This document shows positions 1-64,000 of a DNA stretch of 64,000 nt, one piece after another. The DNA is taken from IMG/VR virus record IMGVR_UViG_3300009132_000002; one strand, given 5' to 3'. The stretch comes from a virus. Its lineage: Duplodnaviria > Heunggongvirae > Uroviricota > Caudoviricetes. Under the pieces are notes generated by a model. That model was not told the DNA's origin, searched no databases, and saw nothing but the letters and a program-made list of their open reading frames with translations. Position 1 is the first letter of the stretch, and each line of letters starts with the position of its first letter. A program made the position numbers and the translations under genes.

Positions 1-144
1 AATCCAAAAAGTACGGAAAGCAAGAGCTTTAAAAACATCATCCTGTTTTATTGGGAGAAATTCTGGTTTATCTTCATCATCTAATCCGACAGGCATTCCT
101 ATGGTTCTACTCCATAGTTTTAACCATCTTCTTTGTCCGCTCAT
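1..144 (-). CDS. hypothetical protein, N-terminal part only (gene continues beyond left edge)
   Basis: ATG (plus 'cat' 142-144) overlaps the stop of the upstream ORF as TAATG; frame stays open to the window edge (MSGQRRWLKLWSRTIGMPVGL...). Confidence 0.3.
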   Translation of the reverse strand, partial: MSGQRRWLKLWSRTIGMPVGLDDEDKPEFLPIKQDDVFKALAFRTFWI

Positions 145-329
145 TATAGATTTTTTCCATCAGGTTCGTGTGTTGCTGAATTAGACCAAGCCCAACGCAT
201 ACAATTAAATTTATTATAATGGTTATGCCATGAGTCGTTCTGGGACATACCCATGAGCATACCATTTTTTCTAAGAACATGATACCATGCTATAAATCTT
301 TTAAATCTTTGGGTCATATTGATTGCCAT
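144..329 (-). CDS. hypothetical small protein (61 aa)
   Basis: ORF track; tightly packed with neighbouring minus-strand ORFs. Confidence 0.3.
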   Translation of the reverse strand: MAINMTQRFKRFIAWYHVLRKNGMLMGMSQNDSWHNHYNKFNCMRWAWSNSATHEPDGKNL

Positions 330-564
330 TATATCCAGATCCTGTTTTATTTGGACCAGTTTCTACTCCGCTATTGCAACCTACAACAACCACAAGTAAA
401 AAGAATATGGACCAAAGTACTATTCTTTTAGTCCACACCATGAATTGTTCAAATGTTTTTTCTGCTTCTGCTTGCGCTGCGGCTCTTACTTCTTCGTCAG
501 TCATGTTCGCCGCCAGGACCTCTACTACTATAAAAACTATGGGGATTGCGTTTAGCTGTTTCAA
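301..564 (-). CDS. hypothetical membrane protein (87 aa, one TM segment)
   Basis: ORF track; hydrophobic stretch IVLWSIFFLLVVVVGC. Confidence 0.35.
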   Translation of the reverse strand: MKQLNAIPIVFIVVEVLAANMTDEEVRAAAQAEAEKTFEQFMVWTKRIVLWSIFFLLVVVVGCNSGVETGPNKTGSGYNGNQYDPKI

Positions 565-802
565 ATACAGCTACAGTAATAGCGGTAGCACCCAGTAACA
601 GCGTATGTGCTATCATACTATAAAGCCCTGCCCACATACTCCCTATAATAATACCAAACGCAATACACCACATCCAAGCCAATACTTGCATAATCATATG
701 TCTTGTATTTAAATCTGGAATGTTACGCAATGGATTAAGATTGTGATCCATTACAACATTCCAACTGTTGTAAATAAAATTAATCATCGTCTTTCCTATC
801 AA
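497..802 (-). CDS. hypothetical multi-pass membrane protein (101 aa)
   Basis: ORF track; several hydrophobic segments (WMWCIAFGIIIGSMWAGLYSMIAHTLLLGATAI). Overlaps the previous ORF, so one start is likely shorter. Confidence 0.35.
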   Translation of the reverse strand: MIGKTMINFIYNSWNVVMDHNLNPLRNIPDLNTRHMIMQVLAWMWCIAFGIIIGSMWAGLYSMIAHTLLLGATAITVAVFETAKRNPHSFYSSRGPGGEHD

Positions 803-862
803 AAATTAGAAACAGGGCCGCCATTACTAATGAAAGCCCCGCCAATATTACCCAATCGGGCA

Positions 863-1084
863 TTACTTTTTCTCCGTCACAAAAGAATACATTTCTTTTG
901 CCTTTTCCATTAGTTCATCCATATCATACATTTTATATGCATGTTCAATTTCTTCGTAGGTTTTCATCCCTTGTTCTCTGAAATCCTTCATCAGCTGTAT
1001 GTTCATATTATACTGCTGATCCATATAATCTTTTGCTAGTTTAAGCATATCTGCTCTAATTTCAAATGGGTTCTTATTAGTCAT
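863..1084 (-). CDS. hypothetical protein (73 aa)
   Basis: ORF track; same strand as the block; start overlaps the next gene's stop. Confidence 0.4.
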   Translation of the reverse strand: MTNKNPFEIRADMLKLAKDYMDQQYNMNIQLMKDFREQGMKTYEEIEHAYKMYDMDELMEKAKEMYSFVTEKK

Positions 1085-1277
1085 TGATAAGTCCTTTCAT
1101 ATCTTTTGCAAGCTTATCGACACCTTCGTCCATAGCCTTTAATTGATCTTTATAAAAATTGAAAGTATAAGCATTAAATGCTTTGCTAAAAGTATTCCAT
1201 CCGGTTACTTTTAAGTCGACCATTTCTTCAAAAAATGTTTTGTTATGATCCATTAGTTGTTTGTGTGTAAAAATCAT
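1077..1277 (-). CDS. hypothetical protein (66 aa)
   Basis: ORF track. Confidence 0.4.
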   Translation of the reverse strand: MIFTHKQLMDHNKTFFEEMVDLKVTGWNTFSKAFNAYTFNFYKDQLKAMDEGVDKLAKDMKGLIND

Positions 1278-1309
1278 TTAGATTCTCCTTGTGTGTGATG
1301 TGTGACCAT

Positions 1310-1348
1310 GGGGGCGATTACCCGCCCCCTCGGCTGTTTTATTTTTCT
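1310..1348 (+). terminator. plus-strand intrinsic terminator-like hairpin (GGGGGCG-ATTAC-CGCCCCC) followed by a T-rich tract
   Basis: Perfect 7-bp GC stem, then tcggctgTTTTATTTTT; oriented against the minus-strand genes around it. Confidence 0.35.
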
Positions 1349-1563
1349 CCAGCCATTTCTTTACAGTCAAATGATGATTTAGAAAGTTGAATCGGAACAC
1401 CGCCTGCTTGAATACAAGCTTGTTGCCAATTCGGTTGTCTATAACTATCATAAACCGCAAACATACCGATACTAATACAAATAAAGATTAATACCGACAT
1501 AGCTATGAAGGAAGCAACTCCTAATTTGTCTACAATCTCTGCAGACATTGTTTGACTAGTCAT
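1339..1563 (-). CDS. small membrane protein (74 aa)
   Basis: ORF track; TM segment VASFIAMSVLIFICISIGMFAV; start/stop coupled to the proteolipid gene upstream. Confidence 0.4.
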   Translation of the reverse strand: MTSQTMSAEIVDKLGVASFIAMSVLIFICISIGMFAVYDSYRQPNWQQACIQAGGVPIQLSKSSFDCKEMAGEK

Positions 1564-1799
1564 TATACAGCAAACATTAACAATAATGCAACAAGGAACG
1601 AAAAGATTCCTAGTGCTTCAGCAAATGCTATACCAACAAACATATTGGCATTTTGTTCTGCTGATCTATGTGGCATAGCCATAGCAGCTTTTAGAAAAGA
1701 ACCTACAACGGTTCCTACTCCAATTGCTGCTAAACCCATGCCCATGCATGCTAATCCAGCACCAATCAATGATCCCATTTGTACGATATCACCGGTCAT
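1563..1799 (-). CDS. F/V-type ATP synthase subunit c-like proteolipid
   Basis: 78 aa with two TM helices. Helix 1 is Gly-rich ([12 protein letters not shown]). Helix 2 carries a conserved acidic residue in [25 protein letters not shown], compare c-subunit VALVEALPIIGVV / AVAESTGIYSLVIALILL. The polar loop is HRSAEQN rather than the canonical RQP. Confidence 0.5.
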
Positions 1800-1977
1800 T
1801 GCGTAATTTCCCGGCTTCTATCATTAGCTTCTTGGCTTCCTCGTGCATACCCAGCTTTGTAAGTTCGGCAGCCGCTCTCGAGTAACCCAGAAGTCTCGCA
1901 TAGTGATCTATTGAAGACCACAATCCCGATAAGGGTGAGAATACATAGTTTGATACCAATGCTGTCATTAAACCCAT
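1789..1977 (-). CDS. hypothetical protein (62 aa)
   Basis: ORF track. Confidence 0.3.
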
Positions 1978-2285
1978 CCTTTCATGTTGCTGTTAGTTTC
2001 AGCTGATATTTTCATATCAGCGTCTTTACGTGCAACAGAATAGATGTCTCCTCGACACATACCAATATCTGCTAATTCACGATCAGTTAACATATTAAGT
2101 TCTCTAATAGTTTGTTTGATCGCTGCTTGATTTGTTCTGTATCTTATAAAAGACCTAAAGAGTTCTATGAATAGTTCAATTGCCCTCGTTGAGTAATTGT
2201 GGGCTGTTAGTATTGCCTGTGTCATTGTTTTCCTCGTTTTTACCAATGTTGATTTTACGAGGACGCATTTCTTCTGGAACAACAT
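1968..2285 (-). CDS. hypothetical protein; C-terminus resembles DUF1127 (LTDRELADIGMCRGDI). True start probably internal.
   Basis: ORF track. The 5' end overlaps the hsp20 gene by about 110 nt, so the real start is likely a downstream Met. Confidence 0.35.
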   Translation of the reverse strand: MLFQKKCVLVKSTLVKTRKTMTQAILTAHNYSTRAIELFIELFRSFIRYRTNQAAIKQTIRELNMLTDRELADIGMCRGDIYSVARKDADMKISAETNSNMKGWV

Positions 2286-2670
2286 ACTTCAGTTCGATTG
2301 CAAGTATGCCGTCTTGAATATCTGCTCCGTGCACTTTTACGTGCTCAGACAGCCGGAATGTGCGTTTGAATTTCTTTGTGGAAATACCACGGTGAATAAA
2401 CTCACGACCCCTTGAGACATGTTCTCCAGTTACTGTCAAAGTTCTATCTTTAACTTCAACGGATAATTCATCTTTAGAAAATCCCGCGACAGCAAGCTCA
2501 ATAAGATAATCGTTCTCATCGGCCTTAATAATATTATGTGGGGGATAATGATCTTTTGAATGTTTAGCGGTATATTCTAACTCGTTAAACAGATGGTCAA
2601 AGCCAACAAAAGATGAGCGTGGAAAAAGTGTTTGTATGCCTGTCATTGTTTTCTCCTTTTTGTCAAGCAA
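2176..2670 (-). CDS. small heat shock protein, Hsp20/alpha-crystallin family
   Basis: Alpha-crystallin domain signature NDYLIELAVAGFSKDELSVEVKDRTLTVTGE...FKRTFRLSEHVKV...ILAIEL, similar to IbpA/IbpB. Confidence 0.8.
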   Translation of the reverse strand: MLDKKEKTMTGIQTLFPRSSFVGFDHLFNELEYTAKHSKDHYPPHNIIKADENDYLIELAVAGFSKDELSVEVKDRTLTVTGEHVSRGREFIHRGISTKKFKRTFRLSEHVKVHGADIQDGILAIELKYVVPEEMRPRKINIGKNEENNDTGNTNSPQLLNEGN

Positions 2671-2749
2671 GAATTAATAGTGGACCAGTAAAACTGCATC
2701 CACTATTATTTATAATGATGAGCTATTACTCTAGTGAATAGCTGCTATT

Positions 2750-3166
2750 CTATTTACGTCCAATATTATATTTTGGACATAATTCCCATTCCTGTTTATC
2801 TTTAAACGGAATGATTTTAATTTGTCTTAGAGGTGATAAAGGCTGCGCTTTATTTTCATCTTGGATTGTAACCAAACCCCAATCAGACATAAGAGTTGCG
2901 ATTGTATTTCTACGAGCAATATCGCTTTCTTCTAAATTAGATTTTTTACCATCTAATAAAAATAGTTCTTTAAAATGAACTATAAAGTATCTGCCTTGCT
3001 TATGTAATATATGACAAGACTGAAATAATTTTTTTTCTTTTCGAGATGCAACGCCGATGCGTGTAAGTGTTTCTCTGACCTTTAGAAAATCATCAGGCTC
3101 ATTTAGAGAAACTTCTAACATAGTTTCTGGTGTCCATTTCACTAACTCATTATTGACTTCATTCAT
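2750..3166 (-). CDS. regA: translational repressor RegA
   Basis: Collinear similarity to T4 RegA (DFLKVRETLTRIGVA...LFQSCHILHKQGRYFIVHFKEL...DWGLV...EWELCPKYNIG). Confidence 0.75.
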   Translation of the reverse strand: MNEVNNELVKWTPETMLEVSLNEPDDFLKVRETLTRIGVASRKEKKLFQSCHILHKQGRYFIVHFKELFLLDGKKSNLEESDIARRNTIATLMSDWGLVTIQDENKAQPLSPLRQIKIIPFKDKQEWELCPKYNIGRK

Positions 3167-3248
3167 ATCTTCAACTCACGTAAATTTATTATTATAGTTA
3201 TAATACATGATTTTTTTTCATGATAAAACTATTTATAATATACAACTT

Positions 3249-3629
3249 TTAGGGTTTTCTACCACCCTTACTTAACTTTTTGCTGATAAATGTGAGTTGA
3301 TCTTTAGATAGTAATGGCAATACTTGAAATGCCTTTTCTTTAGAATATCCATAATATTCTTTTATCAGATCAATATCTGAATTTTTATCTTCCTTTGCCC
3401 ACTTTGAAAATCTTTTACGTTTTCTAATTAAGGTTCTAAGAAAATCATATTGTAACTTAGAATCTATATGGGCATATCTATTCATCTCATTTGCATATAT
3501 AACAGTATCATTAAAATAAGATAAACCACGATTAACCATAAAAGAATTATATGCTTTCTCATCAAGATTGTCGTGCATAATATTTTCTTTAGAATAGTTA
3601 ATACTATTTAAATAGTCAAAATGGTTCAT
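3249..3629 (-). CDS. clamp-loader small subunit gp62-like
   Basis: Segment RKRKRFSKWAKEDKNSDIDLIKEYYGYSKEKA resembles T4 gp62 [31 protein letters not shown]; located in the 45-44-62-regA block. Shorter than T4 gp62. Confidence 0.5.
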   Translation of the reverse strand: MNHFDYLNSINYSKENIMHDNLDEKAYNSFMVNRGLSYFNDTVIYANEMNRYAHIDSKLQYDFLRTLIRKRKRFSKWAKEDKNSDIDLIKEYYGYSKEKAFQVLPLLSKDQLTFISKKLSKGGRKP

Positions 3630-4231
3630 GATATAGCCCTTACTAATGTTTGCATTCTCATAACATCTACTGCAATATCGTGAACCGGATCGTGATGAAT
3701 AAAGTTATCACAGCCTTCGGGCATAAAACTATTTTTTAATCCGCTACCCCAAGACAGACCTTCTATTATTGATCTAGTATCTCTTAGTTGCCAAAAAGAA
3801 TATGGGTGAGGTTTACAAAGCTGATCCATAATATTTTCAAATATAATAGGATCAAAATTATTACCTCTAGTGTATACTTTACTTCTGAAGGTCATATCAC
3901 CAATTGTAGAAACAAAGAAATCATAAAGTTCTGTAATAGGCCTATCTTGATCCGAGGGAATTAACTGTTTTTTTGCTTCGGGACCCTGCTCGTTCCACCA
4001 TTTTAATGTTTTCTTATCAATAACACGATTATGATTTTTTACTTGATCTTGAACATCAAACTTAATAAGCTTTGCAGATTCTACTAATTCGTTAAATGAA
4101 TATCCATTTTCAGTAGTAAAATTATCTTCTGAAAACTTAAGAGCCGCCAATGAAACCACAACACAATTATATCTATCTGTAGATAATGTTTCAAAGTCAA
4201 AGATAATTGAATTAGACATCTTTAGCCTCAT
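3626..4231 (-). CDS. dexA: DEDDh 3'-5' exonuclease, DexA-like
   Basis: Exo motifs IIFDFETLS, YTRGNNFDPIIF, HHDPVHDIAVD. Collinear similarity to T4 DexA (IKFD..WW.EQ.PEAKK.LIPSDQD). Confidence 0.75.
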   Translation of the reverse strand: MRLKMSNSIIFDFETLSTDRYNCVVVSLAALKFSEDNFTTENGYSFNELVESAKLIKFDVQDQVKNHNRVIDKKTLKWWNEQGPEAKKQLIPSDQDRPITELYDFFVSTIGDMTFRSKVYTRGNNFDPIIFENIMDQLCKPHPYSFWQLRDTRSIIEGLSWGSGLKNSFMPEGCDNFIHHDPVHDIAVDVMRMQTLVRAIS

Positions 4232-4321
4232 CTATTTGTTTTTGGATTATGCGTTCAGGTAAAGAACATATCCAATAGTATGAAAACCAAAAAATAATAT
4301 TATATATTATAATATCTATGC

Positions 4322-5260
4322 TCATTGGAATTCCACATTTGCCATAAGTTCTGTCATACAGGCTACAACATTAAGTTCGTGATCTGCTACAAATGCATTT
4401 TTATATTGATAGTCTGCTAAAATAAGAACAACTTGTGGTATCGATTGTGGCTTTACGGAATCAGACATTCTATCATAGATTCCTCTAAAAATAGAAGATG
4501 CATCGGTATCAATATTATTTACTACCCATGAACGCATTTTCTTAAAATCTTTTGTTTTTAGAAAATCCATAAGGCTCTTAAAAGATTGATCACCAATATT
4601 AACTAGAATGCCAGAATCAATTTTACCACCAATAGAATATCTTTGTGCTTCATTTAAAATTCTACGCCAATCTGGACCATACTTCATGATAAGTTCCGCA
4701 AGAACTTTATTCTCAAATTCTACATTCTCAGACTTAAGAATGGTTTGAAGTCTAGTCATCATTTGGGCGGCTAGTGGTGCCATATCTTTTTTAGAAGTAT
4801 TAAATTCATATACAGAACACCGTGAATGCAGTGGTTCAATAATTCTATTTTTAAAATTACAGGTAAGAATAAATCTACAATTATTAGAAAATTCTTCAAT
4901 GAATCCCCGCAAGGCAGGCTGAGTTGACTGGGGGTTCAAGTAATCAGCCTCATCAAGGATAACAACTTTATAGCCTCCTTGCAGGGAAACAGAAGAGGCA
5001 AATTGTTTAATCTTAGTTCTAAGAGTATCAATATTGCCTTCTTCTGAACCGTTAACCAAAATATAATCAAGATCCAATTCGTTACATAACGCTTTGGCTA
5101 CGGTTGTTTTACCAAGACCGGCAGTACCAGAAAAGAGCATATTTGGCAGCTCTCCGGTCTTGATTATATTTTTAAAGATTGTTTTTAGATTAGGGGTTAG
5201 GATAGTATCTTCAATAGTTGCTGGGCGGTATTTCTCCACCCATAAAAAATCATCATTCAT
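4322..5260 (-). CDS. clamp loader large subunit gp44 (AAA+)
   Basis: Walker A SGTAGLGKTTVAKAL, DEAD-type ILDEADYL, SRC-like arginine region; 312 aa; position next to gp45. Confidence 0.85.
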   Translation of the reverse strand: MNDDFLWVEKYRPATIEDTILTPNLKTIFKNIIKTGELPNMLFSGTAGLGKTTVAKALCNELDLDYILVNGSEEGNIDTLRTKIKQFASSVSLQGGYKVVILDEADYLNPQSTQPALRGFIEEFSNNCRFILTCNFKNRIIEPLHSRCSVYEFNTSKKDMAPLAAQMMTRLQTILKSENVEFENKVLAELIMKYGPDWRRILNEAQRYSIGGKIDSGILVNIGDQSFKSLMDFLKTKDFKKMRSWVVNNIDTDASSIFRGIYDRMSDSVKPQSIPQVVLILADYQYKNAFVADHELNVVACMTELMANVEFQ

Positions 5261-5282
5261 AATATAGTTTTATCCTTAAGAA

Positions 5283-5483
5283 TTAATCTTCAGCTTGTTC
5301 TTGCTTCCAGCTTTCTACGATTTGGACACCCTGTGTACATTGATCCCGCAAATTACCAATAGTGGAAAGTTCTTCACCTCGAAAACCACCACGTTGAGTG
5401 ATAGTATCAATAATAGCAATAGAGCTACGAGAAACTTGATTTAATAGTTCCATTGCACGTTTTGTATCTTCATTATCAGACAT
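5283..5483 (-). CDS. hypothetical small protein between gp45 and gp44
   Basis: ORF track; 66 aa; not present at this position in T4. Confidence 0.4.
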   Translation of the reverse strand: MSDNEDTKRAMELLNQVSRSSIAIIDTITQRGGFRGEELSTIGNLRDQCTQGVQIVESWKQEQAED

Positions 5484-5486
5484 TTA

Positions 5487-6161
5487 TTATTCTCCGTATG
5501 TTGATGTCTTTTCAAGAGCAATCCAATACATAAGATCACTCGCTGAGTTGGTAAATTTTGAAATTAATTTTGAAGAAATTTCTACTTCATAATCTCCTTG
5601 GTCAATCTTTAAATTAGAAATATTAAAGACAAAGTTGTATTTATCACTGGATGAACTACCTTCCACATCAATAGAAAAACTATTTGCTGTAGAATTTTCA
5701 GACGATGTAACAGTCAAACTTACTGCAGATCCACTAGGGGAAACATGAAGTTCACTATGCCCAAGTGCTGAAGCTGCTCGTTTAACTTTACCAAGAGTGT
5801 CTCCATCAAGAGTAAATCTTACATCAGTCTCTGGCATCTTTACTTCTTTAGATGGTGATGTGAGCATTTCTGTATCTGAGTAAAAATACTTCACTTTTGA
5901 TCTACCAGTAGAATCACCAATAATAACATAATTTTCTTCAAAGTTAAGTCGTGGTGAGTCAACTAATCCTAAAACACCTAAAAATTCATTTAGATCATAA
6001 ACTCCAAATGTTTTTGGAAAGCTTTCCTTAATCTCTGCTTTTGAAAGAATATTCTTTGCTTCAGAGATAGTTTGAAGTGTACTACCCTCATTAATAACTA
6101 GGTTAGAATTTACAGAAGCATAATTCTTTAAGATTGAAAGTGTAGAGTCACTGAGTTCCAT
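5487..6161 (-). CDS. sliding clamp gp45
   Basis: N-terminus MELSDSTLSILKNYASVNSNLVINEG and VYDLNEFLGVLGLVDS match T4 gp45 (MKLSKDTTALLKNFATINSGIMLKSG / IYDLNGFLGILSLVND); 224 aa. Confidence 0.9.
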   Translation of the reverse strand: MELSDSTLSILKNYASVNSNLVINEGSTLQTISEAKNILSKAEIKESFPKTFGVYDLNEFLGVLGLVDSPRLNFEENYVIIGDSTGRSKVKYFYSDTEMLTSPSKEVKMPETDVRFTLDGDTLGKVKRAASALGHSELHVSPSGSAVSLTVTSSENSTANSFSIDVEGSSSSDKYNFVFNISNLKIDQGDYEVEISSKLISKFTNSASDLMYWIALEKTSTYGE

Positions 6162-6233
6162 TATATCTATTTCTCCGTTTCATAAAATATATAGTTAATT
6201 ATATCACATATTGTCACTATTGTAAATAGCTTT

Positions 6234-7439
6234 TTAATTTTTTTTAGAAATTAATTTCTCTAATATTGCTAAATTATTAGTTCCTAGGTTATAAAGCAAT
6301 TGTGGATGATTAATAGAACATTTAACAGAATTTCTAGTAAAGTCTAAATCAAAACGAGCACCGGCTGAATCCATACCAGTATTTACAAGAAATACATTAC
6401 AATTATTAGCATGTATCTTTTGCATCAATAAATCACTATATTCGGTTACAGGTCTAGGCATGAACGGTGATCCATAGCATGGGCTAAATATCTTTTTAAT
6501 TTCGTTATTTCCAGCCTCGGTACCGGGCATTTGGCTCGTATATCCTGTTTCAAAGAAACGCCGAACTGTATCACCTTTTATCATACTTATAGGAGGAAAT
6601 GATCCAGTCACATCCATAGTTAAAAAGAATATATTATCTGGATGACTAAAATCTTTATTACTATGATAGGCATTTTCAACTGAGGTAATTGGATAACTTA
6701 ATCTAGCATTTGGCACACCTGGATTTTCTACCACTAAACAGTCTTTATTTCTAGCATCTTCTACGGCATTGAAAATAGTTGGATGGGTTTCTAGGCTAAG
6801 ACCTTCACTTTTAGCATAGCATCCAGTCTCAATCATTCTAATTCCATCTTGATTCCAGTAAACTTCATCATCACTGATTAGCTTATAATCTGGATCACTA
6901 CTTAATGTTGTTTTACCTGTTCCACTTAATCCAAACATAAGATTGGTTGTATCTTTATAAGTAAAGGCACTACAGTGCATTGGTAGCACACCACTTTCTG
7001 GTAGCTCAAAGCTAACGATACCAAAAACACCTTTCTTAATTTCACCTAAAAATGTGGTGCCAGCAATAAGCATCCTGCACTCATTTAGGTGAACATAGAT
7101 TTTGGGTTCTTCGACTTTAAATCCAGTATGATGATATATCGTCCAATCTGCAGTGTATTGTAAAGGATTATCTACTACTGGAAACATATTGCGAACAAAT
7201 TGAGCATGTCTATCGTCATTAGTTTCTACTCTAAAGCAATAACCACAACTATAAAAAACCAAATTATGATTATATTCTAATTCGTACATATCGTTATGTA
7301 ATTTCCAAAAATCTTTTTCATCGCCAATTTTATTATAATCTGGACGATCATGATCAAGATATTTTGTTTTTGAACCAAAGAAATATTTGTTTTTTGGGCT
7401 TCTACCTGTAGGATATGTTTCTATTTCAATATTAGGCAT
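6234..7439 (-). CDS. pckA: phosphoenolpyruvate carboxykinase (ATP), PckA homolog
   Basis: Full catalytic core collinear with E. coli PckA: YPTGRSPKNKYF, HAQFVRNMF, kinase-1a P-loop MFGLSGTGKTTLSSDP, ISDDE..W...G..E.GCYAK, SYPI, FFLT.D..G..PP. 401 aa. Confidence 0.8.
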   Translation of the reverse strand: MPNIEIETYPTGRSPKNKYFFGSKTKYLDHDRPDYNKIGDEKDFWKLHNDMYELEYNHNLVFYSCGYCFRVETNDDRHAQFVRNMFPVVDNPLQYTADWTIYHHTGFKVEEPKIYVHLNECRMLIAGTTFLGEIKKGVFGIVSFELPESGVLPMHCSAFTYKDTTNLMFGLSGTGKTTLSSDPDYKLISDDEVYWNQDGIRMIETGCYAKSEGLSLETHPTIFNAVEDARNKDCLVVENPGVPNARLSYPITSVENAYHSNKDFSHPDNIFFLTMDVTGSFPPISMIKGDTVRRFFETGYTSQMPGTEAGNNEIKKIFSPCYGSPFMPRPVTEYSDLLMQKIHANNCNVFLVNTGMDSAGARFDLDFTRNSVKCSINHPQLLYNLGTNNLAILEKLISKKN

Positions 7440-9157
7440 TATGCCACCATTTTACTAAAGTTCTTTTCTTTTTTGAACTCCAGCTTTTCTTCAAATTTTC
7501 CATCAAGTATTTCTCCTTTATGAGAGATTACAAATACGTTTGTGTCATCATCTAGTGTATGTAAAATTTTCATTAGATTATCAACACCATCATGATCCAA
7601 AGATGAATCAAATGTTTCATCTAATATAAGCAAATTGGTAGCTACAGAGTTTTTCATCTTAGCAATCATTCGCCAAGTAAATAGCAAAGCAAGATCAATT
7701 CTTTGCTTCTCGCCTTCTGAGAAAGAATCATACGAGAATGCATCTCTATGACGTGATCTAATAGTTTCTTGAAAGCTTTCATCTAAATTAAAATGTACAA
7801 AGAAATCCAGAACTTGAAGATATTGATTTACTAATTTATTGATTACAGGAATATATTGTTTAATAACCTTAGTTTTAATGCCCGTATCTTTTAACATCTC
7901 AGCCATAACACTATTATACGAATATTCTTCATTAAGAGTTAATTTATATTCCATTAACTCGTTTCTTTCTTCATTCATATCATGAAGTTCTTGATTAGCC
8001 TCACCAATATCGCCTTCTCTTGAACTAAGTCTTTGTATATCGAGATTAAAACCATCTATTTGTTTTTGATAGGATGATATAAGTTTATTATTGGTATTAA
8101 TTAAATTATTATTATCTTTAACTTCTTCAGCTTTATTATTCCATTCGTCTATTAAAGCTGCTACATCATTAGCTTCCGATTGTATTCTTTCAAGGGTTTC
8201 TTTAGTTTGTAATGCTTTTTGCTTACATTCGTGTATTTTCCTCTTTTTAAAATCTGGTTCGATTTCCTGTGAACAGGTCGGACAGGTGTCATTCTGTTCA
8301 TAAAATTTAGAATCGCCAACGATTGTTTTAATTTCTGATGTGGCACTGGCCTTATCTTGTAAAATGATTTGTTTTTTATTATTTGCTTCTTTAAGTTGCT
8401 TTGATACCTCTTCGGCATTTGCTTCATTAAAAGCACTAGACGCGGCATTACTATTATGTAATTGCTTAATTTCACTTTCGACCTCTGAGATTTTTTTCTT
8501 TTTATCATTAATCTCATCCTCATTAATTTGTGTAATATCTCTAATATATTTTCTTTGAGAATCTAGTTTATTTTTTAGAATATCCAGTTGATAAGAATTT
8601 TCTTTTAGTTTTTCTTTTAGTACACTATTCTTTTCTTTTATAAGAATATTCATTTTTGAAAATACATTGATATCCAGAAGATCCTCAATAACATCTCTTC
8701 TATGCTGTGCAGGTAGTTGCATAAAAGGAATAAAAGATGAAGAACCTAGCACAACAATCTGGTGAAAACTTTTATGATTAAGCTTAATAATGTTTTGTTC
8801 AAGGACCTTCTGGTACTCTTTAGCGTGAGAAGATTGGTTAATCATCACGCCATTTTTCCATATTTCAAATATTTGTGGTTTTATACCACGAACAACCTTA
8901 AAGAGTGCTTTACCTATAATAAATTCAACCTCTACAACACTATCTTTATTATTGATAGTATTAACTAACTGAGGTTTATTAATATTACGATGCGGCTTAC
9001 CAAATAGTGCAAAGGAAAGAGCATCAAGAATAGTTGACTTTCCTGCACCGTTTTGACCTACTATAAGAGTTGATTTTGTTTTATTAAGACTAATAGTTGT
9101 CCAATTATTACCAGTCGATAAAAAGTTTTTATATCGAATAGATTTAAAAGTAATCAT
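7439..9157 (-). CDS. recombination endonuclease subunit gp46 (Rad50/SbcC-like)
   Basis: N-terminal Walker A GQNGAGKSTILDALSFALFGK, long coiled-coil middle, C-terminal signature/Walker B LLILDETFDSSLD. Confidence 0.85.
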   Translation of the reverse strand: MITFKSIRYKNFLSTGNNWTTISLNKTKSTLIVGQNGAGKSTILDALSFALFGKPHRNINKPQLVNTINNKDSVVEVEFIIGKALFKVVRGIKPQIFEIWKNGVMINQSSHAKEYQKVLEQNIIKLNHKSFHQIVVLGSSSFIPFMQLPAQHRRDVIEDLLDINVFSKMNILIKEKNSVLKEKLKENSYQLDILKNKLDSQRKYIRDITQINEDEINDKKKKISEVESEIKQLHNSNAASSAFNEANAEEVSKQLKEANNKKQIILQDKASATSEIKTIVGDSKFYEQNDTCPTCSQEIEPDFKKRKIHECKQKALQTKETLERIQSEANDVAALIDEWNNKAEEVKDNNNLINTNNKLISSYQKQIDGFNLDIQRLSSREGDIGEANQELHDMNEERNELMEYKLTLNEEYSYNSVMAEMLKDTGIKTKVIKQYIPVINKLVNQYLQVLDFFVHFNLDESFQETIRSRHRDAFSYDSFSEGEKQRIDLALLFTWRMIAKMKNSVATNLLILDETFDSSLDHDGVDNLMKILHTLDDDTNVFVISHKGEILDGKFEEKLEFKKEKNFSKMVA

Positions 9158-9269
9158 TCTTTTTGCCTTATTTGTTTCTTAGATTTCTGCCTATCTTTTT
9201 TCTTGGCAGCTTTTTTGTAAGCTTTTTCCCACTTCTTAGATAAACAGTGTATTCTTTCTCGTTTGGGCA

Positions 9270-10331
9270 CTAAACTATTTCCATTGATTGTGCTTCTGTA
9301 AGAAGTTTCCTCATATTTACTTTTATCTTATCTTTATCAAGATCCGTGTCAACAGCATCAACATAACTATCTAACAAGATTTCTGTATCCTCCAAAGATA
9401 TGTTTTCATCTTCAACATTTTCTCCAATAAACTCATTAAAGTTTTCTGCAATCTTTAGTTCATGAATCTTTCTATTCTGTATTCTATCAACTAAACGATC
9501 AAATGTAAAGAGGTCAGACTTATTAATTACAACTATTTTTACAAATTTATGATCTAAATGATCAACATTAAAATCCGAATAACTCTGTCTTGAATCATCA
9601 TATACAATCTTTTCATATAGAGTGTATGGATTTCTAATGGCTTCCATTTCACGAGTTTCAGTATCTATTACATGGAAGTGTTTGTTATCGTGAGCATCAG
9701 ACCAGAAAAATTCCATCTGTGTTCCAAGATATGTTATATTATCTTTTACTGATTTAGTATGAAAATGACCAGACAAAACTTTTTCAAATCGTGAAAATAT
9801 TTTATGGTCCATACCATGTTTATTTTCTATGCCTCTCATCATCTCAAATCCGCTTAATTCAAGATGGCCTCCAAGCCAATCGGCTTTACAGTTTTTAATA
9901 AACTCCATAGACTTGTCATGATTTTCTTGAGTAATCCAAGGTAGCATTGCAATCTTAAGAGAATCATATTCAAGAACACGAGGCTCCATGATAATATTAA
10001 TCTCATTCATAAAGTGACCTAATAATTCTTTTAAACTATTTAAGTCATTTGTATTCTTATAATAGGTATCATGGTTACCGGGCACAATATCCATAGACAT
10101 TCCATAATCACGAAGATGTGATAAAAAATGTTTACGGTTATGGTTTAAAGCTCGGAAATTAATAAACTTACGATTATCATAATAATCACCAAGATGAATA
10201 ATTTGCTTAATATCATGTTCTTTACAATATGGGAAAAAGATGTTTTCATAAAAATCTGCTGCATTATTTAAAAATACATCAGAGCTATTTCTGATACCAC
10301 AATGTGTATCATTTAATACTGCTATTTTCAT
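9270..10331 (-). CDS. recombination endonuclease subunit gp47 (Mre11/SbcD-like)
   Basis: Calcineurin-like phosphoesterase motifs LNDTHCG, LGDYYD, GNHD, GHFH; adjacent to gp46. Confidence 0.85.
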   Translation of the reverse strand: MKIAVLNDTHCGIRNSSDVFLNNAADFYENIFFPYCKEHDIKQIIHLGDYYDNRKFINFRALNHNRKHFLSHLRDYGMSMDIVPGNHDTYYKNTNDLNSLKELLGHFMNEINIIMEPRVLEYDSLKIAMLPWITQENHDKSMEFIKNCKADWLGGHLELSGFEMMRGIENKHGMDHKIFSRFEKVLSGHFHTKSVKDNITYLGTQMEFFWSDAHDNKHFHVIDTETREMEAIRNPYTLYEKIVYDDSRQSYSDFNVDHLDHKFVKIVVINKSDLFTFDRLVDRIQNRKIHELKIAENFNEFIGENVEDENISLEDTEILLDSYVDAVDTDLDKDKIKVNMRKLLTEAQSMEIV

Positions 10332-10337
10332 TATATA

Positions 10338-10940
10338 TTATTCCAAAAAATCAGATAGGTCTGAATCTACATTAACGGCTCTTTTCTTTCTGTTTTTCAC
10401 TTCTTTTGAAAAAGTTTTAATTTCTGTATCATAAGCTTTTACTTTATCAATTCTATCTTTAAGGGTATCAATAAAGTGATTAGCAACTTGAGATGATGCA
10501 TCTTGAGAACCAAGTTCTGTAACAAGGAATGCATCTATACCAGATTGAGCAAGATATTTTTCTTTAATATCCTGTTGTTTCTTTTCTTTTGTAATTCTTC
10601 GTAAAAAAGCATACCAAATAATCTGAGTAAAATAAGCAAACGCATTCGGTTTACCTGTTCTAGTTGTAGCATTAATATTATAATTTTCTATAGCCTTTAA
10701 ACAGTTTTCTACAGCATCCATTACCATTTCTTCACGATATGTATATCTGATAAAATTTGACTTATGTGATAAGTTTTCTGCAATTTGTAGAAAGCTACGA
10801 GCAATATAATCTGGAACAACAGGAAGCTTTTCTTCTTTCTGTTTTGCTAAAGTCACTTCTTTCACATATTCCACGATAGCCAATGAAAATTCTGAATTAT
10901 TAATGTAGTGTATGTTTTTTGTTTTTTTTGCTTTTGCCAT
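10338..10940 (-). CDS. late-transcription sigma factor gp55
   Basis: 200 aa, position downstream of gp47 as in T4, basic/helical composition; a sigma70-type early promoter lies upstream. Confidence 0.65.
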   Translation of the reverse strand: MAKAKKTKNIHYINNSEFSLAIVEYVKEVTLAKQKEEKLPVVPDYIARSFLQIAENLSHKSNFIRYTYREEMVMDAVENCLKAIENYNINATTRTGKPNAFAYFTQIIWYAFLRRITKEKKQQDIKEKYLAQSGIDAFLVTELGSQDASSQVANHFIDTLKDRIDKVKAYDTEIKTFSKEVKNRKKRAVNVDSDLSDFLE

Positions 10941-10954
10941 AAATATAAACCTTT

Positions 10955-10990
10955 TACATATATATTATAAACTAATCATCAACAGATGTA
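10955..10990 (-). promoter_or_regulatory. sigma70-type early promoter upstream of gp55
   Basis: Minus strand GTTTACA-TCTGTTGATGATTAGTT-TATAAT. Confidence 0.5.
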
Positions 10991-11096
10991 AACATATATT
11001 TTTCATATATTTTTTATAGAATTACATCATTTTTTGGTTTACAGTTGCACGAATCTAGTATATAATAAAAGAGTAGTTAGTTGAGAATAGGGAATA

Positions 11097-11501
11097 CTAG
11101 TGAAGCTTAGACTTATCTATAAAATTAAATTTTAATACGTTATCATTCTCTGGATCCGTTGTAATATTTAATTCTTCTTCTTTTTGATTTTCAGTTGTAA
11201 TAAGTTCTATTTCTTCTTTTATTTTTTCTATAGCATTTGTGTATTGATCTAAAATTTCTTTAGATGGTACCGAAGCCGCTATCATATGATATAAATTAAT
11301 AGTTATAAAATGATCTGGTCTTTCAACATAGGTCATCCAAGGCTTGAACATATAATAGCTTCTTTCATTATCTAAATCTACTCTAGCTATTCTGAAAGCC
11401 CCTCTGACAACAATATCTTCTTCAAGTTCTTCCATTATTTCACAAATAATTTCCGAGCCATCTGCTATTTTTAATTGTTTAATATTGTTTGTGTTTATCA
11501 T
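11097..11501 (-). CDS. hypothetical acidic protein (134 aa), translationally coupled to uvsW
   Basis: ORF track; ATGA overlap with uvsW stop. Confidence 0.45.
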   Translation of the reverse strand: MINTNNIKQLKIADGSEIICEIMEELEEDIVVRGAFRIARVDLDNERSYYMFKPWMTYVERPDHFITINLYHMIAASVPSKEILDQYTNAIEKIKEEIELITTENQKEEELNITTDPENDNVLKFNFIDKSKLH

Positions 11502-13006
11502 ATTGAAACCTTATAGAATTTAAATTTAAATCTCTCTTTTTTATATATTTTTAATCTTTCTTCGCTGTGGAGTAGGGCATAGTTTTTTCTTGACTTGTGT
11601 TGGAAGTCATCTGATATATCATAGAGTTTAGTAGTCGTTCCATCCTCTGACTTCCGTAATCCCCTCCCAATAGATTGAAGAACCTTAATTTGGGATTTCG
11701 AAGGTGAAGCAAAAATAATATTATGCAAGTTCCGTATATTAATGCCAGTACTAAAAGTACCCAGACTAGCAACGATAATAGCATCTTTTTGTCCCTCTGT
11801 TATTTTTCTAATAGCTTCCCTATCAGAAGTTTCTGTAGCACCACTTACAAAGAATACTTTTCTACCTTCTTTAGCTTTAGTATTTATCAACTCAAAAAGA
11901 GGTTTTCCATGCTTCTCAACGAACTGAAATAAAACCAAAGTATTACCTTTTTGATCCAACGCAAGATTTCTTATAAATTTATTTCTCTGTTCATACTTTA
12001 CAATATAATCTATTTCATCTTGGTATTGTAAACCAACCATCTGTTTTTTAATTTCTTCACTGTATTGTAGCTGAATCATAAGAATTTCTAAATCCGCAAG
12101 AGTTTGATTATCCTGTAAAGTTCTGGTTGTTGTGACTTTCATTACCTTACCAAATAAACCTTCAAGAACTAACTGGTGGGTCTGTGTTCCATCAAGTGTA
12201 CCAGTAGTACCATAGCGATATTCTGCTAGTTTACATTTATTCATAATATTAGTAAGCGATTTAGATTTAAAACCGTGACACTCATCTCCTAAGATCATAC
12301 CAAACTGATCGAACCAAGCGGGTGGCATTTTATAAATGGATTGCCATGTGCTTATACAGATAGCACTTTCAAACTCTTTATCTTTACCTGAATAGATTTT
12401 ATGCATACCAGTAGGATTTTGTCCATAATCCGCAAAGTCTCCATACATTTGTTCGACCAAAGATGTTGTAGGAACGATAATTAAAACCTTTCCTGCTCTT
12501 GGATAATTAAATCCATCTGTAAGCATCTGAAGCCAATACTTAGCTAAACAGTATAGAATTAAAGATTTGCCTGAACCTGTTGGAGATAAAAGAATTGATC
12601 TTTTTCTTTTTAATCCTTCACATATAGCATTAAACTGATAATCTCTTATGGATATAGGTTCTCCTTTACTTTTTAGTTCAAGAGACTTTATAAAATCCAT
12701 AATTTTATTAGGATTTATTTCATTATATGATTCAGGTAAACCATATTTGCTTTCTTCATATTCTAGTGTATAGTTTCTTTTTTCACAGAAATCTTTTACA
12801 TAAGATATGAGACCACAAGATAATTCGCAGTTATTTACGTTAAATAATCTTATTTTTCCATCCCACACTTTATTTCTATAAAGCGGCATAAATTTATAAC
12901 CAGGCACAAAGAAAGAAAAATAGTCGGATAATTCTTGAGCAATACCCCAATCACAACCGATGATCATATTAGCATGATCTTTTTTCTGTATTTTAACTAT
13001 ATCCAC
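11498..13006 (-). CDS. uvsW: SF2 DNA helicase UvsW
   Basis: Helicase motif I LLSPTGSGKSL, motif II DECH, motif III TGT, motif VI QSIGRGLR; 502 aa. Confidence 0.8.
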   Translation of the reverse strand: MDIVKIQKKDHANMIIGCDWGIAQELSDYFSFFVPGYKFMPLYRNKVWDGKIRLFNVNNCELSCGLISYVKDFCEKRNYTLEYEESKYGLPESYNEINPNKIMDFIKSLELKSKGEPISIRDYQFNAICEGLKRKRSILLSPTGSGKSLILYCLAKYWLQMLTDGFNYPRAGKVLIIVPTTSLVEQMYGDFADYGQNPTGMHKIYSGKDKEFESAICISTWQSIYKMPPAWFDQFGMILGDECHGFKSKSLTNIMNKCKLAEYRYGTTGTLDGTQTHQLVLEGLFGKVMKVTTTRTLQDNQTLADLEILMIQLQYSEEIKKQMVGLQYQDEIDYIVKYEQRNKFIRNLALDQKGNTLVLFQFVEKHGKPLFELINTKAKEGRKVFFVSGATETSDREAIRKITEGQKDAIIVASLGTFSTGINIRNLHNIIFASPSKSQIKVLQSIGRGLRKSEDGTTTKLYDISDDFQHKSRKNYALLHSEERLKIYKKERFKFKFYKVSI

Positions 13007-13467
13007 TAAAAGCCACCAGCCTCAAATTGTTTCCATTTTATAATATTACCAATAGTCTGATGCTTCCAATTAATATTGGTTACAATTTCTTGTAGTGTTT
13101 CAACTAAGGTTTTATAATAAATTACTCTTTCCTCACTCTTTTGTATATCTATATCAGAATCATAATAGTGATTCATATCACCCTTCATAACTTTCATACC
13201 ATTAAAAGGGTCATATTCCCAACCTCTTTCTTCTATTTGCTCTTGAGTCATTTTATCATTATAGTATAGCCATTTATCTTTAAGCAAAGTTTTCTGTTTT
13301 AACTCAGTCTTTTTCAACTGTAGTTTAGAAATAGAAAGAAGTTGTAAATATTTTGCGTGAAGTTTTGCTATGTTAATTGATGATTTATCCAGATGGTTTT
13401 CATCAATTTCACAGTCTTTTTTCCAATCATTAAGTATATCTTCAAGATTCAGCAAGTGCATCTCCAT
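13006..13467 (-). CDS. uvsY: recombination mediator UvsY
   Basis: C-terminal ...KWKQFEAGGF resembles the T4 UvsY C-terminus FEAGK; size 153 aa; adjacent to uvsW. Confidence 0.7.
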   Translation of the reverse strand: MEMHLLNLEDILNDWKKDCEIDENHLDKSSINIAKLHAKYLQLLSISKLQLKKTELKQKTLLKDKWLYYNDKMTQEQIEERGWEYDPFNGMKVMKGDMNHYYDSDIDIQKSEERVIYYKTLVETLQEIVTNINWKHQTIGNIIKWKQFEAGGF

Positions 13468-13495
13468 AATAAATTAATTTCAATATTAATAGTAT

Positions 13496-13993
13496 CTATA
13501 CTATTTCAAAGTATGATACTTTAAAGTTCACCGGAAACGTGACAACTGGTGTTTCAGTGGCAGCTGCTTCCAATAAAAGTGTTCCTATATTTGTAACCAC
13601 ACAGTCTATATATCTAATTTTTTTAATAACATTATTATGGCTGCTTAAAATTGATAGTGTTATATCTACTACATTTTGATCTTCAGCTATAATTTTATTA
13701 GGATTTTTAGATGGGGTTACTACAAGACTTTCTAACCAATTATAAACTTCTATATAACTTGACATATTTTCATCTACTAGAACATCAAAGGCAAGATCAT
13801 CAACACCAAGTGTATCTCCAGGTACTGAAATACTTTGTAAGCGACTATATGGTACTATAGGGGCTTGAACATTTACTCCAGGATGAATAACCCTTTGAGC
13901 AAAAAATTCTAAATTACCATAGTTTTTTCTATCTATAACAACTTTAAAGTTACTTGGTTGTAAAAAGTTAAAATTTTCAGTAAGGTCTGCCAT
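13496..13993 (-). CDS. hypothetical late protein (165 aa), probably structural
   Basis: T4 late promoter TATAAATA (plus 'tatttata' 14018-14025) lies 25 nt upstream of the start. Confidence 0.5.
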   Translation of the reverse strand: MADLTENFNFLQPSNFKVVIDRKNYGNLEFFAQRVIHPGVNVQAPIVPYSRLQSISVPGDTLGVDDLAFDVLVDENMSSYIEVYNWLESLVVTPSKNPNKIIAEDQNVVDITLSILSSHNNVIKKIRYIDCVVTNIGTLLLEAAATETPVVTFPVNFKVSYFEIV

Positions 13994-14017
13994 AAGCCTC
14001 TCCGTTGAAGTTATATC

Positions 14018-14025
14018 TATTTATA
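14018..14025 (-). promoter_or_regulatory. T4-type late promoter TATAAATA
   Basis: Plus 'tatttata'; 25 nt upstream of the 13993 start. Confidence 0.6.
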
Positions 14026-14040
14026 TTGATAAAAAGTACA

Positions 14041-14078
14041 TTTTAGGGGTTTACAAGCGGTGTTTTTTAGTATATATT
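14041..14078 (+). promoter_or_regulatory. early promoter cassette (TTTTAGGGGTTTACA-N17-TATATT) driving the plus-strand gene
   Basis: Same conserved motif as the minus-strand cassettes, here in the opposite orientation. Confidence 0.55.
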
Positions 14079-14106
14079 GTAAGAGTAAATAGAATCGGAG
14101 AAAGAT

Positions 14107-14457
14107 ATGACCAAGTTTGACAAATCTAAATTTACTTTTCATGGCGGTTATCTTGAGTACACAGGTACTTATGAAGGTCAGCCTACATGGGATCAAGTTG
14201 CTCCTGATTGTCACCCATCACGTATAGGTATGCCAAAAGAGTTGTTTATAGCTCGGTTTAAGTATAAAGGTCCTTTTACCAAGGCTAAATTTCTAAAAGA
14301 ATTAATCAAAAGCTTTACTGTTGAAGAATATGTAGAAGCACGTAAAAAAGAAGGCCCTGACGGGGCGCCTCTTAAAATTTTAGAAAATAATAATCCTGAG
14401 TGGGCAGAAAAGATTATGTCAGACTGGTTAAAGAAAATGTCTAATAAGATGGCATAA
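14107..14457 (+). CDS. hypothetical protein (116 aa), only plus-strand gene in the window
   Basis: Own sigma70-like promoter (TTTACA 14050-55, 17-bp spacer, TATATT 14073-78), RBS GGAG, intrinsic terminator hairpin immediately downstream. Confidence 0.55.
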   Translation: MTKFDKSKFTFHGGYLEYTGTYEGQPTWDQVAPDCHPSRIGMPKELFIARFKYKGPFTKAKFLKELIKSFTVEEYVEARKKEGPDGAPLKILENNNPEWAEKIMSDWLKKMSNKMA

Positions 14458-14485
14458 AAAAAAGCCCCACGAATGGAGCTTAGTT

Positions 14486-14512
14486 GGGAGGGTTGAACCC
14501 CTCCCTTTTTTT
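14486..14512 (+). terminator. intrinsic terminator (GGGAGGG-TTGAAC-CCCTCCC + T7) between convergent genes; A-run upstream allows bidirectional use
   Basis: Perfect 7-bp GC stem followed by TTTTTTT; preceded by AAAAAAAA. Confidence 0.7.
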
Positions 14513-14522
14513 ATTTTAAATC

Positions 14523-15845
14523 TTATGCGTTAAGGATGTTATCCACACGGAAGATTCTGTAGTACTGGTTAGACTTCGCTGCAGCAAGACCGTTCGCTGG
14601 GTTAGCACCTACGAATGGGTTTGATACCATGCCATAACGAGTTTTGAATCCGATTTTTGGCTGGAAGTCATTCTCACCAACTGCACGTACCATAGTTAGT
14701 GGTACATATGGGCAATAGAATACACCGGCGTCATATGCATTAGTACCTTTGTAACCTACAGTTACATAGTCTGTTGTTGCATATGGGTCGATATATACTT
14801 TTGTGCGTCCGTTAAGAACACCAGCAAAAGTATTACCTGTATCATCAACATTTAGGTTAGTTGACAATGCTGGAGCATAATCAAGCATACCTGTTGCAGA
14901 CAAGCATGATGCTACGTCTGAAGATGTGATGATGAAGTTACCGCGGCCTCTACGAGTTTCTTTAGCAATTGTATTTGCTTCACGCTCGATTTGTACCATA
15001 AGACCTTTGAACTTCTCTACTGACCAACGGCCATCAGCATCGTTTGTAAGATCAAATACACCGTTAAGAGCTGTTTGAGCTGTAGAAGCACCAGTCTTAG
15101 CTTGTGAGTTGATTGTACGGATTACTTCACGGTTGATTTCCGCAAGAATCTCTGTTGACAAGATGTTTGCCAATTCTGATTCTGCATCAAGACCATGAAT
15201 CGCTTTCAAGTCTTGTGCTAGCTCTAGGCTATACTCTGCTTTCAATGCACGTGTTTTCGCTGAAACAGTTGCTTTTTCAATGGTAAAGCCCATTTCATTG
15301 AAAGTAGATGAAGTTGTACCAAGTACTTCACCGTCTGCTGTTGGCATACCACCAGCAAAACCATTAGTTACACGGTTATCATCGATAGTTGAGTCAGAGT
15401 TAGCATCAGTTACACCAGTAAGACCTGATGGGCCTGCTGAACCGTTTGCTCCACCTGAATCGCCACCCCAAGCAGTATTTGCTTCGTTGTACAATGCTTC
15501 AGTTGAACCTGTTGCACCGGCACCATAGCGTGATTTCATTGCGAAGATCAAGCCTGTTGGACCAGTCATTGGCTGAACACCACATACGTCATAAGCCATC
15601 ATGTTTGGCATTGCACGACGTACAAGTGAGATAAGGATTGGATCCCAGTTACCCACTGAACCAGTGTTTGAAGTTTCTGTCAAGAAGCCTTGCTCTGCTT
15701 GACGCTGCTCAGCAAGAGCTTTTTCTTGGTTTTCAAGAACAACAGCTGTTACTGATTTTCTGTAAGAATCTTCGATTTTACCCGCTGATTCTTCATTGAG
15801 CACTGGTGCCCATTTTTCTGTAAGATTTTTATATGTATTAGACAT
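14523..15845 (-). CDS. major capsid protein gp23
   Basis: 440 aa; N-terminal propeptide-like region ending around ...VLENQ/AEQ as in T4 gp23; position after gp22 scaffold. Confidence 0.8.
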   Translation of the reverse strand: MSNTYKNLTEKWAPVLNEESAGKIEDSYRKSVTAVVLENQEKALAEQRQAEQGFLTETSNTGSVGNWDPILISLVRRAMPNMMAYDVCGVQPMTGPTGLIFAMKSRYGAGATGSTEALYNEANTAWGGDSGGANGSAGPSGLTGVTDANSDSTIDDNRVTNGFAGGMPTADGEVLGTTSSTFNEMGFTIEKATVSAKTRALKAEYSLELAQDLKAIHGLDAESELANILSTEILAEINREVIRTINSQAKTGASTAQTALNGVFDLTNDADGRWSVEKFKGLMVQIEREANTIAKETRRGRGNFIITSSDVASCLSATGMLDYAPALSTNLNVDDTGNTFAGVLNGRTKVYIDPYATTDYVTVGYKGTNAYDAGVFYCPYVPLTMVRAVGENDFQPKIGFKTRYGMVSNPFVGANPANGLAAAKSNQYYRIFRVDNILNA

Positions 15846-15864
15846 TTTCTTTTGTCCCCTTAAA

Positions 15865-16947
15865 TTAAGATGTTCTCAAAGCTGAGAGATATTTGTCCAT
15901 GTTGCTTGAAATTTCTGTTTCATTTGCTTCTTCTAATTCAACACTTTCATTAACCATTTCTACTGGTGCTTCTGTAGTTTCTACAGGCTTTTGAGCAAAA
16001 TATGATTCTTTAAGTGTAGCGATTTTTGAAGCAAAATCTTCTTCGGTTGTAAAGTCAACACTTTCAGCAAGACTTCTAAGTTTTTCAACTTGTGTTTCTG
16101 CTAGGTCTTTAGAAGCTTCACGAATGCAAACTTCTTTTTTCATTGATCTTACAGATTCTGACATTTCCATGTTTTTCTCTGTTTGTGAATTCAATTTGTT
16201 TTCAAGTTCTTCAACTTGCTCCACTAAATCGTCCACAAGATCAATTTTGGATTCTGGAACTTCGATATAAGATTCAGCAAACAAGTCTTTTAGATTTGTC
16301 ATGAATGTTTCTGCAATCTCTGTTCTCAAGCCTTTCTCAACGGCCAGCTTGTTTTCTTCCATCCAAGTTTCAACTACGTAATTTAGATAGCTGTCGATTT
16401 TCTCAACAAGCTCTCCACGTGTTTCATTGAGACCTTCTTCGATTTCAGTTGCATACTGCTCTTCAAGTGCGGCAACTCTTTCTTCTAACTGAGCATCTAA
16501 ATCTGCTTGTTTAGCAGCAACATGCTCATCGACTTTTGAGTTAACAGCAGCTTCAAAAATAGTAGCAGCTTTTTCTTTGAAACCTTCGGCTAATCCTTCT
16601 TCGTTAGAAATTAACGCTTCAAGATCTTGAGAATGATCAGAAGTAATGACCTCATCATCGAGCTCGATTTCTTCACCCATCATTTCTTTATACATAGCCT
16701 GTAGGCCTACTTTGTTTGTTTTTAACATTTTGCTATGCATTGCGTTAACAATACCAGCTTTTGTTTTTGGCATTGGCTCTGAATTTGACTTATCGCCTTT
16801 TCTTTTTGGAGCAGCGTCAGTCGCATCACCAGCAGCATCTACTGATGCTACAGATTGAGCTTCTGCATTCTTAGGATCATGAGCTTCGTCCACAACTTCC
16901 GCTGCTTCATCGAGCTCAACTTCCTGTTCTTGTACTTGATCAGTCAT
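15865..16947 (-). CDS. prohead scaffold/core protein gp22
   Basis: Highly acidic, Ala/Glu-rich, coiled-coil-like 360-aa protein between gp21 and gp23. Confidence 0.65.
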   Translation of the reverse strand: MTDQVQEQEVELDEAAEVVDEAHDPKNAEAQSVASVDAAGDATDAAPKRKGDKSNSEPMPKTKAGIVNAMHSKMLKTNKVGLQAMYKEMMGEEIELDDEVITSDHSQDLEALISNEEGLAEGFKEKAATIFEAAVNSKVDEHVAAKQADLDAQLEERVAALEEQYATEIEEGLNETRGELVEKIDSYLNYVVETWMEENKLAVEKGLRTEIAETFMTNLKDLFAESYIEVPESKIDLVDDLVEQVEELENKLNSQTEKNMEMSESVRSMKKEVCIREASKDLAETQVEKLRSLAESVDFTTEEDFASKIATLKESYFAQKPVETTEAPVEMVNESVELEEANETEISSNMDKYLSALRTS

Positions 16948-16961
16948 GTTTGACTCCTCTT

Positions 16962-17615
16962 TTATTTGAGCAACGAGAGGAAATTCTTAAACTCACGTTC
17001 CTGCACTAAATGCAGATCGCCACGCGGAGCTTTTTTAATTTCAGTCTCAATTTCTTCAATATCTTGAGGTTGAATAACACCATTGTTCCAAACCCACTCT
17101 ACACCTTCCATAATCCCATTAACGAAAGCTTCTGGAGCAGATGGATCTTGTACAATGTCGACAGTGTTTAACATAAAGTCTTCCTTTACATACATTGTCC
17201 CATTACGATTCTCAAGACTTCCCATACCACGAGTTGAAACGCCTAGTTGAACACCACCATCAAGGAGACCTTTTACAATGTTTCCCATTGGAGTATCTAA
17301 TATAAGCGCTTTCCCCATCACATTATTTCCTTCCCAAGTCATCTCGGTAATGCGATGCGAAACCTTATCTAAGTTAACAGTTGGTCCTTCTGGATGATTT
17401 AATTCTCCAACTGCTCTCTTAGTTGCAACCTGTTCGGTCGCAAATTTATGAACTGCAGATTCCATAATTTCTCTTGGATATATTCTGCCGTTTCTATTCT
17501 TACTTTCAGCTTGTGCGAAGATACCTTCGATCACATAGTTTTTCTTACCACTCTCATCTACCTCTTCGGTAACATAAGATAATTCTTGATCATTGTATTC
17601 CGCAATAAGCTTCAT
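16962..17615 (-). CDS. prohead protease gp21
   Basis: NRNGRIYPREIMESAV, GELNHP, VSTRGMGSL match T4 gp21. Start moved to Met23 (MKLIAEY..., 'cat' at 17613-15, RBS AAGGA) to avoid overlap with the upstream ORF; the ORF-track version is 16962-17681. Confidence 0.8.
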   Translation of the reverse strand: MKLIAEYNDQELSYVTEEVDESGKKNYVIEGIFAQAESKNRNGRIYPREIMESAVHKFATEQVATKRAVGELNHPEGPTVNLDKVSHRITEMTWEGNNVMGKALILDTPMGNIVKGLLDGGVQLGVSTRGMGSLENRNGTMYVKEDFMLNTVDIVQDPSAPEAFVNGIMEGVEWVWNNGVIQPQDIEEIETEIKKAPRGDLHLVQEREFKNFLSLLK

Positions 17616-17619
17616 AGTT

Positions 17620-17814
17620 TTATCCTTTATACTGTTTGACGAACTCTTTCGCCATTTTCTCAGCTTCTTTTTCTGAAGCATAAGTATCTAAAACGTCACC
17701 ATCAACTTTAGCCTGAAACTTATTTTTGACCTTTACAATCTCAATTGTAATGCCTTTAACTTTCATTTTCTTAGATTCTTCTAAGCTGGCTTTTAAAGTT
17801 TTAAACGATTTCAT
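17620..17814 (-). CDS. small basic protein (64 aa), possible prohead core component
   Basis: ORF track; position of T4 genes 67/68. Confidence 0.4.
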   Translation of the reverse strand: MKSFKTLKASLEESKKMKVKGITIEIVKVKNKFQAKVDGDVLDTYASEKEAEKMAKEFVKQYKG

Positions 17815-18160
17815 CTTCTACTTCTACTTCGTTATCTATTTCCATATCTACTTCTGTATCAACTTCATCAGTTGCATTATTATACATTCTATTAGCTAAT
17901 TCAATTTTTTTATTATCAATTGCATCTGCTAATTTATCAGCAACTAAATCATTAAAAATACTTGAAGAATTTACAAAATCTTTATCCTCAATAGACGATA
18001 TCATCGCTTCAATTGGATCAAGTTCCACTTCTGGTTCATCACTTGTAGCTTCCTCAGCAGATGTATCTTCCTCAGCAGATGTATCTACTGTGTCAATATC
18101 TTCAAGACTTTCGATGTTTTCGTCTGAAACATCTGTTACATTATTTAATTCATCATCCAT
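17801..18160 (-). CDS. highly acidic protein (119 aa), possible prohead core protein
   Basis: D/E-rich; late promoter TATAAATA at 18183-18190, 23 nt upstream. Confidence 0.4.
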   Translation of the reverse strand: MDDELNNVTDVSDENIESLEDIDTVDTSAEEDTSAEEATSDEPEVELDPIEAMISSIEDKDFVNSSSIFNDLVADKLADAIDNKKIELANRMYNNATDEVDTEVDMEIDNEVEVEDEIV

Positions 18161-18182
18161 AATTATTCTCCATATTTTAGAT

Positions 18183-18190
18183 TATTTATA
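18183..18190 (-). promoter_or_regulatory. T4-type late promoter TATAAATA
   Basis: 23 nt upstream of the 18160 start. Confidence 0.6.
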
Positions 18191-18208
18191 TAAATTAAGT
18201 TTTTAAGG

Positions 18209-19429
18209 TTAATCGCCAGATACTGCTGTATATGTTGGGTATCTTCTTATAGTTCCATCACCTTGAGTACCCCAAACAATTCTTACAGCTCCATCACCAC
18301 CTTTTTGTCCATGGCCAATAGTACTTTGAAGAATACCGGCACCACCACCGCCAGGTGAAGCAGCTTTACCACTAAAAAATGGGTGATTTGATGTACCAGA
18401 AGTTGGTGGAGTTATCGAACCTTCACCACTTGCTGGACCTAAGTTTACGTTACCAGATGAAGCGGTATTAGAACCATGAACGGAAGGATACTGATGTACA
18501 CCTGTATTTGAAGTACTTATGGGAGTTAAACCATTATCACCTTGACCATATATTCCGGTTGCACCACCCGCTTGTCTTAAATTTGGAAAAGTCCAACCAG
18601 AACCGGTTTGGGTGCGTAAACCACCGGCACCACCACCAGCACCACCACTACCAGCAGTAGGTGATCCATCTGCATCTTGTCCTCGTCCACCACCAGAACC
18701 ATAACCAGCTGCACCACCCCCACCTGGAGACCTATGTGGAGTAGAAGTTGAACTAGAACCACCACGACCACCAGTTCCTCCAGCAATTTTTGCAGCGCCG
18801 CCACTCATACCACCGGCACCACCTGCAGTGTTATTTGCTGTATCAGTCGACCCGCCTTCGCCACCATATGCAATTAATCTGTCGGTACCACCATAAGAAA
18901 TAATAGTATCCCCACCGTCAGATCCATCTGCCCCAGAGCTTGTTCCACCAGCGCCACCACTACCAACAGTAATTGTTACAGTATTTCCAGCAGTAACTGC
19001 CCAATGACCATAAACCGCACCGCCTCCGCCGCCAGCAGATGCCGCAGTGGCTGAAGTAGATGAATTACCTCCACCGCCGCCTCCGCCGCCTATACAAACA
19101 GCTGAAATTTCTGTAACTCCACTTGGTACTGTCCATGAAAAGGATGTATCAAAAGTAAGACCAGAAGTGTTTCTATCAAATATAGCAGACATTGCTATAG
19201 TATCAAATCCTTGATTTCGGAAATCACTAAAACTAATTTGACCACTTGTAGGAATTCCAGATGTAACCACAGAACTAGTTACAACATTAGTTGCTGTTAC
19301 AGCTGTTTGAACATTAGTCCCATTTCTATAATATTCTGATAAACTCATTGCGGGAGGTGATTGATCTTCAAACATTTCCTCTATATCGTTATCAAATGAT
19401 ATGGCTCCGGTGTTTGGTATAAATGGCAT
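18209..19429 (-). CDS. glycine-rich repeat protein (406 aa), probable fibre/structural protein
   Basis: Long GGxGG/GSGG tracts; start overlaps the stop of the giant fibre gene (ATGCC at 19429). Confidence 0.6.
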   Translation of the reverse strand: MPFIPNTGAISFDNDIEEMFEDQSPPAMSLSEYYRNGTNVQTAVTATNVVTSSVVTSGIPTSGQISFSDFRNQGFDTIAMSAIFDRNTSGLTFDTSFSWTVPSGVTEISAVCIGGGGGGGGNSSTSATAASAGGGGGAVYGHWAVTAGNTVTITVGSGGAGGTSSGADGSDGGDTIISYGGTDRLIAYGGEGGSTDTANNTAGGAGGMSGGAAKIAGGTGGRGGSSSTSTPHRSPGGGGAAGYGSGGGRGQDADGSPTAGSGGAGGGAGGLRTQTGSGWTFPNLRQAGGATGIYGQGDNGLTPISTSNTGVHQYPSVHGSNTASSGNVNLGPASGEGSITPPTSGTSNHPFFSGKAASPGGGGAGILQSTIGHGQKGGDGAVRIVWGTQGDGTIRRYPTYTAVSGD

Positions 19430-22400
19430 TATTTTTCCTTCTCAAGTCTTTCAACTTTTTCGGAAAGTTCTTTAATTGCTTCAATTAACAAAGGAACCAA
19501 CTTTTCATATCTAACAGCTTTATATCCATCTTCTCGTGTTGTTGTAACTTCTGGTAACACTTCTTCAACTTCTTGAGCTAAGACTCCAGCCTCTCTGAGA
19601 GTTTGATCTTTATCTTCAGCTAATTCATTCCAGTTAAATGTATATCCAGAAATTTTATTTATCTTATCTAAAGCATTATCAATTACAGAAACATTAGTCT
19701 TTAATCTTTCATCTGATGTTCCAAATGCAGTAATATCTCCTGTCGCAGTAAAGGCACCAGTAAGTGTAAAGTTACCAGTGTAAGCCCCGGACATTGCTAA
19801 ACCACTAGTTTGTTGTGTTAAACCACTACCAGCAGCAACACTAAATGTAGTACCACTTAAACCAATGCCACTACCCGCTGAATATGTAGTATTATTATCT
19901 GTGCTACTTATAGTAAAACTAGGATAAGTTCCACTAATACTTGTTGCGCCACTACCTGTTAAAACTACGGTTTGATCAGGGGCTGTATTAGTAAATTCAT
20001 TACTTGAATCAAGAGAAAGCCCAGTTCCTGCAGTATATACTTCACCAGCAGTCCCGGGCTCGAAGCTTGATGTAGTACTATTATAAACAATCGTTTCACC
20101 ATTAGCAATACCTGACGTTGACACGTCGGTTAAATCGTTAATAACCGAAGGTATAGTACCTAAAGCAGCAGTAGAAAGAGATTGTACATGGCCCCATTCA
20201 TCGTAGTTTACATTTTGTATTACAGTAGTGCCGGAATTACTACCAGTATGCGATGAACCAGAACCAGTGGCACCATGTGAAATTGTAACTGTTTCAGATG
20301 TTGAGCTGTTTGTTGTAAACGCTCCACTATTAGTTCCCGGCTGACCACCTCCACTAATAGCAATACCATTTACGCCGCCTGTGCCAGCTTGTCCTTGTAT
20401 TGTTATAGTTTCATTATTTATTTGTTCAATCTGAACAACTGAACCAATAACCATATCACCATTATTATCTACTTCAATTTCAATACCATCTGTTGACTTG
20501 ATAGTAAGTGTAGTATCTTCTCCACTGTCTGGACCTTGATGAAGTAATTTGAAATCAACCTCATTTGAATCACCACCAGCAACAAAATCTGAAATATATG
20601 TAGTATTAGGTAAGTGCATACTATCAGCACTAATTTCTATTCTTCCATCATGTGTTCCAGCTGGAGCGATAGATGAAACTGTTATTCCACCAGAACCGAA
20701 CACTTCAATATATTGAGAAGAAGTATTTGCATCTGCATCAGTCTCAGTAAATGTAATTCTTGGTAAAGTGCCAGGAGATGAAGCATTTGCTTGTAATGTT
20801 GAAGTAATTTGAAGTGGTGCTGCACTAAAATTAAGTGAAGCATTAGAAGCGCCAGGATTTGTAACACTTACGCTAAGCCCATTTGAAGCAGTAACTGCAA
20901 GATTAGTTGTAGTAGTAATACCAGTTGCAGGGCTTGAATCATTAAGAGTTATGAAATTAGAATTACCTACAGATGTTCCGGTAATTGTGCTTACAGCCTG
21001 AAGATCAACGCCCGATATTGTTATTTCATCAGAGGCTTGAGATACTGAAATGCCATTAGTTCCTAAAAAGCTTACTTGGTCATCAACCGTGGCACTATTA
21101 ATTGTTTCAGTAAGAACTAGCTTTGCGCCACCTGATACATCAGCAGATGATACAGCATATCTTGCGAGTAAAGGATTAGCGTCTATAACAATAGAGTTTG
21201 TGCCTGAACCATCTACGTTAATTCCATTAGTACCTGAAATACTAATTGTTTCTACTCTCTGTTGACCATCAGAATCAACAGTTAAATTTATTGTACCACT
21301 ATTTGATGCAGATCCACCGCCTGATAAAGCATAGCTAGATTGTAAACCAAATACAGTTTCTTGTGTAAGAGTTGAAGTAATTTCTATGGCATTATTACCA
21401 TCATCATAATTAACTGATATATTATCATCACCAGACATAATATTACCAACAGCATCTTGTGCACGCTCATTAGTAAAATATAAATTAGTAGTTCCTTCTG
21501 GTAATCCATCAGTATTAGTAATACCTTCAAAATCAATAGTTTTAGCTGACTGATCTACAGTAATTTTACCTATACCACCGCCCGATGCATCATAAACATT
21601 ATTATTATTAGTATTATCAGAAGTTAATGCTAAAAACACTCTAGCAGAATCAAAATATAAATTTAATCCTGACGGTCCTTCTGGAATATCATCCGTTGTT
21701 AAACCATTTTGTCGACCAGTTGCATCTCCAACTGTAGTTGGAGTGGTTCCACCAGGGTTAGTGAAATTGAATGAACCTCCATTTTCTATATTCATATTTA
21801 CAGTACCATCTTCTTCAACAGAAAATACTGCATCACCTTTTGCTGTAGCATCAACTAAAGGATTTTTATTTGAAAATATACCAAAGAAGTTATCAGTTTC
21901 ATTATCATTTCTATCTAAGAAATTAAATATACTCTGACGGGAAGCAGTTGCTATACTATTAGTACCTTTACCAAGATTATAACCAAGATCAATTATTTCA
22001 TGATCTAGGGAATCCGCAAAAAATCTATATGATTGAACATCAAGATCACCACCCAATTGAGGCGTTTGATCATATACAATATGAAGATTACCTCTATGGA
22101 AGTTTATAAATCCATTTTGTAATACACCATCTATATTTGGAGTTTCAAATGCTATTTTATCATTAAGATTATCACCAACTCTAATAATTAATGATCTTTG
22201 AGAATCTTCTTCAGACGCAAGATAAATTCTAGCACTATCTTCATTAATACCACTTGCTGTAAAAGAAGTTCCTTCAAAGGCTAATCCTTTATACCTACCT
22301 TCGGTGAGCATAAGAGTTTGATTAATTTTTGTATTATGATTTTCATCTATCCATGCTTCTCTCTGACCATTCCATGCAGATAAAGAGTTTGGCTGTTCAG

Positions 22401-25221
22401 GACCATATGTATGAAATGTTCCTTTTGTGATACTAAAGTTTAAATCTGCATATGGAGAACTTGAAGAATCATCGCTACTTATTTCATGAGCTTTAGCTGT
22501 TCCACCGGTACCGGTTTTTTGAAATACTGCTGCGTAAGGATTTCTAATAGGAGTTGTTGGCGCATTATAGAGTTTCATCAATCCCTGATCAAACGCCGTT
22601 GTTCTTAAATTATTATTTACGTTTGCTATCCAAGCATCAGCCGATGTTATTGCACCAATATGACCATTAGACATACTATTAATAGCATTAGATAATAATG
22701 TAGAATTGGCTGAATCACTATGTGTATCAAATGTAGTTGAAGAAAGCTTGGTTCCACTAGAATTAAATGTGGTAAGATTTAATCCTCTACCGTGTCCATG
22801 ATAACCCTTTAATAAAATTGGATTTTCATCAAACTCAAAATATTCTGTTTCATTATCAATATACAAATATGCTGGAGAATTATTATTTAATCCTGTTCCT
22901 CTCATTTCTATATATGCAGAACTTTGAGGTAAGCCACTTAAATCAACTTCTTTTATGAGCTGATATGAATTATCTGGATCTTTCCAATATAGAGTTTTTG
23001 ATCTATCATTGTAAAAAAATCTACCAGTTTTCATTACCTCGTCAACGCCAACACTACTATCTAAAATATAGTATCCAGCGCTATCTACTGCTATAGGAAC
23101 TTCACCATCTCTAATATCTCTATCTGAAATAAAAGTATAAATTAAATCATTTTTAAGATCAAATATATTTTTATCATTATCATCAGTAGTAAATACGATA
23201 TCACTTATGATAACACCAGCTTGACCCTGTGTTCCAAATCCATATGCAGTTTCCGCATTTAAAAATGGTTGTAAAAATGTTTTTCCACTAAGTATGGCTT
23301 CTTCAATATCTAATTCAATACCAGTTTTAAATTCTGAATTTTCTATATCAGTATCACCAAATTGGTTTGTAAGAACTCTTATTATATTCCCTTGTTTTTC
23401 AGCAAAAACAGTTGTCTGGCCAGATGAAACCCAATCACTAGTTGATTGACCATCATATGTTGGTGTTATCGGCGCAGGTGCAGCACCTTTTGAAACATAA
23501 TCAAAATCAAAATAGAATTCGTCTGATTGACCAAAATTATAGACTAAACCCCAAGAAGGCGGATCTACTATTATTGTACCATTTTCAAGATAATCACTAT
23601 AATCTTGAAGAGTGCCTTTTGGTCTTCTAAAAGCACTAATAGTGTATTCTTTACCGCGTATTCTTAACTGAGCTACAACTAAGAATATTGGAAAATCTGT
23701 TGCTGCTGTGGAATTAAACGTTGCATTAACATTATAATTTTCATATTTTTTAGGTGATATGATACCTGCAAATGTTCTCGGGGCAAAATCACTATATATG
23801 CTATTAGTAGTTTCATCATATCTTAATGCTTGTGTGTCTGAATCATTAAATGGAAAGGTAAAATCTTCTTCTGGATCAGTATCTAATTCTCTTTGATCGT
23901 AATGAGAAAATCTACTAAACTGATCATAGTATTTGTATTTACCTTGAGAATCCATAGACTCAAGTTGAGTATCAGGGATATAATCTTTTTCAACATTTAA
24001 CTGATCACCGTTAAATACGAATCTTCCTCTTTTAAGAGCATAATCTAAATAGTATGATTGTGCAGATTCTTCATATGATAAAAACTGCCCATCTCTTCCA
24101 GATAAATTAAGAAGAATATTGTTAGATGATGTGTTACCTGTAGTATCATCGGAAGCAATAGAATCAGCATATCCAAATAAATCTGGTTCTATTCTCCAAG
24201 CTTGTGCTGCACTATCATAGTATATTTTTACATTGCTATCAGCAGCCCATTTTATTCCATCACTGTCTAAAACGTATTGATTTACATGAATAGATTTTGC
24301 TACAACCACACCGGTTTCATCAATACTAAAAATCGCATTATTTTTATCAATTGAATCAGTATATGCGTTTAAATCGTTATATAGTGCCCAATAATTTCCG
24401 GTTTCAGTATTATTGACATCTAAGAAATTATGTATAGATTGTAGTGAAGTTAATCCTACATTATTATTTCTATCTACTGGTTCATCATAATCTAAATCTA
24501 ATGTATTACCACTATCTGCTGATCCAGCACCATATATTCTCTGACCATTTATTTCTAAGTCAGTGACAAGTGTATTAGCAGCTAATTGATTAGTTTGTAA
24601 ATAGTCAACATATTTTAGATTTGTAATATGAGCCGAATCAACTCTCATACCAGAAATATAAGCTGAATCTGCAGTAAGCTTTCCTATTACAGCTGAATCT
24701 ATATTAAAACTATTTACTGGTACACCAAAATCTGATTCAAACTCATCTACTGGTAAATCTGTTAAAAACACATCAGGCGGATTACCATTTGCAAATATTG
24801 TGAAATTTAAATCTGAAAAAGTGCTTTCTATCCATTGACCATTTTTTAAATTTCGTTCAGATTCTGCTACTGCAGTACCTATTATAAAATCTAATGATCT
24901 ATTTCCTTGTGGATCAAGAATAGTATTTTCATCAAGATATAATCTAACTGGGATATTAGATGTATACAGTTTTTTATCTGGTGGATTTAATCCTGTTTCT
25001 ATAGCTGATGAATTTGGAAAAAAACTATAACCGGGTAAAGTTTCCTGAGAAAAGAACCAACCACGAATATAATCTGGATTAGGTGCGGTTTCTAAATCTA
25101 CAGAAAACTCAACCCAAACTGTATCACGGTCAATTGTTCTAGTAATTGTGCCAGACGAACTGGAAGGATCTATTGTCCCGCTTTGCCCCTTGTCTGTGAT
25201 ATAGGAAACTAAATCATACAT
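19429..25221 (-). CDS. giant fibre protein (1930 aa) with C-terminal intramolecular chaperone (peptidase S74-type) domain
   Basis: C-terminus ...FGTSDERLKTNVSVIDNALDKINKISGYTFNWNE...GVLAQEVEEVLPEV...YEKLVPLLIEAIKEL matches the auto-cleaving chaperone of endosialidase / T5 L-shaped tail fibres. Ser/Thr/Gly/Asn-rich beta-rich body. Confidence 0.7.
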   Translation of the reverse strand: MYDLVSYITDKGQSGTIDPSSSSGTITRTIDRDTVWVEFSVDLETAPNPDYIRGWFFSQETLPGYSFFPNSSAIETGLNPPDKKLYTSNIPVRLYLDENTILDPQGNRSLDFIIGTAVAESERNLKNGQWIESTFSDLNFTIFANGNPPDVFLTDLPVDEFESDFGVPVNSFNIDSAVIGKLTADSAYISGMRVDSAHITNLKYVDYLQTNQLAANTLVTDLEINGQRIYGAGSADSGNTLDLDYDEPVDRNNNVGLTSLQSIHNFLDVNNTETGNYWALYNDLNAYTDSIDKNNAIFSIDETGVVVAKSIHVNQYVLDSDGIKWAADSNVKIYYDSAAQAWRIEPDLFGYADSIASDDTTGNTSSNNILLNLSGRDGQFLSYEESAQSYYLDYALKRGRFVFNGDQLNVEKDYIPDTQLESMDSQGKYKYYDQFSRFSHYDQRELDTDPEEDFTFPFNDSDTQALRYDETTNSIYSDFAPRTFAGIISPKKYENYNVNATFNSTAATDFPIFLVVAQLRIRGKEYTISAFRRPKGTLQDYSDYLENGTIIVDPPSWGLVYNFGQSDEFYFDFDYVSKGAAPAPITPTYDGQSTSDWVSSGQTTVFAEKQGNIIRVLTNQFGDTDIENSEFKTGIELDIEEAILSGKTFLQPFLNAETAYGFGTQGQAGVIISDIVFTTDDNDKNIFDLKNDLIYTFISDRDIRDGEVPIAVDSAGYYILDSSVGVDEVMKTGRFFYNDRSKTLYWKDPDNSYQLIKEVDLSGLPQSSAYIEMRGTGLNNNSPAYLYIDNETEYFEFDENPILLKGYHGHGRGLNLTTFNSSGTKLSSTTFDTHSDSANSTLLSNAINSMSNGHIGAITSADAWIANVNNNLRTTAFDQGLMKLYNAPTTPIRNPYAAVFQKTGTGGTAKAHEISSDDSSSSPYADLNFSITKGTFHTYGPEQPNSLSAWNGQREAWIDENHNTKINQTLMLTEGRYKGLAFEGTSFTASGINEDSARIYLASEEDSQRSLIIRVGDNLNDKIAFETPNIDGVLQNGFINFHRGNLHIVYDQTPQLGGDLDVQSYRFFADSLDHEIIDLGYNLGKGTNSIATASRQSIFNFLDRNDNETDNFFGIFSNKNPLVDATAKGDAVFSVEEDGTVNMNIENGGSFNFTNPGGTTPTTVGDATGRQNGLTTDDIPEGPSGLNLYFDSARVFLALTSDNTNNNNVYDASGGGIGKITVDQSAKTIDFEGITNTDGLPEGTTNLYFTNERAQDAVGNIMSGDDNISVNYDDGNNAIEITSTLTQETVFGLQSSYALSGGGSASNSGTINLTVDSDGQQRVETISISGTNGINVDGSGTNSIVIDANPLLARYAVSSADVSGGAKLVLTETINSATVDDQVSFLGTNGISVSQASDEITISGVDLQAVSTITGTSVGNSNFITLNDSSPATGITTTTNLAVTASNGLSVSVTNPGASNASLNFSAAPLQITSTLQANASSPGTLPRITFTETDADANTSSQYIEVFGSGGITVSSIAPAGTHDGRIEISADSMHLPNTTYISDFVAGGDSNEVDFKLLHQGPDSGEDTTLTIKSTDGIEIEVDNNGDMVIGSVVQIEQINNETITIQGQAGTGGVNGIAISGGGQPGTNSGAFTTNSSTSETVTISHGATGSGSSHTGSNSGTTVIQNVNYDEWGHVQSLSTAALGTIPSVINDLTDVSTSGIANGETIVYNSTTSSFEPGTAGEVYTAGTGLSLDSSNEFTNTAPDQTVVLTGSGATSISGTYPSFTISSTDNNTTYSAGSGIGLSGTTFSVAAGSGLTQQTSGLAMSGAYTGNFTLTGAFTATGDITAFGTSDERLKTNVSVIDNALDKINKISGYTFNWNELAEDKDQTLREAGVLAQEVEEVLPEVTTTREDGYKAVRYEKLVPLLIEAIKELSEKVERLEKEK

Positions 25222-25236
25222 TATTCAAACTTCGAG

Positions 25237-26754
25237 CTATTCGTTTTCAGATTCAATATTATCTATCTCATCCGCTTTTTCATTATTTTCATCTTCTACG
25301 TCTTGTTCCATATTTTTCATATCTTCTTCAGAAAACTTTAGAACATTTCTCATAACCCAATCTTTAGTGTAGTATTCTCCAACATATTGTTGCATCATAT
25401 CAAGAGTTTGAATACGCTCTTTTAATATTTCACTTTCCTTAGATTCAGCAAAATAGTTATCTCTAGCATAATCAATCTTGAAATGCATTTTATGATTATC
25501 CCAATCTGAATCGGTAATAATCTTTTTTAAGATAAGCTGTTTCTTTAAAATATTTAAGAATAGATGACTAAACTTTTTACGAAGTCTATCAATAAATTTT
25601 TGAAACTTCACTTCATCTCTTGAAATTTCTGTTGTTCTACCAAGAGAAAATTGAGCTTCTTGTTCTAATCTATTAATTGGTACATTTAATGCACGATAAA
25701 CACGTTTTTGGAAATAAACAATATCATCTATTTGACCAAGATTTTCTCCTCCTGGAAGAGTAGAGATTTCAGTACCTCTACCACCTTCTCTACGAGGTAA
25801 CCAAAAATCTTCCAACATAGACATATGTTTGCGATCATCTCTTAACTCTCCATTCTGAGCGTCATATACTAATTTATTACGATATTTCGTCATAATATTT
25901 TTCATATATTCTTCTGCTTTACCTTTTGGAAGGTTACCTACATCAATATAAAAAATTCTACGTTCTGGTGCTCTAGCAAGTCTATAGATAACAAGCGAGT
26001 CTTCCATCATTCTTAACTGGTTAATTGGTTTAATGCATTTATGTAAGTGAGATACTACCTTTTTACGAGTCTCATCCAATAAACCAGATGTTACATAGCT
26101 AATAGAATCAAGAGTAAACTTGACAGCATCTTTTTGTTGCCCTGGCTTTTCTTGGAAAACATAATATTCGTTTACATTTTCTATAACCTCTGCATTTGTA
26201 AGAGGATCTTTTTTCTTTTTTATCTCTTTCATTTTACGAATTTTCATAGCGTCAATAAAACGAATATCTTGAATACCAGCTTTTTCGTTCTTTTCGTCTA
26301 CTACTAAATGGTGGTATATTCTACCATCAATATACCATCTTCTAAATATATCATGACCATTTTCTTCAAAATTTAACATACCTAAAATATTAGTAAATTC
26401 TTCTTGTACTTGTTTTTTAATGTTTTCCGGAAAATCAACATCTTCAAGTGTAAGACTAATAGGATTAAGATCTGAAGTTCCTACTATTGATTCGTTGACA
26501 ATATCTTCAATAGCATTATCAACTTCGGGGTGTACTGCTACACCACGATATTTTCTTATCATCTGATAATTATCTTTTGCAGAACTACCATCAATATCTA
26601 AGTATTGTCCAAAGTGACTACCAGATGCTGTAACATAACCAGCACCATCGTCATCAGCTTTTGGAACAACTGATTTAATTTTTGATTGGGCTTTTTCAGA
26701 TGAATTAGCTCTTTTGATTTCAAATCCAAAGAGTTTAAGTGAATTATCTGCCAT
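25237..26754 (-). CDS. portal vertex protein gp20
   Basis: 505 aa; position between gp19 and the head genes. Confidence 0.75.
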   Translation of the reverse strand: MADNSLKLFGFEIKRANSSEKAQSKIKSVVPKADDDGAGYVTASGSHFGQYLDIDGSSAKDNYQMIRKYRGVAVHPEVDNAIEDIVNESIVGTSDLNPISLTLEDVDFPENIKKQVQEEFTNILGMLNFEENGHDIFRRWYIDGRIYHHLVVDEKNEKAGIQDIRFIDAMKIRKMKEIKKKKDPLTNAEVIENVNEYYVFQEKPGQQKDAVKFTLDSISYVTSGLLDETRKKVVSHLHKCIKPINQLRMMEDSLVIYRLARAPERRIFYIDVGNLPKGKAEEYMKNIMTKYRNKLVYDAQNGELRDDRKHMSMLEDFWLPRREGGRGTEISTLPGGENLGQIDDIVYFQKRVYRALNVPINRLEQEAQFSLGRTTEISRDEVKFQKFIDRLRKKFSHLFLNILKKQLILKKIITDSDWDNHKMHFKIDYARDNYFAESKESEILKERIQTLDMMQQYVGEYYTKDWVMRNVLKFSEEDMKNMEQDVEDENNEKADEIDNIESENE

Positions 26755-26764
26755 AACTATCCTT

Positions 26765-26801
26765 TAACTATATAAAGGTTAGGGGAATAACTCCCCTAAC
26801 C
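26765..26801 (-). terminator. hairpin (10-bp stem GGTTAGGGGA/TCCCCTAACC) followed by a T/A tract between gp19 and gp20; attenuator-like
   Basis: Perfect inverted repeat; located in the 67-nt gp19-gp20 gap. Confidence 0.4.
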
Positions 26802-26821
26802 AAATTATATTTATTCAACTT

Positions 26822-27364
26822 TTAAGAAGTTACAAATCCATCAGGAGCAATTGACTCCCAATACTGAACCTGAAACTCTACGCCGAACTCTTCAATTGTA
26901 TCTACATTCTCATATGATACCTCTATTGCGCTAATAGCAGTCGGGAAGATTCCTCTAAATTTATATTCATAAAGAACGGAACCATCTTTATCTAACTGTT
27001 GCACAGCTGCATCAACTTGATAATCAACTGGATTAGTGATACCAGTATTTGCTTGGTGTTGGTTAATACCATTCATCCACTGTTCCATTGATTTTCTGAT
27101 TTTAAAATCAGTATCATTGATAACAGTGACACCCCAAGGTTCAAACACTCTATCACCAGCCATTTGTAGCTGACGACCTCTATATGCTATAGGAATAGTT
27201 CCCATAACAGAAGCCGGCATTTGTGCTGCTTTGATCATGAATGATGCGAGTTCAACATCCCCAGCCACATAAGCAGGGAAACTTAATATTACTTGGAAGA
27301 GGTTAGGACGTGCCCCACCACCTCTAAGTTTTGATTTAAAATCATTTACGCCTAAAATTGCCAT
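26822..27364 (-). CDS. tail tube protein gp19
   Basis: ARPNLFQV...KAAQMP...RG..L...GDR.F..W.VTV.ND collinear with T4 gp19. Confidence 0.85.
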   Translation of the reverse strand: MAILGVNDFKSKLRGGGARPNLFQVILSFPAYVAGDVELASFMIKAAQMPASVMGTIPIAYRGRQLQMAGDRVFEPWGVTVINDTDFKIRKSMEQWMNGINQHQANTGITNPVDYQVDAAVQQLDKDGSVLYEYKFRGIFPTAISAIEVSYENVDTIEEFGVEFQVQYWESIAPDGFVTS

Positions 27365-27379
27365 TTTTATATACCCCTA

Positions 27380-29380
27380 TTATACTGCGCCGACGACTTC
27401 TTCAAAAGAAACGCCAGATCGGACAGCTACAAAATTAAGAGTAATGAAGTTGATTGATCTTGCGGGCTTAATGAAGATATTCGCTATAAATTGATTTGTA
27501 TCAACTATTTCTGCGGTGTTATTTGTTTCATCGCATACTAGTCTAAAATCTGTAATACCTCTTCGACCCTGAACATTTCTAAGAACTGGTTCTACGATAT
27601 TTACAAACTCAGCTCTTGTAAATTCATCATTGAATTCAAAGAGAATATTCTGAGCAGCTGTAGATATTGCTTTTTCAAGAGTAAGGAACAATCTACGAAC
27701 GTTAATTCTGTCGAATGCTGAAGGTCTTGAAAGATGAGTTTTATCACCAAACAATGTAATACCTTGACCCGGCAAATTAGCGATTGAATTATAACCTGCT
27801 TTGTAAAGCTCATCTCTATCTGATTTATCTGGATTAAATGCTAGAGATGCTACTCCAAAGTATGTACCTCTTCTTGTACCTGCTGGTGAGAACCAAGGTG
27901 CTGTATCATTATCTGATGCAGCCATGATACCAGCTGTTGAAGAAGCAGCAGGAATAAACACATAGTTGTCATTAAACTTATCATACACTTTAAGATAGTT
28001 AGCATCTGCAAATAGATATGAACTACGTGTAAATGTATTACTTGTTTGAGCTGCAATAATAGCTGTTCTTGGTGAGGCATTTCCAACCACTGCTGTTCTA
28101 TTTGGAGAAGCTACAACAACACAGTCTTTTCTAGTATTTTCTGCAATACTTACCATGTTATTAACTACTGTTTGTTGATCACTAGCAGATCCCATACCTG
28201 GAGCAATTAAGAAATCAACTGCAGTTCCGTTTGGATCATTCATAGTAGCAAAACCTGTTGCATATTCTGCAGATGTAAGACTACCAGAATTTGAACCATT
28301 TACAAGACTTACGGTGTGTACTAATTCACCTGAACCGGCATAATTTTTACCGTTTGCTGTTGCGGTACCTGCATTAGAACCAAATGCTGCTGGCATTGCT
28401 GCTGACCAAATATAATTTGAACTTCTAGCAATTACGTCAGGTGCATAGTTTCCTGTACCTTGTGTTGTCTTTGCGTTTGAAGCAAGTGACAAATATGAGA
28501 AAGTTTCAAGAACTCTGTTAGGAACTCCACTGAACTCTCCATCTTCATCAATAACCGCTACGTGAACTTCATCATTTGAAGCACCACGATCTGAAGCAAA
28601 GCTTGATGTACCAGGCGCGCCGTCAAATAATGAAGCATAAGCCCAGTTAGTAAAGTCTGAATCATTAGCGCCACACATAGAAACTTTTAATGAGTTTCCT
28701 AGTTCACCTGGCCACTTAGCAATAGTAATATGATTATTAGCTGCATGACCTGCTTTATCAGCATCCCATCCATCAGCATTTTGTACTACTGGTAAATTTT
28801 CTGGTGTATTTGTGGCATCATATGCGTTAACAGCAACTGTTTCTCTTCCACCACCAGTAATAGTAAATACTGGATCTGTGATATATGTATACCCTGAACC
28901 TGATACAGTAATTCCATCAATTTCATCATTTGCGGAATCATATAAAACGGTTAATGTTGGAGCCGCACCTGAATCAGGTGCTGAAATTGTAACTGTTGGT
29001 TCTGAAGTATAACCACCATTTGGTGCTACTGTAACCGAAGTGATAATACCTGAACCATTTTTGTTTGCGGTAAGTACTGCTGGGATTTGTGCACCACCGG
29101 TAGCTGTTGAAGTTGTAATTGCTCTAACGACATAAAGATCGTCTGAATATTGTAAGTAATTTGAAGCACTTAGGAAATCTATTGCTCTATCTGCATCGGG
29201 ATTTCCAAATTTGTTTGCAAGAGTTGCTTCGTTGTTGACGAGTACCGGCTCATTTACAGGACCCCAGCGAAAGTCACCTACAAACGCACCAGTCGATGTT
29301 GGTACATTCGGGACTCCGTTAGTAAGGTCTACTTCACGAGTAATAATTGCCGGAGACTCTGATGCTGTATATAAAGCCAT
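27380..29380 (-). CDS. tail sheath protein gp18
   Basis: 666 aa; adjacent to the gp19 tube gene, in T4 order. Confidence 0.8.
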   Translation of the reverse strand: MALYTASESPAIITREVDLTNGVPNVPTSTGAFVGDFRWGPVNEPVLVNNEATLANKFGNPDADRAIDFLSASNYLQYSDDLYVVRAITTSTATGGAQIPAVLTANKNGSGIITSVTVAPNGGYTSEPTVTISAPDSGAAPTLTVLYDSANDEIDGITVSGSGYTYITDPVFTITGGGRETVAVNAYDATNTPENLPVVQNADGWDADKAGHAANNHITIAKWPGELGNSLKVSMCGANDSDFTNWAYASLFDGAPGTSSFASDRGASNDEVHVAVIDEDGEFSGVPNRVLETFSYLSLASNAKTTQGTGNYAPDVIARSSNYIWSAAMPAAFGSNAGTATANGKNYAGSGELVHTVSLVNGSNSGSLTSAEYATGFATMNDPNGTAVDFLIAPGMGSASDQQTVVNNMVSIAENTRKDCVVVASPNRTAVVGNASPRTAIIAAQTSNTFTRSSYLFADANYLKVYDKFNDNYVFIPAASSTAGIMAASDNDTAPWFSPAGTRRGTYFGVASLAFNPDKSDRDELYKAGYNSIANLPGQGITLFGDKTHLSRPSAFDRINVRRLFLTLEKAISTAAQNILFEFNDEFTRAEFVNIVEPVLRNVQGRRGITDFRLVCDETNNTAEIVDTNQFIANIFIKPARSINFITLNFVAVRSGVSFEEVVGAV

Positions 29381-29449
29381 GTCTCTTTCCTTTTTTCCAT
29401 TTTGGTAAATTATAAGCTATTTCATAATACGGTTATGTTCAATTAATAG

Positions 29450-29457
29450 TATTTATA
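29450..29457 (-). promoter_or_regulatory. possible late promoter TATAAATA upstream of gp18
   Basis: 70 nt upstream of the gp18 start, inside the gp17 3' end. Confidence 0.4.
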
Positions 29458-29468
29458 TAAAAAAGAGT

Positions 29469-31064
29469 TTAGAAGTTTTCATGATCATACTGAACTGCCC
29501 AACCAAGCGCATCTGGATCATGTTGAACTACTTGATCTAATCCATCATCTATAAAACCAAATGGAAGTATATCATTCTCAATCTCTTTCATTCTTTCTTC
29601 AAATAACATTTTTTTAATATCAATGTCAGTTATTTCATTAAAGAATACGGTTCCACTAAAATAACTAAACATAACAAAGTTCATTACTAAATCATCATGA
29701 TTTCCTTGAGATGCTTCGTAAGATTGACCCTTTGCAACAAAGGTTGATATTTCAAGTATAGTTTCTTCATCAACAATATCAATTTTATGACTTTCTAATA
29801 AATCTTTAAAAGAAGAACAACCAATTCTTTTAACTTTTCTAGTCATAAGTAACCCAAGAGAATTAGCTTTTACTGTTGATTCAACAAACATATTTTCATA
29901 TTCTAATTCGTGATATAAACCATTACAAACAACTTGACCAGCATCATTTGATTCAATTACTACCATAGCATCATTGTAAGAACTCGCATATTTATAAATA
30001 ATATCGGGGAAGAGTATTGGAGAGATAGTATTGTTGCGATAAACAGCAACTTGCTTAAACGGGTTAGCAGTTACATCGAGTAAATTAAAAGTCGAATAGT
30101 CCTGTCCTCTTCCCTTCGCAACATCCACGGTCATAACATATTGATGATCTTTCTTTGGTGTTTCATATATTTTAACATCTTCTTTAGTAGTCTGAATAGG
30201 ATCTTTTTTTCTTAGCGATAATAAAGTTTCTGCACCAATAAGTGTATCTCCAGTACCAAAGAACGTATTTCCAAATTCTTGATCAAACTGTAACTGAGAC
30301 GTATTAGCAATAGTTTGCCTTTTCCATTCTTCATCTCTTCCGGGAACATCCCACCAATTAATTTCAAATCCTTTATATTCATTTACGCCTTGTACGGCAC
30401 CTTCCCAGATTTTATGGAATACATTACCAATTCCATTTGCGGTTGATGTGATAATAACCTTTGTATCTTTACCGGAAGAAACAACCGGATATGTAGATGT
30501 ATAAAATTCATTTGCTCTTTCCACAAAAGCAAACTCGTCGAGATAAAGAAGGTTAACAGACATACCACGAATGGAAGAACCAGATGTGGCAGCTGCAACT
30601 ATTCTTGAATTATTGCTAAATTCTATAGAACCTTTATTAAGTGCTTTACAACCCGGCTGCAAAAAGAACGGTAAATTTTCAAGCATAAGAGTAATTCTGC
30701 CAAGCATTTCTCTGGCAGTTGATCCCTTATTTGCCATAACTGCAATTGTTTTTTCAGGATGAAATAAAGCAAACCAAAGTAAATATGCAACAGATGAGAT
30801 AGATTTACCTGACTGACGACATGCTAAGACAATAGAAAACCTATTGTCGTTAAAATGTTTAAATAATCTCTCTTGATAATCGTATAATTTAAAAGGAACT
30901 AAACCTTCATCAAGAGATATAATTTTACAATATGTTTTTGCAAAGTAGGCAGCATCCTGAGAGCATTTCATATACTCACTTACTTCGTGATTAGTCCACT
31001 GCTGTACAACCCCATCACGCTTGACGTTCGGATTTCCTAAGTATGATTCATTTTGGTTCATCAT
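29469..31064 (-). CDS. terminase large subunit gp17
   Basis: Walker A LACRQSGKS, Walker B LLYLDEFAF, C-terminal nuclease domain. Confidence 0.85.
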   Translation of the reverse strand: MMNQNESYLGNPNVKRDGVVQQWTNHEVSEYMKCSQDAAYFAKTYCKIISLDEGLVPFKLYDYQERLFKHFNDNRFSIVLACRQSGKSISSVAYLLWFALFHPEKTIAVMANKGSTAREMLGRITLMLENLPFFLQPGCKALNKGSIEFSNNSRIVAAATSGSSIRGMSVNLLYLDEFAFVERANEFYTSTYPVVSSGKDTKVIITSTANGIGNVFHKIWEGAVQGVNEYKGFEINWWDVPGRDEEWKRQTIANTSQLQFDQEFGNTFFGTGDTLIGAETLLSLRKKDPIQTTKEDVKIYETPKKDHQYVMTVDVAKGRGQDYSTFNLLDVTANPFKQVAVYRNNTISPILFPDIIYKYASSYNDAMVVIESNDAGQVVCNGLYHELEYENMFVESTVKANSLGLLMTRKVKRIGCSSFKDLLESHKIDIVDEETILEISTFVAKGQSYEASQGNHDDLVMNFVMFSYFSGTVFFNEITDIDIKKMLFEERMKEIENDILPFGFIDDGLDQVVQHDPDALGWAVQYDHENF

Positions 31065-31425
31065 TTAATCTATCTGTAATATCAATTACATTATCTTGTT
31101 CTTTATTCATATCTTGAAGCATGCGCTGTAGTTCTACTGTAGAACCAACAAAAAGATTATTATTAGTCGTGCCTTCAACAGGTTTAGCTATATCTTTTTT
31201 ATTATAATCTTTTTTCTTTTTATGAAGATCCATAAGACGATCATTAACATCTGATATATTTTTTATCATACCAGAAACAACTTCAAACGCTCTTGGGTGT
31301 TCAAGTTGTTTAGCAACCTCCATCATTTCTTCAAGAGCGCCTTGACCTTTTTCAATTAAATCGTAGTATGTTCTTCTCGAATACTCAAAATCATCATCTA
31401 CATTTTCGTGTTTTTCATCACTCAT
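31048..31425 (-). CDS. terminase small subunit gp16
   Basis: HPRAFEVVSGMIKNISDVNDRLMDLHKKKKD resembles T4 gp16 [31 protein letters not shown]; overlaps gp17 start. Confidence 0.7.
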   Translation of the reverse strand: MSDEKHENVDDDFEYSRRTYYDLIEKGQGALEEMMEVAKQLEHPRAFEVVSGMIKNISDVNDRLMDLHKKKKDYNKKDIAKPVEGTTNNNLFVGSTVELQRMLQDMNKEQDNVIDITDRLNDEPK

Positions 31426-31439
31426 AAATTTACTCCAAT

Positions 31440-32219
31440 TTAACCTGAGTCAAAATCTTCTAATATTGTTGTGGTAAAACCATAATCGCTATCTGGATTT
31501 ATTGATAGTGGATTAGGTGTTGTTGTAATCTTTTGTAGCTTTGGGTCATTAGAAATACTAAAGTTCACAGCATCGTGAATAGTAGTATCTGTTTGACGAA
31601 TAATCTTTTTCGCATCTATTGGACCATAGAAATTAACAGACATACCAAAATCTAATGTGTAAATAATAGTTCTTCTGTTTTCAAGTGTTCCTTCAAAGTC
31701 ATCACTAAAATTGACACCTTGGATTGTAACGGGAACATCTTCAACAATATCTGCATGTGTATCAGTAAATGGCTTAATACTAATTGTATATTGTGGATTG
31801 AAATACGGAAGTATTTGTTCTACCACCTGTAAAGCATCATCTTGGTTCTTTGCAAATATATTCAATTGAAATGTAATTTGATATGGGCTTGGAGAAAAGA
31901 ATTTATCACGTGTTGTATTAGTAACACCTTTATGATAATTATTTAACTTCGGAAGTTTTCTTTCAGGATCATATCCAATACTCGTAATTTCAAAAGACAT
32001 TCTTGGAAGCTTTAAAGCAATTTGTGAATTATTTCTTAAATCAGGATTTGTTCTAATTCTTTCAAGATATTTTTCTCTTGGTGCATATGCTAAAGGTACT
32101 TTTATTTGACTAACAGATTTGCCAGTCTTATCTTTACGAATAACATAAATGTCATTAAAAAGAGTACCAAATAAAGCAACTGATTTTCTAATTCTTTGAT
32201 GATAAAAATATGTAAACAT
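31440..32219 (-). CDS. tail completion / sheath stabiliser gp15
   Basis: Position and size (259 aa) in the conserved 13-14-15-16-17 order. Confidence 0.6.
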   Translation of the reverse strand: MFTYFYHQRIRKSVALFGTLFNDIYVIRKDKTGKSVSQIKVPLAYAPREKYLERIRTNPDLRNNSQIALKLPRMSFEITSIGYDPERKLPKLNNYHKGVTNTTRDKFFSPSPYQITFQLNIFAKNQDDALQVVEQILPYFNPQYTISIKPFTDTHADIVEDVPVTIQGVNFSDDFEGTLENRRTIIYTLDFGMSVNFYGPIDAKKIIRQTDTTIHDAVNFSISNDPKLQKITTTPNPLSINPDSDYGFTTTILEDFDSG

Positions 32220-33181
32220 TATAAATCCTCTGGATCGCCGAATGGGTTATTCTCAGAGAAATCTAAGAAGTCCAAACCAAAAGTATTTTCTGATGTATCA
32301 AATACATCATTTTGAGCAAAGCTACTATCTCCATATATATTTTCGTCTAATGTAACTATATTTCTATATACGGTTGTTGCTGAATCACCTATAAATGCTA
32401 ATGCGCCTGAAACATTTCTTAATCTAGTATTACTAATGGATCCAGGCACAAACATTCCATATGTACCATCACTTGTGCTCACATGAGATACTACTATATA
32501 ACTCTCAGACTGATTATATTCAAGAACTTCAGCTGTAATTATTTTTCCACCAGCTAAGGTTTGTTGTACAAATTCACCTTCCATAAAGTCATATGATCTA
32601 TTAGAATTGATACTATCAACACCTACGCTCATATTCAATTTGAGATTGTAACCTAGTTTTTCAATATCATCAATTGCATCAATACTTGTATTAAGTCTTT
32701 CATCGCTGTAAGTAAATAGTTCACATCTAAGTTTAAATGTTGGAAGATTACTTAGTTGATAAAAAGGTTGTTCGTGCTCAACATGCATAATTTCAAATAG
32801 TTTATTAGTAAGAGTAAGATAGATTAAATCTCCTTCTCTTGGTCTAATACTTTCTATTTGATTATTCATCTGACCGACTACATTAGTCCATCTTTTTCTG
32901 GCTACTATAAATGTAGCAGCATCTCTTATTTCAACACCAAACTTTGTAAATAGATCACCTTCTCCATCAAACCCTTCGGTGTTTTCAATATACATTTCTA
33001 TCTTATGAGCAGAAGAAAATACAGATGGGACATCTTCTCCGAATATAGTATTTTCATTTACTATCTCACGAGGTAAATAATAAACATCTTGGCCATATAT
33101 TTTTAGACTCTCTATGATTATATCTTCATAAAGATTTTGTTCGTTTTTGGCTCTTTGATTAAAATAATGATTTAAAGCCAT
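32219..33181 (-). CDS. neck protein gp14
   Basis: Position and size (320 aa); ATGA overlap with gp15. Confidence 0.55.
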   Translation of the reverse strand: MALNHYFNQRAKNEQNLYEDIIIESLKIYGQDVYYLPREIVNENTIFGEDVPSVFSSAHKIEMYIENTEGFDGEGDLFTKFGVEIRDAATFIVARKRWTNVVGQMNNQIESIRPREGDLIYLTLTNKLFEIMHVEHEQPFYQLSNLPTFKLRCELFTYSDERLNTSIDAIDDIEKLGYNLKLNMSVGVDSINSNRSYDFMEGEFVQQTLAGGKIITAEVLEYNQSESYIVVSHVSTSDGTYGMFVPGSISNTRLRNVSGALAFIGDSATTVYRNIVTLDENIYGDSSFAQNDVFDTSENTFGLDFLDFSENNPFGDPEDL

Positions 33182-33184
33182 TTA

Positions 33185-33940
33185 TTATCCTACAAAAAAG
33201 TCTGCTGGCATTTCGTGCTCAAGACGCATATTCTCTTCAAGCTTTTCAATGTCTTGCATTGCATCTTCAAAGATTTGTCTGCCGTTTAGCATTACACCAC
33301 CCGGTAGTTGCATACCTTCAAATTTTATAAGATTAGCACCCCACTGTCTCTTAATAAGAGCAGTAGTATAGGCTTTTATGAATTTATCGTTATATACACT
33401 TGTATGTGTATCTGGATCAATTAATTGGTAAACTTCAGCTACAATATAATCACCAGCTTTTATATCATTATCTTTAAAGTCACCAAAAATATAAAGTCTA
33501 TGCTGATGTCTTGAAAACTGAACTTGCGGCAAACCATTTAACTTCATATCAATTAAAGTTAAATATTGCTGTAGTTGACTATAATATGCAAGATCACCCG
33601 CAAAGTTTTGTAGATCAGTAATATCATTAAGCATCATTTGATACTTAACACTGAACATATCAATGCTATTATTACTTGAACTTGAAACGGGGAAAAGTTT
33701 AGAAACAATGTCTATATTATTAGGCATTGTGATATATTCGTTAGTTACATCATCTTCTGTTATGAGATGCTTAAAGTAAGTACGAAGAGTGGCATCAGAA
33801 TGAAACTCTTGATAAAAATCAAATGCTTCATCTATTCTATCTTCTATTTGATCTGGATCTACATTGATGTCGATAACCGGAGCGCCAAGTCTTCTTAAAC
33901 AATACTCTGATAATTCATCTCTTGAGGTAACTGCAGCCAT
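33185..33940 (-). CDS. neck protein gp13
   Basis: Position and size (251 aa); late promoter TATAAATA at 33973-33980. Confidence 0.55.
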   Translation of the reverse strand: MAAVTSRDELSEYCLRRLGAPVIDINVDPDQIEDRIDEAFDFYQEFHSDATLRTYFKHLITEDDVTNEYITMPNNIDIVSKLFPVSSSSNNSIDMFSVKYQMMLNDITDLQNFAGDLAYYSQLQQYLTLIDMKLNGLPQVQFSRHQHRLYIFGDFKDNDIKAGDYIVAEVYQLIDPDTHTSVYNDKFIKAYTTALIKRQWGANLIKFEGMQLPGGVMLNGRQIFEDAMQDIEKLEENMRLEHEMPADFFVG

Positions 33941-33972
33941 TATAACTTTCCTATTAAATAGTATTTGCTACT

Positions 33973-33980
33973 ATTTATAT
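33973..33980 (-). promoter_or_regulatory. T4-type late promoter TATAAATA upstream of gp13
   Basis: 33 nt upstream of the 33940 start. Confidence 0.6.
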
Positions 33981-34002
33981 AAAAAATTATTAGAACTTGA
34001 AA

Positions 34003-36516
34003 TTAACCTTCTAGTGGTTCTGTAGGTGGTGTAAAGTTTGTAGTATAACGAGCAAGACCTTTTGTAATTCTCACATCTTGAATATTACCAAACCATCTTT
34101 CGTTTCCACTAAATGATGAAAATCCATCGATTGCCCCAATACAATATGGATCTTCAGACATACTATGACTTATATCAGCACTATAATTTCTGGTGTATCG
34201 CAAAGTACCATCAACGTAAGTATAGAAAACTCCATTTACTCTTGTTGCAGCTAAATGAGTCCATTGGTTTGCTGGAATATCGTATGTGCCATGATTTACT
34301 GCAGTATCACCATACCCGCCTCTTACACGGTTGTATACATGAAAATTACCTGAGACCATGCCGCATGCTAAATTAAAAGAATCACCACAGCTAACAACTG
34401 TCGAATAAGATTGTCTACTTGTTGGATATACCCATGCTTCTACGGTCCAATCTTCTGTGCCAGCAAGCTTTGGTGCCCCGTTCATTGGGGCTGGCATCCA
34501 GTGACCCACTCCAGGAAAATACATTGAATAGGTTCCACTAAACTTCACTGGAGATGAAGCCCCTGCTGCACTTCCTACCGTTTCAATATTAGTAGTTTGA
34601 GAAGCATCAACAACAGCAGCGCCAATTCCTTTAAGATGTAATCCCGCAGAAGAATGTGTACTCATTGGAGCAGTTGGTACAGTACTTTCCCTCGCATCAC
34701 CTTTTACAACTTGAAAATCAGCCCAATGTCTTCCTGTGGTAGAGGTGTTAGTATTATTAAATAATTCTAAGTTTTTTTCGCTAGATACTCCAAGGTTCGC
34801 ACCAGTTGTTGTAATAACACTTTCTCCGTTTATTTTTACATGACCAGATCCGCTTGATGGCTGCCACCATTCAATGTAATTCCAAGCCTGTCTTTTAAAA
34901 GCACCATAGCCACTAAATGATGAATTCCAAGATCCACCCCCATCTCTAAATGTTAAACGTATTCTATCACCATTATTAGTATCTGGATAGTGTTGCATTG
35001 CGTAATAACCAGCGGCTGAGGTATTTGTTCCTTTTCGAAACAAATAATTTACTGTTGTATTTGTATCAGTACTATAATGCCAAAACTTCAGGGTAAAATC
35101 TGATGTTCCAACAGACAATTCATCTGATGATTCCGTTGCAGTTATTTTTTTATTAGCTTCATTTACAGTAATTGAACCACCGTTGACAGTTTTGTCATAC
35201 GGCTCACGATCAAATGGGCTAAATTGGCGTGTATAAATATAATTAATTCTTTCAGTAATAGTTTTTGGACTAGAACTTTTATCTAAAAAATTTGCCTCGG
35301 AACATCCTAAGAAAACTGTTCCAGTACCAGCAGTTGCAGGTGTAGTAATTGAAGCAGCAGTAGGTTCATTTGCGTATCCTGCTACGATATGAACATCTTT
35401 CATATATCCTTTAAAATCATGCGAACCTTGATATGTTTCACCAAGTTTACAACCTTGAGCAGTAAAATTTGTAGTATCACTTACTGTGGTGCCTACCTGA
35501 GAACCATTTAAGAATAATTTATTATTTCCAGATCCATCTCTTGTCCAACATAGATGCATCCACTCATTCACAGCTGTTGGTGCATCACTATTAGCAATAT
35601 TGAAAATGTATGAAGATTGATTATGAACTCTTATTAATTGACCGGGCCATACTTTAAAATACCAACCTGTACCGGCTCCAGTCTGATTGTCAACTATGGT
35701 CTGTTCCTGTGTGTTATTATCAACATATAACCATGCACTTACAGTTAATGCTCCAGTTCCTAATTCATAGTCTGATGAATTTGCACTAACATACGCATCG
35801 CCAGCAGTATCAGGAAAATATGTACTATACTGTCTATAAGGACTTAATCCTCCTTGAAATACTCCATCCCCATCAACGCTTATACTTGTATTATTTGTAG
35901 ATGAATCAGTGATACTTTCATTATTTCCTGTACCAACTGCATTTGCGTGCATTATAGTAAGTTTACTATTTGCTATGATTGTGATAAAATTAAGAGTGAA
36001 ACTAGAAACTGCAGGTAAGATATTTACTCCATCTGTTGCTCTAAAGGTTATACTACCCGTACCACCATCCGGAACTTGAGTTGAAGTTTTTGGAGTAATA
36101 GTAAATACACTAGAATCTTGACTGATAGTCGCAATAGAATCCATTGACCCACCAGTTTCATAACTATAAGAAATAGGGAATCCTTCTGGGTCTGATGCAG
36201 AAAGTGTAATGATAGTCGCATCCTGTGGGCTATCCGGATCTAATACAAAAGATGCTCCTGGTTGTCCACCTGAATCCCACGTTGGCGATTCGTTAACAAT
36301 CGCAATATTATACCAACCAGCGCCACTCCAAACAAACAATTTATTTGTATCAGCAACAAAGGCTTGATCACCAGCAGTATTTCCTGTAGCTGGTAACGAT
36401 TCGGCTGTGGCCACATCTATTTGTCCAGTATTAACTGAAGGAGCTGAATCCGTAACTGTGGATAAAACTCCCTTTTCACTAAAAGCTTGTGCTATAAGGA
36501 CTGACTTTGATGGCAT
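34003..36516 (-). CDS. fibre/whisker-like structural protein (837 aa) with two LamG/concanavalin-like domains
   Basis: Two jelly-roll signatures WMHLCWTRDGSGNNKLFLNGSQVG and WTHLAATRVNGVFYTYVDGTL; sits where T4 has wac/gp12. Confidence 0.55.
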   Translation of the reverse strand: MPSKSVLIAQAFSEKGVLSTVTDSAPSVNTGQIDVATAESLPATGNTAGDQAFVADTNKLFVWSGAGWYNIAIVNESPTWDSGGQPGASFVLDPDSPQDATIITLSASDPEGFPISYSYETGGSMDSIATISQDSSVFTITPKTSTQVPDGGTGSITFRATDGVNILPAVSSFTLNFITIIANSKLTIMHANAVGTGNNESITDSSTNNTSISVDGDGVFQGGLSPYRQYSTYFPDTAGDAYVSANSSDYELGTGALTVSAWLYVDNNTQEQTIVDNQTGAGTGWYFKVWPGQLIRVHNQSSYIFNIANSDAPTAVNEWMHLCWTRDGSGNNKLFLNGSQVGTTVSDTTNFTAQGCKLGETYQGSHDFKGYMKDVHIVAGYANEPTAASITTPATAGTGTVFLGCSEANFLDKSSSPKTITERINYIYTRQFSPFDREPYDKTVNGGSITVNEANKKITATESSDELSVGTSDFTLKFWHYSTDTNTTVNYLFRKGTNTSAAGYYAMQHYPDTNNGDRIRLTFRDGGGSWNSSFSGYGAFKRQAWNYIEWWQPSSGSGHVKINGESVITTTGANLGVSSEKNLELFNNTNTSTTGRHWADFQVVKGDARESTVPTAPMSTHSSAGLHLKGIGAAVVDASQTTNIETVGSAAGASSPVKFSGTYSMYFPGVGHWMPAPMNGAPKLAGTEDWTVEAWVYPTSRQSYSTVVSCGDSFNLACGMVSGNFHVYNRVRGGYGDTAVNHGTYDIPANQWTHLAATRVNGVFYTYVDGTLRYTRNYSADISHSMSEDPYCIGAIDGFSSFSGNERWFGNIQDVRITKGLARYTTNFTPPTEPLEG

Positions 36517-36518
36517 TC

Positions 36519-36731
36519 CTATTCCCTTTTAATTTCTTTTAGCATGACATTACATATTTCTACAGCTCTGCCATACCCATTTCTAAATCTGTTTTTACGA
36601 TTACCATATCGTTTAAACCACTCTAAGCTATTTATAACTCCATGACGCTTATCCTCAGCAACATCAAAATTTCTTGCCAAGTCTTCATATTCAGATCGTA
36701 GTCTTAATAGTTCAGCCAGTGATATATTCAT
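36519..36731 (-). CDS. hypothetical basic protein (70 aa)
   Basis: ORF track. Confidence 0.4.
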   Translation of the reverse strand: MNISLAELLRLRSEYEDLARNFDVAEDKRHGVINSLEWFKRYGNRKNRFRNGYGRAVEICNVMLKEIKRE

Positions 36732-37299
36732 ACAGTTCGCTCCAGTTTTTCATTAAAGGGAATTGTTTATTGTCCATATTGTGACCATGTTCAATTAGGA
36801 TACTTTCTAGTCCAAGCCGATCACCAAGTTCGGCATTTTCTGTTTTATCTTCTAACCAAAGATAACCACTACCTTTGTAAGGTTCTAGTACATCATCTTT
36901 ATCTGCACCAGTATCTGCAAAAGAAAAACTAGTGAAAGCGGTTTCTCCAAATAGTTTTTTAGTATTTTCAATCCGAAGAGCTTGAGCTGAAGGATCTAAT
37001 GACAAAGAAGTAACCATATGAAAAACATAACCATGTTTCCGATGGAGCAAATCTACATAATACATTGCATCACGTAATGGTGGCAAAAAGCCAATAGCTG
37101 CAGACTCATTAAAAGTTTGGACAACTAATTTTTTAGTCTGACTATCTAAGCCATAACGTAGACCCATATCATAGGCATGTTCATTTTCTGGAGAGATTTT
37201 ATAACCTTTGTGTTTCATCCAAAGATTAAAAGCGAACTCCCAGTTCATAAGAACACCATCGCAGTCGGTTAAGATTATTTTATTCATATTGTCAATCAT
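36712..37299 (-). CDS. HAD-superfamily 5'(3')-deoxyribonucleotidase-like phosphatase
   Basis: HAD motif I ILTDCDGVL near the N-terminus; size 195 aa typical of the NT5C family; early promoter upstream. Confidence 0.55.
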   Translation of the reverse strand: MIDNMNKIILTDCDGVLMNWEFAFNLWMKHKGYKISPENEHAYDMGLRYGLDSQTKKLVVQTFNESAAIGFLPPLRDAMYYVDLLHRKHGYVFHMVTSLSLDPSAQALRIENTKKLFGETAFTSFSFADTGADKDDVLEPYKGSGYLWLEDKTENAELGDRLGLESILIEHGHNMDNKQFPLMKNWSELYEYITG

Positions 37300-37329
37300 A
37301 TTTATTCCTTTTATTACAGTTAGAACATA

Positions 37330-37368
37330 GCATATTTTTTCTGATTTGTAAACCTCTAAAATGTAAAC
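37330..37368 (-). promoter_or_regulatory. early promoter cassette (tandem GTTTACA boxes) upstream of the HAD nucleotidase gene
   Basis: Plus tgtaaacctctaaaatgtaaacc. Confidence 0.45.
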
Positions 37369-37401
37369 CTATACTCATTATCTTTTCCATATCTAAAAGT
37401 A

Positions 37402-38046
37402 TTAGGCTGCTCTCGCAGCCCTAGCACTTTCTAATCTTTCATATGTCTTGAGCCACTGCTCTGGAGATTTAATATGATTACTAATCGTGACTTTAAGTTT
37501 ACGAGCTTTAAACTGGTTCTTTAATTCTTGAGCTTGTTCTCTACCCAAGAAGCGCGACACAAGCTTTAATAAGCAAATACGGAAACCAACATCATGGTGC
37601 ATATAACCTGCACTATGAGCCAATTCATGAAGCATAATATACTCGTTCATACCATTTGAATGAAGGAGGATCTTATGGCCATAAGACACGCCAGCATAAC
37701 GGTATCCACCAAGAGATTCTATCTCAACTTTTTTACGGAATTCGTGACCACTTTCTTTTACTAACTTTTTCCAAGTAGCCGAATTAGTGATTTTGTTTGT
37801 GAATTTTTGACAATCTTTTATTGTCTCAAATCGCTTACCATAACCAAACTTTTTATTATAAGCAAATTCTGCAGAATAAGTTTTTGATCTTTGAGAATCG
37901 GATCCAAGTGTAATTCTTTTTGTACGAATTATTGATTTCTTTTTCGCTTCATATTTAAGATAAGCAGCTATTGCTTCACGCTTCCAGTTTTTCGCTTTAA
38001 GACTATCGAATAGTTCTCTTTGATCTGAAGTAATTACGATTTGCAT
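37402..38046 (-). CDS. putative zinc metallopeptidase (HExxH)
   Basis: MLHELAHSAGYMHHD motif. Confidence 0.4.
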   Translation of the reverse strand: MQIVITSDQRELFDSLKAKNWKREAIAAYLKYEAKKKSIIRTKRITLGSDSQRSKTYSAEFAYNKKFGYGKRFETIKDCQKFTNKITNSATWKKLVKESGHEFRKKVEIESLGGYRYAGVSYGHKILLHSNGMNEYIMLHELAHSAGYMHHDVGFRICLLKLVSRFLGREQAQELKNQFKARKLKVTISNHIKSPEQWLKTYERLESARAARAA

Positions 38047-38141
38047 TATAGATCCTCTTTCTTTCTACTATTACAACATATCATATTTTATATGTAATGT
38101 AAAGAAAAAAGAATCTAATAAAAAGAATAACTTATAATTTT

Positions 38142-38423
38142 TTATGATTTGTATATATCTGTTAAATGCGTTTCAAAGGCTTCTACCTTCGCTAACCGAT
38201 TCGGCCAGAGAATATATTCCTTCTCTGGATTAGCCTTAAGATTATTTAAAAGAGGAATAATAGCATTATAGAGTTTATCAAGTTTATCTTGATATTCATT
38301 GGCACTTGCTGCAGCGCGAGCAGCTTCAGAACCAACTTCTGCTAACTTTTGCTGTTCTTTTTGAACAGCTTCTAATTCGTGTTCATCGACGGCTGTAAAA
38401 CCAAAATCAAAAATATCAGTCAT
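38142..38423 (-). CDS. hypothetical protein (93 aa)
   Basis: ORF track. Confidence 0.4.
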   Translation of the reverse strand: MTDIFDFGFTAVDEHELEAVQKEQQKLAEVGSEAARAAASANEYQDKLDKLYNAIIPLLNNLKANPEKEYILWPNRLAKVEAFETHLTDIYKS

Positions 38424-38694
38424 CTTTATTTTCCTTTAACTTCCGTTTCATATATTCATGATAACTTTCTTGACGTTCAGTTATATGAGTGCCATATTCT
38501 TTTCGGAGGGACTTAATACTATTTATATCAAGCCACCAATTTTCTGGTTGAATATGTTTTCTTTGATATTCTTCAATTTTTTCCATTAAATATTCCGCTA
38601 TTGTATATGTTGGTTTACCGCAAAAATCATCTAATCGATGTTTTTGAATTAAATCTTGTAAATCTCTTTTAAACGCGTGTGGTGGTTGAGCCAT
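38416..38694 (-). CDS. hypothetical protein (92 aa)
   Basis: ORF track. Confidence 0.4.
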   Translation of the reverse strand: MAQPPHAFKRDLQDLIQKHRLDDFCGKPTYTIAEYLMEKIEEYQRKHIQPENWWLDINSIKSLRKEYGTHITERQESYHEYMKRKLKENKDD

Positions 38695-38865
38695 TAATAT
38701 CCTTGCTTTCTTCGTATATTTTTTTACATTCCTTTGAACAAAACCAAATTTTATTATTTATTTTATGACCGCACCAAGTATCAATGGCTTTATGATCACC
38801 ATTTTTAAGAGGTATAAAGCGTAAATGTTTTTTTCCACATTTCATTTATTTTTTCTAATTATAGG

Positions 38866-39039
38866 TTAATCCTTAAGCTCTAAATCCATTTTGACTAGAA
38901 CTGCTTCACCTTCAAAAATTAAAACAACAAATGTATCTGCATTTTGAATACCCAAATCTTTAGAAGATAAGTTTGTTTTAAGTCGAATATGACCATCACT
39001 ATCTACAGAAAAAGTATTCTGTGAACTCGCATTTCTCAT
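38866..39039 (-). CDS. small AbrB/MazE-like protein (57 aa), below ORF-track size cut-off
   Basis: MRNASSQNTFSVDSDGHIRLKTNLSSKDLGIQNADTFVVLIFEGEAVLVKMDLELKD resembles the swapped-hairpin AbrB fold. Confidence 0.3.
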   Translation of the reverse strand: MRNASSQNTFSVDSDGHIRLKTNLSSKDLGIQNADTFVVLIFEGEAVLVKMDLELKD

Positions 39040-39056
39040 AATATAATCTTTCTATT

Positions 39057-39566
39057 TTACATTCCAACGTCAACCATTACGGTCTGACCAACCCAATGTT
39101 TTTGATTGCTATAAAAATAACCACGTTTATTACCATACTTCCAGTGCACAATTTGTGTTTGTACTTGCTGATTTATTGGTTGATAAACAGTGTTACAAAC
39201 TTGTTGAGATTTATAACCAACGATTTGTCTTGATTGACCACCTTTTGTTGTACTACCAAGAAGACCACCTATAATAGCACCGGGCAAAATACCAGAGTCA
39301 TTACCTTTAGATGTTCCTCCAATTAGACCGCCAATAATTGCTCCAGCAAGAACATTATTATTAACACCTATAGCGTGTTGGTTACGAACTGTTCCATATA
39401 CCGGAACTTGCTGTAAAGAACATTCTTGAACTGGCTCTTGAGTTTGTTGCTGAACATTTACATTTTCTATATACCAAACTTCAGCACCTTGTGTAACAGC
39501 TAAAGCCGCTGAAGCGGTCATAGCAAATACAATTGCAGTTAAAGTTTTTTTCATTTTTTTCTCCAT
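39057..39566 (-). CDS. secreted glycine-zipper (Gly-zipper_Omp / 17-kDa-antigen-like) protein
   Basis: Signal peptide MKKTLTAIVFAMTASAALA; two GAIIGGLIGG-type glycine zippers. Confidence 0.55.
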   Translation of the reverse strand: MEKKMKKTLTAIVFAMTASAALAVTQGAEVWYIENVNVQQQTQEPVQECSLQQVPVYGTVRNQHAIGVNNNVLAGAIIGGLIGGTSKGNDSGILPGAIIGGLLGSTTKGGQSRQIVGYKSQQVCNTVYQPINQQVQTQIVHWKYGNKRGYFYSNQKHWVGQTVMVDVGM

Positions 39567-39609
39567 TAGATTTTACTATTCTAATATATTTTTTGGAAAA
39601 AGTAAACCC

Positions 39610-40104
39610 CTAATTTACACTTTTTCTTCTAATTGCTATTGCCTTTTTAGGATCAAATTTAGCATAGCTTACAGTATTGTCTTGATTTCCACCCAAGATT
39701 ATCCATCTTGTTTTATTTTCATATTGAACTTCTTCTATAAAGAAACCTACATGTCCTTGCCATATTTTATCTCCTCTTGGAAATACTACTATGTCACCTT
39801 TTCTAGGTTTATCTAATACTTCTTCACCCCAAGTTAGAAATGATCTAGCCAAAAGTGGATAATCACTTGTAACTTCAGATCCGGATATTCCTTGCATATC
39901 AAGAACAAAATTAACAAATGCTGCACACCATTGAGTATATACTGGGTCAACACCGACTAATTTTTTTATTTGATTTCTGTCTTTATTTTCATCTAAGCCA
40001 ATATATTGTTCTGCTGGTTTAGATAAATCTTGAAATTCCTCTATAGGTTGACACGCTATAAGAAAACTTAAACAGAAAATTCCTACTGCATTTTTTCTAA
40101 ACAT
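39610..40104 (-). CDS. NlpC/P60 (CHAP-like) peptidoglycan hydrolase lipoprotein
   Basis: Lipobox FLIAC; catalytic Cys in QWCAAFVNFV and His in QGHVGFF. Confidence 0.6.
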   Translation of the reverse strand: MFRKNAVGIFCLSFLIACQPIEEFQDLSKPAEQYIGLDENKDRNQIKKLVGVDPVYTQWCAAFVNFVLDMQGISGSEVTSDYPLLARSFLTWGEEVLDKPRKGDIVVFPRGDKIWQGHVGFFIEEVQYENKTRWIILGGNQDNTVSYAKFDPKKAIAIRRKSVN

Positions 40105-40838
40105 GGCAGATATGCACCCATTGGATGATCACCAATGTTGTCTATTTTGCCTTTCTTTAAGCCCATCCACATGCCCATCAGTCTATCTTTCACTCTTCTC
40201 CAGCCTGTGGCTTTACTATAATCGCCGTGTCTATTAAAATAGTGCATAGTACCATGATGTCTATAACCCATAATCCAAAGAGGAACACGAGTAACTACAT
40301 CATTATTATTTACAAATCTGTGGTGAATCATTCCTAGACTCTTAACATATTTTTTCCAGCCAACTCTTGGCGAACCATATGTGTAAACTTCTACAGGATC
40401 TGCAAGCTTTTCATCGTGAAATGCTCTACTAGCCATAATAGTTGTCATTGCAGCACCTAAACTGTGTCCACAAAACCATAGCTTTTTTCTTACGTTTGTT
40501 TTAACTTCAAGATGTGGTTTTATCATTGGCCATAAATCATCAACTTCGGCTTTAAATCCTTGATGTACTCTGCTTATAGTTTCTGCCATGACAGGTACTG
40601 CTTTTAAATCAGCTTTAACATCATTCCATTGAGTTGGTTCTGTGCCTCTACAAGCAATAACAATGTCATATTTATTCATAAATCTATATGCTTGGGCGCC
40701 ATCTCTATCATAAAATGTTGTTTGATTAAATCCTAAACGTCTTGCAGCTTTCTTCGCTTCTTCAAAAGGTAAATACGATATAGCTGCTAATTTACCAAAT
40801 AATAAACTTCTTTCTTCAAATGATAATCTGGATAGCAT
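40083..40838 (-). CDS. class 3 lipase / alpha-beta hydrolase
   Basis: Nucleophile elbow FCGHSLGAAMTT; late promoter TATAAATA at 40866-40873, 28 nt upstream. Confidence 0.65.
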   Translation of the reverse strand: MLSRLSFEERSLLFGKLAAISYLPFEEAKKAARRLGFNQTTFYDRDGAQAYRFMNKYDIVIACRGTEPTQWNDVKADLKAVPVMAETISRVHQGFKAEVDDLWPMIKPHLEVKTNVRKKLWFCGHSLGAAMTTIMASRAFHDEKLADPVEVYTYGSPRVGWKKYVKSLGMIHHRFVNNNDVVTRVPLWIMGYRHHGTMHYFNRHGDYSKATGWRRVKDRLMGMWMGLKKGKIDNIGDHPMGAYLPCLEKMQ

Positions 40839-40865
40839 TTTGAGCTCCTATGTTTCTATAGAAGC

Positions 40866-40873
40866 TATTTATA
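40866..40873 (-). promoter_or_regulatory. T4-type late promoter TATAAATA upstream of the lipase gene
   Basis: 28 nt upstream of the 40838 start. Confidence 0.6.
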
Positions 40874-40876
40874 TAT

Positions 40877-41209
40877 TTAAACTGTTATATCAATAGTTCC
40901 ACCCGAAGGTTTGCCAACTGTTTGTTTGAAATATGCTCTTAATCTTAAATCTTGAATTAAACTTAACCATTTATCCTGTTTATCATAAAATTCTTTCAAT
41001 AAATCTATATTAACTGATGCTCTAGTCGCAGGTTCAACTACTCGTCGAGCTTCTGTTTTTGGTGGTCTAATATTTTCTGCATTTGGAAATGTATTTGCAC
41101 TAAATGGCATATTTTTAGATTTGCCTACTAGTGATTTATCACCTTCGTTCATAGGCATAGAACTATTACTTTGAAATAATTGGGCTTGTTTAAGTATATG
41201 TGTTTCCAT
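40877..41209 (-). CDS. hypothetical late protein (about 110 aa)
   Basis: Start moved to Met15 (METHILK, 'cat' 41207-09) because a late promoter TATAAATA (41236-41243) lies inside the longer ORF. Confidence 0.45.
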   Translation of the reverse strand: METHILKQAQLFQSNSSMPMNEGDKSLVGKSKNMPFSANTFPNAENIRPPKTEARRVVEPATRASVNIDLLKEFYDKQDKWLSLIQDLRLRAYFKQTVGKPSGGTIDITV

Positions 41210-41235
41210 ACTATTTCTCCGTGTTGGTATAATAG

Positions 41236-41243
41236 TATTTATA
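41236..41243 (-). promoter_or_regulatory. T4-type late promoter TATAAATA
   Basis: 27 nt upstream of Met15 of ORF 40877-41251. Confidence 0.55.
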
Positions 41244-41664
41244 TAAAGCAAAGCTATACCAGTGTCATCGTTAAGGATAAACCTACTGGCATGACAGACA
41301 CTCCCCGCATTCTAGCTGCGGCTGATATAACTTTACATTTTCGAAGAAAGTCATAGCAGCTGATAACTTTCCCTTAATCGCACATATCGGCCACGATGTT
41401 CCGCCTAGGTTTTGACGTACTAGGAACTAACGTACCTATGTTAGAGGGCCACTTCCATGGACATAGGAGTTTTTTGGGTACGTTCGACGAAATTGTCAGG
41501 CATTCCCCTTCGCCCTTATCCAATCAGATGCATCTGATTGAATTCTGTTAGTTTAACCAATACAATTGGTCAAACAAAGAGTAAAAGGATTTCCATCCTG
41601 TACTGCAGCAATTAGAAGCATGATGCCATACACTAATTCCATTTTCACTTCTCCTCATAATATA

Positions 41665-41749
41665 TGGTACGCCTGGAGGGCTTCGAACCCCCACTCCTTA
41701 CGGAACTAGATCCTAAATCTAGCGTGTCTGCCTATTCCACCACAGGCGC
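41665..41749 (-). tRNA. tRNA-Leu (anticodon TAG), type II
   Basis: Acceptor GCGCCTG/CAGGCGT, anticodon arm CTAGA-TTTAGGA-TCTAG, T-loop GGTTCGAAG, encoded CCA, long variable arm. Confidence 0.7.
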
Positions 41750-41754
41750 ATATT

Positions 41755-41827
41755 TGGTAGTGTTGGATAGAATCGAACTATCTCTTCAGGCTTATGAGAC
41801 CCGAGTCGGCACCTAACCGCAACACTA
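41755..41827 (-). tRNA. tRNA-Met/Ile2 (anticodon CAT)
   Basis: Acceptor AGTGTTG/CAACACT, T arm GATAG-TTCGATT-CTATC, loop CTCATAA, CCA encoded. Confidence 0.6.
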
Positions 41828-42364
41828 TTTTACTATAAGCTCATCAATATGAACGGGCTTATAATCAGTTTGTTCAACACATACACATTTGTATGGTCCA
41901 TTTGGGCTTGCATTTTGGTGAATATGACCATGAACATTAATTAGGTTATTTTCACCAAATCTATCTTTTTCTCCTAAAGTAGTTGGATGTGCTGGAGTAT
42001 GTGTAAACAATAATCCATGCGGCATATTTTCTAAAAGAAGATGTCTCCATAACGTTACCTTTTTAAAAAAAGGAGCTAACATTTTTATGTTATCGTGGTT
42101 ACCAACAACCAATCTTTTTCGTCCGGGCAACTTTACAAAATTTTCTTCTAGCCACTCTACCTTGTTTAAACCGAAAAGAACATCACCCAAATGATAGATA
42201 ATATCACCGGGTTTGACAGTGTCATTCCAATTGTCTAACATACACTCATTCATTTCATTAACATTAGAAAAATTACGTGTTGGTTTACCAACAGAATCTT
42301 TAAAGGTTAATATGTTTGAATGATTAAAGTGTGTATCACTAATAACCCATATATCTCTATTCAT
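41825..42364 (-). CDS. calcineurin-like metallophosphoesterase
   Basis: ISDTHFNH, LGDVLF, GNHDN, HGHIH motifs. Confidence 0.65.
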   Translation of the reverse strand: MNRDIWVISDTHFNHSNILTFKDSVGKPTRNFSNVNEMNECMLDNWNDTVKPGDIIYHLGDVLFGLNKVEWLEENFVKLPGRKRLVVGNHDNIKMLAPFFKKVTLWRHLLLENMPHGLLFTHTPAHPTTLGEKDRFGENNLINVHGHIHQNASPNGPYKCVCVEQTDYKPVHIDELIVK

Positions 42365-42554
42365 AGTACATTCCTTTATGAATTGGCAACTGAGGCTCTG
42401 TTATTACCTTCTCTGAGAGGGCCAGTCATTTCGCTCTTTACGTCCTTAGAATCGCAGCAAGGACTTCCAACTTATGAAACTAATATACTATAGTTCTTAT
42501 GATAAGTAAATAGATAAAATATGTTTTTACCTTTCTGTGACAAATATGTTACAG

Positions 42555-42989
42555 TCAATGATGATAAGAATTTTTGACTTCAACAAATGCACCATCTTCA
42601 ACTTTAAAGAAATTTGTTGGATGTTTATTAATGTCTCCCGTACAGCGAAAATATGCTCTACCACCATCTAAGGCTATAGTACCAACAGCATGGAAATCGT
42701 GTCTATGTTGACTATAATGCCAACAATCACCCACCTCTTTCATTCCAAACTCAACCTTTTCAATTCTATCAGCATTTGTAATCACCATATCATCATGGTA
42801 CCAATATAAACCAAAATATTTATTTCCAAATTCTGGATGAGGTGTCTCTCTATAAAAAATATCCATCGCTTTGGATTCATAACCGAGAGCGCTTGTACAG
42901 ATATACTTTATTTCAACACCATCTTTTTTAGAATAGTGATCCACAATAGTTGCGGTATTAAAGATAGGTCTATGACAAATATTAAACAT
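42555..42989 (-). CDS. hypothetical His-rich protein, possibly cupin-like
   Basis: Start moved to Met54 (MFNICHRP, RBS AAGGGA) because an early promoter (-35 at about 43044-50) lies inside the longer ORF-track version. Confidence 0.4.
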   Translation of the reverse strand: MFNICHRPIFNTATIVDHYSKKDGVEIKYICTSALGYESKAMDIFYRETPHPEFGNKYFGLYWYHDDMVITNADRIEKVEFGMKEVGDCWHYSQHRHDFHAVGTIALDGGRAYFRCTGDINKHPTNFFKVEDGAFVEVKNSYHH

Positions 42990-43009
42990 GATATTTCCCT
43001 TATTAATCC

Positions 43010-43052
43010 TTTCACTACTAGTATAACATATTTTTTCTAATTTGTAAACCAT
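43010..43052 (-). promoter_or_regulatory. early promoter (GTTTACA-N17-TATACT)
   Basis: Minus strand GGTTTACAAATTAGAAAAAATATGTTATAC. Confidence 0.45.
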
Positions 43053-43070
43053 TTTATGCATTATATTATT

Positions 43071-43146
43071 TGGAGTACGTGACTGGATTCGAACCAGCAT
43101 GATCCGGGGTTGCAATCCGGCGCCTAACCATTCAGTCCACACGCAC
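43071..43146 (-). tRNA. tRNA-Cys (anticodon GCA), tentative
   Basis: Acceptor GTGCGTG/CACGTAC, anticodon loop TTGCAAC, T arm GCTGG-TTCGAAT-CCAGT, CCA encoded; D arm irregular. Confidence 0.45.
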
Positions 43147-43153
43147 ATATTTT

Positions 43154-43230
43154 TGGAGAACCGTCAGGGGTTCGAACCCTGGACCCCCCGATTAAAAGTC
43201 GGGTGCTCTACCAACTGAAGCTAACGGTTC
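43154..43230 (-). tRNA. tRNA-Lys (anticodon TTT)
   Basis: Acceptor GAACCGT/ACGGTTC, loop CTTTTAA, T-loop GGTTCGAAC, CCA. Confidence 0.75.
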
Positions 43231-43237
43231 AATAAAA

Positions 43238-43313
43238 TGGCGGTCTCAGAAGGACTCGAACCTTCAACCTACGGTTTAGAAGACCGTTGCTCTTCCAGTT
43301 GAGCTATGAGACC
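43238..43313 (-). tRNA. tRNA-Arg (anticodon TCT)
   Basis: Acceptor GGTCTCA/TGAGACC, anticodon arm ACGGT-CTTCTAA-ACCGT, T-loop GGTTCGAGT, CCA. Confidence 0.75.
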
Positions 43314-43314
43314 A

Positions 43315-43689
43315 TTATTCTTTTTCATTAAGTGGCTTAAAGCCATCTAATTTTTCTGTTCTTGGTTCTGGTGTTACAATTTCTTTATCAGAACCATATT
43401 GTTGTTTATGAACTACTTCATTATGAATTTGCTTACTATCTACACTGCGTACGATATAGAAACCTTTATTATATGAAGATATAGCAAAAACTAAAAAGGC
43501 TAAACCAACCGCTATTTTAAATGCGATTTTGACCTTCTTTAGTGCTTCAATTCTATCGCCAAAAATTTCGTTTTCAGGCTCTTTCAGGAATCCTCGGCAT
43601 ATAATATATACGCCGAAGATAAACACTAGAGAAATAATAAGTTTAGCAATTGCATATAGAAGTGCAGAAACTAAAAATGTAAACTCCAT
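43315..43689 (-). CDS. membrane protein (124 aa), partner of the SPFH protein (NfeD-like role suspected)
   Basis: Two TM segments; start 8 nt after the SPFH gene stop. Confidence 0.5.
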   Translation of the reverse strand: MEFTFLVSALLYAIAKLIISLVFIFGVYIICRGFLKEPENEIFGDRIEALKKVKIAFKIAVGLAFLVFAISSYNKGFYIVRSVDSKQIHNEVVHKQQYGSDKEIVTPEPRTEKLDGFKPLNEKE

Positions 43690-43696
43690 TTTTCAC

Positions 43697-44611
43697 CTAT
43701 TTTTTGGTTGGATCAGTTAAAGCAATAGCTGTTTCTAATCCTTGTGAACTTAGCATCTCAACTGGAAAGAATACAACATTTTCATTTCCACCTAGAGATT
43801 CAAGAACCTTCAACCGGCGATACTCTAATAGATCTGGAGTTACACCATTTGCAAGAATACGATTAGTTTCTGCAATTGTTTCAGCTTGTAGAATTTCAGC
43901 ATCTCGTTCTGCTCGTTCAACTTCTAGTTGAGCTTGTGCTTCTCGGATCCGAACTTGAGCATCAGCTTCTGCTCTTTCAATTGCAATGGTACGTTCTGCT
44001 GTGGCTTCCATAGCTTCACGTACAACATCTGGAAACTTAATGCTAGCTAAACCAAATTGTTTAACATCAAATGGTGTTCCTGCAAGTGCTTCTTCAACAA
44101 CATTTCTAAGGGATGCTGAGATTGCTGCCTGATTTGCTGCAATTTCTGATGTTGAATATTCTGACAGCTTAGATCGAACAATGTTACGAACAACTGCTTT
44201 ACCATAAACATCATAAATTCGAGCTAAATCAATATACATTTGATTTGTACCATCACGCCGTGAAGGTGATACCCGATCAAATACACCACGGAGAACTTTT
44301 TCATCCTGAGATAAACCTAGTGTAAATCTAACATCAACACTGATAATCAGGTTATCTTTTGGTAATAGGACATCTAAACTTTCCAGCATACCTTCGTCAC
44401 CTGCTTGGATAACAACTAACTTTTCACAGCCAACTGTCCACCACATACATGGCTTAAGTCTAAACGTTGATGGATTAATGACATCGCCAATATAACCATT
44501 AGGTCCAAGAACCATACCTACAGAAGCGGTTGGAACTTGCGCTCTTTCTCCACATGCTGTTAAAGCTAGTACTGATGCAGAAAGTAGAGACATTTTCAAA
44601 TATTTGTTCAT
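43697..44611 (-). CDS. SPFH / band-7 (stomatin-prohibitin-HflK/C) domain lipoprotein
   Basis: Lipobox LTAC after signal peptide; SPFH core; C-terminal Ala/Glu/Arg-rich coiled coil (ERAEADAQVRIREAQAQLEVERAERDAEILQ); strong sigma70 promoter 44660-44689. Confidence 0.7.
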   Translation of the reverse strand: MNKYLKMSLLSASVLALTACGERAQVPTASVGMVLGPNGYIGDVINPSTFRLKPCMWWTVGCEKLVVIQAGDEGMLESLDVLLPKDNLIISVDVRFTLGLSQDEKVLRGVFDRVSPSRRDGTNQMYIDLARIYDVYGKAVVRNIVRSKLSEYSTSEIAANQAAISASLRNVVEEALAGTPFDVKQFGLASIKFPDVVREAMEATAERTIAIERAEADAQVRIREAQAQLEVERAERDAEILQAETIAETNRILANGVTPDLLEYRRLKVLESLGGNENVVFFPVEMLSSQGLETAIALTDPTKK

Positions 44612-44659
44612 TCGAACACAATCATCCTTTTATTGTTTAAAATTTATAATAACTATACA

Positions 44660-44689
44660 ATTATAACATAAAATTTAATAATTGTAAAC
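44660..44689 (-). promoter_or_regulatory. strong sigma70-type promoter (GTTTACA-N17-TATAAT) for the SPFH operon
   Basis: Consensus -35 and -10 with 17-bp spacer; 49 nt upstream of the SPFH start. Confidence 0.6.
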
Positions 44690-44701
44690 CTTTTTTTTTA
44701 T

Positions 44702-44785
44702 TGGTGGGTCGAGCAGGAATCGAACCTGCCGTGCTTTTCAGCGGAGGATTTACAATCCCCTGTCACACCTTGTAACATCCGACCC
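44702..44785 (-). tRNA. tRNA-Tyr (anticodon GTA), type II
   Basis: Acceptor GGGTCGG/TCGACCC, anticodon arm GGGGA-TTGTAAA-TCCTC, T-loop GGTTCGATT, CCA. Confidence 0.7.
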
Positions 44786-44790
44786 AAATC

Positions 44791-44882
44791 TGGAAGAAAG
44801 CGGGTGGTATCGAACCCCAAGGAGCTACTAACCCCTCCACTAGTTTTCAAGACTAGGCTGTAGACCTCTACAGATCACTTTC
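44791..44882 (-). tRNA. tRNA-Ser (anticodon TGA), type II
   Basis: Anticodon arm CTAGT-CTTGAAA-ACTAG, long variable arm, T-loop GGTTCGATA, CCA. Confidence 0.7.
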
Positions 44883-44888
44883 CATATT

Positions 44889-44962
44889 TTGGTTGTCCTA
44901 GAAAGAATCGAACTTACATCTCACGATTATCAGTCGCGTGCTCTACCGTTGAGCTATAGGAC
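44889..44962 (-). tRNA. tRNA-Ile (anticodon GAT)
   Basis: Acceptor TGTCCTA/TAGGACA, D arm GCTC-AACGGTA-GAGC, loop CTGATAA, T-loop AGTTCGATT, CCA. Confidence 0.7.
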
Positions 44963-45377
44963 AATATTTTTTGTGGCGACACCACGGGAAGTTTAACCCG
45001 ACAGCAAATAGCAGTAAAACCAGTAACTGAACGTATGAGGTTCAATTATAAACCACTAGACTCACCACTTCCTAGGCACTGTCATGTTGTTTAACCAACA
45101 AGCTCCTAGCCACGGAAGTCTGATAACACACGTTCACAAATTCTGGTAAATTTGCTTCTATGCTTATCAGTGCCGCATTCGTATATAATTTGGTGCAGCT
45201 TACGGAATCGAACCGGGGTGATCAAGCCCATCTATCTAGAATGCCGTCCAACGGCTTCACTGCACAATTTAGTCAAAAGCAGAACATCAGGTGGGGACTC
45301 ACCCGACCCAATGTCCCAATGTGTTGTCGACAGCGCTTAGCAAATGCCAGTGGGGCAAGCCGACTGCTCTTAAGTTT

Positions 45378-45454
45378 TGGCTCCCTACTGAGGATTCGAA
45401 CCTCAAACACACAGATTAACAGTCTGCCGCCCCTGCCAATAGGGCCCCTAGGGA
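45378..45454 (-). tRNA. tRNA-Asn (anticodon GTT)
   Basis: D stem GCCC/GGGC, anticodon arm GCAGA-CTGTTAA-TCTGT, T arm TGAGG-TTCGAAT-CCTCA, CCA. Confidence 0.65.
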
Positions 45455-46063
45455 ATAATTCTCTTAGCTTTTTGACACGTTATTCCGTTTCATGCCTAAG
45501 TTCTTTTCAGCTAATGACTTTCAAGGTGTGCGTATTATGCGCTGGCCAACTCGGAACCCCGTTCGCACTCATTTGTATTTTCGTCAACACCCAATCTTTT
45601 CTCTTCCCCCTCACACAAGGAACGATGAGTTCGCAATCACGCTTATCATTATTCCTATAAAGAGCAGGTGTGCTGTGATAAAATAGAGTATCAATCCAAA
45701 TCGTGCTACCTCTACACTATAGGAGCCATAGCCCCTAGCAGGGATCGAACCTACGCCTATCCGGAGATGATACTCTACATTATCCTATACACCAGTTAAA
45801 CTTTTTTAACACCGTCGACTGTGTAACTGGATGTTGACGAAAATACAAAACAGTTTGGTTTTCCGTATCACTGGTCACGACACCACAGTATAGAGTTATC
45901 ACATAATTACTTTAGCTGGTTAAGCTTTAGTTGTATATGTATCAACTTGTATATCAAGGGAACTGACGGGACCAACCGCCTTCATCCTATCAAGAACTTA
46001 GTCTATCTCTAGTAACTGTCCATCGCGCAACCATCCACCGCCGTAACACTGGACACGGAAACT

Positions 46064-46139
46064 TGGCTCCCCAGCGAGGATTCGAACCTCGGACCTTCCG
46101 GTTAACAGCCGGCTGCTCTACCACTAAAGCTACTGGGAA
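46064..46139 (-). tRNA. tRNA with anticodon GTT (second Asn-like copy, identity uncertain)
   Basis: Acceptor TTCCCAG/CTGGGGA, D arm GCTT-TAGTGGTA-GAGC, loop CTGTTAA, T arm CGAGG-TTCGAAT-CCTCG, CCA. Confidence 0.5.
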
Positions 46140-46150
46140 AAATTCTTTTT

Positions 46151-46226
46151 TGGCGCTCCCGGAAGGACTCGAACCCTCAACCTCTTAGTTCGTAGCCAAG
46201 TGCTCTTCCAATTGAGCTACGGAAGC
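46151..46226 (-). tRNA. tRNA-Arg (anticodon ACG)
   Basis: Acceptor GCTTCCG/CGGGAGC, anticodon arm CTTGG-CTACGAA-CTAAG, T-loop GGTTCGAGT, CCA. Confidence 0.7.
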
Positions 46227-46235
46227 ATTTATTAT

Positions 46236-46310
46236 TGGTGCTATGGGGAGGGATCGAACCCCCGACACCAGGATCTTCAATCCTGTGTTCTACCTCTGAA
46301 CTACCATAGC
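46236..46310 (-). tRNA. tRNA-Phe (anticodon GAA)
   Basis: Acceptor GCTATGG/CCATAGC, anticodon arm CAGGA-TTGAAGA-TCCTG, T-loop GGTTCGATC, CCA. Confidence 0.75.
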
Positions 46311-46317
46311 GTAATTT

Positions 46318-46393
46318 TGGTACGGGATAAAGGAGTCGAACCTATGACCTTCTGTGTGTAAAACAGCTGCTCTACCAACTGAGCTAATCCCGC
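46318..46393 (-). tRNA. tRNA-Val (anticodon TAC)
   Basis: D arm GCTC-AGTTGGTA-GAGC, anticodon arm CTGT-TTTACAC-ACAG, T-loop GGTTCGACT, CCA. Confidence 0.6.
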
Positions 46394-46466
46394 TCTAATA
46401 GCAAACTTTTTAGAAGGGTAGTCTTTCCCCACTGTTTACCAGATATGTAAACGACTTTTTGTTTCT

Positions 46467-46958
46467 TCATTCTATTAGATTCTTTATATAATCTGTGCGG
46501 CCGTGAGCAACACCATCTGCTCCAAAGCTGGCTGCCCAACTTTCTGGCTTAAGCTTAGGTTCGATCCCTGTCATTCCAAGAACATAACCTGCTGCTTCAC
46601 TGGCCGCACAGTTTGAACCATGACGCGGGTCGGTGTTAATATCAAGATGTATCTCGATATCAAACTCGTCAATAAATGGTCCAATTTGAGTATATAATTC
46701 ACAAACTTTTTGAACTTCTTTCATCATCCGCATTTTGGGACGATTTGCTTTCATATCATAGTCTGGTTCACGTGAAGTATGAGAAAATATTTTACAACCT
46801 TTATTGCCATTTTTATGAATAATAGCAACAGTAGCATATCGAGCCATTTTACGCCCTTTAATATATCTTACTGAATCACAACCAAGATATACCTTTGTGT
46901 TTTCATCACATTCTACTAGTATATCAACCATTTCTTCGATCTGATTTTGTGTAAACAT
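46467..46958 (-). CDS. hypothetical protein (163 aa) embedded in the tRNA island
   Basis: ORF track; flanked by tRNA genes on both sides; possible RNase-H-like fold (speculative). Confidence 0.5.
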   Translation of the reverse strand: MFTQNQIEEMVDILVECDENTKVYLGCDSVRYIKGRKMARYATVAIIHKNGNKGCKIFSHTSREPDYDMKANRPKMRMMKEVQKVCELYTQIGPFIDEFDIEIHLDINTDPRHGSNCAASEAAGYVLGMTGIEPKLKPESWAASFGADGVAHGRTDYIKNLIE

Positions 46959-46993
46959 TTTCTTATTCCATTTATGTGTTACGAATTACTTTT

Positions 46994-47067
46994 TGGATGC
47001 CCGCTGAGGGGTCGAACCTCAATTTCTTGATCCAAAATCAAGCGTCCTGCCATTAGACGACCGGGCA
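46994..47067 (-). tRNA. tRNA-Gln (anticodon TTG)
   Basis: D arm GTCT-AATGGCA-GGAC, anticodon arm CTTGA-TTTTGGA-TCAAG, T arm TGAGG-TTCGACC-CCTCA, CCA. Confidence 0.75.
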
Positions 47068-47070
47068 TTA

Positions 47071-47163
47071 TGGCGGAAGCGCTGAGAGTTGAACTCAATG
47101 GAAGGATCACTCCCACACTTGGTTTAGCAAACCAGTCCTAAGACCACTTAGATTGTCACTTCC
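47071..47163 (-). tRNA. tRNA-Ser (anticodon GCT), type II
   Basis: Acceptor GGAAGTG/CGCTTCC, loop TTGCTAA, long variable arm, T-loop AGTTCAACT, CCA. Confidence 0.6.
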
Positions 47164-47168
47164 ATTTT

Positions 47169-47245
47169 TGGTCAGGGTAAGAGGATTCGAACCCCTGGCT
47201 TCCGCAGCCCAAGTGCGGCGCTCTACCAGACTGAGCTATACCCTG
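47169..47245 (-). tRNA. tRNA-Pro (anticodon TGG)
   Basis: D arm GCTC-AGTCTGGTA-GAGC, anticodon arm CCGCA-CTTGGGC-TGCGG, T-loop GGTTCGAAT, CCA. Confidence 0.75.
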
Positions 47246-47484
47246 AAAATTCTTACGCCGTTTGGATTCGATACCAAATCTCCCCACCCGTGGGGGCGCT
47301 TTATCATAAGCTAACGGCAGCCACTATATCTTTCTTGAATGAGCTCTTTAGACTTTACTCAATATAATGGATTAACTAAAACTAACTTTTATTTTTTGTG
47401 CAGGTCTCTCCCTGCTTGTCACCGTTACCCTTACGGTCTGGGTAGGGTGCGACCCTACGATCCTAACATTCTATTCTATGGTTT

Positions 47485-47560
47485 TGGTCCCATCTTCTGG
47501 ATTTGAACCAGAGCCTTCTGATCCACAATCAGACGTGCTTACCACTAACACTAAGATGGA
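47485..47560 (-). tRNA. tRNA-His (anticodon GTG)
   Basis: Anticodon arm TCTGA-TTGTGGA-TCAGA, T arm TCTGG-TTCAAAT-CCAGA, CCA. Confidence 0.75.
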
Positions 47561-47565
47561 ATAAT

Positions 47566-47640
47566 TGGAGCGGGCAATGAGATTCGAACTCACGACATCG
47601 GACGTGGAAGGACCGCGCTCTACCACTGAGCTACACCCGC
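47566..47640 (-). tRNA. tRNA-Gly (anticodon TCC)
   Basis: Acceptor GCGGGTG/TGCCCGC, D arm GCTC-AGTGGTA-GAGC, loop CTTCCAC, T-loop AGTTCGAAT, CCA. Confidence 0.55.
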
Positions 47641-48084
47641 AATTAATTGGCGACCCGTTAGCTGCACACCGTTGGAATGATGTTCGCAACCCCTATCGTA
47701 ATAGGATTTAATTCTCGCAGTAAAATGCCACGGGTCAACAGCATTGTTTACTGGGTTTTAATGCAGGTCTGAGATTACAACCTGTACAGAAAGTCTTTGG
47801 TCATTACCCTATCCCTTGCGAGGAAGGTTCTACCGTTATCCACTGAGCGCCTTACGGCTATCTCAGTAACTTTCAACGCTGCCTTTTTTAAGGAGTGGCT
47901 TTTCTCCTATCATATGCTGCTATTCATCTATCTATATCCCGTCTGCTTTGCACAGCAGTTCACAATCGCTAAATCGTTACGTTTTCAATTTAAATAACTA
48001 CATTCACCTTGCGGGTTTCAGTAGACCACATTCTTCTAGTGAAGTGTGGTATTAAGCGCCTTTCACAGCATACTGGAACAGTCT

Positions 48085-48159
48085 TTCGCTTTTTTGGTTC
48101 ACAGAGTAGGATTTGAACCTACAACCTATTGTTTTCAAGACAATCGCTCTACCGTTGAG
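48085..48159 (-). tRNA. tRNA-like gene, anticodon TGA on a type-I (short variable arm) body, weak acceptor stem; possible pseudogene or unusual decoder
   Basis: D arm GCTC-AACGGTA-GAGC, anticodon arm ATTGT-CTTGAAA-ACAAT, T arm GTAGG-TTCAAAT-CCTAC, CCA; acceptor TCACTAA vs TCTGTGA has two mismatches. Confidence 0.35.
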
Positions 48160-48630
48160 CTATTAGTGAGAAACCTATTAAGATGCGCTGCTCCAGTTGC
48201 TCCATATTTTGTTAAATACAGAATACAACACACCTTCTGTCTTTTGCCTTGCGGGCTACTTGACGTTACTTCGAGACTATTTCTCTAGTAATGCTATAAC
48301 GCCTTTCTACGCAAATAGTCAGACTATATAACTACCTGTTAGTATTCGACATTCAACGAATTGGTATGTCATAGCAAAACCACCACAGTTTTTTTAATCC
48401 TCAGCGATCGCCTCCGGACCTATCCTTTCGGACTATAACTTCGTTTTACTGCCTACCACCTATTACTAATAGATGGGCTTTCTTTCGGATTGGCATAAAT
48501 GCGTCCGAGTAAAGCTAACCCAGGCTTGTTTAGATGGACTCATATTGAGCGGTGACACTTAGGTATATCACCTTTGGGTGTATTGCTACACTTACCCTTT
48601 TTGTATGGATGCTAAACCACCCAGTAATTT

Positions 48631-48705
48631 TGGTATTCCGTAGGGGAATCGAACCCCTCTTTCCAGGTTGAAAACCTAGCGTCCTAACCGATAGACGAAC
48701 GGAAC
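48631..48705 (-). tRNA. tRNA-Glu (anticodon TTC)
   Basis: Acceptor GTTCCGT/ACGGAAT, loop TTTTCAA, T arm AGGGG-TTCGATT-CCCCT, CCA. Confidence 0.65.
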
Positions 48706-48750
48706 ATTATTTATATTATAGAGATATATTAAACTATTTTTACTAGATTG
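48700..48750 (-). promoter_or_regulatory. early promoter cassette for tRNA transcription; about 55-nt near-identical copy of the 50255 cassette
   Basis: Plus aaactatttttactagattgtaaacccctaaaatgtactttttt. Confidence 0.5.
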
Positions 48751-48783
48751 TAAACCCCTAAAATGTACTTTTTTATTTTTTAT

Positions 48784-48858
48784 TGGAGCGGGTAGTGGGA
48801 CTCGAACCCACGACCTTTTCATTGGCAACGAAATGCTCTACCTCTGAGCTACACCCGC
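48784..48858 (-). tRNA. tRNA-Gly (anticodon GCC)
   Basis: Acceptor GCGGGTG/TACCCGC, D arm GCTC-AGAGGTA-GAGC, anticodon arm TTTCG-TTGCCAA-TGAAA, T-loop GGTTCGAGT, CCA. Confidence 0.75.
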
Positions 48859-48989
48859 AATTTCCTTAATATACATGTTGCTAACAAACCTTGTGACCCG
48901 ATATGTTATTTCAGTCACCGCTTCTAGGTAATATCTAATACTGAAATCAAGTACTTAAAAATCAATATCACGATATACAACATGTATTT

Positions 48990-49064
48990 TGGCGACCATG
49001 ACGGGAATCGAACCCGCTGCGACAGCATAGACAGTGCTGCTTCCCACCATAGGAACCCATGGCC
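48990..49064 (-). tRNA. tRNA-Asp (anticodon GTC)
   Basis: Acceptor GGCCATG/CATGGTC, anticodon arm CAGCA-CTGTCTA-TGCTG, T-loop GGTTCGATT, discriminator G, CCA. Confidence 0.75.
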
Positions 49065-49509
49065 AATTAAATTCAGCTTTAACAAAGATACACTATCTAC
49101 TTCAAAACCAATCTTCAGTTATACAGAACCAACTGTACAGGGCAACTAAACCCTTAGTGTATCTATGATAGAGCATCTAAACTACCCGAACGGCGTATAG
49201 CCTATCCCCGTGCCAGTGGCAAAAATGATAGTGTAGATCCTTATTCGGTCCCATCAAATACGCTCCTACACTTCACGCCCTTTAGATCAGGCACTTTCTT
49301 GGAACGTATATGGTGGAACCGCTAGGTACTGCCTCAACAAAGATACACCACAAATGGTCTAGCCGTTCCACCCGAGGCCTCTAGTGTAGCGGGGTGGTGC
49401 ATCTTTATTGAGGCAGCTAAGTACTGCCTTAAAAAGATAACACTAAGAGCCCATATCTCCGATGAAGGAACGCTCCAAAGGGTGGGAATCGAACCCACTA
49501 GTGTTATTA

Positions 49510-49585
49510 TGGTGGAGAATAGCGGGCTCGAACCGCTGACCCTCTGCTTGCAAAGCAGATGCTCTCCCAACTGAGCTAATTCCCC
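49510..49585 (-). tRNA. tRNA-Ala (anticodon TGC)
   Basis: Acceptor GGGGAAT/ATTCTCC with G3-T70 pair, D arm GCTC-AGTTGGGA-GAGC, anticodon arm TCTGC-TTTGCAA-GCAGA, T-loop GGTTCGAGC, CCA. Confidence 0.75.
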
Positions 49586-49681
49586 ATTACTAAAAACACT
49601 TGCTGGACACCATGTTATCGTTCCAGGTTTACCTTGCGGCTCAGGTGATCCAATCCTTACGGTCTCGGACAAGTGTTATTT

Positions 49682-49757
49682 TGGAGCCCTTGACAGGAAT
49701 CGAACCTGTTATCTTCTGGTTACAAATCAGTTGCTTCGCCAGCAAAGCTTCAAGGGC
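49682..49757 (-). tRNA. tRNA-Thr (anticodon TGT), tentative; anticodon stem weak
   Basis: Acceptor GCCCTTG/CAAGGGC, D arm GCTT-TGCTGGCG-AAGC, loop TTTGTAA, T arm ACAGG-TTCGATT-CCTGT, CCA. Confidence 0.45.
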
Positions 49758-49769
49758 AATTGTAATTCT

Positions 49770-49843
49770 TGGTTGCGCCGGATGGATTTGACACCACCAG
49801 TTCAAGATTATGAGTCTTGCGTGTTACTTGACACTACTGCGCA
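49770..49843 (-). tRNA. tRNA with anticodon CAT (Met, fMet or Ile2), atypical T-loop
   Basis: Anticodon arm CAAGA-CTCATAA-TCTTG, D arm GTGT-CAAGTA-ACAC, T region GGTGG-TGTCAAAT-CCATC, CCA. Confidence 0.55.
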
Positions 49844-49850
49844 TCAATAT

Positions 49851-49932
49851 TGGTGCTAGCGGAAGGAATCGAACCTACTCCCCTTACGGAACCCGTTATG
49901 AGCGGGTGGCCTACCCAATTGGCATCACTAGC
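49851..49932 (-). tRNA. tRNA with anticodon CAT on a type-II-like body (3-bp D stem, 12-nt variable arm); unusual
   Basis: Acceptor GCTAGTG/CGCTAGC, D arm GCC-AATTGGGTA-GGC, anticodon arm ACCCG-CTCATAA-CGGGT, variable TCCGTAAGGGGA, T arm GTAGG-TTCGATT-CCTTC, CCA. Confidence 0.5.
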
Positions 49933-49942
49933 ATATTCTATT

Positions 49943-50027
49943 TGGTGCCTCCACCCAGACTCGAACTGGGACGCCCGAAGGCGGCAAATTTTAAGTCTGC
50001 TGCGTCTACCTATTTCACCATGGAGGC
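49943..50027 (-). tRNA. tRNA-Leu (anticodon TAA), type II
   Basis: Acceptor GCCTCCA/TGGAGGC perfect, anticodon arm GCAGA-CTTAAAA-TTTGC, variable arm hairpin CGCCTTCGGGCG, T arm CCCAG-TTCGAGT-CTGGG, CCA. Confidence 0.7.
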
Positions 50028-50035
50028 ATTATTTT

Positions 50036-50109
50036 TGGCATCGGTAAAAAGAATCGAACTCTTATCTGCGGGGTTGGAAGCCGCCGTGTTACCATTACAC
50101 TACACCGAC
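50036..50109 (-). tRNA. tRNA-Trp (anticodon CCA)
   Basis: D arm GTGT-AATGGTA-ACAC, anticodon arm GCGGC-TTCCAAC-CCCGC, T-loop AGTTCGATT, CCA. Confidence 0.65.
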
Positions 50110-50254
50110 TCTCTGTTTTCAATTACATACTTAGCAAATATGCACGTGAAAACAGAGATATTTTTCTGTTTCCAATCTATTATCGAGTTTCCTCTAAGAT
50201 CAAGCCCAAATTTTCAAATAACGTTGTAACAATTTTCTTTTTTGTTACTATAAA

Positions 50255-50300
50255 GATATACTAAACTATTTTTACTAGATTGTAAACCCCTAAAATGTAC
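50255..50300 (-). promoter_or_regulatory. early promoter cassette at the upstream end of the tRNA island
   Basis: Plus aaactatttttactagattgtaaacccctaaaatgtactttttt. Confidence 0.5.
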
Positions 50301-50325
50301 TTTTTTCACTTTTTTTTATTTTTTG

Positions 50326-50360
50326 CAAAAAAAAATCTCCTCAACTTACGTTGGGAGATT
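50326..50360 (-). terminator. minus-strand intrinsic terminator (AATCTCC / GGAGATT stem, then T9 on the minus strand)
   Basis: Plus caaaaaaaaatctcctcaacttacgttgggagatt. Confidence 0.55.
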
Positions 50361-50600
50361 CGAATGTTTAAAAGTTAATACTTTACTTTATTCGTGTATC
50401 CCCCATTCGGCAATCCCGCGATCTGTCTCAATCATAAACGCATAGCCGCAATTGGTCGCCGGTTTTACCGTCGATAATGGTTGCCATGAATTGAGTCTAT
50501 GTATTGAAAACATTTTTTCTTGTATCTCCTTTGATACTATTATATATACATTTTTTTAGTTATTTTGTACATAATATTATATTTTTTTTTTATTAAATTG

Positions 50601-50858
50601 CTAATAAACTGCTGCCCAAATATCAGCACTAAAGATGCGTAGCCTAGGATACATAGATATAATAATATCACGCGCAGTAATATCATACTTACATTTAAGA
50701 CAACTAATAGGACACTTAAGTATTATATCCTCAAAGACTTCATCTGGACAATTATCAACAGTATAAGGAATTAATAAACACTCTCCTGCTTTAGATTGTT
50801 CAATATTCGCTTCTTCACATTTTGGACATACAATTGTCACTTCATCAAACATACCCAT
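50601..50858 (-). CDS. zinc-ribbon protein (CxxC...CxxC...CxxC), 85 aa
   Basis: IVCPKCEE, CP...CLKCKYDI. Confidence 0.45.
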   Translation of the reverse strand: MGMFDEVTIVCPKCEEANIEQSKAGECLLIPYTVDNCPDEVFEDIILKCPISCLKCKYDITARDIIISMYPRLRIFSADIWAAVY

Positions 50859-51065
50859 TTTAAAATTGCTCCATTAAAGCTTTATTTTTTTCTTGTTAAA
50901 AGATCAAGAACGATAGTCAACTCATATATAGCTTTATCTAAAACTAAGTGAGCAGTTCTATTGTTGTTCTTTTTCTTTTCATCTCGTAGCATCTCTAGTC
51001 TTACTTTTATATATGCCTCTGTTTTATCACGCATATTTTGTATCTTTCTTAATTAACAAAACTTA

Positions 51066-51138
51066 GGCTCCGGCGGTAGGACTCGAACCTACTAGCAGTC
51101 GACTGCAGTCAATTGCTCTAGCCCAGTGCTACGCTGGA
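51066..51138 (-). tRNA. tRNA-like sequence with intact T arm and acceptor but disrupted anticodon arm (probable pseudogene); no CCA
   Basis: T arm GTAGG-TTCGAGT-CCTAC, acceptor TCCAGCG/CGCCGGA with one mismatch; internal direct repeat GACTGCAGTC-GACTGC where the anticodon arm should be. Confidence 0.35.
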
Positions 51139-51343
51139 ATAATTTAGGGTGGAGCCACCACAGTTGGACTCCAGTGTTAGGATTTCGACAAATAGGGTCT
51201 GTTTGCAACCATCCACCTAAAGTGTACCTAACTCTATGCAATTAGATAAATTTTGAAATACACGCGCCTTGATAACCTCTCGGCTCTTGTCCTATGCACA
51301 GGAAAGCAGGTGCATCTACTCCCGCGTGTACATCAAAATTTAT

Positions 51344-51420
51344 TGGCGGTCCCTGCAGGACTCGAACCTGCAACCTACTGCTTAGAAGGCAGTTGCTCTA
51401 TCCAATTGCGCTAAGGAACC
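51344..51420 (-). tRNA. tRNA-Arg (anticodon TCT), second copy with a different body
   Basis: Acceptor GGTTCCT/AGGGACC perfect, D arm GCGC-AATTGGATA-GAGC, anticodon arm ACTGC-CTTCTAA-GCAGT, T arm GCAGG-TTCGAGT-CCTGC, CCA. Confidence 0.7.
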
Positions 51421-51570
51421 TTAATTTATTAACTTAATTGTCCTCATTTACATATGGATTATCTTCTCCATAAATCTTTTTTGCATCTTTCCAGCCTTGG
51501 CGAAGACCTAATACATAACCAATTTCAATGGCCACAATTGCAATACAGATGGTGATTACGATTTCATTAG

Positions 51571-51777
51571 TCATTTTTTTACTCCTAGTTCAAGGATCAT
51601 GGTGTCAATTAACTCACAAATGATTTCAACATCTTTATCATTCATAGGTTCAAGTTCTTTTTTAAGAATACCTTCAATTATTTTTTCTTCGATATTCTCA
51701 CGGTTACACTTACCATTTTTAAATGGTCGGTGATAATTAAAATACAAAATATCAAGCGCTACTTGCGCATGGTACAT
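51571..51777 (-). CDS. hypothetical protein (about 69 aa; start trimmed to MYHAQVAL to remove a 116-nt overlap)
   Basis: ORF track with start adjusted. Confidence 0.35.
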   Translation of the reverse strand: MYHAQVALDILYFNYHRPFKNGKCNRENIEEKIIEGILKKELEPMNDKDVEIICELIDTMILELGVKK

Positions 51778-51778
51778 T

Positions 51779-52108
51779 TCATTCTGTATCATTGTTATCC
51801 CAACTAATAATCTGATATGATTTTTCAGTAGATACAAGATGGCCACTATAATCACCGGCTGTCCTAGGATCCCTTTCATGGATTTTATATCCAAGGTCTA
51901 TATATTTACTGACTTCATCATTATTCAACCGAAAAGGAATTTGAGCGTGGTATTTTCCTTGCTGTGAAGATTGCGCAATTTCCTTTTGAATTATTTGAAT
52001 TCGGAAAATCGCTGTATCGACAGCAACTTGTCTAGCACATATAAATTCAACAAGCTCACCATTATTCAGCCTTTCAAAAAAGGTCATACTATCAAATGTT
52101 TTTGACAT
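51779..52108 (-). CDS. hypothetical protein (about 109 aa; start at Met14 giving a TAATG junction with the upstream gene)
   Basis: ORF track with start adjusted. Confidence 0.4.
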   Translation of the reverse strand: MSKTFDSMTFFERLNNGELVEFICARQVAVDTAIFRIQIIQKEIAQSSQQGKYHAQIPFRLNNDEVSKYIDLGYKIHERDPRTAGDYSGHLVSTEKSYQIISWDNNDTE

Positions 52109-52317
52109 TAGTAAATCTCCATTCCAGTGGAATACTCTTGAAGCCATCCACGGTCAATAGCATGAAGAACAACAATGTTCTTATATGGTTCGGTTGTCCA
52201 CAGACCCTTTTTAAGAGACCATGCTTTCATATCAGACTGAACCATATAAGACTGCTCACCTTGAACAGGTTCAGCATTTATTTTACGTTCTTCGGCTTCG
52301 ATAAAGTCATATGTCAT
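52108..52317 (-). CDS. hypothetical protein (69 aa)
   Basis: ORF track. Confidence 0.35.
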   Translation of the reverse strand: MTYDFIEAEERKINAEPVQGEQSYMVQSDMKAWSLKKGLWTTEPYKNIVVLHAIDRGWLQEYSTGMEIY

Positions 52318-52337
52318 TATAAGTTCTTTCTTTTAAG

Positions 52338-52583
52338 TTAAGAATAGCATACTGTTGCATTGTAAAGAGTGACTGCATCATACCAAAGATTATTAGCACA
52401 ATCGTCTGTTTCAAAACCATATTCAGATGCAAAATCCATTGAAGAGGAAGTATAGACATCTCCATCAAACCCATAATCCTGAAGGATACGCAAAGCTCCT
52501 TTCGCAGTACTTACTTCTGCTACACAGCGATTTTCATTCCACAGTTCCAATTCACCGTTACGAGCTGAGATATAATTAATCAT
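52338..52583 (-). CDS. hypothetical protein (81 aa)
   Basis: ORF track; early promoter cassette upstream at about 52600-52650. Confidence 0.4.
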   Translation of the reverse strand: MINYISARNGELELWNENRCVAEVSTAKGALRILQDYGFDGDVYTSSSMDFASEYGFETDDCANNLWYDAVTLYNATVCYS

Positions 52584-52624
52584 TTTTAGTTCCTTCCGAT
52601 TCTCTTTATACTACTAATATAGTA

Positions 52625-52660
52625 TATCCACAACCATTTGTAAACCCCTAAAATGCATTT
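52625..52660 (-). promoter_or_regulatory. early promoter cassette
   Basis: Plus tttgtaaacccctaaaatgca. Confidence 0.4.
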
Positions 52661-52757
52661 TTTTTATTTTTTTTTATTCCAATATAACCATTTACTTAAG
52701 TCACGTCCGCTTACGTCATCACAAGGATCGTCACTGTCTGCCATTGCAGTATTCCTA

Positions 52758-53171
52758 TTATGCTGAGAAAAATTCTTTTGTCATGAGTCTTTGAAGCCTA
52801 AAAGCTTCTACTTCCCAAGGAAGCTCCTTGTAGGGAGTTTTTGTTGTGTCATACGTTTTACCCTTCCATGTTCGACCATCTTCATCTAAACGGCCGTCTA
52901 TGATTTGTTTTACGTGAACTAACTCATGAAATATGGTTTCTACCATATCAGAAGTATTTATATTAGAACTAATTTCAACTACATAATCTTCGTCTTCCAA
53001 ACCGTTACAATAACCCCAGACCTGTTTTCCAAGATCCGAAAGAAAAACTAACTTTATAATAAAGTCGTCATCCAATCCAAGATAATATTGTCCGAAACCA
53101 AGAATCTCATCAAGAAATTCCATTGAAATAGTTGATGGCTTATTGTCAATATAGTAATACATTTCTAACAC
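52758..53171 (-). CDS. hypothetical protein with HExxH motif (FHELVHVKQI), 137 aa
   Basis: ORF track; early promoter cassette upstream at about 53180-53215. Confidence 0.4.
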   Translation of the reverse strand: MLEMYYYIDNKPSTISMEFLDEILGFGQYYLGLDDDFIIKLVFLSDLGKQVWGYCNGLEDEDYVVEISSNINTSDMVETIFHELVHVKQIIDGRLDEDGRTWKGKTYDTTKTPYKELPWEVEAFRLQRLMTKEFFSA

Positions 53172-53189
53172 CTCTGTAGCTATAATAAA

Positions 53190-53225
53190 CTATTTTTCAG
53201 AGAATGTAAACCCCTTATGCACTAG
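53190..53225 (-). promoter_or_regulatory. early promoter cassette variant
   Basis: Plus gaatgtaaaccccttatgcac. Confidence 0.35.
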
Positions 53226-53889
53226 AAACTTTAGTTTTATCAAAAGGTTCTGGTTTATAATCTTTATTACGAGTACGTTTTGCTCTACGACCTTTATTAT
53301 TATCTCTTACTTCAACATTTTTTGGAAGGGGAATCTGAGATTTACCTACATCGTGGTAAAGTATAAATTGTGTATCCTTAAACTCATTAAAAATTCCATG
53401 CCAAATAGGTCTCCACTTAGATGTTAATCTCTGTGTATTTAAATTATCTCTAGCAGATTCCATAAAGGTATCAGACATACTTGTAGTATCAAATTCAAAG
53501 ATTGAGTCAAATCCATACATGTGAATTTCTTTACGTTTCAGTTTATTTGCGATCCAATGCGTTGCCATATGTCCACAATTAAAATCGGTATAATTCGGCG
53601 CATATTTCGGAAGTGTAAGATAAAATTCTTTAATCTGTTTTGAATATTTTACATAGAAATCATTTTTCATTTCCATCCATTTATGAGGTCTAGCACCGAG
53701 AACCCAATCCCCAGGTACTGTTATATTCTGCTTATGAATAGCATTCATCATTTTAAAATCAACCATAACAGTAGTATAAAGATTCTGCACCTCAAAAGGA
53801 GGAAGATTACAAGCAATCTTTAATCCTTTGGCGTGCTGATAAAAACCAGAACTTTTACCGTTTCCTATTAGATGTGCTACGTCACCCAT
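53215..53889 (-). CDS. putative glycosyltransferase, GT42 (CstII sialyltransferase)-like / DUF115-like
   Basis: N-terminal HLIGNGKSS (compare CstII IIAGNGPS) and CGHMATHWIANKLKRKEIHMYGFDS (compare CAVAIALGYKEIYLSGIDF). Confidence 0.45.
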   Translation of the reverse strand: MGDVAHLIGNGKSSGFYQHAKGLKIACNLPPFEVQNLYTTVMVDFKMMNAIHKQNITVPGDWVLGARPHKWMEMKNDFYVKYSKQIKEFYLTLPKYAPNYTDFNCGHMATHWIANKLKRKEIHMYGFDSIFEFDTTSMSDTFMESARDNLNTQRLTSKWRPIWHGIFNEFKDTQFILYHDVGKSQIPLPKNVEVRDNNKGRRAKRTRNKDYKPEPFDKTKVSSA

Positions 53890-53892
53890 AAA

Positions 53893-54579
53893 TTATCTCC
53901 AATAATCTTTAATCCAATCTTGTGGTTCAAATGTCTGCATAGGTGTAACCACTGTTTCATTCATTGCCTGAATAATACTAGGTCTCCCATGAAAGCATAC
54001 AATAGATGTATCTTTATCTAAACCTTTATTATATATCTGGTACTTATAGGACTTTAATTTGCCGGGATGTATCTTTTGTAACAGCTGTCTCTGATATTTT
54101 GGAACCGATGCATTTAAGTATTCTCCATCACCACGAAAAGATTTTACTGCCCAGTCTTTTCTTAATATAAATTCATTCCATATGCTTGCACCTACCATAG
54201 GAGTCCAAGACATTACTGCCGATTGTAATACATTTTTTAAATGCGGTTGATGTGAATTTACAGAACCAACATCTTCAATCCCAAGAAAATCTCCGTCATA
54301 TTTAAATAACCAATCAAGATCACCAGTAATTACAGTATCTAAGTCAAAGTAGAAACATCTATCACCTAGTTTATGAAATGTATCAAATAGTTGTAGTTTA
54401 TTCCACCAACCAGTAAATCCCGGTTTAAGTATTCTACAATCAAAACCTTTTCTATGTCTATCAGTAAGAACAACAAACTTATGCTCAACTGTAGTATTTC
54501 TCTTGATCATTGATCTAAGATTTTCAAGATATTCTATAGGAAACTTATCACCCCAATATACACATGCCACTGTAATCAT
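53893..54579 (-). CDS. putative GT-A fold glycosyltransferase (DXD: FDLDTVI)
   Basis: Nucleotide-diphospho-sugar transferase-like N-terminus (VACVYWGDKF) and a DxD motif. Confidence 0.45.
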   Translation of the reverse strand: MITVACVYWGDKFPIEYLENLRSMIKRNTTVEHKFVVLTDRHRKGFDCRILKPGFTGWWNKLQLFDTFHKLGDRCFYFDLDTVITGDLDWLFKYDGDFLGIEDVGSVNSHQPHLKNVLQSAVMSWTPMVGASIWNEFILRKDWAVKSFRGDGEYLNASVPKYQRQLLQKIHPGKLKSYKYQIYNKGLDKDTSIVCFHGRPSIIQAMNETVVTPMQTFEPQDWIKDYWR

Positions 54580-55229
54580 AATAAACTATATCCTTCTCCA
54601 TATCCATGTTTAGCTAAGCAACCTTCCACTTTTTGGATTGTTGAGAAATTTTCTTTTACTGAAATCGGCCAAGGATAAAATTCTTTTAGCCATGGAAAAT
54701 TATTATTATTAAAGAATATATCAGTAGGAGCCGCATCAGTTAAAGATTTTTCAAGAGCGGCTTTTGCTCCTTTTGGAGACATTACATATGCATGAGCACC
54801 TGGAAAATATTGTTTGGAAACTAAAGGTCCAATCCCAATGGATTGTGGAGTATTATATTTACCGTAAGATGGTTCCCCAAGAGAAACAATCATTTCGTTT
54901 CCATGCATTACATTAGTTGATATTGCATTATTAATTATAGCATCATGTTCGAGAATGAGATAGTTTTCTTTTCCTTTAGAACATAGCTCCCAAAGTGATC
55001 TATGAGATAAAAATGCAGATAAACAACTTTCATATCGTGAATATTTATTGTTCTCAAAGTTCTTTGTTGGAAGACCTTTATCTTTAAATAGTTTTACTGG
55101 GTCATCTTTCGGAGTGATACCAGAATGTTTTTTTACTATAAACCCATAACGACTTGCTGACTTTATACATCTTTCAGCTGCTTGCACAGACTCTTCAATG
55201 TTATCAACTGTTATAACAAAAGCTTTCAT
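54576..55229 (-). CDS. glycosyltransferase family 25-like (LPS beta-1,4-galactosyltransferase family), paralog 1
   Basis: MKAFVITVD...CLSAFLSHRSLWEL...YLILEHDA pattern; paralogous to 56572-57270 and 57815-58498. Confidence 0.55.
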   Translation of the reverse strand: MKAFVITVDNIEESVQAAERCIKSASRYGFIVKKHSGITPKDDPVKLFKDKGLPTKNFENNKYSRYESCLSAFLSHRSLWELCSKGKENYLILEHDAIINNAISTNVMHGNEMIVSLGEPSYGKYNTPQSIGIGPLVSKQYFPGAHAYVMSPKGAKAALEKSLTDAAPTDIFFNNNNFPWLKEFYPWPISVKENFSTIQKVEGCLAKHGYGEGYSLL

Positions 55230-55230
55230 T

Positions 55231-56028
55231 TTATAACCATCCAGATGCTTTTACAATTTTTCTTATATTACTATCCATTACGTCATTAAACTCTTCATCA
55301 GATTGTGGATATTTTAATCCTTCACTTAGTGCTCTACTAAAGCTTGCTGAGACTCCTCTATTCCGTGACATTCTTTTACATGCTTCTTTTGTGGAATATC
55401 CGCCACTGAGGAATACCACTTTGGCATTTGGTAGCAAAGTAAAATATTCATATAAATTTGGTTTTTCTGGTGGCGTAACTTTTAATATATACCGACCCTG
55501 AAACTTATTCAGTTTTGTTTCTAAATATGCTGATAAAAGATTTTCTATTTGCTCTTTCCAAGGATTGTCAATAGGAACTTCTGGTTCTATAATAGGAACT
55601 AATCCAGATTCTGCTATTTTTTCTGCATACATTATTTGTTGTTTTACTACTGGTATTACCATGTTTTCAGATATTACTATACTTCTCATTTTAGTTCCAA
55701 AACAACCATGATAGCAGGCGTATTGTATCATATCATCAACATCAAAAGGTTTTAAAGTTCCATCAGGTTCGCAGCCCTCATCAATCTTAATAATACTACG
55801 AATCCACTTTTTATCTAAAACATCAACAGCACCTCTTTCGACACTATCCTTATAAAGAATGGCACCATATATATTTTCACTTGTAAATTCTGGAGCAGAC
55901 ATCATTCTAAGACGAAACTCATGGATACGCTCCATTTTATTTTTCTCGTCCCATTCTCTATCATATAGATCAAGAACACCACCGGCACTACCACCACTAT
56001 TATCCATAGCTGCGATAAAATTACCCAT
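55231..56028 (-). CDS. class I fructose-bisphosphate aldolase-family protein (short, 265 aa)
   Basis: IAAMDNSGGS (compare ILAADESTG), IYGAILYKDSV (compare ISGVILFEETL), VVFLSGGYSTKEA (compare ITFLSGGQSEEEA). Confidence 0.55.
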   Translation of the reverse strand: MGNFIAAMDNSGGSAGGVLDLYDREWDEKNKMERIHEFRLRMMSAPEFTSENIYGAILYKDSVERGAVDVLDKKWIRSIIKIDEGCEPDGTLKPFDVDDMIQYACYHGCFGTKMRSIVISENMVIPVVKQQIMYAEKIAESGLVPIIEPEVPIDNPWKEQIENLLSAYLETKLNKFQGRYILKVTPPEKPNLYEYFTLLPNAKVVFLSGGYSTKEACKRMSRNRGVSASFSRALSEGLKYPQSDEEFNDVMDSNIRKIVKASGWL

Positions 56029-56042
56029 ATGTTTCTCCTGTT

Positions 56043-56381
56043 TTACTCATATGTTTCACCAGTTTCTCTAAAGAAGTTTCCGCTCCAGAAGGCCTTATCG
56101 TCTACCCATACGTCATAGTGTTCTTTTTCTCCAACACTTAATTCGTGATACTTAGCGCCCCAAGCCATTAGCTGCCGCCTAGTAAGCGGTTCATAATCTA
56201 TACCACTTGTAATACCGCGGGCAGTCATATATTTAATAGTGTGACCTAGGTCATATAATCTATTGATCTTTTCTATTCTATCCATATACGGGATATGGTT
56301 CTCATAATCTTTCTTACCACCACTATCTGGAATAATTACTTCTTTACAAATAGTTCCGTCAATATCAATTATATATTTCAT
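56043..56381 (-). CDS. small HAD-like phosphatase (112 aa)
   Basis: Motif I IIDIDGTI. Confidence 0.5.
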   Translation of the reverse strand: MKYIIDIDGTICKEVIIPDSGGKKDYENHIPYMDRIEKINRLYDLGHTIKYMTARGITSGIDYEPLTRRQLMAWGAKYHELSVGEKEHYDVWVDDKAFWSGNFFRETGETYE

Positions 56382-56569
56382 TCCATTAGCCTTTGCGCAG
56401 TTGTTTGCTTATAATCATATTCTTCTCTTATTTCAGGCTCATCACTCATTTTTTCAACCGTGTAAAGAGCTGAATGTCCTAAGTCTTTACACGCCAATGC
56501 TTCAGCATCTTCCTTTGTTGAACACATCGCAGTAATTTCACCATTTATTCGTTTTTTTACAGCCCACAT
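56378..56569 (-). CDS. hypothetical protein (63 aa)
   Basis: ORF track; ATGA coupling. Confidence 0.35.
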   Translation of the reverse strand: MWAVKKRINGEITAMCSTKEDAEALACKDLGHSALYTVEKMSDEPEIREEYDYKQTTAQRLME

Positions 56570-56571
56570 TT

Positions 56572-57270
56572 TTAACTCCTTGTAGTAGTTGATTTAAGAC
56601 CTTGTATATGAGTATAGAATTTTCTAGTTACTCCTAATCCATTTACAAGTTGTCGACACATAAGTGCATCATTCGGCCACATGCCATATCTATAAACCAA
56701 AGAAATCATTTGTTCTGCTCCTTCTGGTTTTATAAGGTATGCTGAGTTTCCAGCAAGTCCTTGAGGAACTTTCATATCCTCATCCACGTAAGGTGTTAGC
56801 TGAAATGCTTGTTTATTTTTTACTACCGTATTATAATATTCTCTTGCCCTACGAGTAGCACCAAGAGGATTATTTAAACCAACAATATCGAACCCCGTAT
56901 CATCTGGTATAAAATCTATTTTTTGAGCAAAATAAGCATCATGCTCTAATATGATAATAGGCTGTCTTCTTTCAAAGCAGAGTTGCCATAAGTAAAAATG
57001 GCTCATGGCACATGCCATTCTTGCCTTTGGATTAGCAGTTATATAGGCATGCTTTGTAAGACCTGTTGAAAAATCCACAACAGAACCTTCCCAAGGATAG
57101 TTCCATGTAACATCTTGATCTCGCATATCTTTTTCAACGGTATCAGGAGTAATGGCTTTAAACTGTTTTAGTTTAAATTCATTACCTACATCATATGAAC
57201 TTTTAGCTAAAGCGGCATATCCAAATTCAGATATTTCATTACCTTCAATTACTATAGCATAAGCTTCCAT
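56572..57270 (-). CDS. glycosyltransferase family 25-like, paralog 2
   Basis: MEAYAIVIEGN...CAMSHFYLWQLCFERRQPIIILEHDAYF. Confidence 0.55.
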   Translation of the reverse strand: MEAYAIVIEGNEISEFGYAALAKSSYDVGNEFKLKQFKAITPDTVEKDMRDQDVTWNYPWEGSVVDFSTGLTKHAYITANPKARMACAMSHFYLWQLCFERRQPIIILEHDAYFAQKIDFIPDDTGFDIVGLNNPLGATRRAREYYNTVVKNKQAFQLTPYVDEDMKVPQGLAGNSAYLIKPEGAEQMISLVYRYGMWPNDALMCRQLVNGLGVTRKFYTHIQGLKSTTTRS

Positions 57271-57281
57271 TTTAAAACCTA

Positions 57282-57602
57282 TTATCCTTTCTCATCAGTA
57301 TGGAACAAAATTCTATAATTTGGCCAATACGTTTGTGGTTTACACTGACAATAGTCATCAACATCACCAACAATATTTGGCACTTTCATAATCTCATAAT
57401 CAACACCCATTTTATAATTTCGTAATGCTAATATTATCTGGTGTCTAACCTCAGAATAATCATAAGAACTATTATTCGTATCCCTAACTTGAATGAGTAT
57501 TTGTCCTGTTTGTTTCCAAGCTTCCTCGAATATTTCAGTATCTTCTTTTTCCCAAGGTGCCCTTGCTAGCATTTGAATTGTTGGCTTTTGATAATCAAAC
57601 AT
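57282..57602 (-). CDS. hypothetical protein (106 aa)
   Basis: ORF track. Confidence 0.4.
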   Translation of the reverse strand: MFDYQKPTIQMLARAPWEKEDTEIFEEAWKQTGQILIQVRDTNNSSYDYSEVRHQIILALRNYKMGVDYEIMKVPNIVGDVDDYCQCKPQTYWPNYRILFHTDEKG

Positions 57603-57605
57603 TAT

Positions 57606-57750
57606 TTTTTCCCATTATAAAATTTCTTTTTCTTAATAAAATCTATAGAAATATAAATTCCAAGAATTATGAAACAACCAATGATCCAAATTGGCCAAAT
57701 CATATTAATGAATGTTCTATGCATCTTCTTCTTGTATTCAATAGTCATTA
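57606..57750 (-). CDS. small membrane protein (about 48 aa), below ORF-track cut-off
   Basis: MTIEYKKKMHRTFINMIWPIWIIGCFIILGIYISIDFIKKKKFYNGKK; early promoter cassette at about 57770-57795 points at it. Confidence 0.3.
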
Positions 57751-57764
57751 TTCTTTATACCACA

Positions 57765-57800
57765 GTTACGAGTAAAAGTAAACCCCTAAAATGCATTTAG
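57765..57800 (-). promoter_or_regulatory. early promoter cassette
   Basis: Plus gtaaaagtaaacccctaaaatgca. Confidence 0.4.
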
Positions 57801-57814
57801 CATAAGCTTCCATT

Positions 57815-58498
57815 TTAAAATCCGTGACTCATATTTAAATTTTTTAAAGTAAAAGTAAAATACTCAGGAACTACATATTGAATGTGAACATTGTGTGTAT
57901 TGATAAAAAAGTCACTTTGTTCCCATCCATGTTTCTTAACGGCACTTAGAAGCTTTTTGGCTCCTTTTGGATTAATTGCATAAGCAGCTGTTCCAGGAAT
58001 CATTAAAGAGTTCTTCCAAGTTCTGTTTGGATGTCTATATGGAATAGGAGAATCATTATAATCATTAATTCCTAATCTCCAAGAATTATTATAACCTAAA
58101 CTACTAAGGTGTTTAAACACTTGTTGTTTAAAAGCGCTTTCAATGTTTAATATTAACAATTCATCAAAAATATTATTTTTCCAAGGCCGAATGCAATCTG
58201 AATCTTGTTCTATAAATGCAACCGGTTCATTTAATTCGATGCATTTTTTCCATACTCTTATATGATTATTAAAACATGATTTCTTAGTTCTATATATCCC
58301 ATTTTTATCTTCTTTAAAAAAAGCGGCAGCTCTTGAACCTTCCGCAGTTGGTATATCATCGTAACTATCTAATGTTTCAGGTGTAACCCCTTTTATGGGT
58401 TCTACATCCCATCCATACCGTTTGCAACTTTCCATACAATATTTCATATAAGATTCTGAAGCTTTATGACCTTCTACATATATCACAAACGTTTTCAT
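57815..58498 (-). CDS. glycosyltransferase family 25-like, paralog 3
   Basis: MKTFVIYVEGH...VAFIEQDSD pattern similar to the other two paralogs. Confidence 0.55.
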   Translation of the reverse strand: MKTFVIYVEGHKASESYMKYCMESCKRYGWDVEPIKGVTPETLDSYDDIPTAEGSRAAAFFKEDKNGIYRTKKSCFNNHIRVWKKCIELNEPVAFIEQDSDCIRPWKNNIFDELLILNIESAFKQQVFKHLSSLGYNNSWRLGINDYNDSPIPYRHPNRTWKNSLMIPGTAAYAINPKGAKKLLSAVKKHGWEQSDFFINTHNVHIQYVVPEYFTFTLKNLNMSHGF

Positions 58499-59055
58499 CT
58501 TTTAAACCTATAGATTTTTGAATTTTTTTCTTTATTTTTAAAAGCTCCAATAAAGGTTAATCCAACATTAGTGGCCAATTCTAAAAGTTCTTGTTCACTT
58601 AACTCTAAAGGATCTGTAGATCTTGAAAGATTATTTTCTCCCCATCCCCATTCAATATATAATGATCCATTGGGTAAAAGCTGATCAGCCCAAGTCTGAA
58701 TGCATTTTTGAGGATCATAAGAATGATCAAATGAGTTTGAATATACTATATTAAATTTATTAAGCCATTCTTCTTTTGGTTCGTGAAAATCATGCTGTAT
58801 AGTCATCGGAAACTGAGATGCCGTATGAGATATTTCAGTTCCAATTATTTCTGCCATTTTAAAATGATCTTTAAAATACTCTTGTTCTCTTGCATTTCTA
58901 GTGCCATGGCAAAGGATTGCTGATGCTGTAAAATTTTCTTTACAGATTTTATTAATCACATCTTTTCTAACCCACACAGCTTTTAATTTTTTAACATTAG
59001 CCCGAGTTTGTTCAGAAACATATTCTTCATAATTTTTATACTTATAAATTTTCAT
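58495..59055 (-). CDS. putative class I SAM-dependent methyltransferase
   Basis: ILCHGTRNAREQ, NIVYSNSFDH, LLPNGSLYI motif-like segments. Confidence 0.4.
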   Translation of the reverse strand: MKIYKYKNYEEYVSEQTRANVKKLKAVWVRKDVINKICKENFTASAILCHGTRNAREQEYFKDHFKMAEIIGTEISHTASQFPMTIQHDFHEPKEEWLNKFNIVYSNSFDHSYDPQKCIQTWADQLLPNGSLYIEWGWGENNLSRSTDPLELSEQELLELATNVGLTFIGAFKNKEKNSKIYRFKR

Positions 59056-59056
59056 A

Positions 59057-59653
59057 CTATTTCCTTTTTATAGTAGCATGACCACATTTTCCAAGAGTAT
59101 AATGTTCATACATTCTCCACTCTTTATGTTCTTTTAAAAAAGTTTCCACTACTTTCCAAAGTTGAAATTGTGTTCCATTCATTGGGTTTCCAAGCTTTGT
59201 GTCATGTAAAGTAATAAATTTAGAAACACTTTTATGATGCAAATATAGTTCTTTTTTTAGGTGTTGTGGATTGTGCCAGCTATCAATATGTAGAAGATCA
59301 ACTTCTCGCACACTTTCTTCACTTATAGAGCTTGCTTCAATTAGTTCAAAGTTTATGTTATTCTTATCAGCATACTCCTGAAATATTTTTTTGAGTTTAG
59401 GAGTAAATCTATTTAAATTAATATCAACACCGTGAATACTTTTTATTCCTTGTTGCATAAAAAGTGCCATAGTCCTACCCTGAAAAACACCTAGTTCAGA
59501 AACGGTTTCTACTTTTTTTCCAAGTTTTATTAAATGCTTATATCTCTCAGTATCATGAATTCCATTGTCTGTGGCAGTGAATATTTCTTCATTAAGAATA
59601 AACTGACTCAAGTCCTCTAGTGAATTAAATACACTATAGTCACCTTCTTTCAT
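59057..59653 (-). CDS. TylF/MycF/CmcI-family (Methyltransf_24-like) sugar O-methyltransferase
   Basis: VSELGVFQGRT (motif I), LLHIDSWH, ITLHD. Confidence 0.5.
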   Translation of the reverse strand: MKEGDYSVFNSLEDLSQFILNEEIFTATDNGIHDTERYKHLIKLGKKVETVSELGVFQGRTMALFMQQGIKSIHGVDINLNRFTPKLKKIFQEYADKNNINFELIEASSISEESVREVDLLHIDSWHNPQHLKKELYLHHKSVSKFITLHDTKLGNPMNGTQFQLWKVVETFLKEHKEWRMYEHYTLGKCGHATIKRK

Positions 59654-59996
59654 TGCTCTTTACCTCTTTTATATCTTTATTGAAGAATTTAAATTGTAAC
59701 TTCTTCTTTATTTCATATCTTTCACTATTTAATTCATCTATTACTGATGCTAGTATTAGATTAGGATCTTTTCTTATTATTTCAAGCTTATCATAAATTT
59801 CTTCATTTAATCTAATAAGTTCTTTATATTCTTCTGATTCAATAATATCATGAAACTTAATTCCTAATTGAAATTCTAAGCTGTCATAATAAAAAACAAG
59901 TTGTTCTTTCGCGCCATTTAATTTTTTCTTTGCTTTTACTACTGCAATGCTTAAAAAATCAAATGCAAATGCTTCATCAACTTCAATAGTAACCAT
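59640..59996 (-). CDS. hypothetical protein (118 aa)
   Basis: ORF track. Confidence 0.4.
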   Translation of the reverse strand: MVTIEVDEAFAFDFLSIAVVKAKKKLNGAKEQLVFYYDSLEFQLGIKFHDIIESEEYKELIRLNEEIYDKLEIIRKDPNLILASVIDELNSERYEIKKKLQFKFFNKDIKEVKSNERR

Positions 59997-60651
59997 GCGA
60001 CAAATACCTATTATAATTTTTCCAAGTACCCAAATCTATATATTTACCGCCTTGGACAGTAGTAAATTTAAAACTATTAACAATTGTACCGACTTCACTA
60101 TATCTATTAAATAGCCCTTGTTTAATAGCATCACTTATATTTTGTCCGTCAAATTTTAATATTCCCCAAAAATTTTCAGTAGTGTTCATATCTAATTCTG
60201 TTTTTACATAAAATTTTTCACCAAATTTATCTAACCTATCAACTTTAGATTCGGAATCTGTTACAAATAATCCGGCTACCACACCACTTTCTTTAACCAT
60301 CTGAATGTATAAATTATCTTCAAAAATGGTATCTGGCATTCCAAATAAAACTATATCATTTTCCTTTATGTTTTCTATTCTATATGCTTCATATAAAACG
60401 TTTGCAAACCCTGTTTTGGATTGCTTATAATGTTTATACTCATTAGCGGTATAGAAAGAAGTGACATCTATTTTAAAATCATCACCGTGTATAAAAATTA
60501 TTTTTTCTGCTCCGGCTTCAAGCATTTTATTAACTAAATGATTTGATATCGGATTATATAAACTTGTATCTTTTTGAGGTAACATTTCTTTTGAAAAAGT
60601 TAACCCTAATCTTGTTCCTAATCCGCCTATTGGTACAACGCCCACAATCAT
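59983..60651 (-). CDS. sugar-1-phosphate nucleotidyltransferase (GalU/RmlA-type), short form
   Basis: N-terminal VVPIGGLGTRLGLTFSKEMLPQ matches the G-x-G-T-R-x(8)-K-x-x-L-P signature of glucose-1-phosphate uridylyl/thymidylyltransferases. Confidence 0.55.
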   Translation of the reverse strand: MIVGVVPIGGLGTRLGLTFSKEMLPQKDTSLYNPISNHLVNKMLEAGAEKIIFIHGDDFKIDVTSFYTANEYKHYKQSKTGFANVLYEAYRIENIKENDIVLFGMPDTIFEDNLYIQMVKESGVVAGLFVTDSESKVDRLDKFGEKFYVKTELDMNTTENFWGILKFDGQNISDAIKQGLFNRYSEVGTIVNSFKFTTVQGGKYIDLGTWKNYNRYLSHGYY

Positions 60652-61355
60652 AATATCTTGCTTTCTCTTAACATTTTTTCAATAGTTTTATAATTATTTG
60701 TTAAAACACCATCACCATGATAATTATGGTGTTGTCTTGTTCTTATCAAAAGTTTATTTTCTATTTTATCTATAAGACAAGAACGAAGGTGAGATTCTAT
60801 GGCACCGCCCCAATCATTATCATTTCTAACAGTCATTGGTAATGGAAATAAATGCTCTATACTATTTGGAACAAATGATAATATACTAGCATTAGGATAG
60901 TAATTGCCTTTCTTATTTTTATTTTTTCTTATACCAGTTCCAAATTGTGCATATGCTAAATCATAGTTTGATTGACTTAAAATTCTAAGAGTTTCTCCTG
61001 TAGTAAAGAAATGATCTTCAGCTAATAATAATACTTTTTCATTTAGACCTCTTACTTTATTAAATATGGAGTTATACCCCTCAGTAAATATTTGAAGATT
61101 TCTTTTACCTGGAGATCCCGATGTTATTTCATCATTATCAATTTCTGGACTAGTGTTAGTGTTATTTTTAAGTTGAGTTTTTTCATAAAAAATATGATTT
61201 ACATTTTCAATCTTATCAAGAGAATTATATTCGGATTTATGATTATCATAAAAACATAGACATCTTATATCAGCATCAGGAATAAAATGTCTTATACTTT
61301 TCACTGTAAGATTAAGTGTTTTATTTCTAAAATAATTTCTTAAATATATGATCAT
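60648..61355 (-). CDS. hypothetical protein, possibly GT-A-like transferase
   Basis: ORF track; cluster context; LLLAEDHFF acidic motif. Confidence 0.35.
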   Translation of the reverse strand: MIIYLRNYFRNKTLNLTVKSIRHFIPDADIRCLCFYDNHKSEYNSLDKIENVNHIFYEKTQLKNNTNTSPEIDNDEITSGSPGKRNLQIFTEGYNSIFNKVRGLNEKVLLLAEDHFFTTGETLRILSQSNYDLAYAQFGTGIRKNKNKKGNYYPNASILSFVPNSIEHLFPLPMTVRNDNDWGGAIESHLRSCLIDKIENKLLIRTRQHHNYHGDGVLTNNYKTIEKMLRESKIL

Positions 61356-62020
61356 TTATTTACCATTTTTTTAAAAAAATGACCTCTTCTGTTACTACCA
61401 TCTAAATGTTTAACTGTGGCAGGTAAATTAACTGTCCCGTATATCGAACCTTTAAAGTTTTCTACTGCAGTTAAATTCTGTTCAACACCACCTCTTTGAC
61501 CTTCTGGTGGAACAGTTATATGCGGAAGACCTTTCTTTATAAATTTTTCTCTATGTATTAAATGAGGATTATTTGATACTGCATCTGTCAAACAATAATC
61601 GTTTTTTATGATAAGATTTTTATCCCACTTGATTGCTAATGTTTGCCTTTTATTAAATCTCATGTGGATTAAATTATTATCATTCATAATTTTACAAATA
61701 TTATCTAAACTATGTGATATATGTTTTTTATTAAAAATCCAATCATGTTCTAACATAAATAAGAAATCGCTTTTAGATTCATTAACTGCTCTAATATATC
61801 CATCTGCAAAACAAGTTGTAGTATTTACCTTTGTAAAAATACTTTTAAGGTTTTTTTCATATATTTTAAATGATGATTTATTTGGTTTTGGGTCGCACCA
61901 AACAGTAGCATTCATACTACCAAAAGTTTCACAAAAGCTATTATATGTTGTTTTTATAGTATCAATATTTGGTGCATATTGTGTACAATTTGTGAAGATA
62001 TGAAGTTCTATATTATACAT
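61352..62020 (-). CDS. hypothetical protein, possibly transferase
   Basis: ORF track; cluster context; FMLEHDWIF. Confidence 0.35.
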   Translation of the reverse strand: MYNIELHIFTNCTQYAPNIDTIKTTYNSFCETFGSMNATVWCDPKPNKSSFKIYEKNLKSIFTKVNTTTCFADGYIRAVNESKSDFLFMLEHDWIFNKKHISHSLDNICKIMNDNNLIHMRFNKRQTLAIKWDKNLIIKNDYCLTDAVSNNPHLIHREKFIKKGLPHITVPPEGQRGGVEQNLTAVENFKGSIYGTVNLPATVKHLDGSNRRGHFFKKMVNK

Positions 62021-62021
62021 T

Positions 62022-63167
62022 TTACCACTTTGGAGAATTTAATATAACATCTTTATTAACTTTTTCCTTTGTGGAATCAGCAATAAAGAGAATGTCGTCA
62101 ATTAAACCATCACTTAACAATGTTGGTTTAAAACCTAAAGAAATAAGACCAGAGTTTTCAACCTCTAACTCATTCTTTGTAAGTTCCTTTCTTGGGTTTT
62201 CAAGATAATTTATCTCAACGTTGGCTTTTGATGAAATCATTTCGGCTAATTCTTTAACTGATCTTGTTTCAGCCACTTGGTTAAATATTCTCACTCTTTC
62301 AGTGTTATCAGGTCTATTTTCTAATGCAAGTTGTATACACTTAACACTATCTTTAATGTGTATAAAAGCTCTTGTTTGCCCACCAGTTCCGTAAACTGTT
62401 ATATTGTTTCCACTAGCCGCTTGCGAAATAAATCTGTTTAAAACCGTACCATATAATCCATCATAATCAAATCTATTAATGAGTTTATCATCTGCCTTTG
62501 TTTCGTCTGTTTGTACACCCCAAACCACACCTTGATGCAAATCTGTTATTGCTAAATTCCAATTCTTATTATAAAATTGAAATAGTATTTGATCTAAACT
62601 TTTTGTCATATGGTAAACACTACCGGGGTTTGTAGGATATAAAATATCCACATCCTTTTGTGTAGAATTAATCTTAATATTTAAATAACCTTCCGGCAGT
62701 TTTCCAAAGTCTTTACTATATCCATATACACCCATTGTACCAAGATGCACTAAATGAATATTTTTATCAACTTCTACAATAGCATTAAGAATATTATGCG
62801 TTGCACTTATATTTTTATCAACAGTTGATCTTCTTTCTCTTTCACCTAACATTGAATATGGTGCAGATTTTAATTCAGCTAAGTGAACTACTGCATCAGG
62901 CATGTACTTCTTAAATATATTTTCTAATCTTAAGTAATCTCCAGCAATATCACAAAACTCAAAATTTATTTTTCCAAAAATATTTTTTGCAGTTTTAAGT
63001 CTTACACCTATTGATTCAAGATCAGTTAAACTGTTACTTGACATTTCATCATCAAGTGCTCTGCGTGAAAAATTATCAACAATTGTAACCTCATGGCCTG
63101 CTGAAACTAATTTTAAGGTTGTTGGCCATCCACAAAATCCATCGCCTCCGAGCATTAATATTTTCAT
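62022..63167 (-). CDS. sqdB: UDP-sulfoquinovose synthase (SqdB/SQD1) homolog, SDR-family sugar-nucleotide enzyme
   Basis: Full-length collinear match to plant SQD1: MKILMLGGDGFCGW (SQD1 VMVIGGDGYCGW), APYSM, HLVHLGTMGVYG, DLHQGVVWGVQTDET (SQD1 DLNQGVVYGVKTDET), FDYDGLYGTVLNRFISQAASG..ITVYGTGGQTRAFIHIKDSVKCIQLAL. Confidence 0.8.
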   Translation of the reverse strand: MKILMLGGDGFCGWPTTLKLVSAGHEVTIVDNFSRRALDDEMSSNSLTDLESIGVRLKTAKNIFGKINFEFCDIAGDYLRLENIFKKYMPDAVVHLAELKSAPYSMLGERERRSTVDKNISATHNILNAIVEVDKNIHLVHLGTMGVYGYSKDFGKLPEGYLNIKINSTQKDVDILYPTNPGSVYHMTKSLDQILFQFYNKNWNLAITDLHQGVVWGVQTDETKADDKLINRFDYDGLYGTVLNRFISQAASGNNITVYGTGGQTRAFIHIKDSVKCIQLALENRPDNTERVRIFNQVAETRSVKELAEMISSKANVEINYLENPRKELTKNELEVENSGLISLGFKPTLLSDGLIDDILFIADSTKEKVNKDVILNSPKW

Positions 63168-63943
63168 TCAACTAATTCCCTCAATTGTTCCACATTCTCA
63201 CCTCTATTTGGAAGATGATCTTTTAAGAAGAAATGAACAAAGTGGCATTCTTTAATGCGAGTATTAGCAGTAAACAATCCGTTCCATCTCCAGTCCATAT
63301 TTTTAATTTTCATATTTTCTTCACGAATCCATGTATTTAATAGTGTTTGATCGGTAGACCATTTCCAAGCACCCATACCATCAACAAATGGTTTAAACTC
63401 TGGTCGCCGAATAAACTGTGTTGGAGTTTCTCCTCTTAGATATTTTTGGATCTTTTGGTTCATAACCATAATACCCATATTCATAAACTCAGCACCAAGA
63501 TTATTCCATTTCCAATCCACTTTCTTAATAGTCTGATATTGCATACGTGAATAGTTTGCAATCTTACCTTTATACTGATTTGTAATAGGCATCTCACGTT
63601 CCACAACACCACCAAAATCATACTGTGGTTCTAAATCATCAAAGATATTTGGAGCACCAGGACGAATCCATACATCAGCATCTACTATAGCTACTTGATC
63701 ATATGACTTAAGATATGAGAAGGCATTTTCTTTTTCATAGATTGGTAAGTAACCACCATGTTTTTCATATGATTCTCGGCTACGGTTTGTTACAAACACG
63801 TCTGGTTTAATCATGAGTATGGGAGTTTTTTGTACTTCGTGTACGATACCGTGTGCTTTACAGTATTCTGCTACTGAGTTAACACAATGGTCATAGAGTT
63901 TTGAACGCTTTCCAACGTACACCTGATAAATCAATCGTTTCAT
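63164..63943 (-). CDS. putative GT-A glycosyltransferase (DXD: IVDADVWI)
   Basis: ORF track; DxD motif; sigma70-like promoter at about 63975-64000 upstream. Confidence 0.45.
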   Translation of the reverse strand: MKRLIYQVYVGKRSKLYDHCVNSVAEYCKAHGIVHEVQKTPILMIKPDVFVTNRSRESYEKHGGYLPIYEKENAFSYLKSYDQVAIVDADVWIRPGAPNIFDDLEPQYDFGGVVEREMPITNQYKGKIANYSRMQYQTIKKVDWKWNNLGAEFMNMGIMVMNQKIQKYLRGETPTQFIRRPEFKPFVDGMGAWKWSTDQTLLNTWIREENMKIKNMDWRWNGLFTANTRIKECHFVHFFLKDHLPNRGENVEQLRELVE

Positions 63944-63969
63944 GACGAAATCATCCTATTATTTAATCT

Positions 63970-64000
63970 ATTATATACTATTATCTATATAATGTAAATA
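63970..64000 (-). promoter_or_regulatory. sigma70-type promoter (TTTACA-N17-TATAAT) in front of the glycosylation-cluster genes
   Basis: Minus strand ATTTACATTATATAGATAATAGTATATAAT. Confidence 0.45.

Follow-up and report, generated by a model that had tools for sequence, protein, structure and literature searches.

Candidate accessory lysis enzymes in a marine T4-like phage: a predicted late lipase gene coupled to a lipoprotein hydrolase gene

Introduction

Little is known, to our knowledge, about the way in which the abundant marine T4-like phages lyse their hosts, and many of these phages are without recognisable lysis genes. Here we ask whether three adjacent genes in an uncultured marine T4-like myophage have a role in this step. 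The genes are located in a stretch of 64,000 nucleotides, hereafter called the window, and code for a class-3 lipase, a lipoprotein with a peptidoglycan hydrolase domain and a secreted glycine-zipper protein. A sequence-only reading of the window had proposed that they form a single late-expressed module for accessory lysis or outer-membrane disruption, resembling a substitute for spanins.

The answer matters for how lysis by Gram-negative phages is understood. If the genes encode lysis factors, an enzymatic, lipid-directed step would be added to this process, a kind of step for which we know of no documented case other than mycobacteriophage LysB. They would also provide testable candidates for outer-membrane-active enzymes and allow lysis cassettes in ocean viromes to be annotated better, along with two families of small membrane proteins, TM95 and TM53, which are likely to be holin-type partners. 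If they are not lysis factors, the locus is an ordinary accessory-gene cluster.

Results and Discussion

Features of the locus

Searches for close DNA relatives of the window among isolated phages were negative, and the nearest match to its major capsid protein was 66% identical. The three genes were found to be intact and adjacent on the minus strand (Table 1), as originally described. Three lipopolysaccharide glycosyltransferases of the GT25 family and an epimerase are encoded upstream of them in the window, and the lipase gene is located just upstream of the structural module. Another upstream gene codes for a protein of 110 aa, for which homology to the positional counterpart in a divergent relative (L039) was not demonstrable (E = 0.27). 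A search with PADLOC for defence and anti-defence systems gave no match, and we rejected a system of this kind on these grounds.

Table 1. Location of genes and regulatory signals in the window
Feature	Coordinates	Strand	Details
gp55-like late sigma factor	10338..10940	-	phrog_234 late sigma transcription factor, 1.5e-49; context: machinery reading TATAAATA
First coding-strand terminator-like hairpin 3' of the three genes	37404..37421	-	
Three open reading frames (lipase, hydrolase, glycine-zipper)	39057-40838	-	intact
Secreted YcfJ-like double glycine-zipper protein	39057..39554 (listed ORF to 39566)	-	165 aa from second ATG
Sigma-70-type promoter TTTACT-N17-TAGAAT	39578..39606	-	in front of the glycine-zipper gene
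TIGR02594/CHAP peptidoglycan hydrolase lipoprotein	39610..40104	-	164 aa; lipobox LIAC18, Cys60, His118, Asn140/Gln141
Overlap of lipase gene end and hydrolase gene start	40083..40104	-	22 nt
Class-3 lipase	40083..40838	-	251 aa; Ser126 (in GHSLG)-Asp180-His238; Pfam Lipase_3 PF01764
T4-type late promoter TATAAATA	40866..40873	-	27 nt upstream of lipase ATG

Family assignments of the lipase and the hydrolase

The first gene had been described as coding for a GHSLG-motif lipase, an assignment that was made to depend on the presence of a Ser-Asp-His triad, and both the family and the triad were borne out by the analysis. The protein scored 72.2 bits against Lipase_3 (gathering threshold 22), matched phrog_21992 (esterase/lipase, 1.7e-23) and contains the nucleophile elbow GXSXG in the form of GHSLG. 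All three triad residues are invariant in the family alignment (A1), including in phage lipases that are only 26-28% identical. A sequence search against the PDB recovered fungal lipases (1e-10), and the Ser and Asp residues align with those of the Rhizomucor lipase. The protein is a member of the class-3 family with an intact predicted catalytic triad. Neither a hydrophobic stretch nor a signal peptide was found at its N-terminus. The family has 5,572 metagenomic homologues at E ≤ 1e-5.

The second gene had been interpreted as coding for a lipobox-bearing NlpC/P60 hydrolase of the Cys-His type. The lipobox and the Cys and His residues were confirmed, whereas the Pfam assignment was not: the score against NLPC_P60 (PF00877) was 13.4 bits for a threshold of 23, so that the name is valid at the superfamily level only. 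The protein instead belongs to NCBIfam TIGR02594 (85 bits, curated cut-off 70.55) and passes the threshold of Pfam CHAP (PF05257) marginally (28.5 bits, threshold 26). Its signal peptide ends in the lipobox L-I-A-C18 (pattern [LVI][ASTVI][GAS]C), with Gln at position +2. The lipobox cysteine is present in all 23 aligned homologues (alignment A2), in which C60, H118, N140 and Q141 are also invariant, and a lipobox was identified in 104 of the 120 closest homologues. The hydrolase is thus a predicted bacterial lipoprotein. The AF2 model (pLDDT 86) gave weak Foldseek matches (E ~0.02) to a mix of CHAP, NlpC/P60 and Tae enzymes in the PDB, while a PDB sequence search produced one spurious match only. 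More than 2,000 homologues were found in metagenomes, and the stand-alone lipoprotein form of the TIGR02594 domain is abundant in marine viral metagenomes.

A predicted late transcription unit for the lipase and the hydrolase

According to the sequence-only reading, the lipase gene is preceded by a canonical T4 late promoter at a distance of 28 nt. We recovered the promoter, TATAAATA, although the distance is 27 nt. Nine of the 13 copies of this motif on coding strands in the window are intergenic and located 22-69 nt before start codons, although non-coding sequence makes up only 16% of the window (binomial P = 2.7e-5). The motif also recurs at a distance of 30-41 nt before the lipase gene in clades with protein identities down to 63% (loci L001, L005, L007, L010, L016, L029 and L039). 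The intergenic bias, the presence of a gp55-like factor and the conservation upstream of the lipase gene indicate that TATAAATA behaves as a real promoter in this phage. The lipase gene has both attributes of a T4-type late gene, an upstream TATAAATA and a gp55 encoded by the same phage, and the hydrolase gene is predicted to be expressed late by read-through. Since the first terminator-like hairpin is placed well beyond the three genes (Table 1), the late transcript may continue through five more small genes.

The overlap between the lipase and hydrolase genes is probably a sign of translational coupling. The same junction was observed in L039, whose lipase and hydrolase are 69% and 58% identical to those of the window and whose flanks differ; there the ATG of the hydrolase lies inside the Pro-Cys codons CCATGT and the overlap is 25 nt. 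Overlaps were also present in L001-L006. The 22-nt overlap and the recurrence of the junction in a divergent phage suggest that the lipase and the hydrolase constitute one late unit. None of 80 bacterial TIGR02594 loci had a lipase or glycine-zipper gene as neighbour, which indicates that the pairing is phage-specific. A bacterial origin of the pairing was rejected on the basis of these loci and of identities of at most 50%, and a genome scan with a single protein for such an origin yielded nothing.

Gene contexts in related phages

Adjacent holin, endolysin and spanin genes, the hallmark of a lysis cassette, were not found around the three genes in the window but accompany both the lipase and the hydrolase families in relatives. 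Searches for endolysins, holins and spanins were negative over the 64 kb of the window and, in close relatives, within 6-8 kb of the three genes. Searches of the window for homologues of the GH19 endolysin, spanins, TM95 and TM53 of the relatives gave nothing below E = 0.79, a PHROG spanin search gave no match, though the Rz-like genes of the relatives are detectable, and extension of the flanks by 1-2 kb through exact-protein look-ups revealed no lysis genes.

To describe the context of the hydrolase, we collected viral loci with the hydrolase alignment and clustered them at 90% identity, excluding the window clade (n = 45). The gene is located close to an endolysin with GH19 and PG_binding_1 domains (phrog_181, 1.8e-70) in 18 of the 45 clusters, although these are not independent counts if the arrangement, as it may, comes from a single ancestral lineage. 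In 16 of the 18 it also follows an Rz-like i-spanin gene (phrog_739, 9e-8), most often together with an overlapping gene for an Rz1-like lipoprotein (phrog_812, 5e-7). Next in these cassettes is a gene for a 95-aa protein with a single transmembrane domain (TM95) and a TATAAATA of its own.

In other marine T4-like lineages, at least six different arrangements place the lipase gene after spanin or small membrane-protein genes. These are endolysin, i-spanin, o-spanin, hydrolase, TM95 and lipase (L073/L102); the same order with TM53 added (L114); endolysin, spanins, TM95 and lipase (L316/L325); i-spanin, o-spanin and lipase (L371); i-spanin, o-spanin, TM95, TM53 and lipase (L020-22); and loci in which the lipase adjoins TM53 and TM95 (L106 and L180).

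Other loci are of a different kind. In 59 of 80 lipase loci, all from one abundant lineage, the lipase is solitary and flanked by genes on the opposite strand, its neighbours being a ligase-like gene, prs, a PiT-like transporter and a UDP-glucose dehydrogenase, and in 40 of 46 lipase clusters none of the neighbours tested for was present. Members of each family are mostly found by themselves: neither partner was present within 4 kb in 69 of 80 hydrolase-seeded and in 69 of 80 glycine-zipper-seeded loci. Such patterns, along with a desaturase-like gene and NifU near the lipase in L019, are what would be expected if the three were unrelated accessory genes in a hypervariable region between a tRNA block and the structural module, the lipase serving to mobilise host lipids as an auxiliary metabolic enzyme and the adjacency being functionally meaningless. 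A literature search on phage class-3 lipases as auxiliary metabolic genes returned nothing usable. We consider this explanation unlikely, because divergent phages with different flanks retain the overlap of the lipase and hydrolase genes, conservation extends to the late promoter, the lipase adjoins spanin or small membrane-protein genes in several gene orders and its metabolic neighbours are on the opposite strand.

It is quite improbable that the lipase is packaged in the virion to attack surface lipids or polymers on entry, such that the late expression merely reflects virion assembly. A lipase of the jumbo phage XacN1, ORF279, was detected in virions by proteomics (PMC5852040), and both the late promoter and the position just upstream of the structural module would suit a virion protein. 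However, the XacN1 lipase is a distant homologue with only 26% identity to the window lipase, the coupled hydrolase has a Sec/lipoprotein signal and so cannot be packaged, and an association with spanins and small membrane proteins is unexpected for a virion enzyme.

The glycine-zipper gene

The second ATG of the third gene, at 39554, is preceded by a GGAG at a distance of 6 nt and is probably the true start. The gene had been assigned to a signal-peptide protein with GxxxG zippers of the 17-kDa-antigen or Gly-zipper_Omp type. A signal peptide (ending in ...ALA/V) and two glycine zippers are indeed present, but the score fell just below the threshold for Rick_17kDa_Anti (PF05433; 22.4 versus 24.2) and below that for Gly-zipper_Omp (PF13488; 20 versus 25); several homologues do carry PF05433. 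Residues 13-151 match positions 18-155 of the 179 positions in the NCBIfam profile PRK11280 / NF008437, with a score of 31.7 bits for an equivalog cut-off of 99, and homologues are named YcfJ in their sources. We classify the protein as a relative of YcfJ and not as an equivalog. Two cysteines, Cys45 and Cys120 (Cys49 and Cys124 if numbered from 39566), are conserved. In the AF2 model the two ends together form a beta domain and the zipper insert is of low confidence; the model had no fold match in the PDB, and a tblastn search against isolated phages gave no match.

The gene has a sigma-70-type promoter, and its -35 box, 17-nt spacer and -10 box are shared by the window clade and a clade of 63% identity despite diverged flanks. 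The description of a late-expressed trio therefore holds for the lipase and the hydrolase but is overstated for the third gene. Many phages without the lipase and the hydrolase have the gene as a long-term resident of this region, in synteny with the GT25 cluster, as would also be the case for an unrelated accessory gene, and it was within 4 kb of either of the two in a minority of loci only. Given the separate promoter of this gene and its residence elsewhere without the other two, the trio is not supported as one module. No linkage to lysis genes was seen for the glycine-zipper gene in the loci compared, and it is not demonstrably part of a lysis function. We rejected an obligate role as immunity partner of the hydrolase, as it was detected within 4 kb of none of the lysis-cassette hydrolase genes. 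The protein would be produced from its own promoter, with additional late read-through, as a separately regulated envelope protein that may modulate the envelope or envelope-stress signalling.

Could remodelling of the envelope, rather than lysis, be the role of the locus as a whole? The YcfJ-like protein, made early, and the hydrolase would then alter the periplasm or the outer membrane, acting alongside the lipopolysaccharide glycosyltransferase cluster to exclude superinfecting phages, dampen host stress signalling or prevent premature lysis. The conserved sigma-70-type promoter fits with this, as does the synteny of the GT25 and epimerase genes with YcfJ-like genes elsewhere. Likewise, ycfJ of E. 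coli belongs to the genes with the strongest response to envelope damage: a LolCDE inhibitor induces it more than 100-fold, and colicin M induces it as well (PMC5105897, PMC3599342). Yet the lipase and the hydrolase are late genes that are found in the lysis cassettes of relatives, a cytoplasmic lipase is unsuited to exclusion in the periplasm, and no exclusion protein family was matched, nor was there a PADLOC hit. We regard a role in envelope remodelling or stress control as improbable.

Proposed role in lysis

As members of both families recur in the lysis cassettes of related phages, the lipase and hydrolase of the window may well assist lysis as accessory enzymes, by weakening the outer layers of the Gram-negative host at the end of the infection. 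This suggestion is based on gene content and gene order. The proposal of an accessory lysis or outer-membrane-disruption module is hence retained for these two proteins, which form a conserved late unit, and not for the glycine-zipper protein. The more specific idea of a spanin substitute is unsupported, because the two enzymes coexist with spanins in the informative relatives, and neither has the anatomy of a spanin: there is no coiled-coil protein with a transmembrane domain among the three genes, and the lipoprotein is an enzyme. The hydrolase and the glycine-zipper protein were also rejected as a spanin pair in view of the missing coiled coil, the cleavable-looking signal peptide and the predicted beta-rich fold.

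If the two proteins act in lysis, the hydrolase would leave the cytoplasm by the Sec pathway, be lipidated and then be sorted to the outer membrane, on the inner face of which it would be anchored. In the vicinity of this membrane it could cut peptidoglycan peptides, or the tethers between the peptidoglycan and the outer membrane. As is the case for canonical endolysins and mycobacteriophage LysB, the lipase would build up in the cytoplasm, and it would gain access to membrane lipids only once holin lesions form. It may then hydrolyse acyl esters of phospholipids or lipoproteins and thereby speed up the failure of the outer membrane. Export of the hydrolase ahead of holin triggering would call for some form of restraint on the enzyme, which speaks against the lysis reading, as do the negative searches for lysis genes in the window, the solitary lipase in most loci and the virion-borne lipase of XacN1.

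Comparison with known systems

The glycine-zipper protein has the full-length architecture of E. coli YcfJ (PRK11280) and of glycine-zipper 2TM envelope proteins such as SlyB: a signal peptide, a beta segment with a conserved Cys, a double glycine zipper and a C-terminal beta segment with a second Cys. It differs in being phage-encoded and about 30-38% identical to the bacterial members, with a profile score far below the equivalog level.

The catalytic domain of the hydrolase is common to TIGR02594/CHAP tail lysins, endolysins and type VI secretion effectors, of which effectors with a TIGR02594 domain have been described (PMC13055248). The hydrolase matches phrog_1259 (C-terminus of baseplate hub and tail lysozyme, 1.2e-20), and tape-measure and hub proteins of phages match it at 35-45% identity. 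In the window, however, the domain stands alone behind a lipoprotein signal, and the protein would be anchored to the outer membrane of the host from within rather than delivered from outside.

The proposed lipid hydrolysis at the end of the infection has a parallel in T4-type phages. In classical observations on T4-infected E. coli, phospholipids were hydrolysed late in the infection by an activated host phospholipase. A literature search on this hydrolysis returned nothing usable. In T4 the enzyme belongs to the host, whereas the phage studied here encodes a lipase of its own.

Similarities to spanins (Rz/Rz1 of lambda, PseT.3/PseT.2 of T4) include the proposed disruption of the outer membrane in the last step, the presence of one outer-membrane lipoprotein and the overlap of the genes. 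Yet the lipoprotein in the window has an enzyme domain and its upstream partner is a cytoplasmic lipase and not an inner-membrane coiled-coil protein, while a beta-rich fold and a cleavable signal peptide are predicted for the glycine-zipper protein. Moreover, true Rz-like and Rz1-like genes are found next to the lipase and hydrolase genes in relatives.

The logic of the lipase is that of mycobacteriophage LysB, a serine (GXSXG) lipolytic enzyme without a signal peptide that is encoded in the lysis cassette, and in relatives the lipase gene occupies the same kind of position. LysB belongs to the cutinase-like alpha/beta-hydrolase family, cuts the mycolyl-arabinogalactan ester of mycobacteria and is thought to act on the outer lipid layer after the holin and the endolysin. 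The lipase described here, a predicted enzyme, differs in that it is of class 3, would act on Gram-negative marine hosts and coexists with spanins in relatives. It is a doubtful extension of the comparison that a holin-released class-3 lipase and an outer-membrane-anchored hydrolase constitute an enzymatic route to outer-membrane disruption, which would be a Gram-negative counterpart of LysB and a further class of last-step systems beside spanins and disruptin, and which might replace spanins in the lineage of the window, where searches for them were negative.

Source and gene content of the sequence

PHROG and Pfam scans of the window recovered a T4-type structural set (gp13-, gp14- and gp15-like neck proteins, both terminase subunits, tail sheath and tube), genes for the portal, prohead protease, scaffold and major capsid protein, and replication and regulation genes (gp44/62, gp45, gp46/47, UvsW, UvsY, RegA and a gp55-like late sigma factor), with nearly all genes on the minus strand. 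Its major capsid protein reaches no more than 66% identity to those of isolated phages, among which Phage C48C1, Pelagibacter phage HTVC008M and OM43 phage Melnitz come closest. No isolated relative was found at the DNA level by Megablast, and marine metagenome contigs carry identical or near-identical proteins. From this combination, the source is judged to be an uncultured marine T4-like myophage of some Gram-negative host.

The glycosyltransferase and epimerase genes form a phage-borne LPS/LOS-modifying cluster, and homologous clusters adjoin YcfJ-like genes in other marine T4-like phages. Since this cluster is contiguous with the region of the lipase, hydrolase and glycine-zipper genes in tRNA-poor relatives, it is the tRNA block that separates the two in the window.

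Features of the window and of related viral loci (L handles). In cassette rows, coordinates are those of the small membrane proteins TM95 and TM53.
Sequence	Feature or gene order	Coordinates	Strand	Remarks
Window	Lipase	40083-40838	-	Intact ORF; Pfam Lipase_3 72 bits
Window	Hydrolase	39610-40104	-	Intact ORF; TIGR02594 85 bits (cut-off 70.55)
Window	Glycine-zipper protein	39057-39566	-	Intact ORF
Window	110-aa protein, gene directly upstream of lipase	40877-41209	-	No assigned function; listed TTG start at 41251 probably wrong
Window	Second TATAAATA	41236-41243	-	26 nt before ATG at 41209
Window	HExxH metalloprotease-like protein	37402-38046	-	Weak matches to Peptidase_M57 and TIGR04338; ends at first terminator-like hairpin; adjoins g38142 (gene downstream of glycine-zipper gene) in every lipase-bearing clade examined
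Window	tRNA block	41665-51420		26 tRNA genes with small ORFs in between
Window	Band_7/SPFH protein (phrog_200)	43697-44611	-	
Window	124-aa two-TMD protein	43315-43689	-	Follows Band_7/SPFH; together resemble SPFH-NfeD pair (NfeD assigned by eye only)
Window	Three paralogous GT25 (LPS biosynthesis) glycosyltransferases and nucleotide-sugar epimerase	54576-55229, 56572-57270, 57815-58498, 62022-63167	-	
Window	Cluster of small membrane proteins	301-1799	-	Downstream of Hsp20; 78-aa ATP-synthase subunit-c-like protein (Pfam ATP-synt_C on identical metagenome copy), 74-aa one-TMD and 96-aa two-TMD proteins, 67-aa ORF with internal lipoprotein-type signal MVWTKRIVLWSIFFLLVVVVGC
L073/L102	Endolysin, i-spanin, o-spanin, hydrolase, TM95, lipase	4476-4763 (L073)		
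L114	As L073/L102, plus TM53	4471-4632, 4660-4971		
L316/L325	Endolysin, spanins, TM95, lipase			
L371	i-spanin, o-spanin, lipase			
L020-22	i-spanin, o-spanin, TM95, TM53, lipase	1033-1439 (L020)		
L106 and L180	Lipase beside TM53 and TM95	6790-7289 (L106), 6858-7315 (L180)		
L019; L029/L030 flanks	Neighbourhood in most abundant lipase-bearing lineage	9666-10688 (L019)		PRPP synthetase, PiT-like transporter, UDP-glucose dehydrogenase, NifU; in L019 also membrane desaturase/alkane-hydroxylase-like gene; island of auxiliary metabolic genes

Identity of the three genes

The sequence-only reading had described a late-expressed trio of lipase, NlpC/P60 lipoprotein and secreted glycine-zipper protein, and all three ORFs proved intact and correctly placed. 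The lipase was correctly identified: its Ser-Asp-His triad is present, Ser126, Asp180 and His238 being invariant even where the alignment reaches phage lipases as distant as 26-28% identity, and the Ser and Asp align with those of the Rhizomucor and Thermomyces lipases. No hydrophobic N-terminus was found on this protein. For the hydrolase, lipobox and catalytic-type residues are indeed invariant (Cys18 of the lipobox, Cys60, His118, Asn140 and Gln141; 23 homologues), but the family name needed correction, as the protein passes TIGR02594 and Pfam CHAP (28.5 against 26) and fails Pfam NLPC_P60 (13.4 against 23). Small lipoproteins make up 104 of its 120 closest database homologues, and its AlphaFold model (pLDDT 86) gave weak matches (E ~0.02) to CHAP, NlpC/P60 and T6SS amidase folds.

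The third protein, assigned to the 17-kDa-antigen/Gly-zipper_Omp type, lies just below the Pfam glycine-zipper thresholds but is a YcfJ relative across its whole length, with two conserved cysteines; in its model both chain ends form a beta domain and the zipper insert is of low confidence. The gene probably begins at its second ATG (39554), with GGAG ahead, as metagenome gene callers also have it.

Promoters and linkage

The T4 late promoter motif proposed for the lipase, TATAAATA, is present 27 nt upstream. By total count in the window (15, with 12 expected) it shows no enrichment; by placement it does, with 13 of the 15 on the coding strand and nine of those 13 intergenic (P = 2.7e-5, non-coding sequence being 16% of the window). 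These nine lie 22-69 nt before start codons, gp13-like and sheath genes among them. Across clades with as little as 63% protein identity, a copy persists 30-41 nt ahead of the lipase gene while the flanks have diverged.

The hydrolase ATG sits 22 nt inside the lipase gene, and the same junction, within codons CCATGT, recurs in the related loci L039/L040, where lipase, hydrolase and glycine-zipper protein are 69%, 58% and 46% identical to those of the window and the flanking genes differ. All three genes are retained in six close IMG/VR relatives. By their arrangement, the lipase and hydrolase genes form one unit, to which the glycine-zipper gene is more loosely tied.

Ahead of the latter stands TTTACT-N17-TAGAAT, of which the -35, the 17-nt spacer and the -10, often extended, are conserved between the window clade and the 63%-identity clade despite differing surroundings; in the second clade the lipase is present, the glycine-zipper gene is shorter and the hydrolase is missing. 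The YcfJ-like protein is apparently made from this promoter of its own, which speaks against a late-expressed trio. Many other T4-like phages carry a YcfJ-like gene in the same syntenic slot (GT25 glycosyltransferases, the gene, g38142 homologue) without lipase or hydrolase, and neither partner lies within 4 kb at 69 of 80 glycine-zipper-seeded loci or at 69 of 80 hydrolase-seeded loci. Given the third gene's own promoter and its occurrence apart from the other two, a trio module is not supported. The earlier observation is otherwise confirmed, with corrections to the hydrolase family name and to the third gene's start codon and promoter.

Gene contexts in related phages

Most informative on a lysis role of the hydrolase and lipase were the gene contexts in related phages. 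Viral loci retrieved with the hydrolase alignment grouped, at 90% identity, into 47 clusters, of which 45 fall outside the window clade. A GH19 + PG_binding_1 endolysin (phrog_181, 1.8e-70) lies close to the lipoprotein gene in 18 of these 45; in 16 of them that gene also follows an Rz-like i-spanin (phrog_739, 9e-8), in most of them with an overlapping Rz1-like lipoprotein (phrog_812, 5e-7). Next, in 16 clusters, comes TM95 (95 aa, one TMD and a C-terminal helical tail, own TATAAATA), sometimes accompanied by TM53 (53 aa, two TMDs). TM95 and TM53 gave no Pfam or PHROG matches and are likely holin or antiholin candidates. In several gene orders, listed in the table, such cassettes end in the lipase, and the lipases and hydrolases concerned are 43-63% and 51-56% identical to those of the window. 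Since the gene orders around the same partners differ, the association goes beyond inherited synteny.

Other contexts count against such an association. A single lineage accounts for 59 of the 80 best lipase loci, and there the lipase stands alone, with a ligase-like protein, PRPP synthetase, a PiT-like transporter and UDP-glucose dehydrogenase encoded around it on the opposite strand. In 40 of 46 lipase clusters every tested neighbour was absent, in IMGVR_UViG_3300022922_000873 (112,976 bp) it lies ~90 kb from the lysis cassette, and 0 of 80 bacterial TIGR02594 loci had a lipase or glycine-zipper neighbour. Weighing these loci with the cassettes, we consider it unlikely that these are unrelated accessory genes and the lipase a metabolic enzyme. 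Envelope damage strongly induces ycfJ in E. coli (PMC5105897, PMC3599342); set beside the same cassettes, envelope remodelling, superinfection exclusion or stress control is a distinctly improbable function.

Neither endolysin, holin nor spanin turned up when the larger ORFs were scanned for families in the window, which is about one-third of a ~177 kb genome, and the relatives' endolysin, spanins, TM95 and TM53 had no homologues among window ORFs (best E = 0.79). Exact-protein look-ups extended the sequence beyond the window by only 1-2 kb.

Proposed role and comparison with known systems

The lysis cassettes of relatives make an accessory lysis role plausible for the lipase and hydrolase, two of the three genes, and the earlier interpretation is partly supported overall. 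That the pair acts as a late accessory lysis unit is the favoured reading, though a tentative one, with somewhat less than an even chance. Going by anatomy and gene context, the hydrolase would be exported, lipidated and, because residue +2 is Gln and not Asp, directed to the outer membrane if the E. coli sorting rule applies; there, working from the outer side, it may cleave peptidoglycan peptides or the tethers that join peptidoglycan to the outer membrane. The lipase, as it lacks an export signal, would remain cytoplasmic, as canonical endolysins and LysB do, and would gain access to membrane lipids once holin lesions form. A distant homologue, the XacN1 lipase, is reported to be virion-packaged (PMC5852040); with lipase genes placed in lysis cassettes, a packaged entry enzyme is the least probable of the alternatives.

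A literature search of incomplete coverage found no class-3 lipase or TIGR02594 lipoprotein described from a Gram-negative phage lysis cassette, leaving novelty unproven. The lipase-hydrolase pair is not a spanin, because it lacks the anatomy that defines one and because true spanins adjoin the lipase or hydrolase genes in relatives; the suggested role of spanin substitute is not supported. It would instead work like mycobacteriophage LysB with an extra muralytic enzyme, although the protein families differ.

Follow-up and report, generated by a model that had tools for sequence, protein, structure and literature searches.

Non-coding RNA cassettes between the tRNA genes of a T4-like phage: GOLLD, an undescribed structured RNA and a decaying permuted tmRNA gene

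The tRNA island and its spacers

The window (the whole stretch of DNA analysed, 64,000 nucleotides) comes from an uncultivated T4-like phage (a myovirus) and contains an island in which spacers of 200-600 nt, free of ORFs, lie between the tRNA genes (Table 1). ARAGORN identifies 26 tRNAs on the minus strand between 41665 and 51420, to which Rfam adds a tRNA(CAU) at about 49770-49843 (43.7 bits). Two long-arm Ser tRNAs (about 44792-44884 and 47075-47163) are added by Rfam or relaxed ARAGORN; Rfam scores them as tRNA-Sec, and their anticodons, read by eye, are UGA and GCU, respectively. The total of 29 tRNA-type genes confirms a sequence-only reading of this DNA that had described about 30 on the minus strand. 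It was also correct in assigning two isoacceptors each to Leu (UAG, UAA), Ser (UGA, GCU) and Arg (UCU, in two copies, and ACG), and in placing anticodon GTT at two loci and CAT at three. All seven spacers that it listed were found, none with a credible ORF. The only long spacer ORF (plus strand, 45160-45660) was rejected: it passes antisense across tRNA-Asn, its frame is broken in variant L094, and it lacks homologues. An RNase H-like ORF within the island served as the anchor with which 59 related loci were found.

Ordinary complete tRNAs do not cover the spacers, and Rfam searches returned no intron or ribozyme family in them, contrary to one suggestion of the earlier reading. The word tgcaggtct, once noted as a spacer repeat, has only two copies (0.23 expected) and is not meaningful, because two occurrences are reached in 3 of 100 shuffles. 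Against shuffled controls, folding is clearly more stable for four of the five non-GOLLD spacers (z of -6.3 for S2, -3.65 for S5, -3.1 for S6 and -3.0 for S1), and not significantly so for the fifth, S4 (z = -1.7; 11 of 200 shuffles as stable or more). The two promoter-like elements form a 78-nt direct repeat of 87% identity, and this repeated element is all that stands out from a consensus scan whose overall yield was at chance level (32 sites, 31.4 expected). L094 has a related stretch immediately before its S5 core, on the upstream side.

Table 1. Positions of the island, its RNA elements and associated features in the window
Feature	Position	Strand	Basis or remark
tRNA island	41665-51420	minus	29 tRNA-type genes, all 20 amino acids; protein-gene blocks and RNA cassettes between
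S6 cassette	44965-45377	minus	z = -3.1; absent from L061, L088
Degenerate tRNA-like element (pseudo-tRNA) within S6	45192-45264	minus	relaxed ARAGORN
S5c, 3' flank of S5 core	45455-45571	minus	45474-45571 absent from L094
S5 core, ~280-nt structured RNA	45572-45854	minus	homologues and covariation
S5 core P1, long-range closing stem, 22 bp	45826-45849 with 45572-45595	minus	consensus fold
Circularly permuted tRNA-like module in S5 core	45690-45770	minus	structural scan
S5 core P2 hairpin loop, invariant, palindromic AGUCGACG	45813-45820	minus	alignment
S5a, 5' flank of S5 core	45855-46063	minus	98.6% identity in L094; absent from L061, L088
RNase H-like ORF (PF04308, YkuK/DUF458), inside island	46467-46958	minus	Pfam E 1.5e-14; PHROG 11311
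S4 cassette	47246-47484	minus	three small 5' hairpins, A/U-rich middle, miniature cloverleaf
Miniature cloverleaf in S4, 64 nt	47256-47319	minus	fold
GOLLD tail, 125 nt, model end to tRNA-Gly(UCC)	47641-47765	minus	spacer-like
GOLLD RNA, about 865 nt	47766-48630	minus	RF02032, full model
GOLLD 3' domain, 471 nt	47766-48236	minus	covered by Rfam model
tRNA inside GOLLD linker	48095-48169	minus	ARAGORN Ser(UGA); 66.5 bits as tRNA (Rfam)
GOLLD presumed 5' domain, 394 nt	48237-48630	minus	outside Rfam model
Promoter-like repeat copy 2, TTTACA-17-TAATAT, upstream of tRNA-Glu and GOLLD	48707-48784	minus	repeat family D11, consensus scan
S7, 131 nt, between tRNA-Asp and tRNA-Gly(GCC)	48859-48989	minus	absent from L061
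Second window-specific hairpin	49067-49170	minus	repeat families D19, I5; absent from L061
S2c, remnant of permuted (two-piece) tmRNA gene	49171-49341	minus	RF01849 local match
S2c coding-piece 5' end GGGACCGAAUAAGGAUC	49236-49252	minus	tmRNA comparison
S2c acceptor 3' strand and ACCA	49311-49321	minus	match to L055 tmRNA
Window-specific hairpin, 24-bp stem	49342-49436	minus	fold; absent from L061, L088
S2a, small module abutting tRNA-Ala	49437-49508	minus	fold; in window and L061, absent from L088
S2a canonical T-arm hairpin	49482-49498	minus	fold
Promoter-like repeat copy 1, TTTACA-17-TAGTAT, upstream of tRNA-Trp	50239-50316	minus	repeat search, consensus scan
Cassette S1b and pseudo-tRNA	51050-51239	minus	absent from L061, L088
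Pseudo-tRNA, 6-nt anticodon loop	51066-51138	minus	28.4 bits (tRNA threshold 29); relaxed ARAGORN
S1 hairpin, 21-bp stem, directly downstream of tRNA-Arg(UCU)	51246-51343	minus	inverted repeat I4, fold

A GOLLD RNA with a tRNA in its linker

Spacers 47641-48084 and 48160-48630, previously taken as two, belong with the ARAGORN 'tRNA-Ser' between them to one GOLLD RNA, which matches RF02032 at 183.5 bits (threshold 150; E 5e-50) across model positions 1-416, the full model, and carries the tRNA in its linker. The D-arm-like piece GGCGCTCAGTGGATAACGG near 47840, read earlier as a tRNA fragment, is in the Rfam model alignment a conserved segment of the GOLLD 3' domain. Compared with variant L061, this domain has 3 substitutions in 324 positions against 22 in 394 for the 5' domain, and constraint on it is about sixfold stronger than on the 5' domain, the linker and the tail. 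Assignment of the 5' domain, which the Rfam model does not cover, has modest support: its six stem substitutions all preserve pairing (P about 0.03; z -3.2), and the two domain sizes (394 and 471 nt) match those of GOLLD env-38, which is laid out as domains 1-420 and 421-833 with a linker at 497-538. The tail carries 8 substitutions in 125 positions relative to L061, its stem changes show no preference for keeping pairs, and it is probably plain spacer.

GOLLD RNAs that contain tRNAs or a pseudo-tRNA have been reported in the literature from phage tRNA islands, and the arrangement seen here is already known. The linker tRNA has two acceptor mismatches. Its identification as tRNA-Ser was rejected: it lacks a long variable arm and shares an identical D arm with tRNA-Ile at 44890-44963. 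With the anticodon GAU present in L061, comparison of the sequences identifies it as an Ile-type tRNA whose anticodon has been altered in this phage.

A structured RNA with a permuted tRNA-like module

The S5 core has homologues in four other phage contigs, L094, L054, L082 and L051 (nhmmer E about 1e-15 against L054 and L051), giving an alignment of five sequences from four independent lineages. RNAalifold with pair counting yields 65 pairs, with 96.5% of cells paired as against 36-48% in controls with slid partners, and 22 compensatory pairs as against 2-8 in the slid controls. The pairing was equalled in none of 500 shuffles, a control that is inflated because the family has only four independent lineages, which are related; the slid-partner control is more reliable. 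Covariation extends to the internal helices P2, P6 and P7 and to the tRNA-like arms, and the core has been conserved between lineages with only about 73% identity, while between the window and L094 it diverges by 6.4%, at the same pace as neighbouring sequence. On this comparative evidence the S5 core is a multi-helix structured RNA of a small undescribed family.

Within it, a junction stem, a T arm, a 7-bp acceptor hairpin with a 4-nt loop and a D arm make up a tRNA-like module whose stems covary. A model of the module (R1), searched over 725 kb, scores 80.9 bits in the window, 59-85 bits in family members and at most 33 bits in non-members. The tRNA 5' half GGCTCCTATAGTGTAGAGGTAGCACG previously noted near 45695-45722 is thus a real piece but not an isolated fragment, being the acceptor-5' strand and D arm of the permuted module.

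The permuted tRNA shape is common to this module and bacterial YrlA Y RNAs, raising the alternative that the S5 RNA is a true YrlA Y RNA acting with a phage- or host-encoded Ro60/Rsr to tether an exoribonuclease. The YrlA model does align over its whole length, with T arm, acceptor stem-loop and a stem-borne D arm, modules related to that of S5 reach up to 44 bits on it, and YrlA RNAs have been reported in phages. However, full-model alignment gives the S5 module 26.9 bits, so that it is not a member, and the range of 26.9-44 bits lies far under the threshold of 69. Moreover, members of the S5 family do not conserve the Ro60-binding motif GNCGAA(N)G (alignment, by eye), and Pfam found no TROVE-domain protein (Ro60) among 24 window ORFs (including all but four of those of at least 300 aa), nor was one found adjoining the S5 homologues. 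The S5 RNA is also about three times longer than YrlA, with extra conserved helices, and the acceptor and D arms are missing from family member L051. A Y RNA identity is thus unlikely. The 7-bp acceptor stem of YrlA is cut by RNase P (PMC4201824), and the S5 RNA is likely an RNase P substrate because of its own 7-bp acceptor hairpin.

A decaying tmRNA gene and population-specific cassettes

In spacer S2, the alpha-tmRNA family RF01849 matches S2c locally (25.8 bits, E 7.8e-6), and the acceptor stem and the motif that follows it, AAUAAGGAUC, match the intact tmRNA of related phage L055. The S2 tmRNA scores of 12-26 bits compare with more than 100 bits for intact phage tmRNAs. In the window copy the 7-bp acceptor stem is still perfect, G3-U70 included, and discriminator A and an encoded CCA are retained. 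In variant L061 the stem carries A3-U70 and a C-U mismatch, and from L088 the acceptor 3' strand is missing entirely. The three variants represent three different stages of loss. The intact acceptor end, a short frame ATGTGIGYTP(F/S)G* common to the window and L061 (by eye) and a long stem whose pairing survives several substitutions could instead suggest a working minimal two-piece tRNA-like RNA, matured to a CCA end, charged with alanine via G3-U70 and serving a role other than canonical tagging. This is rather improbable given the acceptor lesions in L061 and L088, a T stem degraded to three weak pairs, substitutions in S2c that are not significantly structure-preserving (P = 0.12), and a search of S2 that found no tmRNA pseudoknot, tag ORF or ...AA* tag. 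The comparisons identify S2 as a decaying permuted tmRNA gene, of a type still intact in related phages. The earlier proposal of decayed tRNA genes was therefore right for S2 as to decay, but not as to the kind of gene, which is a permuted tmRNA.

The isolated T arm and 3' acceptor reported at 49470-49498 does include a real T arm, a canonical hairpin lying within the small module S2a; as isolated tRNA fragments, two of the three pieces were misread. The neighbouring 24-bp-stem hairpin formed through inverted duplication of a flanking word, GUGGUGUAUCUUUGUUGAGGCAG, and another word, GTGTATCTTTGTT, is common to it and to the second window-specific hairpin.

For S1b, S4, S5a, S5c, S6 and S7, no homologues were found outside this phage population, to which their pseudo-tRNAs, miniature cloverleaf and hairpins are restricted, and these segments could be non-functional debris. 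S4 and S6 are both present in L094 (S6 at 97.5% identity), and S4 is absent from L061 and L088. A broader form of this explanation holds that every spacer except GOLLD is debris, made of decayed tRNA, tmRNA or RNA-gene fragments from repeated recombination in an island that is hyper-variable, with structure owed to tRNA ancestry only. In its favour, the non-GOLLD spacers are all dispensable in variants 92-95% identical, S2 is demonstrably in decay, S2c and the GOLLD tail show a seemingly neutral pattern of substitution, and there are pseudo-tRNAs at 51066-51138 and 45192-45264, which also fit the earlier idea of decay recording recombination. However, GOLLD too is dispensable, being absent from L088, and therefore dispensability does not mean lack of function. 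The conservation of the S5 core, with its compensatory pairs, across such diverged lineages is something that debris would not show, and stem substitutions between the window and L094, though few, are all pair-preserving in both S4 (4/4, including one C-G to U-A double change) and S6 (4/4). Debris as a general account of these spacers is possible, if doubtful.

Proposed processing and cassette turnover

The gaps in the island are mostly separate non-coding RNA genes and not worn-out tRNAs. The reading preferred here, with a probability of roughly 0.8, is that the slots between the tRNAs of this T4-like myovirus hold independent non-coding RNA cassettes (GOLLD, the S5 RNA, the S2 remnant and the rest), released by the processing proposed below. 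Of the three possibilities raised by the sequence-only reading (decayed tRNAs, relatives of T4 RNA C and RNA D, or another structured RNA class), all in all partly supported, the last is right for the largest pieces, GOLLD and the covariation-supported S5 RNA. T4 RNA C and RNA D, stable RNAs cut from a tRNA precursor, offer a reasonable functional analogy for the spacer RNAs. The island would be transcribed as a few long precursors from the repeated sigma-70-like promoters, and host RNase P and RNase Z would cut at tRNAs and tRNA-like handles, releasing the large RNAs much like the stable RNAs of the T4 tRNA cluster. GOLLD env-38 has been observed as a 14-mer cage, and on this precedent the phage GOLLD may assemble likewise with the linker tRNA inside, while the S5 RNA may offer its tRNA elbow to a host tRNA-binding factor.

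Repeated acquisition, suggested earlier, is strongly supported: in indel maps, variants 92-99% identical differ by the insertion or deletion of every one of the spacer modules, GOLLD among them. Turnover may proceed through recombination between short conserved tRNA ends. Alternatively, the cassettes could be mobile DNA elements (MITE-like or homing-associated), with the S5 ends UUGUAUUUUCG ... CGNAAAUACAA as terminal inverted repeats recognised as DNA. The outer 11 bp of P1 are invariant among family members, the S5 core travels as a self-contained block (with indels at both borders in L094), the L051 copy has a weak seg-like GIY-YIG ORF upstream of it, and a 13-mer, GGTGGATGGTTGC, is common to two cassettes near the 5' edge. 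However, the covariation of the internal S5 helices and tRNA-like arms indicates that selection acts on the RNA and not on the ends alone. Target-site duplications were not seen at the L094 and window junctions, S5 copies all lie in tRNA islands in the transcribed orientation, and Pfam detected neither transposase nor endonuclease among the island ORFs scanned, where 42555-43148 and 43315-43689 have no assigned function. Mobility as DNA is accordingly very improbable. The S1 hairpin is kept in all variants, with 98% identity in L061, L088 and L093.

The tRNA island and its spacers

The window comes from an uncultivated T4-like myovirus, the genes of which include a gp20-type portal, UvsW, the gp44 clamp loader, T4 scaffold and neck proteins, tail sheath and large terminase. 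Its major head protein is 66% identical to that of Phage C48C1 and 61% to that of Pelagibacter phage HTVC008M. Searches of deposited phages with the island (megablast/blastn) returned single tRNA matches only, and those with spacers S5 and S6 and the GOLLD 3' domain returned tRNA matches or nothing. ARAGORN identifies 26 minus-strand tRNAs in the island, to which Rfam and relaxed ARAGORN settings add a third tRNA(CAU) and two long-arm tRNA-Ser genes, giving 29 tRNA-type genes that cover all 20 amino acids. This inventory, together with ORF and fold checks, confirms the overall observation of the sequence-only reading that a tRNA island is interrupted by structured spacers; the isoacceptor counts and spacer coordinates proposed there were also correct, and none of the spacers holds a credible ORF.

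Two side observations concern gene content. One of the three CAU tRNAs of the island has a 13-nt variable arm and is hence type II-like, which is unusual for Met, fMet and Ile2 tRNAs. Within the T4-like replication/structural region, an ORF matches ATP-dependent phosphoenolpyruvate carboxykinase (PF01293, E 1.8e-86) and may be an auxiliary metabolic gene.

Features of the tRNA island, of the rest of the window and of related phage contigs (L handles)
Feature	Position	Strand	Remarks
tRNA island	41665-51420	-	
Third tRNA(CAU)	49770-49843		
Long-arm tRNA-Ser(UGA)	44792-44884		
Long-arm tRNA-Ser(GCU)	47075-47163		
Type II-like tRNA(CAU)	49851-49932	-	82 nt
GOLLD, putative 5' domain	48237-48630	-	
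GOLLD, 3' domain	47766-48236	-	RF02032 match
GOLLD linker tRNA	48095-48169	-	75 nt, in variable insert of GOLLD model; 'tRNA-Ser(UGA)' by ARAGORN
S5 core	45572-45854	-	about 280 nt
S5 permuted tRNA-like module	45703-45754		
S2 tmRNA model match	49236-49337		
S2 hairpins, window only	49342-49436; 49067-49170		
S1 hairpin	51246-51343		21-bp stem, conserved
Pseudo-tRNA	51066-51138		in the cassette that follows the S1 hairpin
S6 tRNA-like element	45192-45264		degenerate
S4 miniature cloverleaf			64 nt, at end of S4
S5a, S5c, S7			no recognisable features
13-mer GGTGGATGGTTGC	46027-46039; 51205-51217	-	
GTCGAC (starts)	45326; 45814; 51098	+	S6 stem; S5 P2 loop; pseudo-tRNA anticodon region
Antisense ORF	45160-45660	+	166 aa
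Protein-gene blocks	43317-44696; 42561-43069	-	
Carboxykinase ORF	6234-7439	-	
Intact permuted tmRNAs	L022 969-1408; L049 610-882; L050 8106-8494; L054 1-354; L055 9913-10324		
Stand-alone permuted modules	L012 5026-5108; L059 2590-2673, 2726-2809		
Smr-domain ORF	L054 9423-9659		
seg-like endonuclease ORF	L051 8394-9014		
Run of Ns in S2	L060 7525-7624		window about 49280-49334

A GOLLD RNA with an enclosed tRNA

Two of the supposed spacers and one supposed tRNA are a GOLLD RNA, a family reportedly described by Weinberg and colleagues in 2009. The Rfam model RF02032, which spans the conserved GOLLD 3' domain only, is matched over its full length (positions 1-416 of 416) with 183.5 bits against a gathering score of 150 (E 5.2e-50). 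GGCGCTCAGTGGATAACGG, which had been read as D-arm-like, is a conserved GOLLD segment in this alignment and not a D arm. Between tRNA-Glu and the start of the match lie 394 nt that resemble a GOLLD 5' domain in size and position; the segment folds with z = -3.2, and its stem substitutions relative to L061, a closely related variant, all preserve pairing (6/6, P = 0.028). The comparison with L061 supports a layout of 5' domain, 3' domain and linker, with divergence of 5.6% in the putative 5' domain (22/394 substitutions) and 0.9% in the 3' domain, where the first hairpin has 0/59 and the remainder 3/324, while the linker with its tRNA has 5/88 and a 125-nt tail 8/125.

The linker is an 88-nt insert between model positions ~63 and ~150 and carries a tRNA of 66.5 bits. 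The assignment of this tRNA to Ser was rejected, the long variable arm being missing (the variable loop has 5 nt). It shares its D arm exactly with the island tRNA-Ile, its acceptor stem has two mismatches, and its anticodon is GAU in L061, where the loop reads CUGAUAA as against CUUGAAA in the window. From the missing Ser arm, the tRNA-Ile D arm and the GAU of L061 it follows that this is an Ile-type tRNA with an altered anticodon.

The GOLLD RNA env-38, studied by cryo-EM, has a 5' region (1-420), a 3' region (421-833) and a disordered linker (497-538) facing the interior of the cage (Kretsch et al. 2025, PMC12286853). The window copy resembles known GOLLD RNAs in its full 3'-domain match above threshold, its putative 5' domain of ~400 nt, its location in a phage tRNA island, its linker tRNA and the better conservation of its 3' half. 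It differs from them in that its phage is a marine-type T4-like myovirus, blastn against 50,697 deposited phages gives it no match, its linker tRNA is of Ile type and has a shifted anticodon loop, and there are near-identical natural variants both with and without GOLLD. An Rfam scan of more distant related islands found GOLLD in 0 of 36. The window copy is a new member of a known family, and GOLLD within phage tRNA islands, with internal tRNAs or a pseudo-tRNA, is already in the literature. Its transcript would be expected to assemble into a 14-mer RNA cage as env-38 does. GOLLD RNAs form large RNA-only cages. A phage population with and without GOLLD (92-99% identical), in which the linker tRNA is Ile or has an altered anticodon, offers a ready comparison for the function of GOLLD and of its enclosed tRNA.

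S5, a candidate RNA family with a permuted tRNA-like module

The core of spacer S5 contains a permuted tRNA-like module surrounded by nested long inverted repeats. The tRNA 5' half that the sequence-only reading had noticed falls within this module; it is indeed tRNA-like sequence, but belongs to the permuted module and is not an isolated fragment. The module consists, in order, of a T arm (GUAGG-UUCGAUC-CCUGC), a 7-bp acceptor hairpin with a 4-base loop (UAGGGGC-UAUG-GCUCCUA) and a D arm (GUGU-AGAGGUA-GCAC). Homologues of the core were found in three IMG/VR and JGI contigs (L051, L054 and L082). A further one, 93.6% identical, is in L094, a variant of the window phage; there an insertion borders the core at one end and a deletion at the other end.

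The consensus of a four-lineage alignment has ten helices, among them P1, a 22-bp long-range stem closing the RNA, P2, a hairpin with the unvarying loop AGUCGACG, and the tRNA-like arms with two more helices; the motifs CUGGUGUAUAG and ACAGCAYAC are invariant. By pair counting, 96.5% of cells are paired in the proposed register against 36-48% with partners slid, and 22 pairs show compensatory change against 2-8, with 0 of 500 shuffles equalling the observed values. Between the window and L094, substitutions in P1 and in the tRNA-like arms turn wobble into Watson-Crick pairs, and P6 is partly rearranged; the tRNA-like arms covary among the window, L094, L054 and L082. Seven modules from five lineages (window/L094, L054, L082, L012 and L059, the last with two) score 59-85 bits with a covariance model built from the module alone; elsewhere in 725 kb this model gives at most 33 bits, the weaker matches being tRNA-tRNA junctions. 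The YrlA-like modules in L012 and L059, from other related phage islands, stand alone without the S5 scaffold.

Rfam families gave no match to S5 even at E up to 10, and no description of an RNA of this type was found in the searchable literature. S5 is regarded as an undescribed structured RNA family supported by covariation, a tRNA mimic outside Rfam and a new element of the island. Two viral pattern scans and one metagenome scan for further members yielded only L051, L054 and the new lineage L082, plus chance matches. A looser pattern, CTGGTGTATAG-N28-36-GGTTCGA, run on viral and bacterial genomes, returned ordinary tRNAs only and no new member, which shows that the invariant motif and the T loop have the spacing of a tRNA; given this spacing, the RNA probably arose from a tRNA dimer, a caveat that the authors of YrlA raise as well (Chen et al. 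2014, PMC4201824).

In form the module is close to YrlA, a bacterial Y RNA. Like YrlA, the module has a T arm, a closed acceptor stem-loop and a D arm on a stem replacing the anticodon arm, its T and D loops are canonical, and its 7-bp acceptor stem matches in type the one cleaved by RNase P in Mycobacterium smegmatis YrlA (Chen et al. 2014, PMC4201824). The YrlA model RF02553 aligns to the module end to end, with 26.9 bits in the window, 31.2 in L094 and 44 in L059 against a gathering score of 69. The motif GNCGAA(N)G on the 5' strand, a criterion for Ro60 binding (Chen et al. 2014, PMC4201824), is not conserved in the family alignment by eye. Pfam found no TROVE domain in 24 window ORFs (among them all of at least 300 aa except the major head protein, tail sheath, large terminase and an 837-aa ORF, which were assigned with PHROGs) or in eight ORFs around the S5 homologues. 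Membership of YrlA was rejected on the score far below threshold, the absent Ro60-binding motif and the TROVE protein not found among the ORFs scanned. S5 differs from YrlA also in that the module makes up a single domain within an RNA of ~280 nt, which has further conserved helices and an invariant palindromic loop, and in that the RNA lies in a phage tRNA island and not beside rsr. S5 shows that phage tRNA islands can hold YrlA-like tRNA mimics where the available sequence has yielded no Ro60/Rsr gene.

Beside the S5 RNAs no conserved protein partner was found. In L054 an ORF with an Smr domain (E 2.4e-12) lies upstream of the family member, and in L051 the copy has upstream of it an ORF weakly matching a GIY-YIG/NUMOD3 seg-like endonuclease. 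In the tRNA region of T4, cassette exchange is driven by SegB, and by analogy the L051 endonuclease could drive such exchange here.

A joint reading of these features, to which we give a probability of only about 0.15, would make the S5 family a new class of phage non-coding RNA. The invariant palindromic loop A-GUCGAC-G would pair the RNA with itself, by the logic on which retroviral dimerisation loops work and also the kissing loops through which GOLLD interacts with itself, and the RNA would display a tRNA elbow. RNase P would cut the 7-bp acceptor hairpin to leave a two-piece RNA with a CCA tail. Host enzymes or defence nucleases that bind the acceptor/T-arm half of tRNA would be occupied by this product or decoyed by it. 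Under the same reading, phage tRNA islands would serve generally to launch RNA-only machines (GOLLD, ROOL and S5 RNA), swapped as cassettes.

S2 and the permuted tmRNA of related phages

Spacer S2 gives a local match to the alpha-tmRNA model RF01849 with 25.8 bits against a threshold of 50 (E 7.8e-6), and a second permuted-tmRNA model, RF04321, scores 12.3 against 47, again locally. Along the alpha-tmRNA match come the T loop (GGCAGUA) and the acceptor 3' strand (CGGUUCC-A-CCA), then an intervening hairpin, and then GGGACCGAAUAAGGAUC. The S2c sub-piece has the gene order of the permuted (two-piece) tmRNAs of alphaproteobacteria and their phages: the T loop is followed by the acceptor 3' strand with ACCA, next come the intervening hairpin and the acceptor 5' strand, and after these AAUAAGGAUC. 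S2 departs from them in a T stem reduced to three weak pairs and in lacking pseudoknot 1, the resume codon and the ANDNFAP...ALAA tag; S2 holds no tag frame ending in AA* and no likeness to the PK1/tag region of L022, L050 or L055. ARAGORN at default settings calls no tmRNA in the window, and its relaxed permuted-tmRNA calls were rejected because their T arms were taken from real tRNAs.

Related phages carry intact permuted tmRNAs in five contigs, the two covered by Rfam scans scoring 102-110 bits against 12-26 for S2. ARAGORN reads tags in four of them (L022, L050 and L055, e.g. ANDNFAPVAMALAA, and a shorter one in L054), L049 being recognised by Rfam only; the alphaproteobacterial type of these tags hints at alphaproteobacterial hosts. 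The S2c acceptor stem GGGACCG/CGGUUCC-A-CCA is identical to that of the intact L055 tmRNA, with G3-U70, discriminator A and CCA, and nearly the same motif follows. This G3-U70/CCA feature is lost in L061, which has A3-U70 and a mismatch, and in L088, another variant, where the ...UCCACCA end of tRNA-Ala itself runs straight into the intervening hairpin, a fusion apparently due to a deletion between UCCACCAUA repeats; the variants differ in truncation. S2 is a permuted tmRNA gene in decay.

Inverted copies of a single word make up the two S2 hairpins that are present only in the window, and a small T-arm module adjoins tRNA-Ala. The apparent 155 extra nt of S2 in L060, a public scaffold from practically the same phage, were set aside as a scaffold gap, a run of Ns and not biology; its duplicated flanks lie exactly at the repeated hairpin words, and it is an assembly break caused by the repeats.

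Remaining spacers

Four of the five non-GOLLD spacers fold clearly more stably than shuffled sequence (z -3.0 to -6.3); S4, with z = -1.7, does not. In S4, one C-G to U-A double change relative to L094 keeps the closing stem of its miniature cloverleaf. When the spacers were compared by blastn and nhmmer with 59 IMG/VR relatives, only the S5 core (in L051 and L054) and 80 nt of S4 (in L026) had homologues. For S1b, S4, S5a, S5c, S6 and S7, no homologues outside the phage population were found, and these may be RNA genes or debris.

The sequence-only reading had proposed for the spacers decayed tRNA genes, stable small RNAs like the T4 RNAs C and D, or another structured RNA class such as an intron or ribozyme, and this interpretation is partly supported. 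Rfam gave no match to introns, ribozymes, ROOL or other large-RNA families at E up to 10 in small search spaces. Like T4 RNAs C and D, the island RNAs are structured non-tRNA RNAs among the tRNA genes of a T4-type phage; they differ in being much larger (~280 and ~865 nt) and of other families. For annotation, 'tRNA fragments' and odd tRNA calls in islands can belong to larger RNA genes.

Several other signals were considered. The repeated word tgcaggtct, named in the sequence-only reading, occurs in two copies and is not significant. Two different variant-specific cassettes share the exact 13-mer GGTGGATGGTTGC at 14-35 nt in from their 5' edge; it was rejected as a general motif, being confined to the window phage and absent from all other fetched loci. 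The palindrome GTCGAC has three copies within about 2 kb of cassette sequence, out of eight in the whole 64 kb. A plus-strand ORF that is annotated as a gene in public contig L062 crosses tRNA-Asn and the RNA cassettes in antisense; as a protein query it found no homologues, its frame is broken in L094, and it is almost certainly a false gene call.

Proposed processing of the island, and cassette turnover

A 78-nt repeat with TTTACA-17-TA(A/G)TAT lies upstream of tRNA-Trp and of tRNA-Glu, and a related stretch lies directly upstream of the S5 core in L094. In the T4 tRNA cluster, the stable RNAs C and D (species 1 and 2) are presumably released from a common precursor by tRNA-processing enzymes. 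We propose a similar release of the GOLLD and S5 RNAs, in which long island precursors would be cut by RNase P and RNase Z at tRNAs or tRNA-like handles, the S5 acceptor hairpin being by analogy with YrlA a candidate RNase P substrate.

Three further versions of the island come from contigs in which the RNase H-like protein is the same as in the window or 99% identical to it. The L061 type keeps GOLLD and is without S1b and its pseudo-tRNA, S4, S7, the S5-tRNA-Asn-S6 segment and two protein-gene blocks; the L088 type lacks in addition GOLLD, tRNA-Gly(UCC) and tRNA-His; L094 has S4, S5a, the S5 core and S6, with S5c absent. Together with the decaying tmRNA and the pseudo-tRNAs, this cassette map shows fast turnover of tRNA islands. 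The two protein-gene blocks are indels relative to variants ~95% identical, one comprising most of a 197-aa ORF of no assigned function and the other an SPFH/Band-7 ORF with a 124-aa ORF.

Follow-up and report, generated by a model that had tools for sequence, protein, structure and literature searches.

Within a 64,000-nucleotide stretch of an uncultured virulent T4-like phage (hereafter the window), an island of tRNA genes is interrupted by two protein-coding genes, one for a putative membrane-microdomain lipoprotein and one for a small membrane protein. This raises the questions of which families the two proteins belong to, whether they work as a pair, and what such a pair would do for the phage. 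Both ORFs are present in the ORF list on the minus strand. The 304-aa SPFH/Band-7 lipoprotein gene (43697..44611) was assigned from its ORF, Pfam Band_7, PHROG 200, homologues, AF2 and Foldseek, and the 124-aa partner gene (43315..43689) was assigned from its ORF, hydropathy, AF2, family and the positive-inside rule as a two-transmembrane (TM) hairpin with a predicted periplasmic acidic tail. The initial annotation had put the partner 8 nt downstream; the sequence gives 7 nt between the SPFH stop and the partner start (TAG-gtgaaaa-ATG), and the partner's Shine-Dalgarno sequence, GGTGA, overlaps the SPFH stop codon. Its remaining outline of the locus, namely an LTAC lipoprotein with an SPFH domain and an Ala/Glu/Arg coiled-coil tail, a two-TM protein downstream in an apparent operon, a strong sigma70 promoter and tRNA genes on both sides, agreed with our results. 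A tRNA-Tyr(gta) gene (44702..44785, minus strand) lies immediately upstream of the promoter, and tRNA-Arg(tct), tRNA-Lys(ttt) and tRNA-Cys(gca) genes (43071..43313, minus strand) lie directly downstream of the partner, with tRNA-Arg (43238-43313) starting 1 nt past the partner's stop codon. No minus-strand terminator-like site was found between that stop codon and tRNA-Arg, and the three downstream tRNAs are probably co-transcribed with the cassette. A DNA-level search of known phages returned tRNA matches only, and the locus is therefore without a close cultured relative.

The 304-aa protein is a member of the SPFH/Band 7 superfamily, as judged by Pfam, AF2 and Foldseek. The initial annotation had staked this assignment on a profile hit, and Pfam Band_7 (PF01145) matched aa 62-227 (43931..44428, minus strand) with an E-value of 4.6e-11 and 43.5 bits, above the curated cut-off (GA) of 23.6 bits; the protein also matched PHROG 200, annotated as 'lipoprotein', with an E-value of 1.4e-33. 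Its AF2 model (pLDDT 88.4) was aligned by Foldseek at probability 1.00 over ~270-327 columns with prohibitin (8rrh), stomatin (9oh9), HflK/C (7vhq/7wi3/9cz2), erlin, QmcA (8z5g) and flotillin, and a PDB profile search recovered prohibitin, flotillin, stomatin and QmcA. The model has the layout of the cage-forming members: an SPFH alpha/beta fold, then a coiled-coil helix, then a C-terminal segment. The long coiled-coil helix spans aa 195-256 in the AF2 secondary structure (43844..44029, minus strand); on this model, the Ala/Glu/Arg-rich helix is the canonical SPFH coiled-coil segment and no appendage. It is followed by a second helix at aa 259-274 and then by a conserved C-terminal NxNVVFFP strand segment, in which P283 is invariant and N276, N278, F281 and F282 are nearly invariant in a 54-sequence alignment. 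The same alignment revealed invariant cysteines at positions 55 and 62, just upstream of the Band_7 match, a pair compatible with a periplasmic disulfide. By analogy with the matched structures, the protein most likely assembles into a higher-order ring or cage, the model itself being of the monomer. The SPFH ORF is the only one in the window, which represents part of the genome; a search of the window for a second, HflK/C-like paralogue found none.

The N-terminus of the protein carries the sequence pattern that supports membrane attachment, a signal peptide plus a lipobox. The signal peptide MNKYLKMSLLSASVLALTAC ends in the lipobox LTAC, with Cys20 as the lipidation site and Gly as the next residue (aa 1-20, 44552..44611, minus strand), and the protein is predicted to be exported and lipidated at Cys20. 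Of 54 family members, 53 have a lipobox, and the spacing between the cysteine and the first conserved strand is 3-8 residues across the family. None of the family members examined has Asp at position +2. In E. coli, a residue other than Asp at this position sends a lipoprotein to the outer membrane, so by this rule the phage protein would be sorted there, which would alter the geometry of the model proposed below; which membrane holds the lipid anchor we infer rather than observe.

The second gene encodes a protein with two hydrophobic helices (~2-34 and 55-74) and a hydrophilic tail, as seen in both hydropathy and AF2, the latter giving a helical hairpin with an unstructured tail, without strands and with no OB-fold barrel; the tail was modelled at low confidence (pLDDT 53-67). 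Searching databases with the single sequence returned only the protein itself and one 91% copy, and a tblastn search against phages gave no match. A profile built from syntenic partners recovered a family of 58 members with invariant residues; this small, unannotated family comprises 83 cluster representatives. Two TM segments were found in 56 of the 58 members; the loop is net positive in 50 and the tail, 45-53 residues long, is net negative in 51, a charge distribution that predicts a periplasmic tail by the positive-inside rule. The tail ends in the motif IVTPEPRTEKLDGFKPL (aa 104-120, 43330..43380, minus strand), which in the family reads [VI][VI]IxTPxPRTExLxGFxPL with R110, G116 and F117 invariant, and a regular expression found it in the partners of all the window-type loci that were scored, with the exception of L027, L028 and L033. 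NCBIfam gave no informative match for the cassette proteins, and neither protein matched the PADLOC defence models at E <= 0.01. The partner and its C-terminal motif appear to represent an undescribed family.

The initial annotation had likened the arrangement to bacterial SPFH-NfeD pairs. On such a reading the partner would be a short, divergent member of the NfeD family that, like YbbJ with QmcA, promotes oligomerisation of the SPFH protein. One operon does encode both an SPFH protein and a small TM protein here, QmcA is among the Foldseek matches, and NfeD genes are usually SPFH-linked (PMC13086221). Having TM segments and sharing an operon with SPFH is insufficient on its own for membership of the NfeD family, and the C-terminal OB-fold domain that completes its definition is absent from the partner. 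None of the 58 partner members, the window protein included, matched NfeD (PF01957) at E <= 1, and no NCBIfam match was obtained; the AF2 model contains no beta-barrel, and the tail, at ~50 residues, lacks the length for an OB fold and has too many prolines and charged residues to form one. The tail is moreover predicted to be periplasmic, as opposed to the cytoplasmic QmcA-YbbJ cage. We therefore rejected NfeD identity for the partner and consider a genuine SPFH-NfeD operon very improbable; the likeness is one of arrangement and not of homology.

We then compared the cassette with its relatives. Environmental sequences yielded 87 SPFH homologues, mostly 50-73% identical with two outliers at 98% and 41%, and all 87 carry PF01145. 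Because of these 87 homologues and of the 58-member partner family with its invariant residues, neither ORF can be attributed to chance. The two genes could still be mere neighbours, the 124-aa ORF encoding an unrelated membrane protein and the promoter existing for the downstream tRNAs. The strong promoter may serve mainly to drive these three tRNAs, and no terminator precedes tRNA-Arg; a search with the partner alone finds only near-identical copies, and the Pseudomonas phages PAK_P3, pf16 and Psa21 have an SPFH gene but no TM partner, which indicates that the partner is dispensable in some hosts. Against this, in each of the subfamily's 14 distinct loci the partner is located downstream of the SPFH gene, an adjacency that holds down to ~53% SPFH identity and in which the stop and start codons often overlap. 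The reverse search from partner to SPFH was also positive, and the C-terminal motif has its invariant positions. A two-TM-plus-tail partner of the same architecture was furthermore found in 10 of 13 more distant phages, where different genes flank the cassette; hhalign comparisons between the three partner subtypes gave probabilities of 4.9%, 46.6% and 74%, which do not establish homology at the sequence level. Chance proximity of two unrelated genes is thus an improbable account of the locus.

The cassette is preceded by a sigma70/T4-early-type promoter (44660..44688, minus strand) with the layout TTTACA-17-TGt-TATAAT and an A9 run before it. The -35 element TTTACA (44688-44683) is separated by 17 nt from the extended -10 element TGt-TATAAT (44665-44660), and with 11 of 12 positions plus the TG it is the best site in the 40.5-52 kb region. 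This promoter class is enriched in the window: counted at <=1 mismatch, TTTACN18TATAAT has 19 matches compared with 6.3 ± 2.5 expected. Transcript data are available for PAK_P3 gp041, a 31% identical SPFH homologue from an unrelated phage that is strongly transcribed at both early and late times: its normalised counts were 38,887/31,493/18,215 at 3.5 min and 26,547/22,853/12,613 at 13 min, with a non-significant log2FC of -0.51 (PMC4933390 S5 Table). From the promoter and, by analogy, from gp041, we infer that the cassette is likewise expressed early and in a sustained manner.

Such timing bears on a possible role as a lysis module, either a spanin-like pair of lipoprotein and inner-membrane protein or a scaffold that times holin triggering. 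A lipoprotein gene followed or overlapped by an inner-membrane gene is formally the layout of two-component spanins, and a cage plus a 45-53-residue tail could conceivably span the periplasm. In T4, the spanin genes adjoin pseT, and RNA ligase or PNKP genes are frequently found in the vicinity of the cassette. However, the sigma70 early-type promoter and the lack of late induction of the PAK_P3 homologue speak against a lysis function, as do a two-TM partner without the periplasmic coiled coil of i-spanins, a lipoprotein five times larger than o-spanins and the missing partner in three phages. A lysis role therefore has little probability.

The SPFH gene itself belongs to a phage family that is already known and has no assigned function. 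PHROG 200 comprises 128 phage records, and our literature searches retrieved no functional study of the PHROG 200-type phage SPFH family. Its members are 25-36% identical to the window protein over >80% of its length and occur in T4-like, T5-like, PAK_P3-like and jumbo phages of Gram-negative bacteria, a broad spread that speaks for a target in the host rather than one specific to the phage. A scan of IMG/VR gave 8 loci only, several of them duplicates, and no SPFH relative was confirmed among 185,579 representative cellular genomes in a scan whose seed pattern came from the coiled-coil region.

This distribution also weighs on superinfection exclusion or receptor masking, in which an outer-membrane lipoprotein and its partner would block a receptor or the DNA entry of later phages, as T5 Llp and T4 Imm/Sp do. 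The early-type promoter, the fact that the PAK_P3 homologue is transcribed early and remains so, and the non-Asp +2 residue of the periplasmic lipoprotein are all in keeping with exclusion; the small two-TM inner-membrane partner recalls T4 Imm, and in KVP40-like phages gp25 lies on one side of the cassette and gp5.4/gp5 on the other. Exclusion proteins tend to be confined to one lineage, whereas this SPFH family is common, at 25-36% identity, to phages with unrelated tails and receptors. To our knowledge, the SPFH fold is without precedent in exclusion, and a tether of 3-8 residues is unusually short for an outer-membrane lipoprotein. We regard exclusion as unlikely, and the roles brought up by the initial annotation, in lysis timing, superinfection exclusion or FtsH control, are speculative.

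The position of the cassette differs between phage lineages. The first 11 comparison loci were all without tRNAs, two other phages (L029 and L020) have the cassette next to tRNA clusters, and in many others it lies near RNA-ligase, PNKP or tRNA-repair genes, a set of neighbours which suggests that it resides in an early accessory region. A tRNA-linked function was set aside on the basis of these loci, and the association was read as shared residence. The initial annotation had taken the flanking tRNAs as a sign of moron-style acquisition. Its varying genomic position, together with the annotated promoter and terminator of the pf16 homologue, agrees with that suggestion; of the features of a moron, however, the window cassette has its own promoter only, with no terminator and a GC content (0.37-0.40) similar to that of neighbouring coding DNA, without anomaly. 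The case for acquisition in this manner is thus weak.

Taken together, the data lead us to propose, as a reading that we consider somewhat probable, that the cassette is an early envelope module in which a periplasmic, lipid-anchored SPFH ring or cage is docked to the tail of the partner. The host sigma70 (T4-early-type) promoter would drive both genes. The first product would be exported and lipid-modified at Cys20, with the SPFH part beginning a few residues after the anchor, and the mature protein would consist of beta/alpha domains close to the membrane, a coiled-coil helix of 62 residues, a further helix and the conserved C-terminal strand. The resulting ring or cage would sit on a patch of membrane and fence it off, like stomatin, prohibitin, QmcA and HflK/C; it would lie on the periplasmic side, as with HflK/C, held by lipid and built from one type of subunit. 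The second product would be an inner-membrane hairpin whose short N-terminus and 45-53-residue acidic tail face the periplasm, and the TPxPRTExLxGFxPL end of the tail would dock onto the SPFH assembly and tether or organise it at the inner membrane. Such a module would act on the host envelope from early infection onward in a generic rather than phage-specific role, scaffolding or sequestering membrane proteins exposed to the periplasm or stabilising the envelope, with FtsH-type quality control as the obvious candidate target of sequestration.

More tentatively, it is possible that large virulent phages of Gram-negative bacteria build a periplasmic, lipid-anchored SPFH cage that is tied to the inner membrane by a hairpin adaptor through its C-terminal R..GF peptide. 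If true, the phage would thereby make its own envelope compartment or trans-periplasmic tether, which from the first minutes of infection would sequester host envelope machinery, such as FtsH or other complexes for quality control or stress sensing, or brace the envelope physically. It would also be the first SPFH cage with a lipoprotein as its anchor, the first from a virus and the first whose adaptor is of a class other than NfeD. SPFH cages (HflK/C, prohibitin, stomatin, flotillin, erlin and QmcA-YbbJ) have been a very active structural topic since 2022, and what they do in the cell is still a matter of debate. With a compact, single-subunit, lipid-anchored phage SPFH protein, the effect of a cage on a membrane would become tractable to study, because its partner bears a defined peptide and its expression begins at a defined time. 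The module is a widespread accessory one, occurring in 128 records of cultured phages and in many T4-like phages of marine type that are uncultured, and may reveal a step of host takeover at the envelope; for pull-downs and mutagenesis, the partner family with its motif offers a concrete handle.

Among known systems, E. coli HflK/HflC resembles the phage protein in its SPFH fold with a coiled-coil wall and C-terminal cap segments, as found by Foldseek, and in the periplasmic side on which the phage SPFH domain is predicted. In contrast, HflK/HflC have an N-terminal TM helix instead of a lipid anchor and are encoded as a K/C gene pair instead of one SPFH gene in the 64-kb window, and the phage protein is only 13-18% identical to them, with no NCBIfam HflK/HflC match. 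QmcA(YbbK)-YbbJ and other SPFH-NfeD operons likewise combine an SPFH gene with that of a small multi-TM protein, a possible organiser of the oligomer, and QmcA (8z5g) is a structural match; the phage partner differs in having a short C-terminal linear motif in place of an NfeD/OB domain. NfeD genes are typically encoded with SPFH genes, and in the solved QmcA(YbbK)-YbbJ complex the SPFH-NfeD cage protrudes into the cytoplasm (PMC13086221), in contrast to the predicted periplasmic location in the phage. Two-component spanins, which are expressed late and pair an i-spanin that has one N-terminal TM and a periplasmic coiled coil with a small, proline-rich o-spanin lipoprotein, differ from the cassette, which has a two-TM partner without a coiled coil, a 304-aa SPFH lipoprotein and an early-type promoter.

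Phage-borne SPFH proteins have been described before. The Pasteurella multocida prophage protein PM0222 is an HflK/C-like SPFH protein and TLR1/2 agonist found in OMVs (PMC9872710) and sets a precedent for the export of such a protein to the outer membrane or vesicles; its source is a temperate lambda-like prophage, and the protein is not among the matches at E <= 1e-5 and is compared here by description. SPFH/Band 7 ORFs were listed in 2006 for the T4-like phages 44RR, Aeh1 and RB43 (PMC1524935), which likewise carry an SPFH accessory ORF of unknown function, with no partner described. RB43 and other Escherichia phages are absent among the tblastn matches to the SPFH protein, so that at least some of these ORFs belong to another SPFH subfamily. 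The closest counterparts are the PHROG 200 phages: PAK_P3 gp041 and the proteins of KVP40-like and of Aeromonas and Vibrio T5-like phages are homologous to the window protein and have lipoboxes, the 'stomatin-like protein' of Alteromonas PT11-V22 is a homologue of the same type, and a two-TM-plus-tail ORF follows the SPFH gene in most of these phages. Compared with them, the window SPFH protein falls into a separate, uncultured marine-type clade that has its own partner subtype and motif.

The 304-aa product of the cassette's first gene (43697-44611, minus strand) matched Pfam Band_7 over residues 62-227 (43.5 bits, gathering threshold 23.6, E = 4.6e-11) and PHROG 200, annotated 'lipoprotein' (E = 1.4e-33), and its N-terminus, MNKYLKMSLLSASVLALTAC, has a positive n-region, a hydrophobic core and the lipobox L-T-A-C20. 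With a Band_7 match above threshold and the LTAC lipobox read, the SPFH-domain lipoprotein proposed in the initial annotation stands. A database search returned 87 environmental relatives, mostly 50-73% identical with outliers at 98% and 41%; PF01145 was present in all 87, many of them on contigs of 40-230 kb. The lipobox is found in 53/54 family members, the first conserved strand follows the lipidated Cys after 3-8 residues, and the +2 residue is Asp in no member. C55 and C62 are invariant and a C-terminal NxNVVFFP segment is nearly so. These family-wide features agree in supporting probable export of the SPFH protein, and the two invariant cysteines would fit a periplasmic disulfide. The NCBIfam HflK/HflC models did not match the SPFH protein, PADLOC models gave no match, and the 64 kb contained no second SPFH ORF.

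An AlphaFold2 model of the SPFH protein, built from a 54-sequence alignment, was confident (pLDDT 88.4) and runs from N-terminal strands through an alpha/beta domain to a 62-residue helix (195-256), a further helix (259-274) and a C-terminal segment. Foldseek matched cage-forming SPFH proteins in the PDB with probability 1.00 over some 270-327 aligned columns: prohibitin (8rrh, 9o9z), stomatin (9oh9, 9z7u), HflK/C (7vhq, 7wi3, 9cz2), erlin, QmcA of the QmcA-YbbJ complex (8z5g) and flotillin. Sequence identity to these structures was 11-18%, and a profile search of PDB sequences agreed with Foldseek. The long coiled-coil tail described earlier is thus recovered as a predicted helix; given the full-length match to cage-forming structures, it is the standard wall-forming helix, a normal segment of SPFH cages.

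The second gene (43315-43689, minus strand) starts 7 nt, not 8 nt as first given, past the SPFH TAG, with a GGTGA Shine-Dalgarno in front, and both ORFs are otherwise present as described. Its 124-aa product, comprising two strongly hydrophobic segments and a hydrophilic tail, had no match in Pfam, PHROGs or phage genomes, and as sole query it retrieved itself and one 91% copy. A 110-120-aa ORF lies directly 3' of the SPFH homologue in every environmental locus fetched (one locus, L007, has one ORF inserted), and these downstream ORFs have a common C-terminal motif. A profile of seven syntenic partners retrieved 59 proteins, which are 96-124 aa long and lack Pfam domains; when 1.84 billion cluster representatives were searched exhaustively by HMM, 83 family members were found. 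In a 58-sequence alignment, R110, G116 and F117 were invariant, the consensus tail read QPK[LV]x[IL]D ... NRxLIEYQ ... [VI][VI]IxTPxPRTExLxGFxPLK, and 56 of the 58 members had two TM segments, in agreement with the two-TM protein originally proposed. Because the inter-helix loop is net positive in 50/58 (mean +2.1) and the tail net negative in 51/58 (mean -2.8), the positive-inside rule predicts a cytoplasmic loop and a periplasmic tail, in the same compartment as the lipoprotein. The initial annotation had likened the two genes to SPFH-NfeD pairs. When the NfeD profile was run, no partner family member matched at E <= 1, and the AlphaFold2 model of the partner (pLDDT 68) shows a helical hairpin followed by a short helix (85-98), leaves the C-terminus unstructured and contains no strands; these results rule against the partner being NfeD.

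To score linkage of the two genes, every fetched locus was searched with an HMM for each family. The partner lay 3' of the SPFH gene in 14/14 distinct loci of the window's subfamily, with gaps of -38 to +311 nt and frequent overlap of stop and start codons; in the reverse test, two partner matches picked only on contig size were both directly after a Band_7 gene. Ten of 13 cultured phages with distant SPFH homologues (25-36% identity) encode, on the same strand and directly 3' of the SPFH gene or one gene off, a 100-130-aa ORF with two TM helices and a tail (Alteromonas PT11-V22; Acidovorax ACP17; Vibrio nt-1, 6E35.1a, vB_CoeS_P1 and valsw3; Aeromonas AhSzq-1 and PAc; Variovorax V45v66; Pseudomonas vB_PseuGesM_254). 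No such ORF was present by the SPFH gene in the Pseudomonas phages PAK_P3, pf16 and Psa21. The tail motifs of the distant partners differ (SPIT[RQ]P; QP[ST]Y[ML]PKG; FDEMV[KR]YK), and profile-profile probabilities against window-type partners were 4.9%, 46.6% and 74%, which do not establish homology. Therefore, what is conserved across phages is the position and architecture of the partner, and in the window's clade also its sequence.

The cassette promoter (TTTACA 44688-44683, 17 nt, TGt-TATAAT 44665-44660, minus strand) matches 11/12 positions plus an extended -10, is preceded by an A9 run and is the top site of 40.5-52 kb, which upholds the strong sigma70 promoter claimed before. Its sequence is similar to the consensus of T4 early promoters. 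Sites of the TTTACN18TATAAT class (<=1 mismatch) are overrepresented, with 19 in the window vs 6.3 ± 2.5 in shuffles. A second promoter of this class (43020-43048, minus strand; TTTACA, 17 nt, TG-TATACT) lies 3' of tRNA-Cys and 5' of a PHROG 12504 ORF, whose listed 197-aa frame overlaps tRNA-Cys and whose true start is probably further in. The flanking tRNA genes were also correctly described: tRNA-Tyr ends 14 nt before the -35 hexamer, and tRNA-Arg starts 1 nt past the partner stop codon. Since no minus-strand terminator-like site was found between that stop codon and tRNA-Arg, the transcript probably continues into tRNA-Arg, tRNA-Lys and tRNA-Cys. For PAK_P3 gp041, 31% identical to the window SPFH protein, normalised RNA-seq counts were 38,887/31,493/18,215 at 3.5 min, the top 3.5-min value within gp001-gp051, and 26,547/22,853/12,613 at 13 min, with a log2 fold change of -0.51 that was not significant (PMC4933390, S5 Table). 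By analogy, these counts would fit early and sustained expression, in line with the sigma70-type promoter of the window cassette.

All long ORFs of the window are on the minus strand. T4 gp23 (major head), gp20 (portal), gp18 (sheath), gp17 (terminase) and gp46 homologues are encoded, the major capsid protein is at best 66% identical to a protein in the phage collection (Phage C48C1; 61% to Pelagibacter phage HTVC008M), and DNA searches gave tRNA matches only; therefore the window comes from an uncultured, marine-type T4-like myophage. Several metagenomic contigs hold identical cassette copies. ARAGORN found 26 tRNA genes (41665-51420), every one on the minus strand. Within this island, a full-length GOLLD RNA (47766-48236, minus strand; Rfam RF02032, 183.5 bits, GA 150, E = 5e-50) surrounds tRNA-Ser(tga) (48095-48169). 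Two tRNA-like genes absent from the ARAGORN list (44795-44883 and 47075-47163, minus strand) matched the tRNA-Sec model with 52.2 and 47.9 bits (GA 47), and another tRNA match missing from it lies at 49773-49843. The first tRNA-like gene, between tRNA-Tyr and tRNA-Ile just 5' of the cassette promoter, folds with an 8-bp acceptor stem, a 6-bp D stem, a long variable arm and a UGA (Ser) anticodon, a selenocysteine-like or 'allo-tRNA'-like shape. Between two tRNA-Asn genes, about 600 GC-rich (0.41-0.49) nt at 45455-46063 held no plausible minus-strand ORF; their sole match was a weak Y-RNA-like (YrlA) one at 45676-45787 (26.9 bits, GA 69, E = 0.003). A 163-aa ORF (46467-46958, minus strand) with tRNA-Val and tRNA-Gln on its sides matched PHROG 11311 (E = 1.5e-50; PF04308 RNaseH_like on record). 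Just ahead of the island, at 39057-40838 (minus strand), several clustered genes encode proteins that are probably exported or act on the envelope, among them a 169-aa Gly-rich protein that seems to carry an N-terminal signal peptide, a lipobox candidate of 164 aa (MFRKNAVGIFCLSFLIAC...) and a 251-aa protein for which a Pfam Lipase_3 match is on record. If started at an internal Met, ORF 301-564 (minus strand) would yield a candidate lipoprotein of 46 aa (MVWTKRIVLWSIFFLLVVVVGC...); it overlaps an ORF for a 101-aa membrane protein (497-802), and together they may form a small pair acting on the envelope or in lysis.

Cassette neighbourhoods are unrelated between phage lineages: KVP40-like phages have the cassette between gp25 and gp5.4, T5-like phages in their left arm, and many others beside a gene for RNA ligase, PNKP, CCA-adding enzyme, peptidyl-tRNA hydrolase or a Macro protein. 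Together with the cassette's own promoters and terminator annotated in the pf16 record, this variation shows a cassette that is, judging from gene order and annotation, mobile as a unit. The moron-style acquisition suggested earlier agrees with these two observations; against it, the window cassette has no terminator, and its GC of 0.37-0.40 is no compositional anomaly. As in the window, the cassette has a tRNA cluster next to it in two other phages (L029 and L020). We take the cassette for a resident of an early accessory region, where tRNAs and RNA-repair genes are also located, rather than for a classical moron. Loci of unrelated phages (L006, L008-L011, L003, L005 and L018) repeatedly carry, at most a few kb from the SPFH cassette, genes for RNA ligase (T4 Rnl1-type or PF09414), a PNKP-type phosphatase, the CCA-adding enzyme, peptidyl-tRNA hydrolase 2 and Macro-domain proteins; around the cassette of the window, L029 and L020, tRNA genes take their place.

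SPFH ORFs of T4-like phages were tabulated already in 2006 (PMC1524935), and the family carries the labels PHROG 200, GenBank 'lipoprotein', 'SPFH/band 7' and 'stomatin-like'; literature searches found no functional study of the phage family. What appears undescribed is the conserved hairpin partner with its motif, its predicted pairing with the SPFH protein in the periplasm, and the non-NfeD nature of the adaptor. The best-supported model is a periplasmic, lipid-anchored SPFH ring or cage, probably homo-oligomeric, which would assemble from early infection on and onto which the C-terminal periplasmic peptide of the hairpin partner would dock. The non-Asp +2 residue, under the E. coli rule, argues for a lipid anchor in the outer membrane, and the very short tether and inner-membrane partner argue for one in the inner membrane. 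Because the SPFH family is common to T4-like, T5-like, PAK_P3-like and jumbo phages, we favour a generic host-envelope role, for instance to sequester or shield membrane complexes such as FtsH, or to stabilise the envelope, and rank phage-specific superinfection exclusion and a role in lysis below it. The model resembles HflK/C in compartment and fold and the cassette resembles SPFH-NfeD pairs in gene arrangement, but it is a member of neither.
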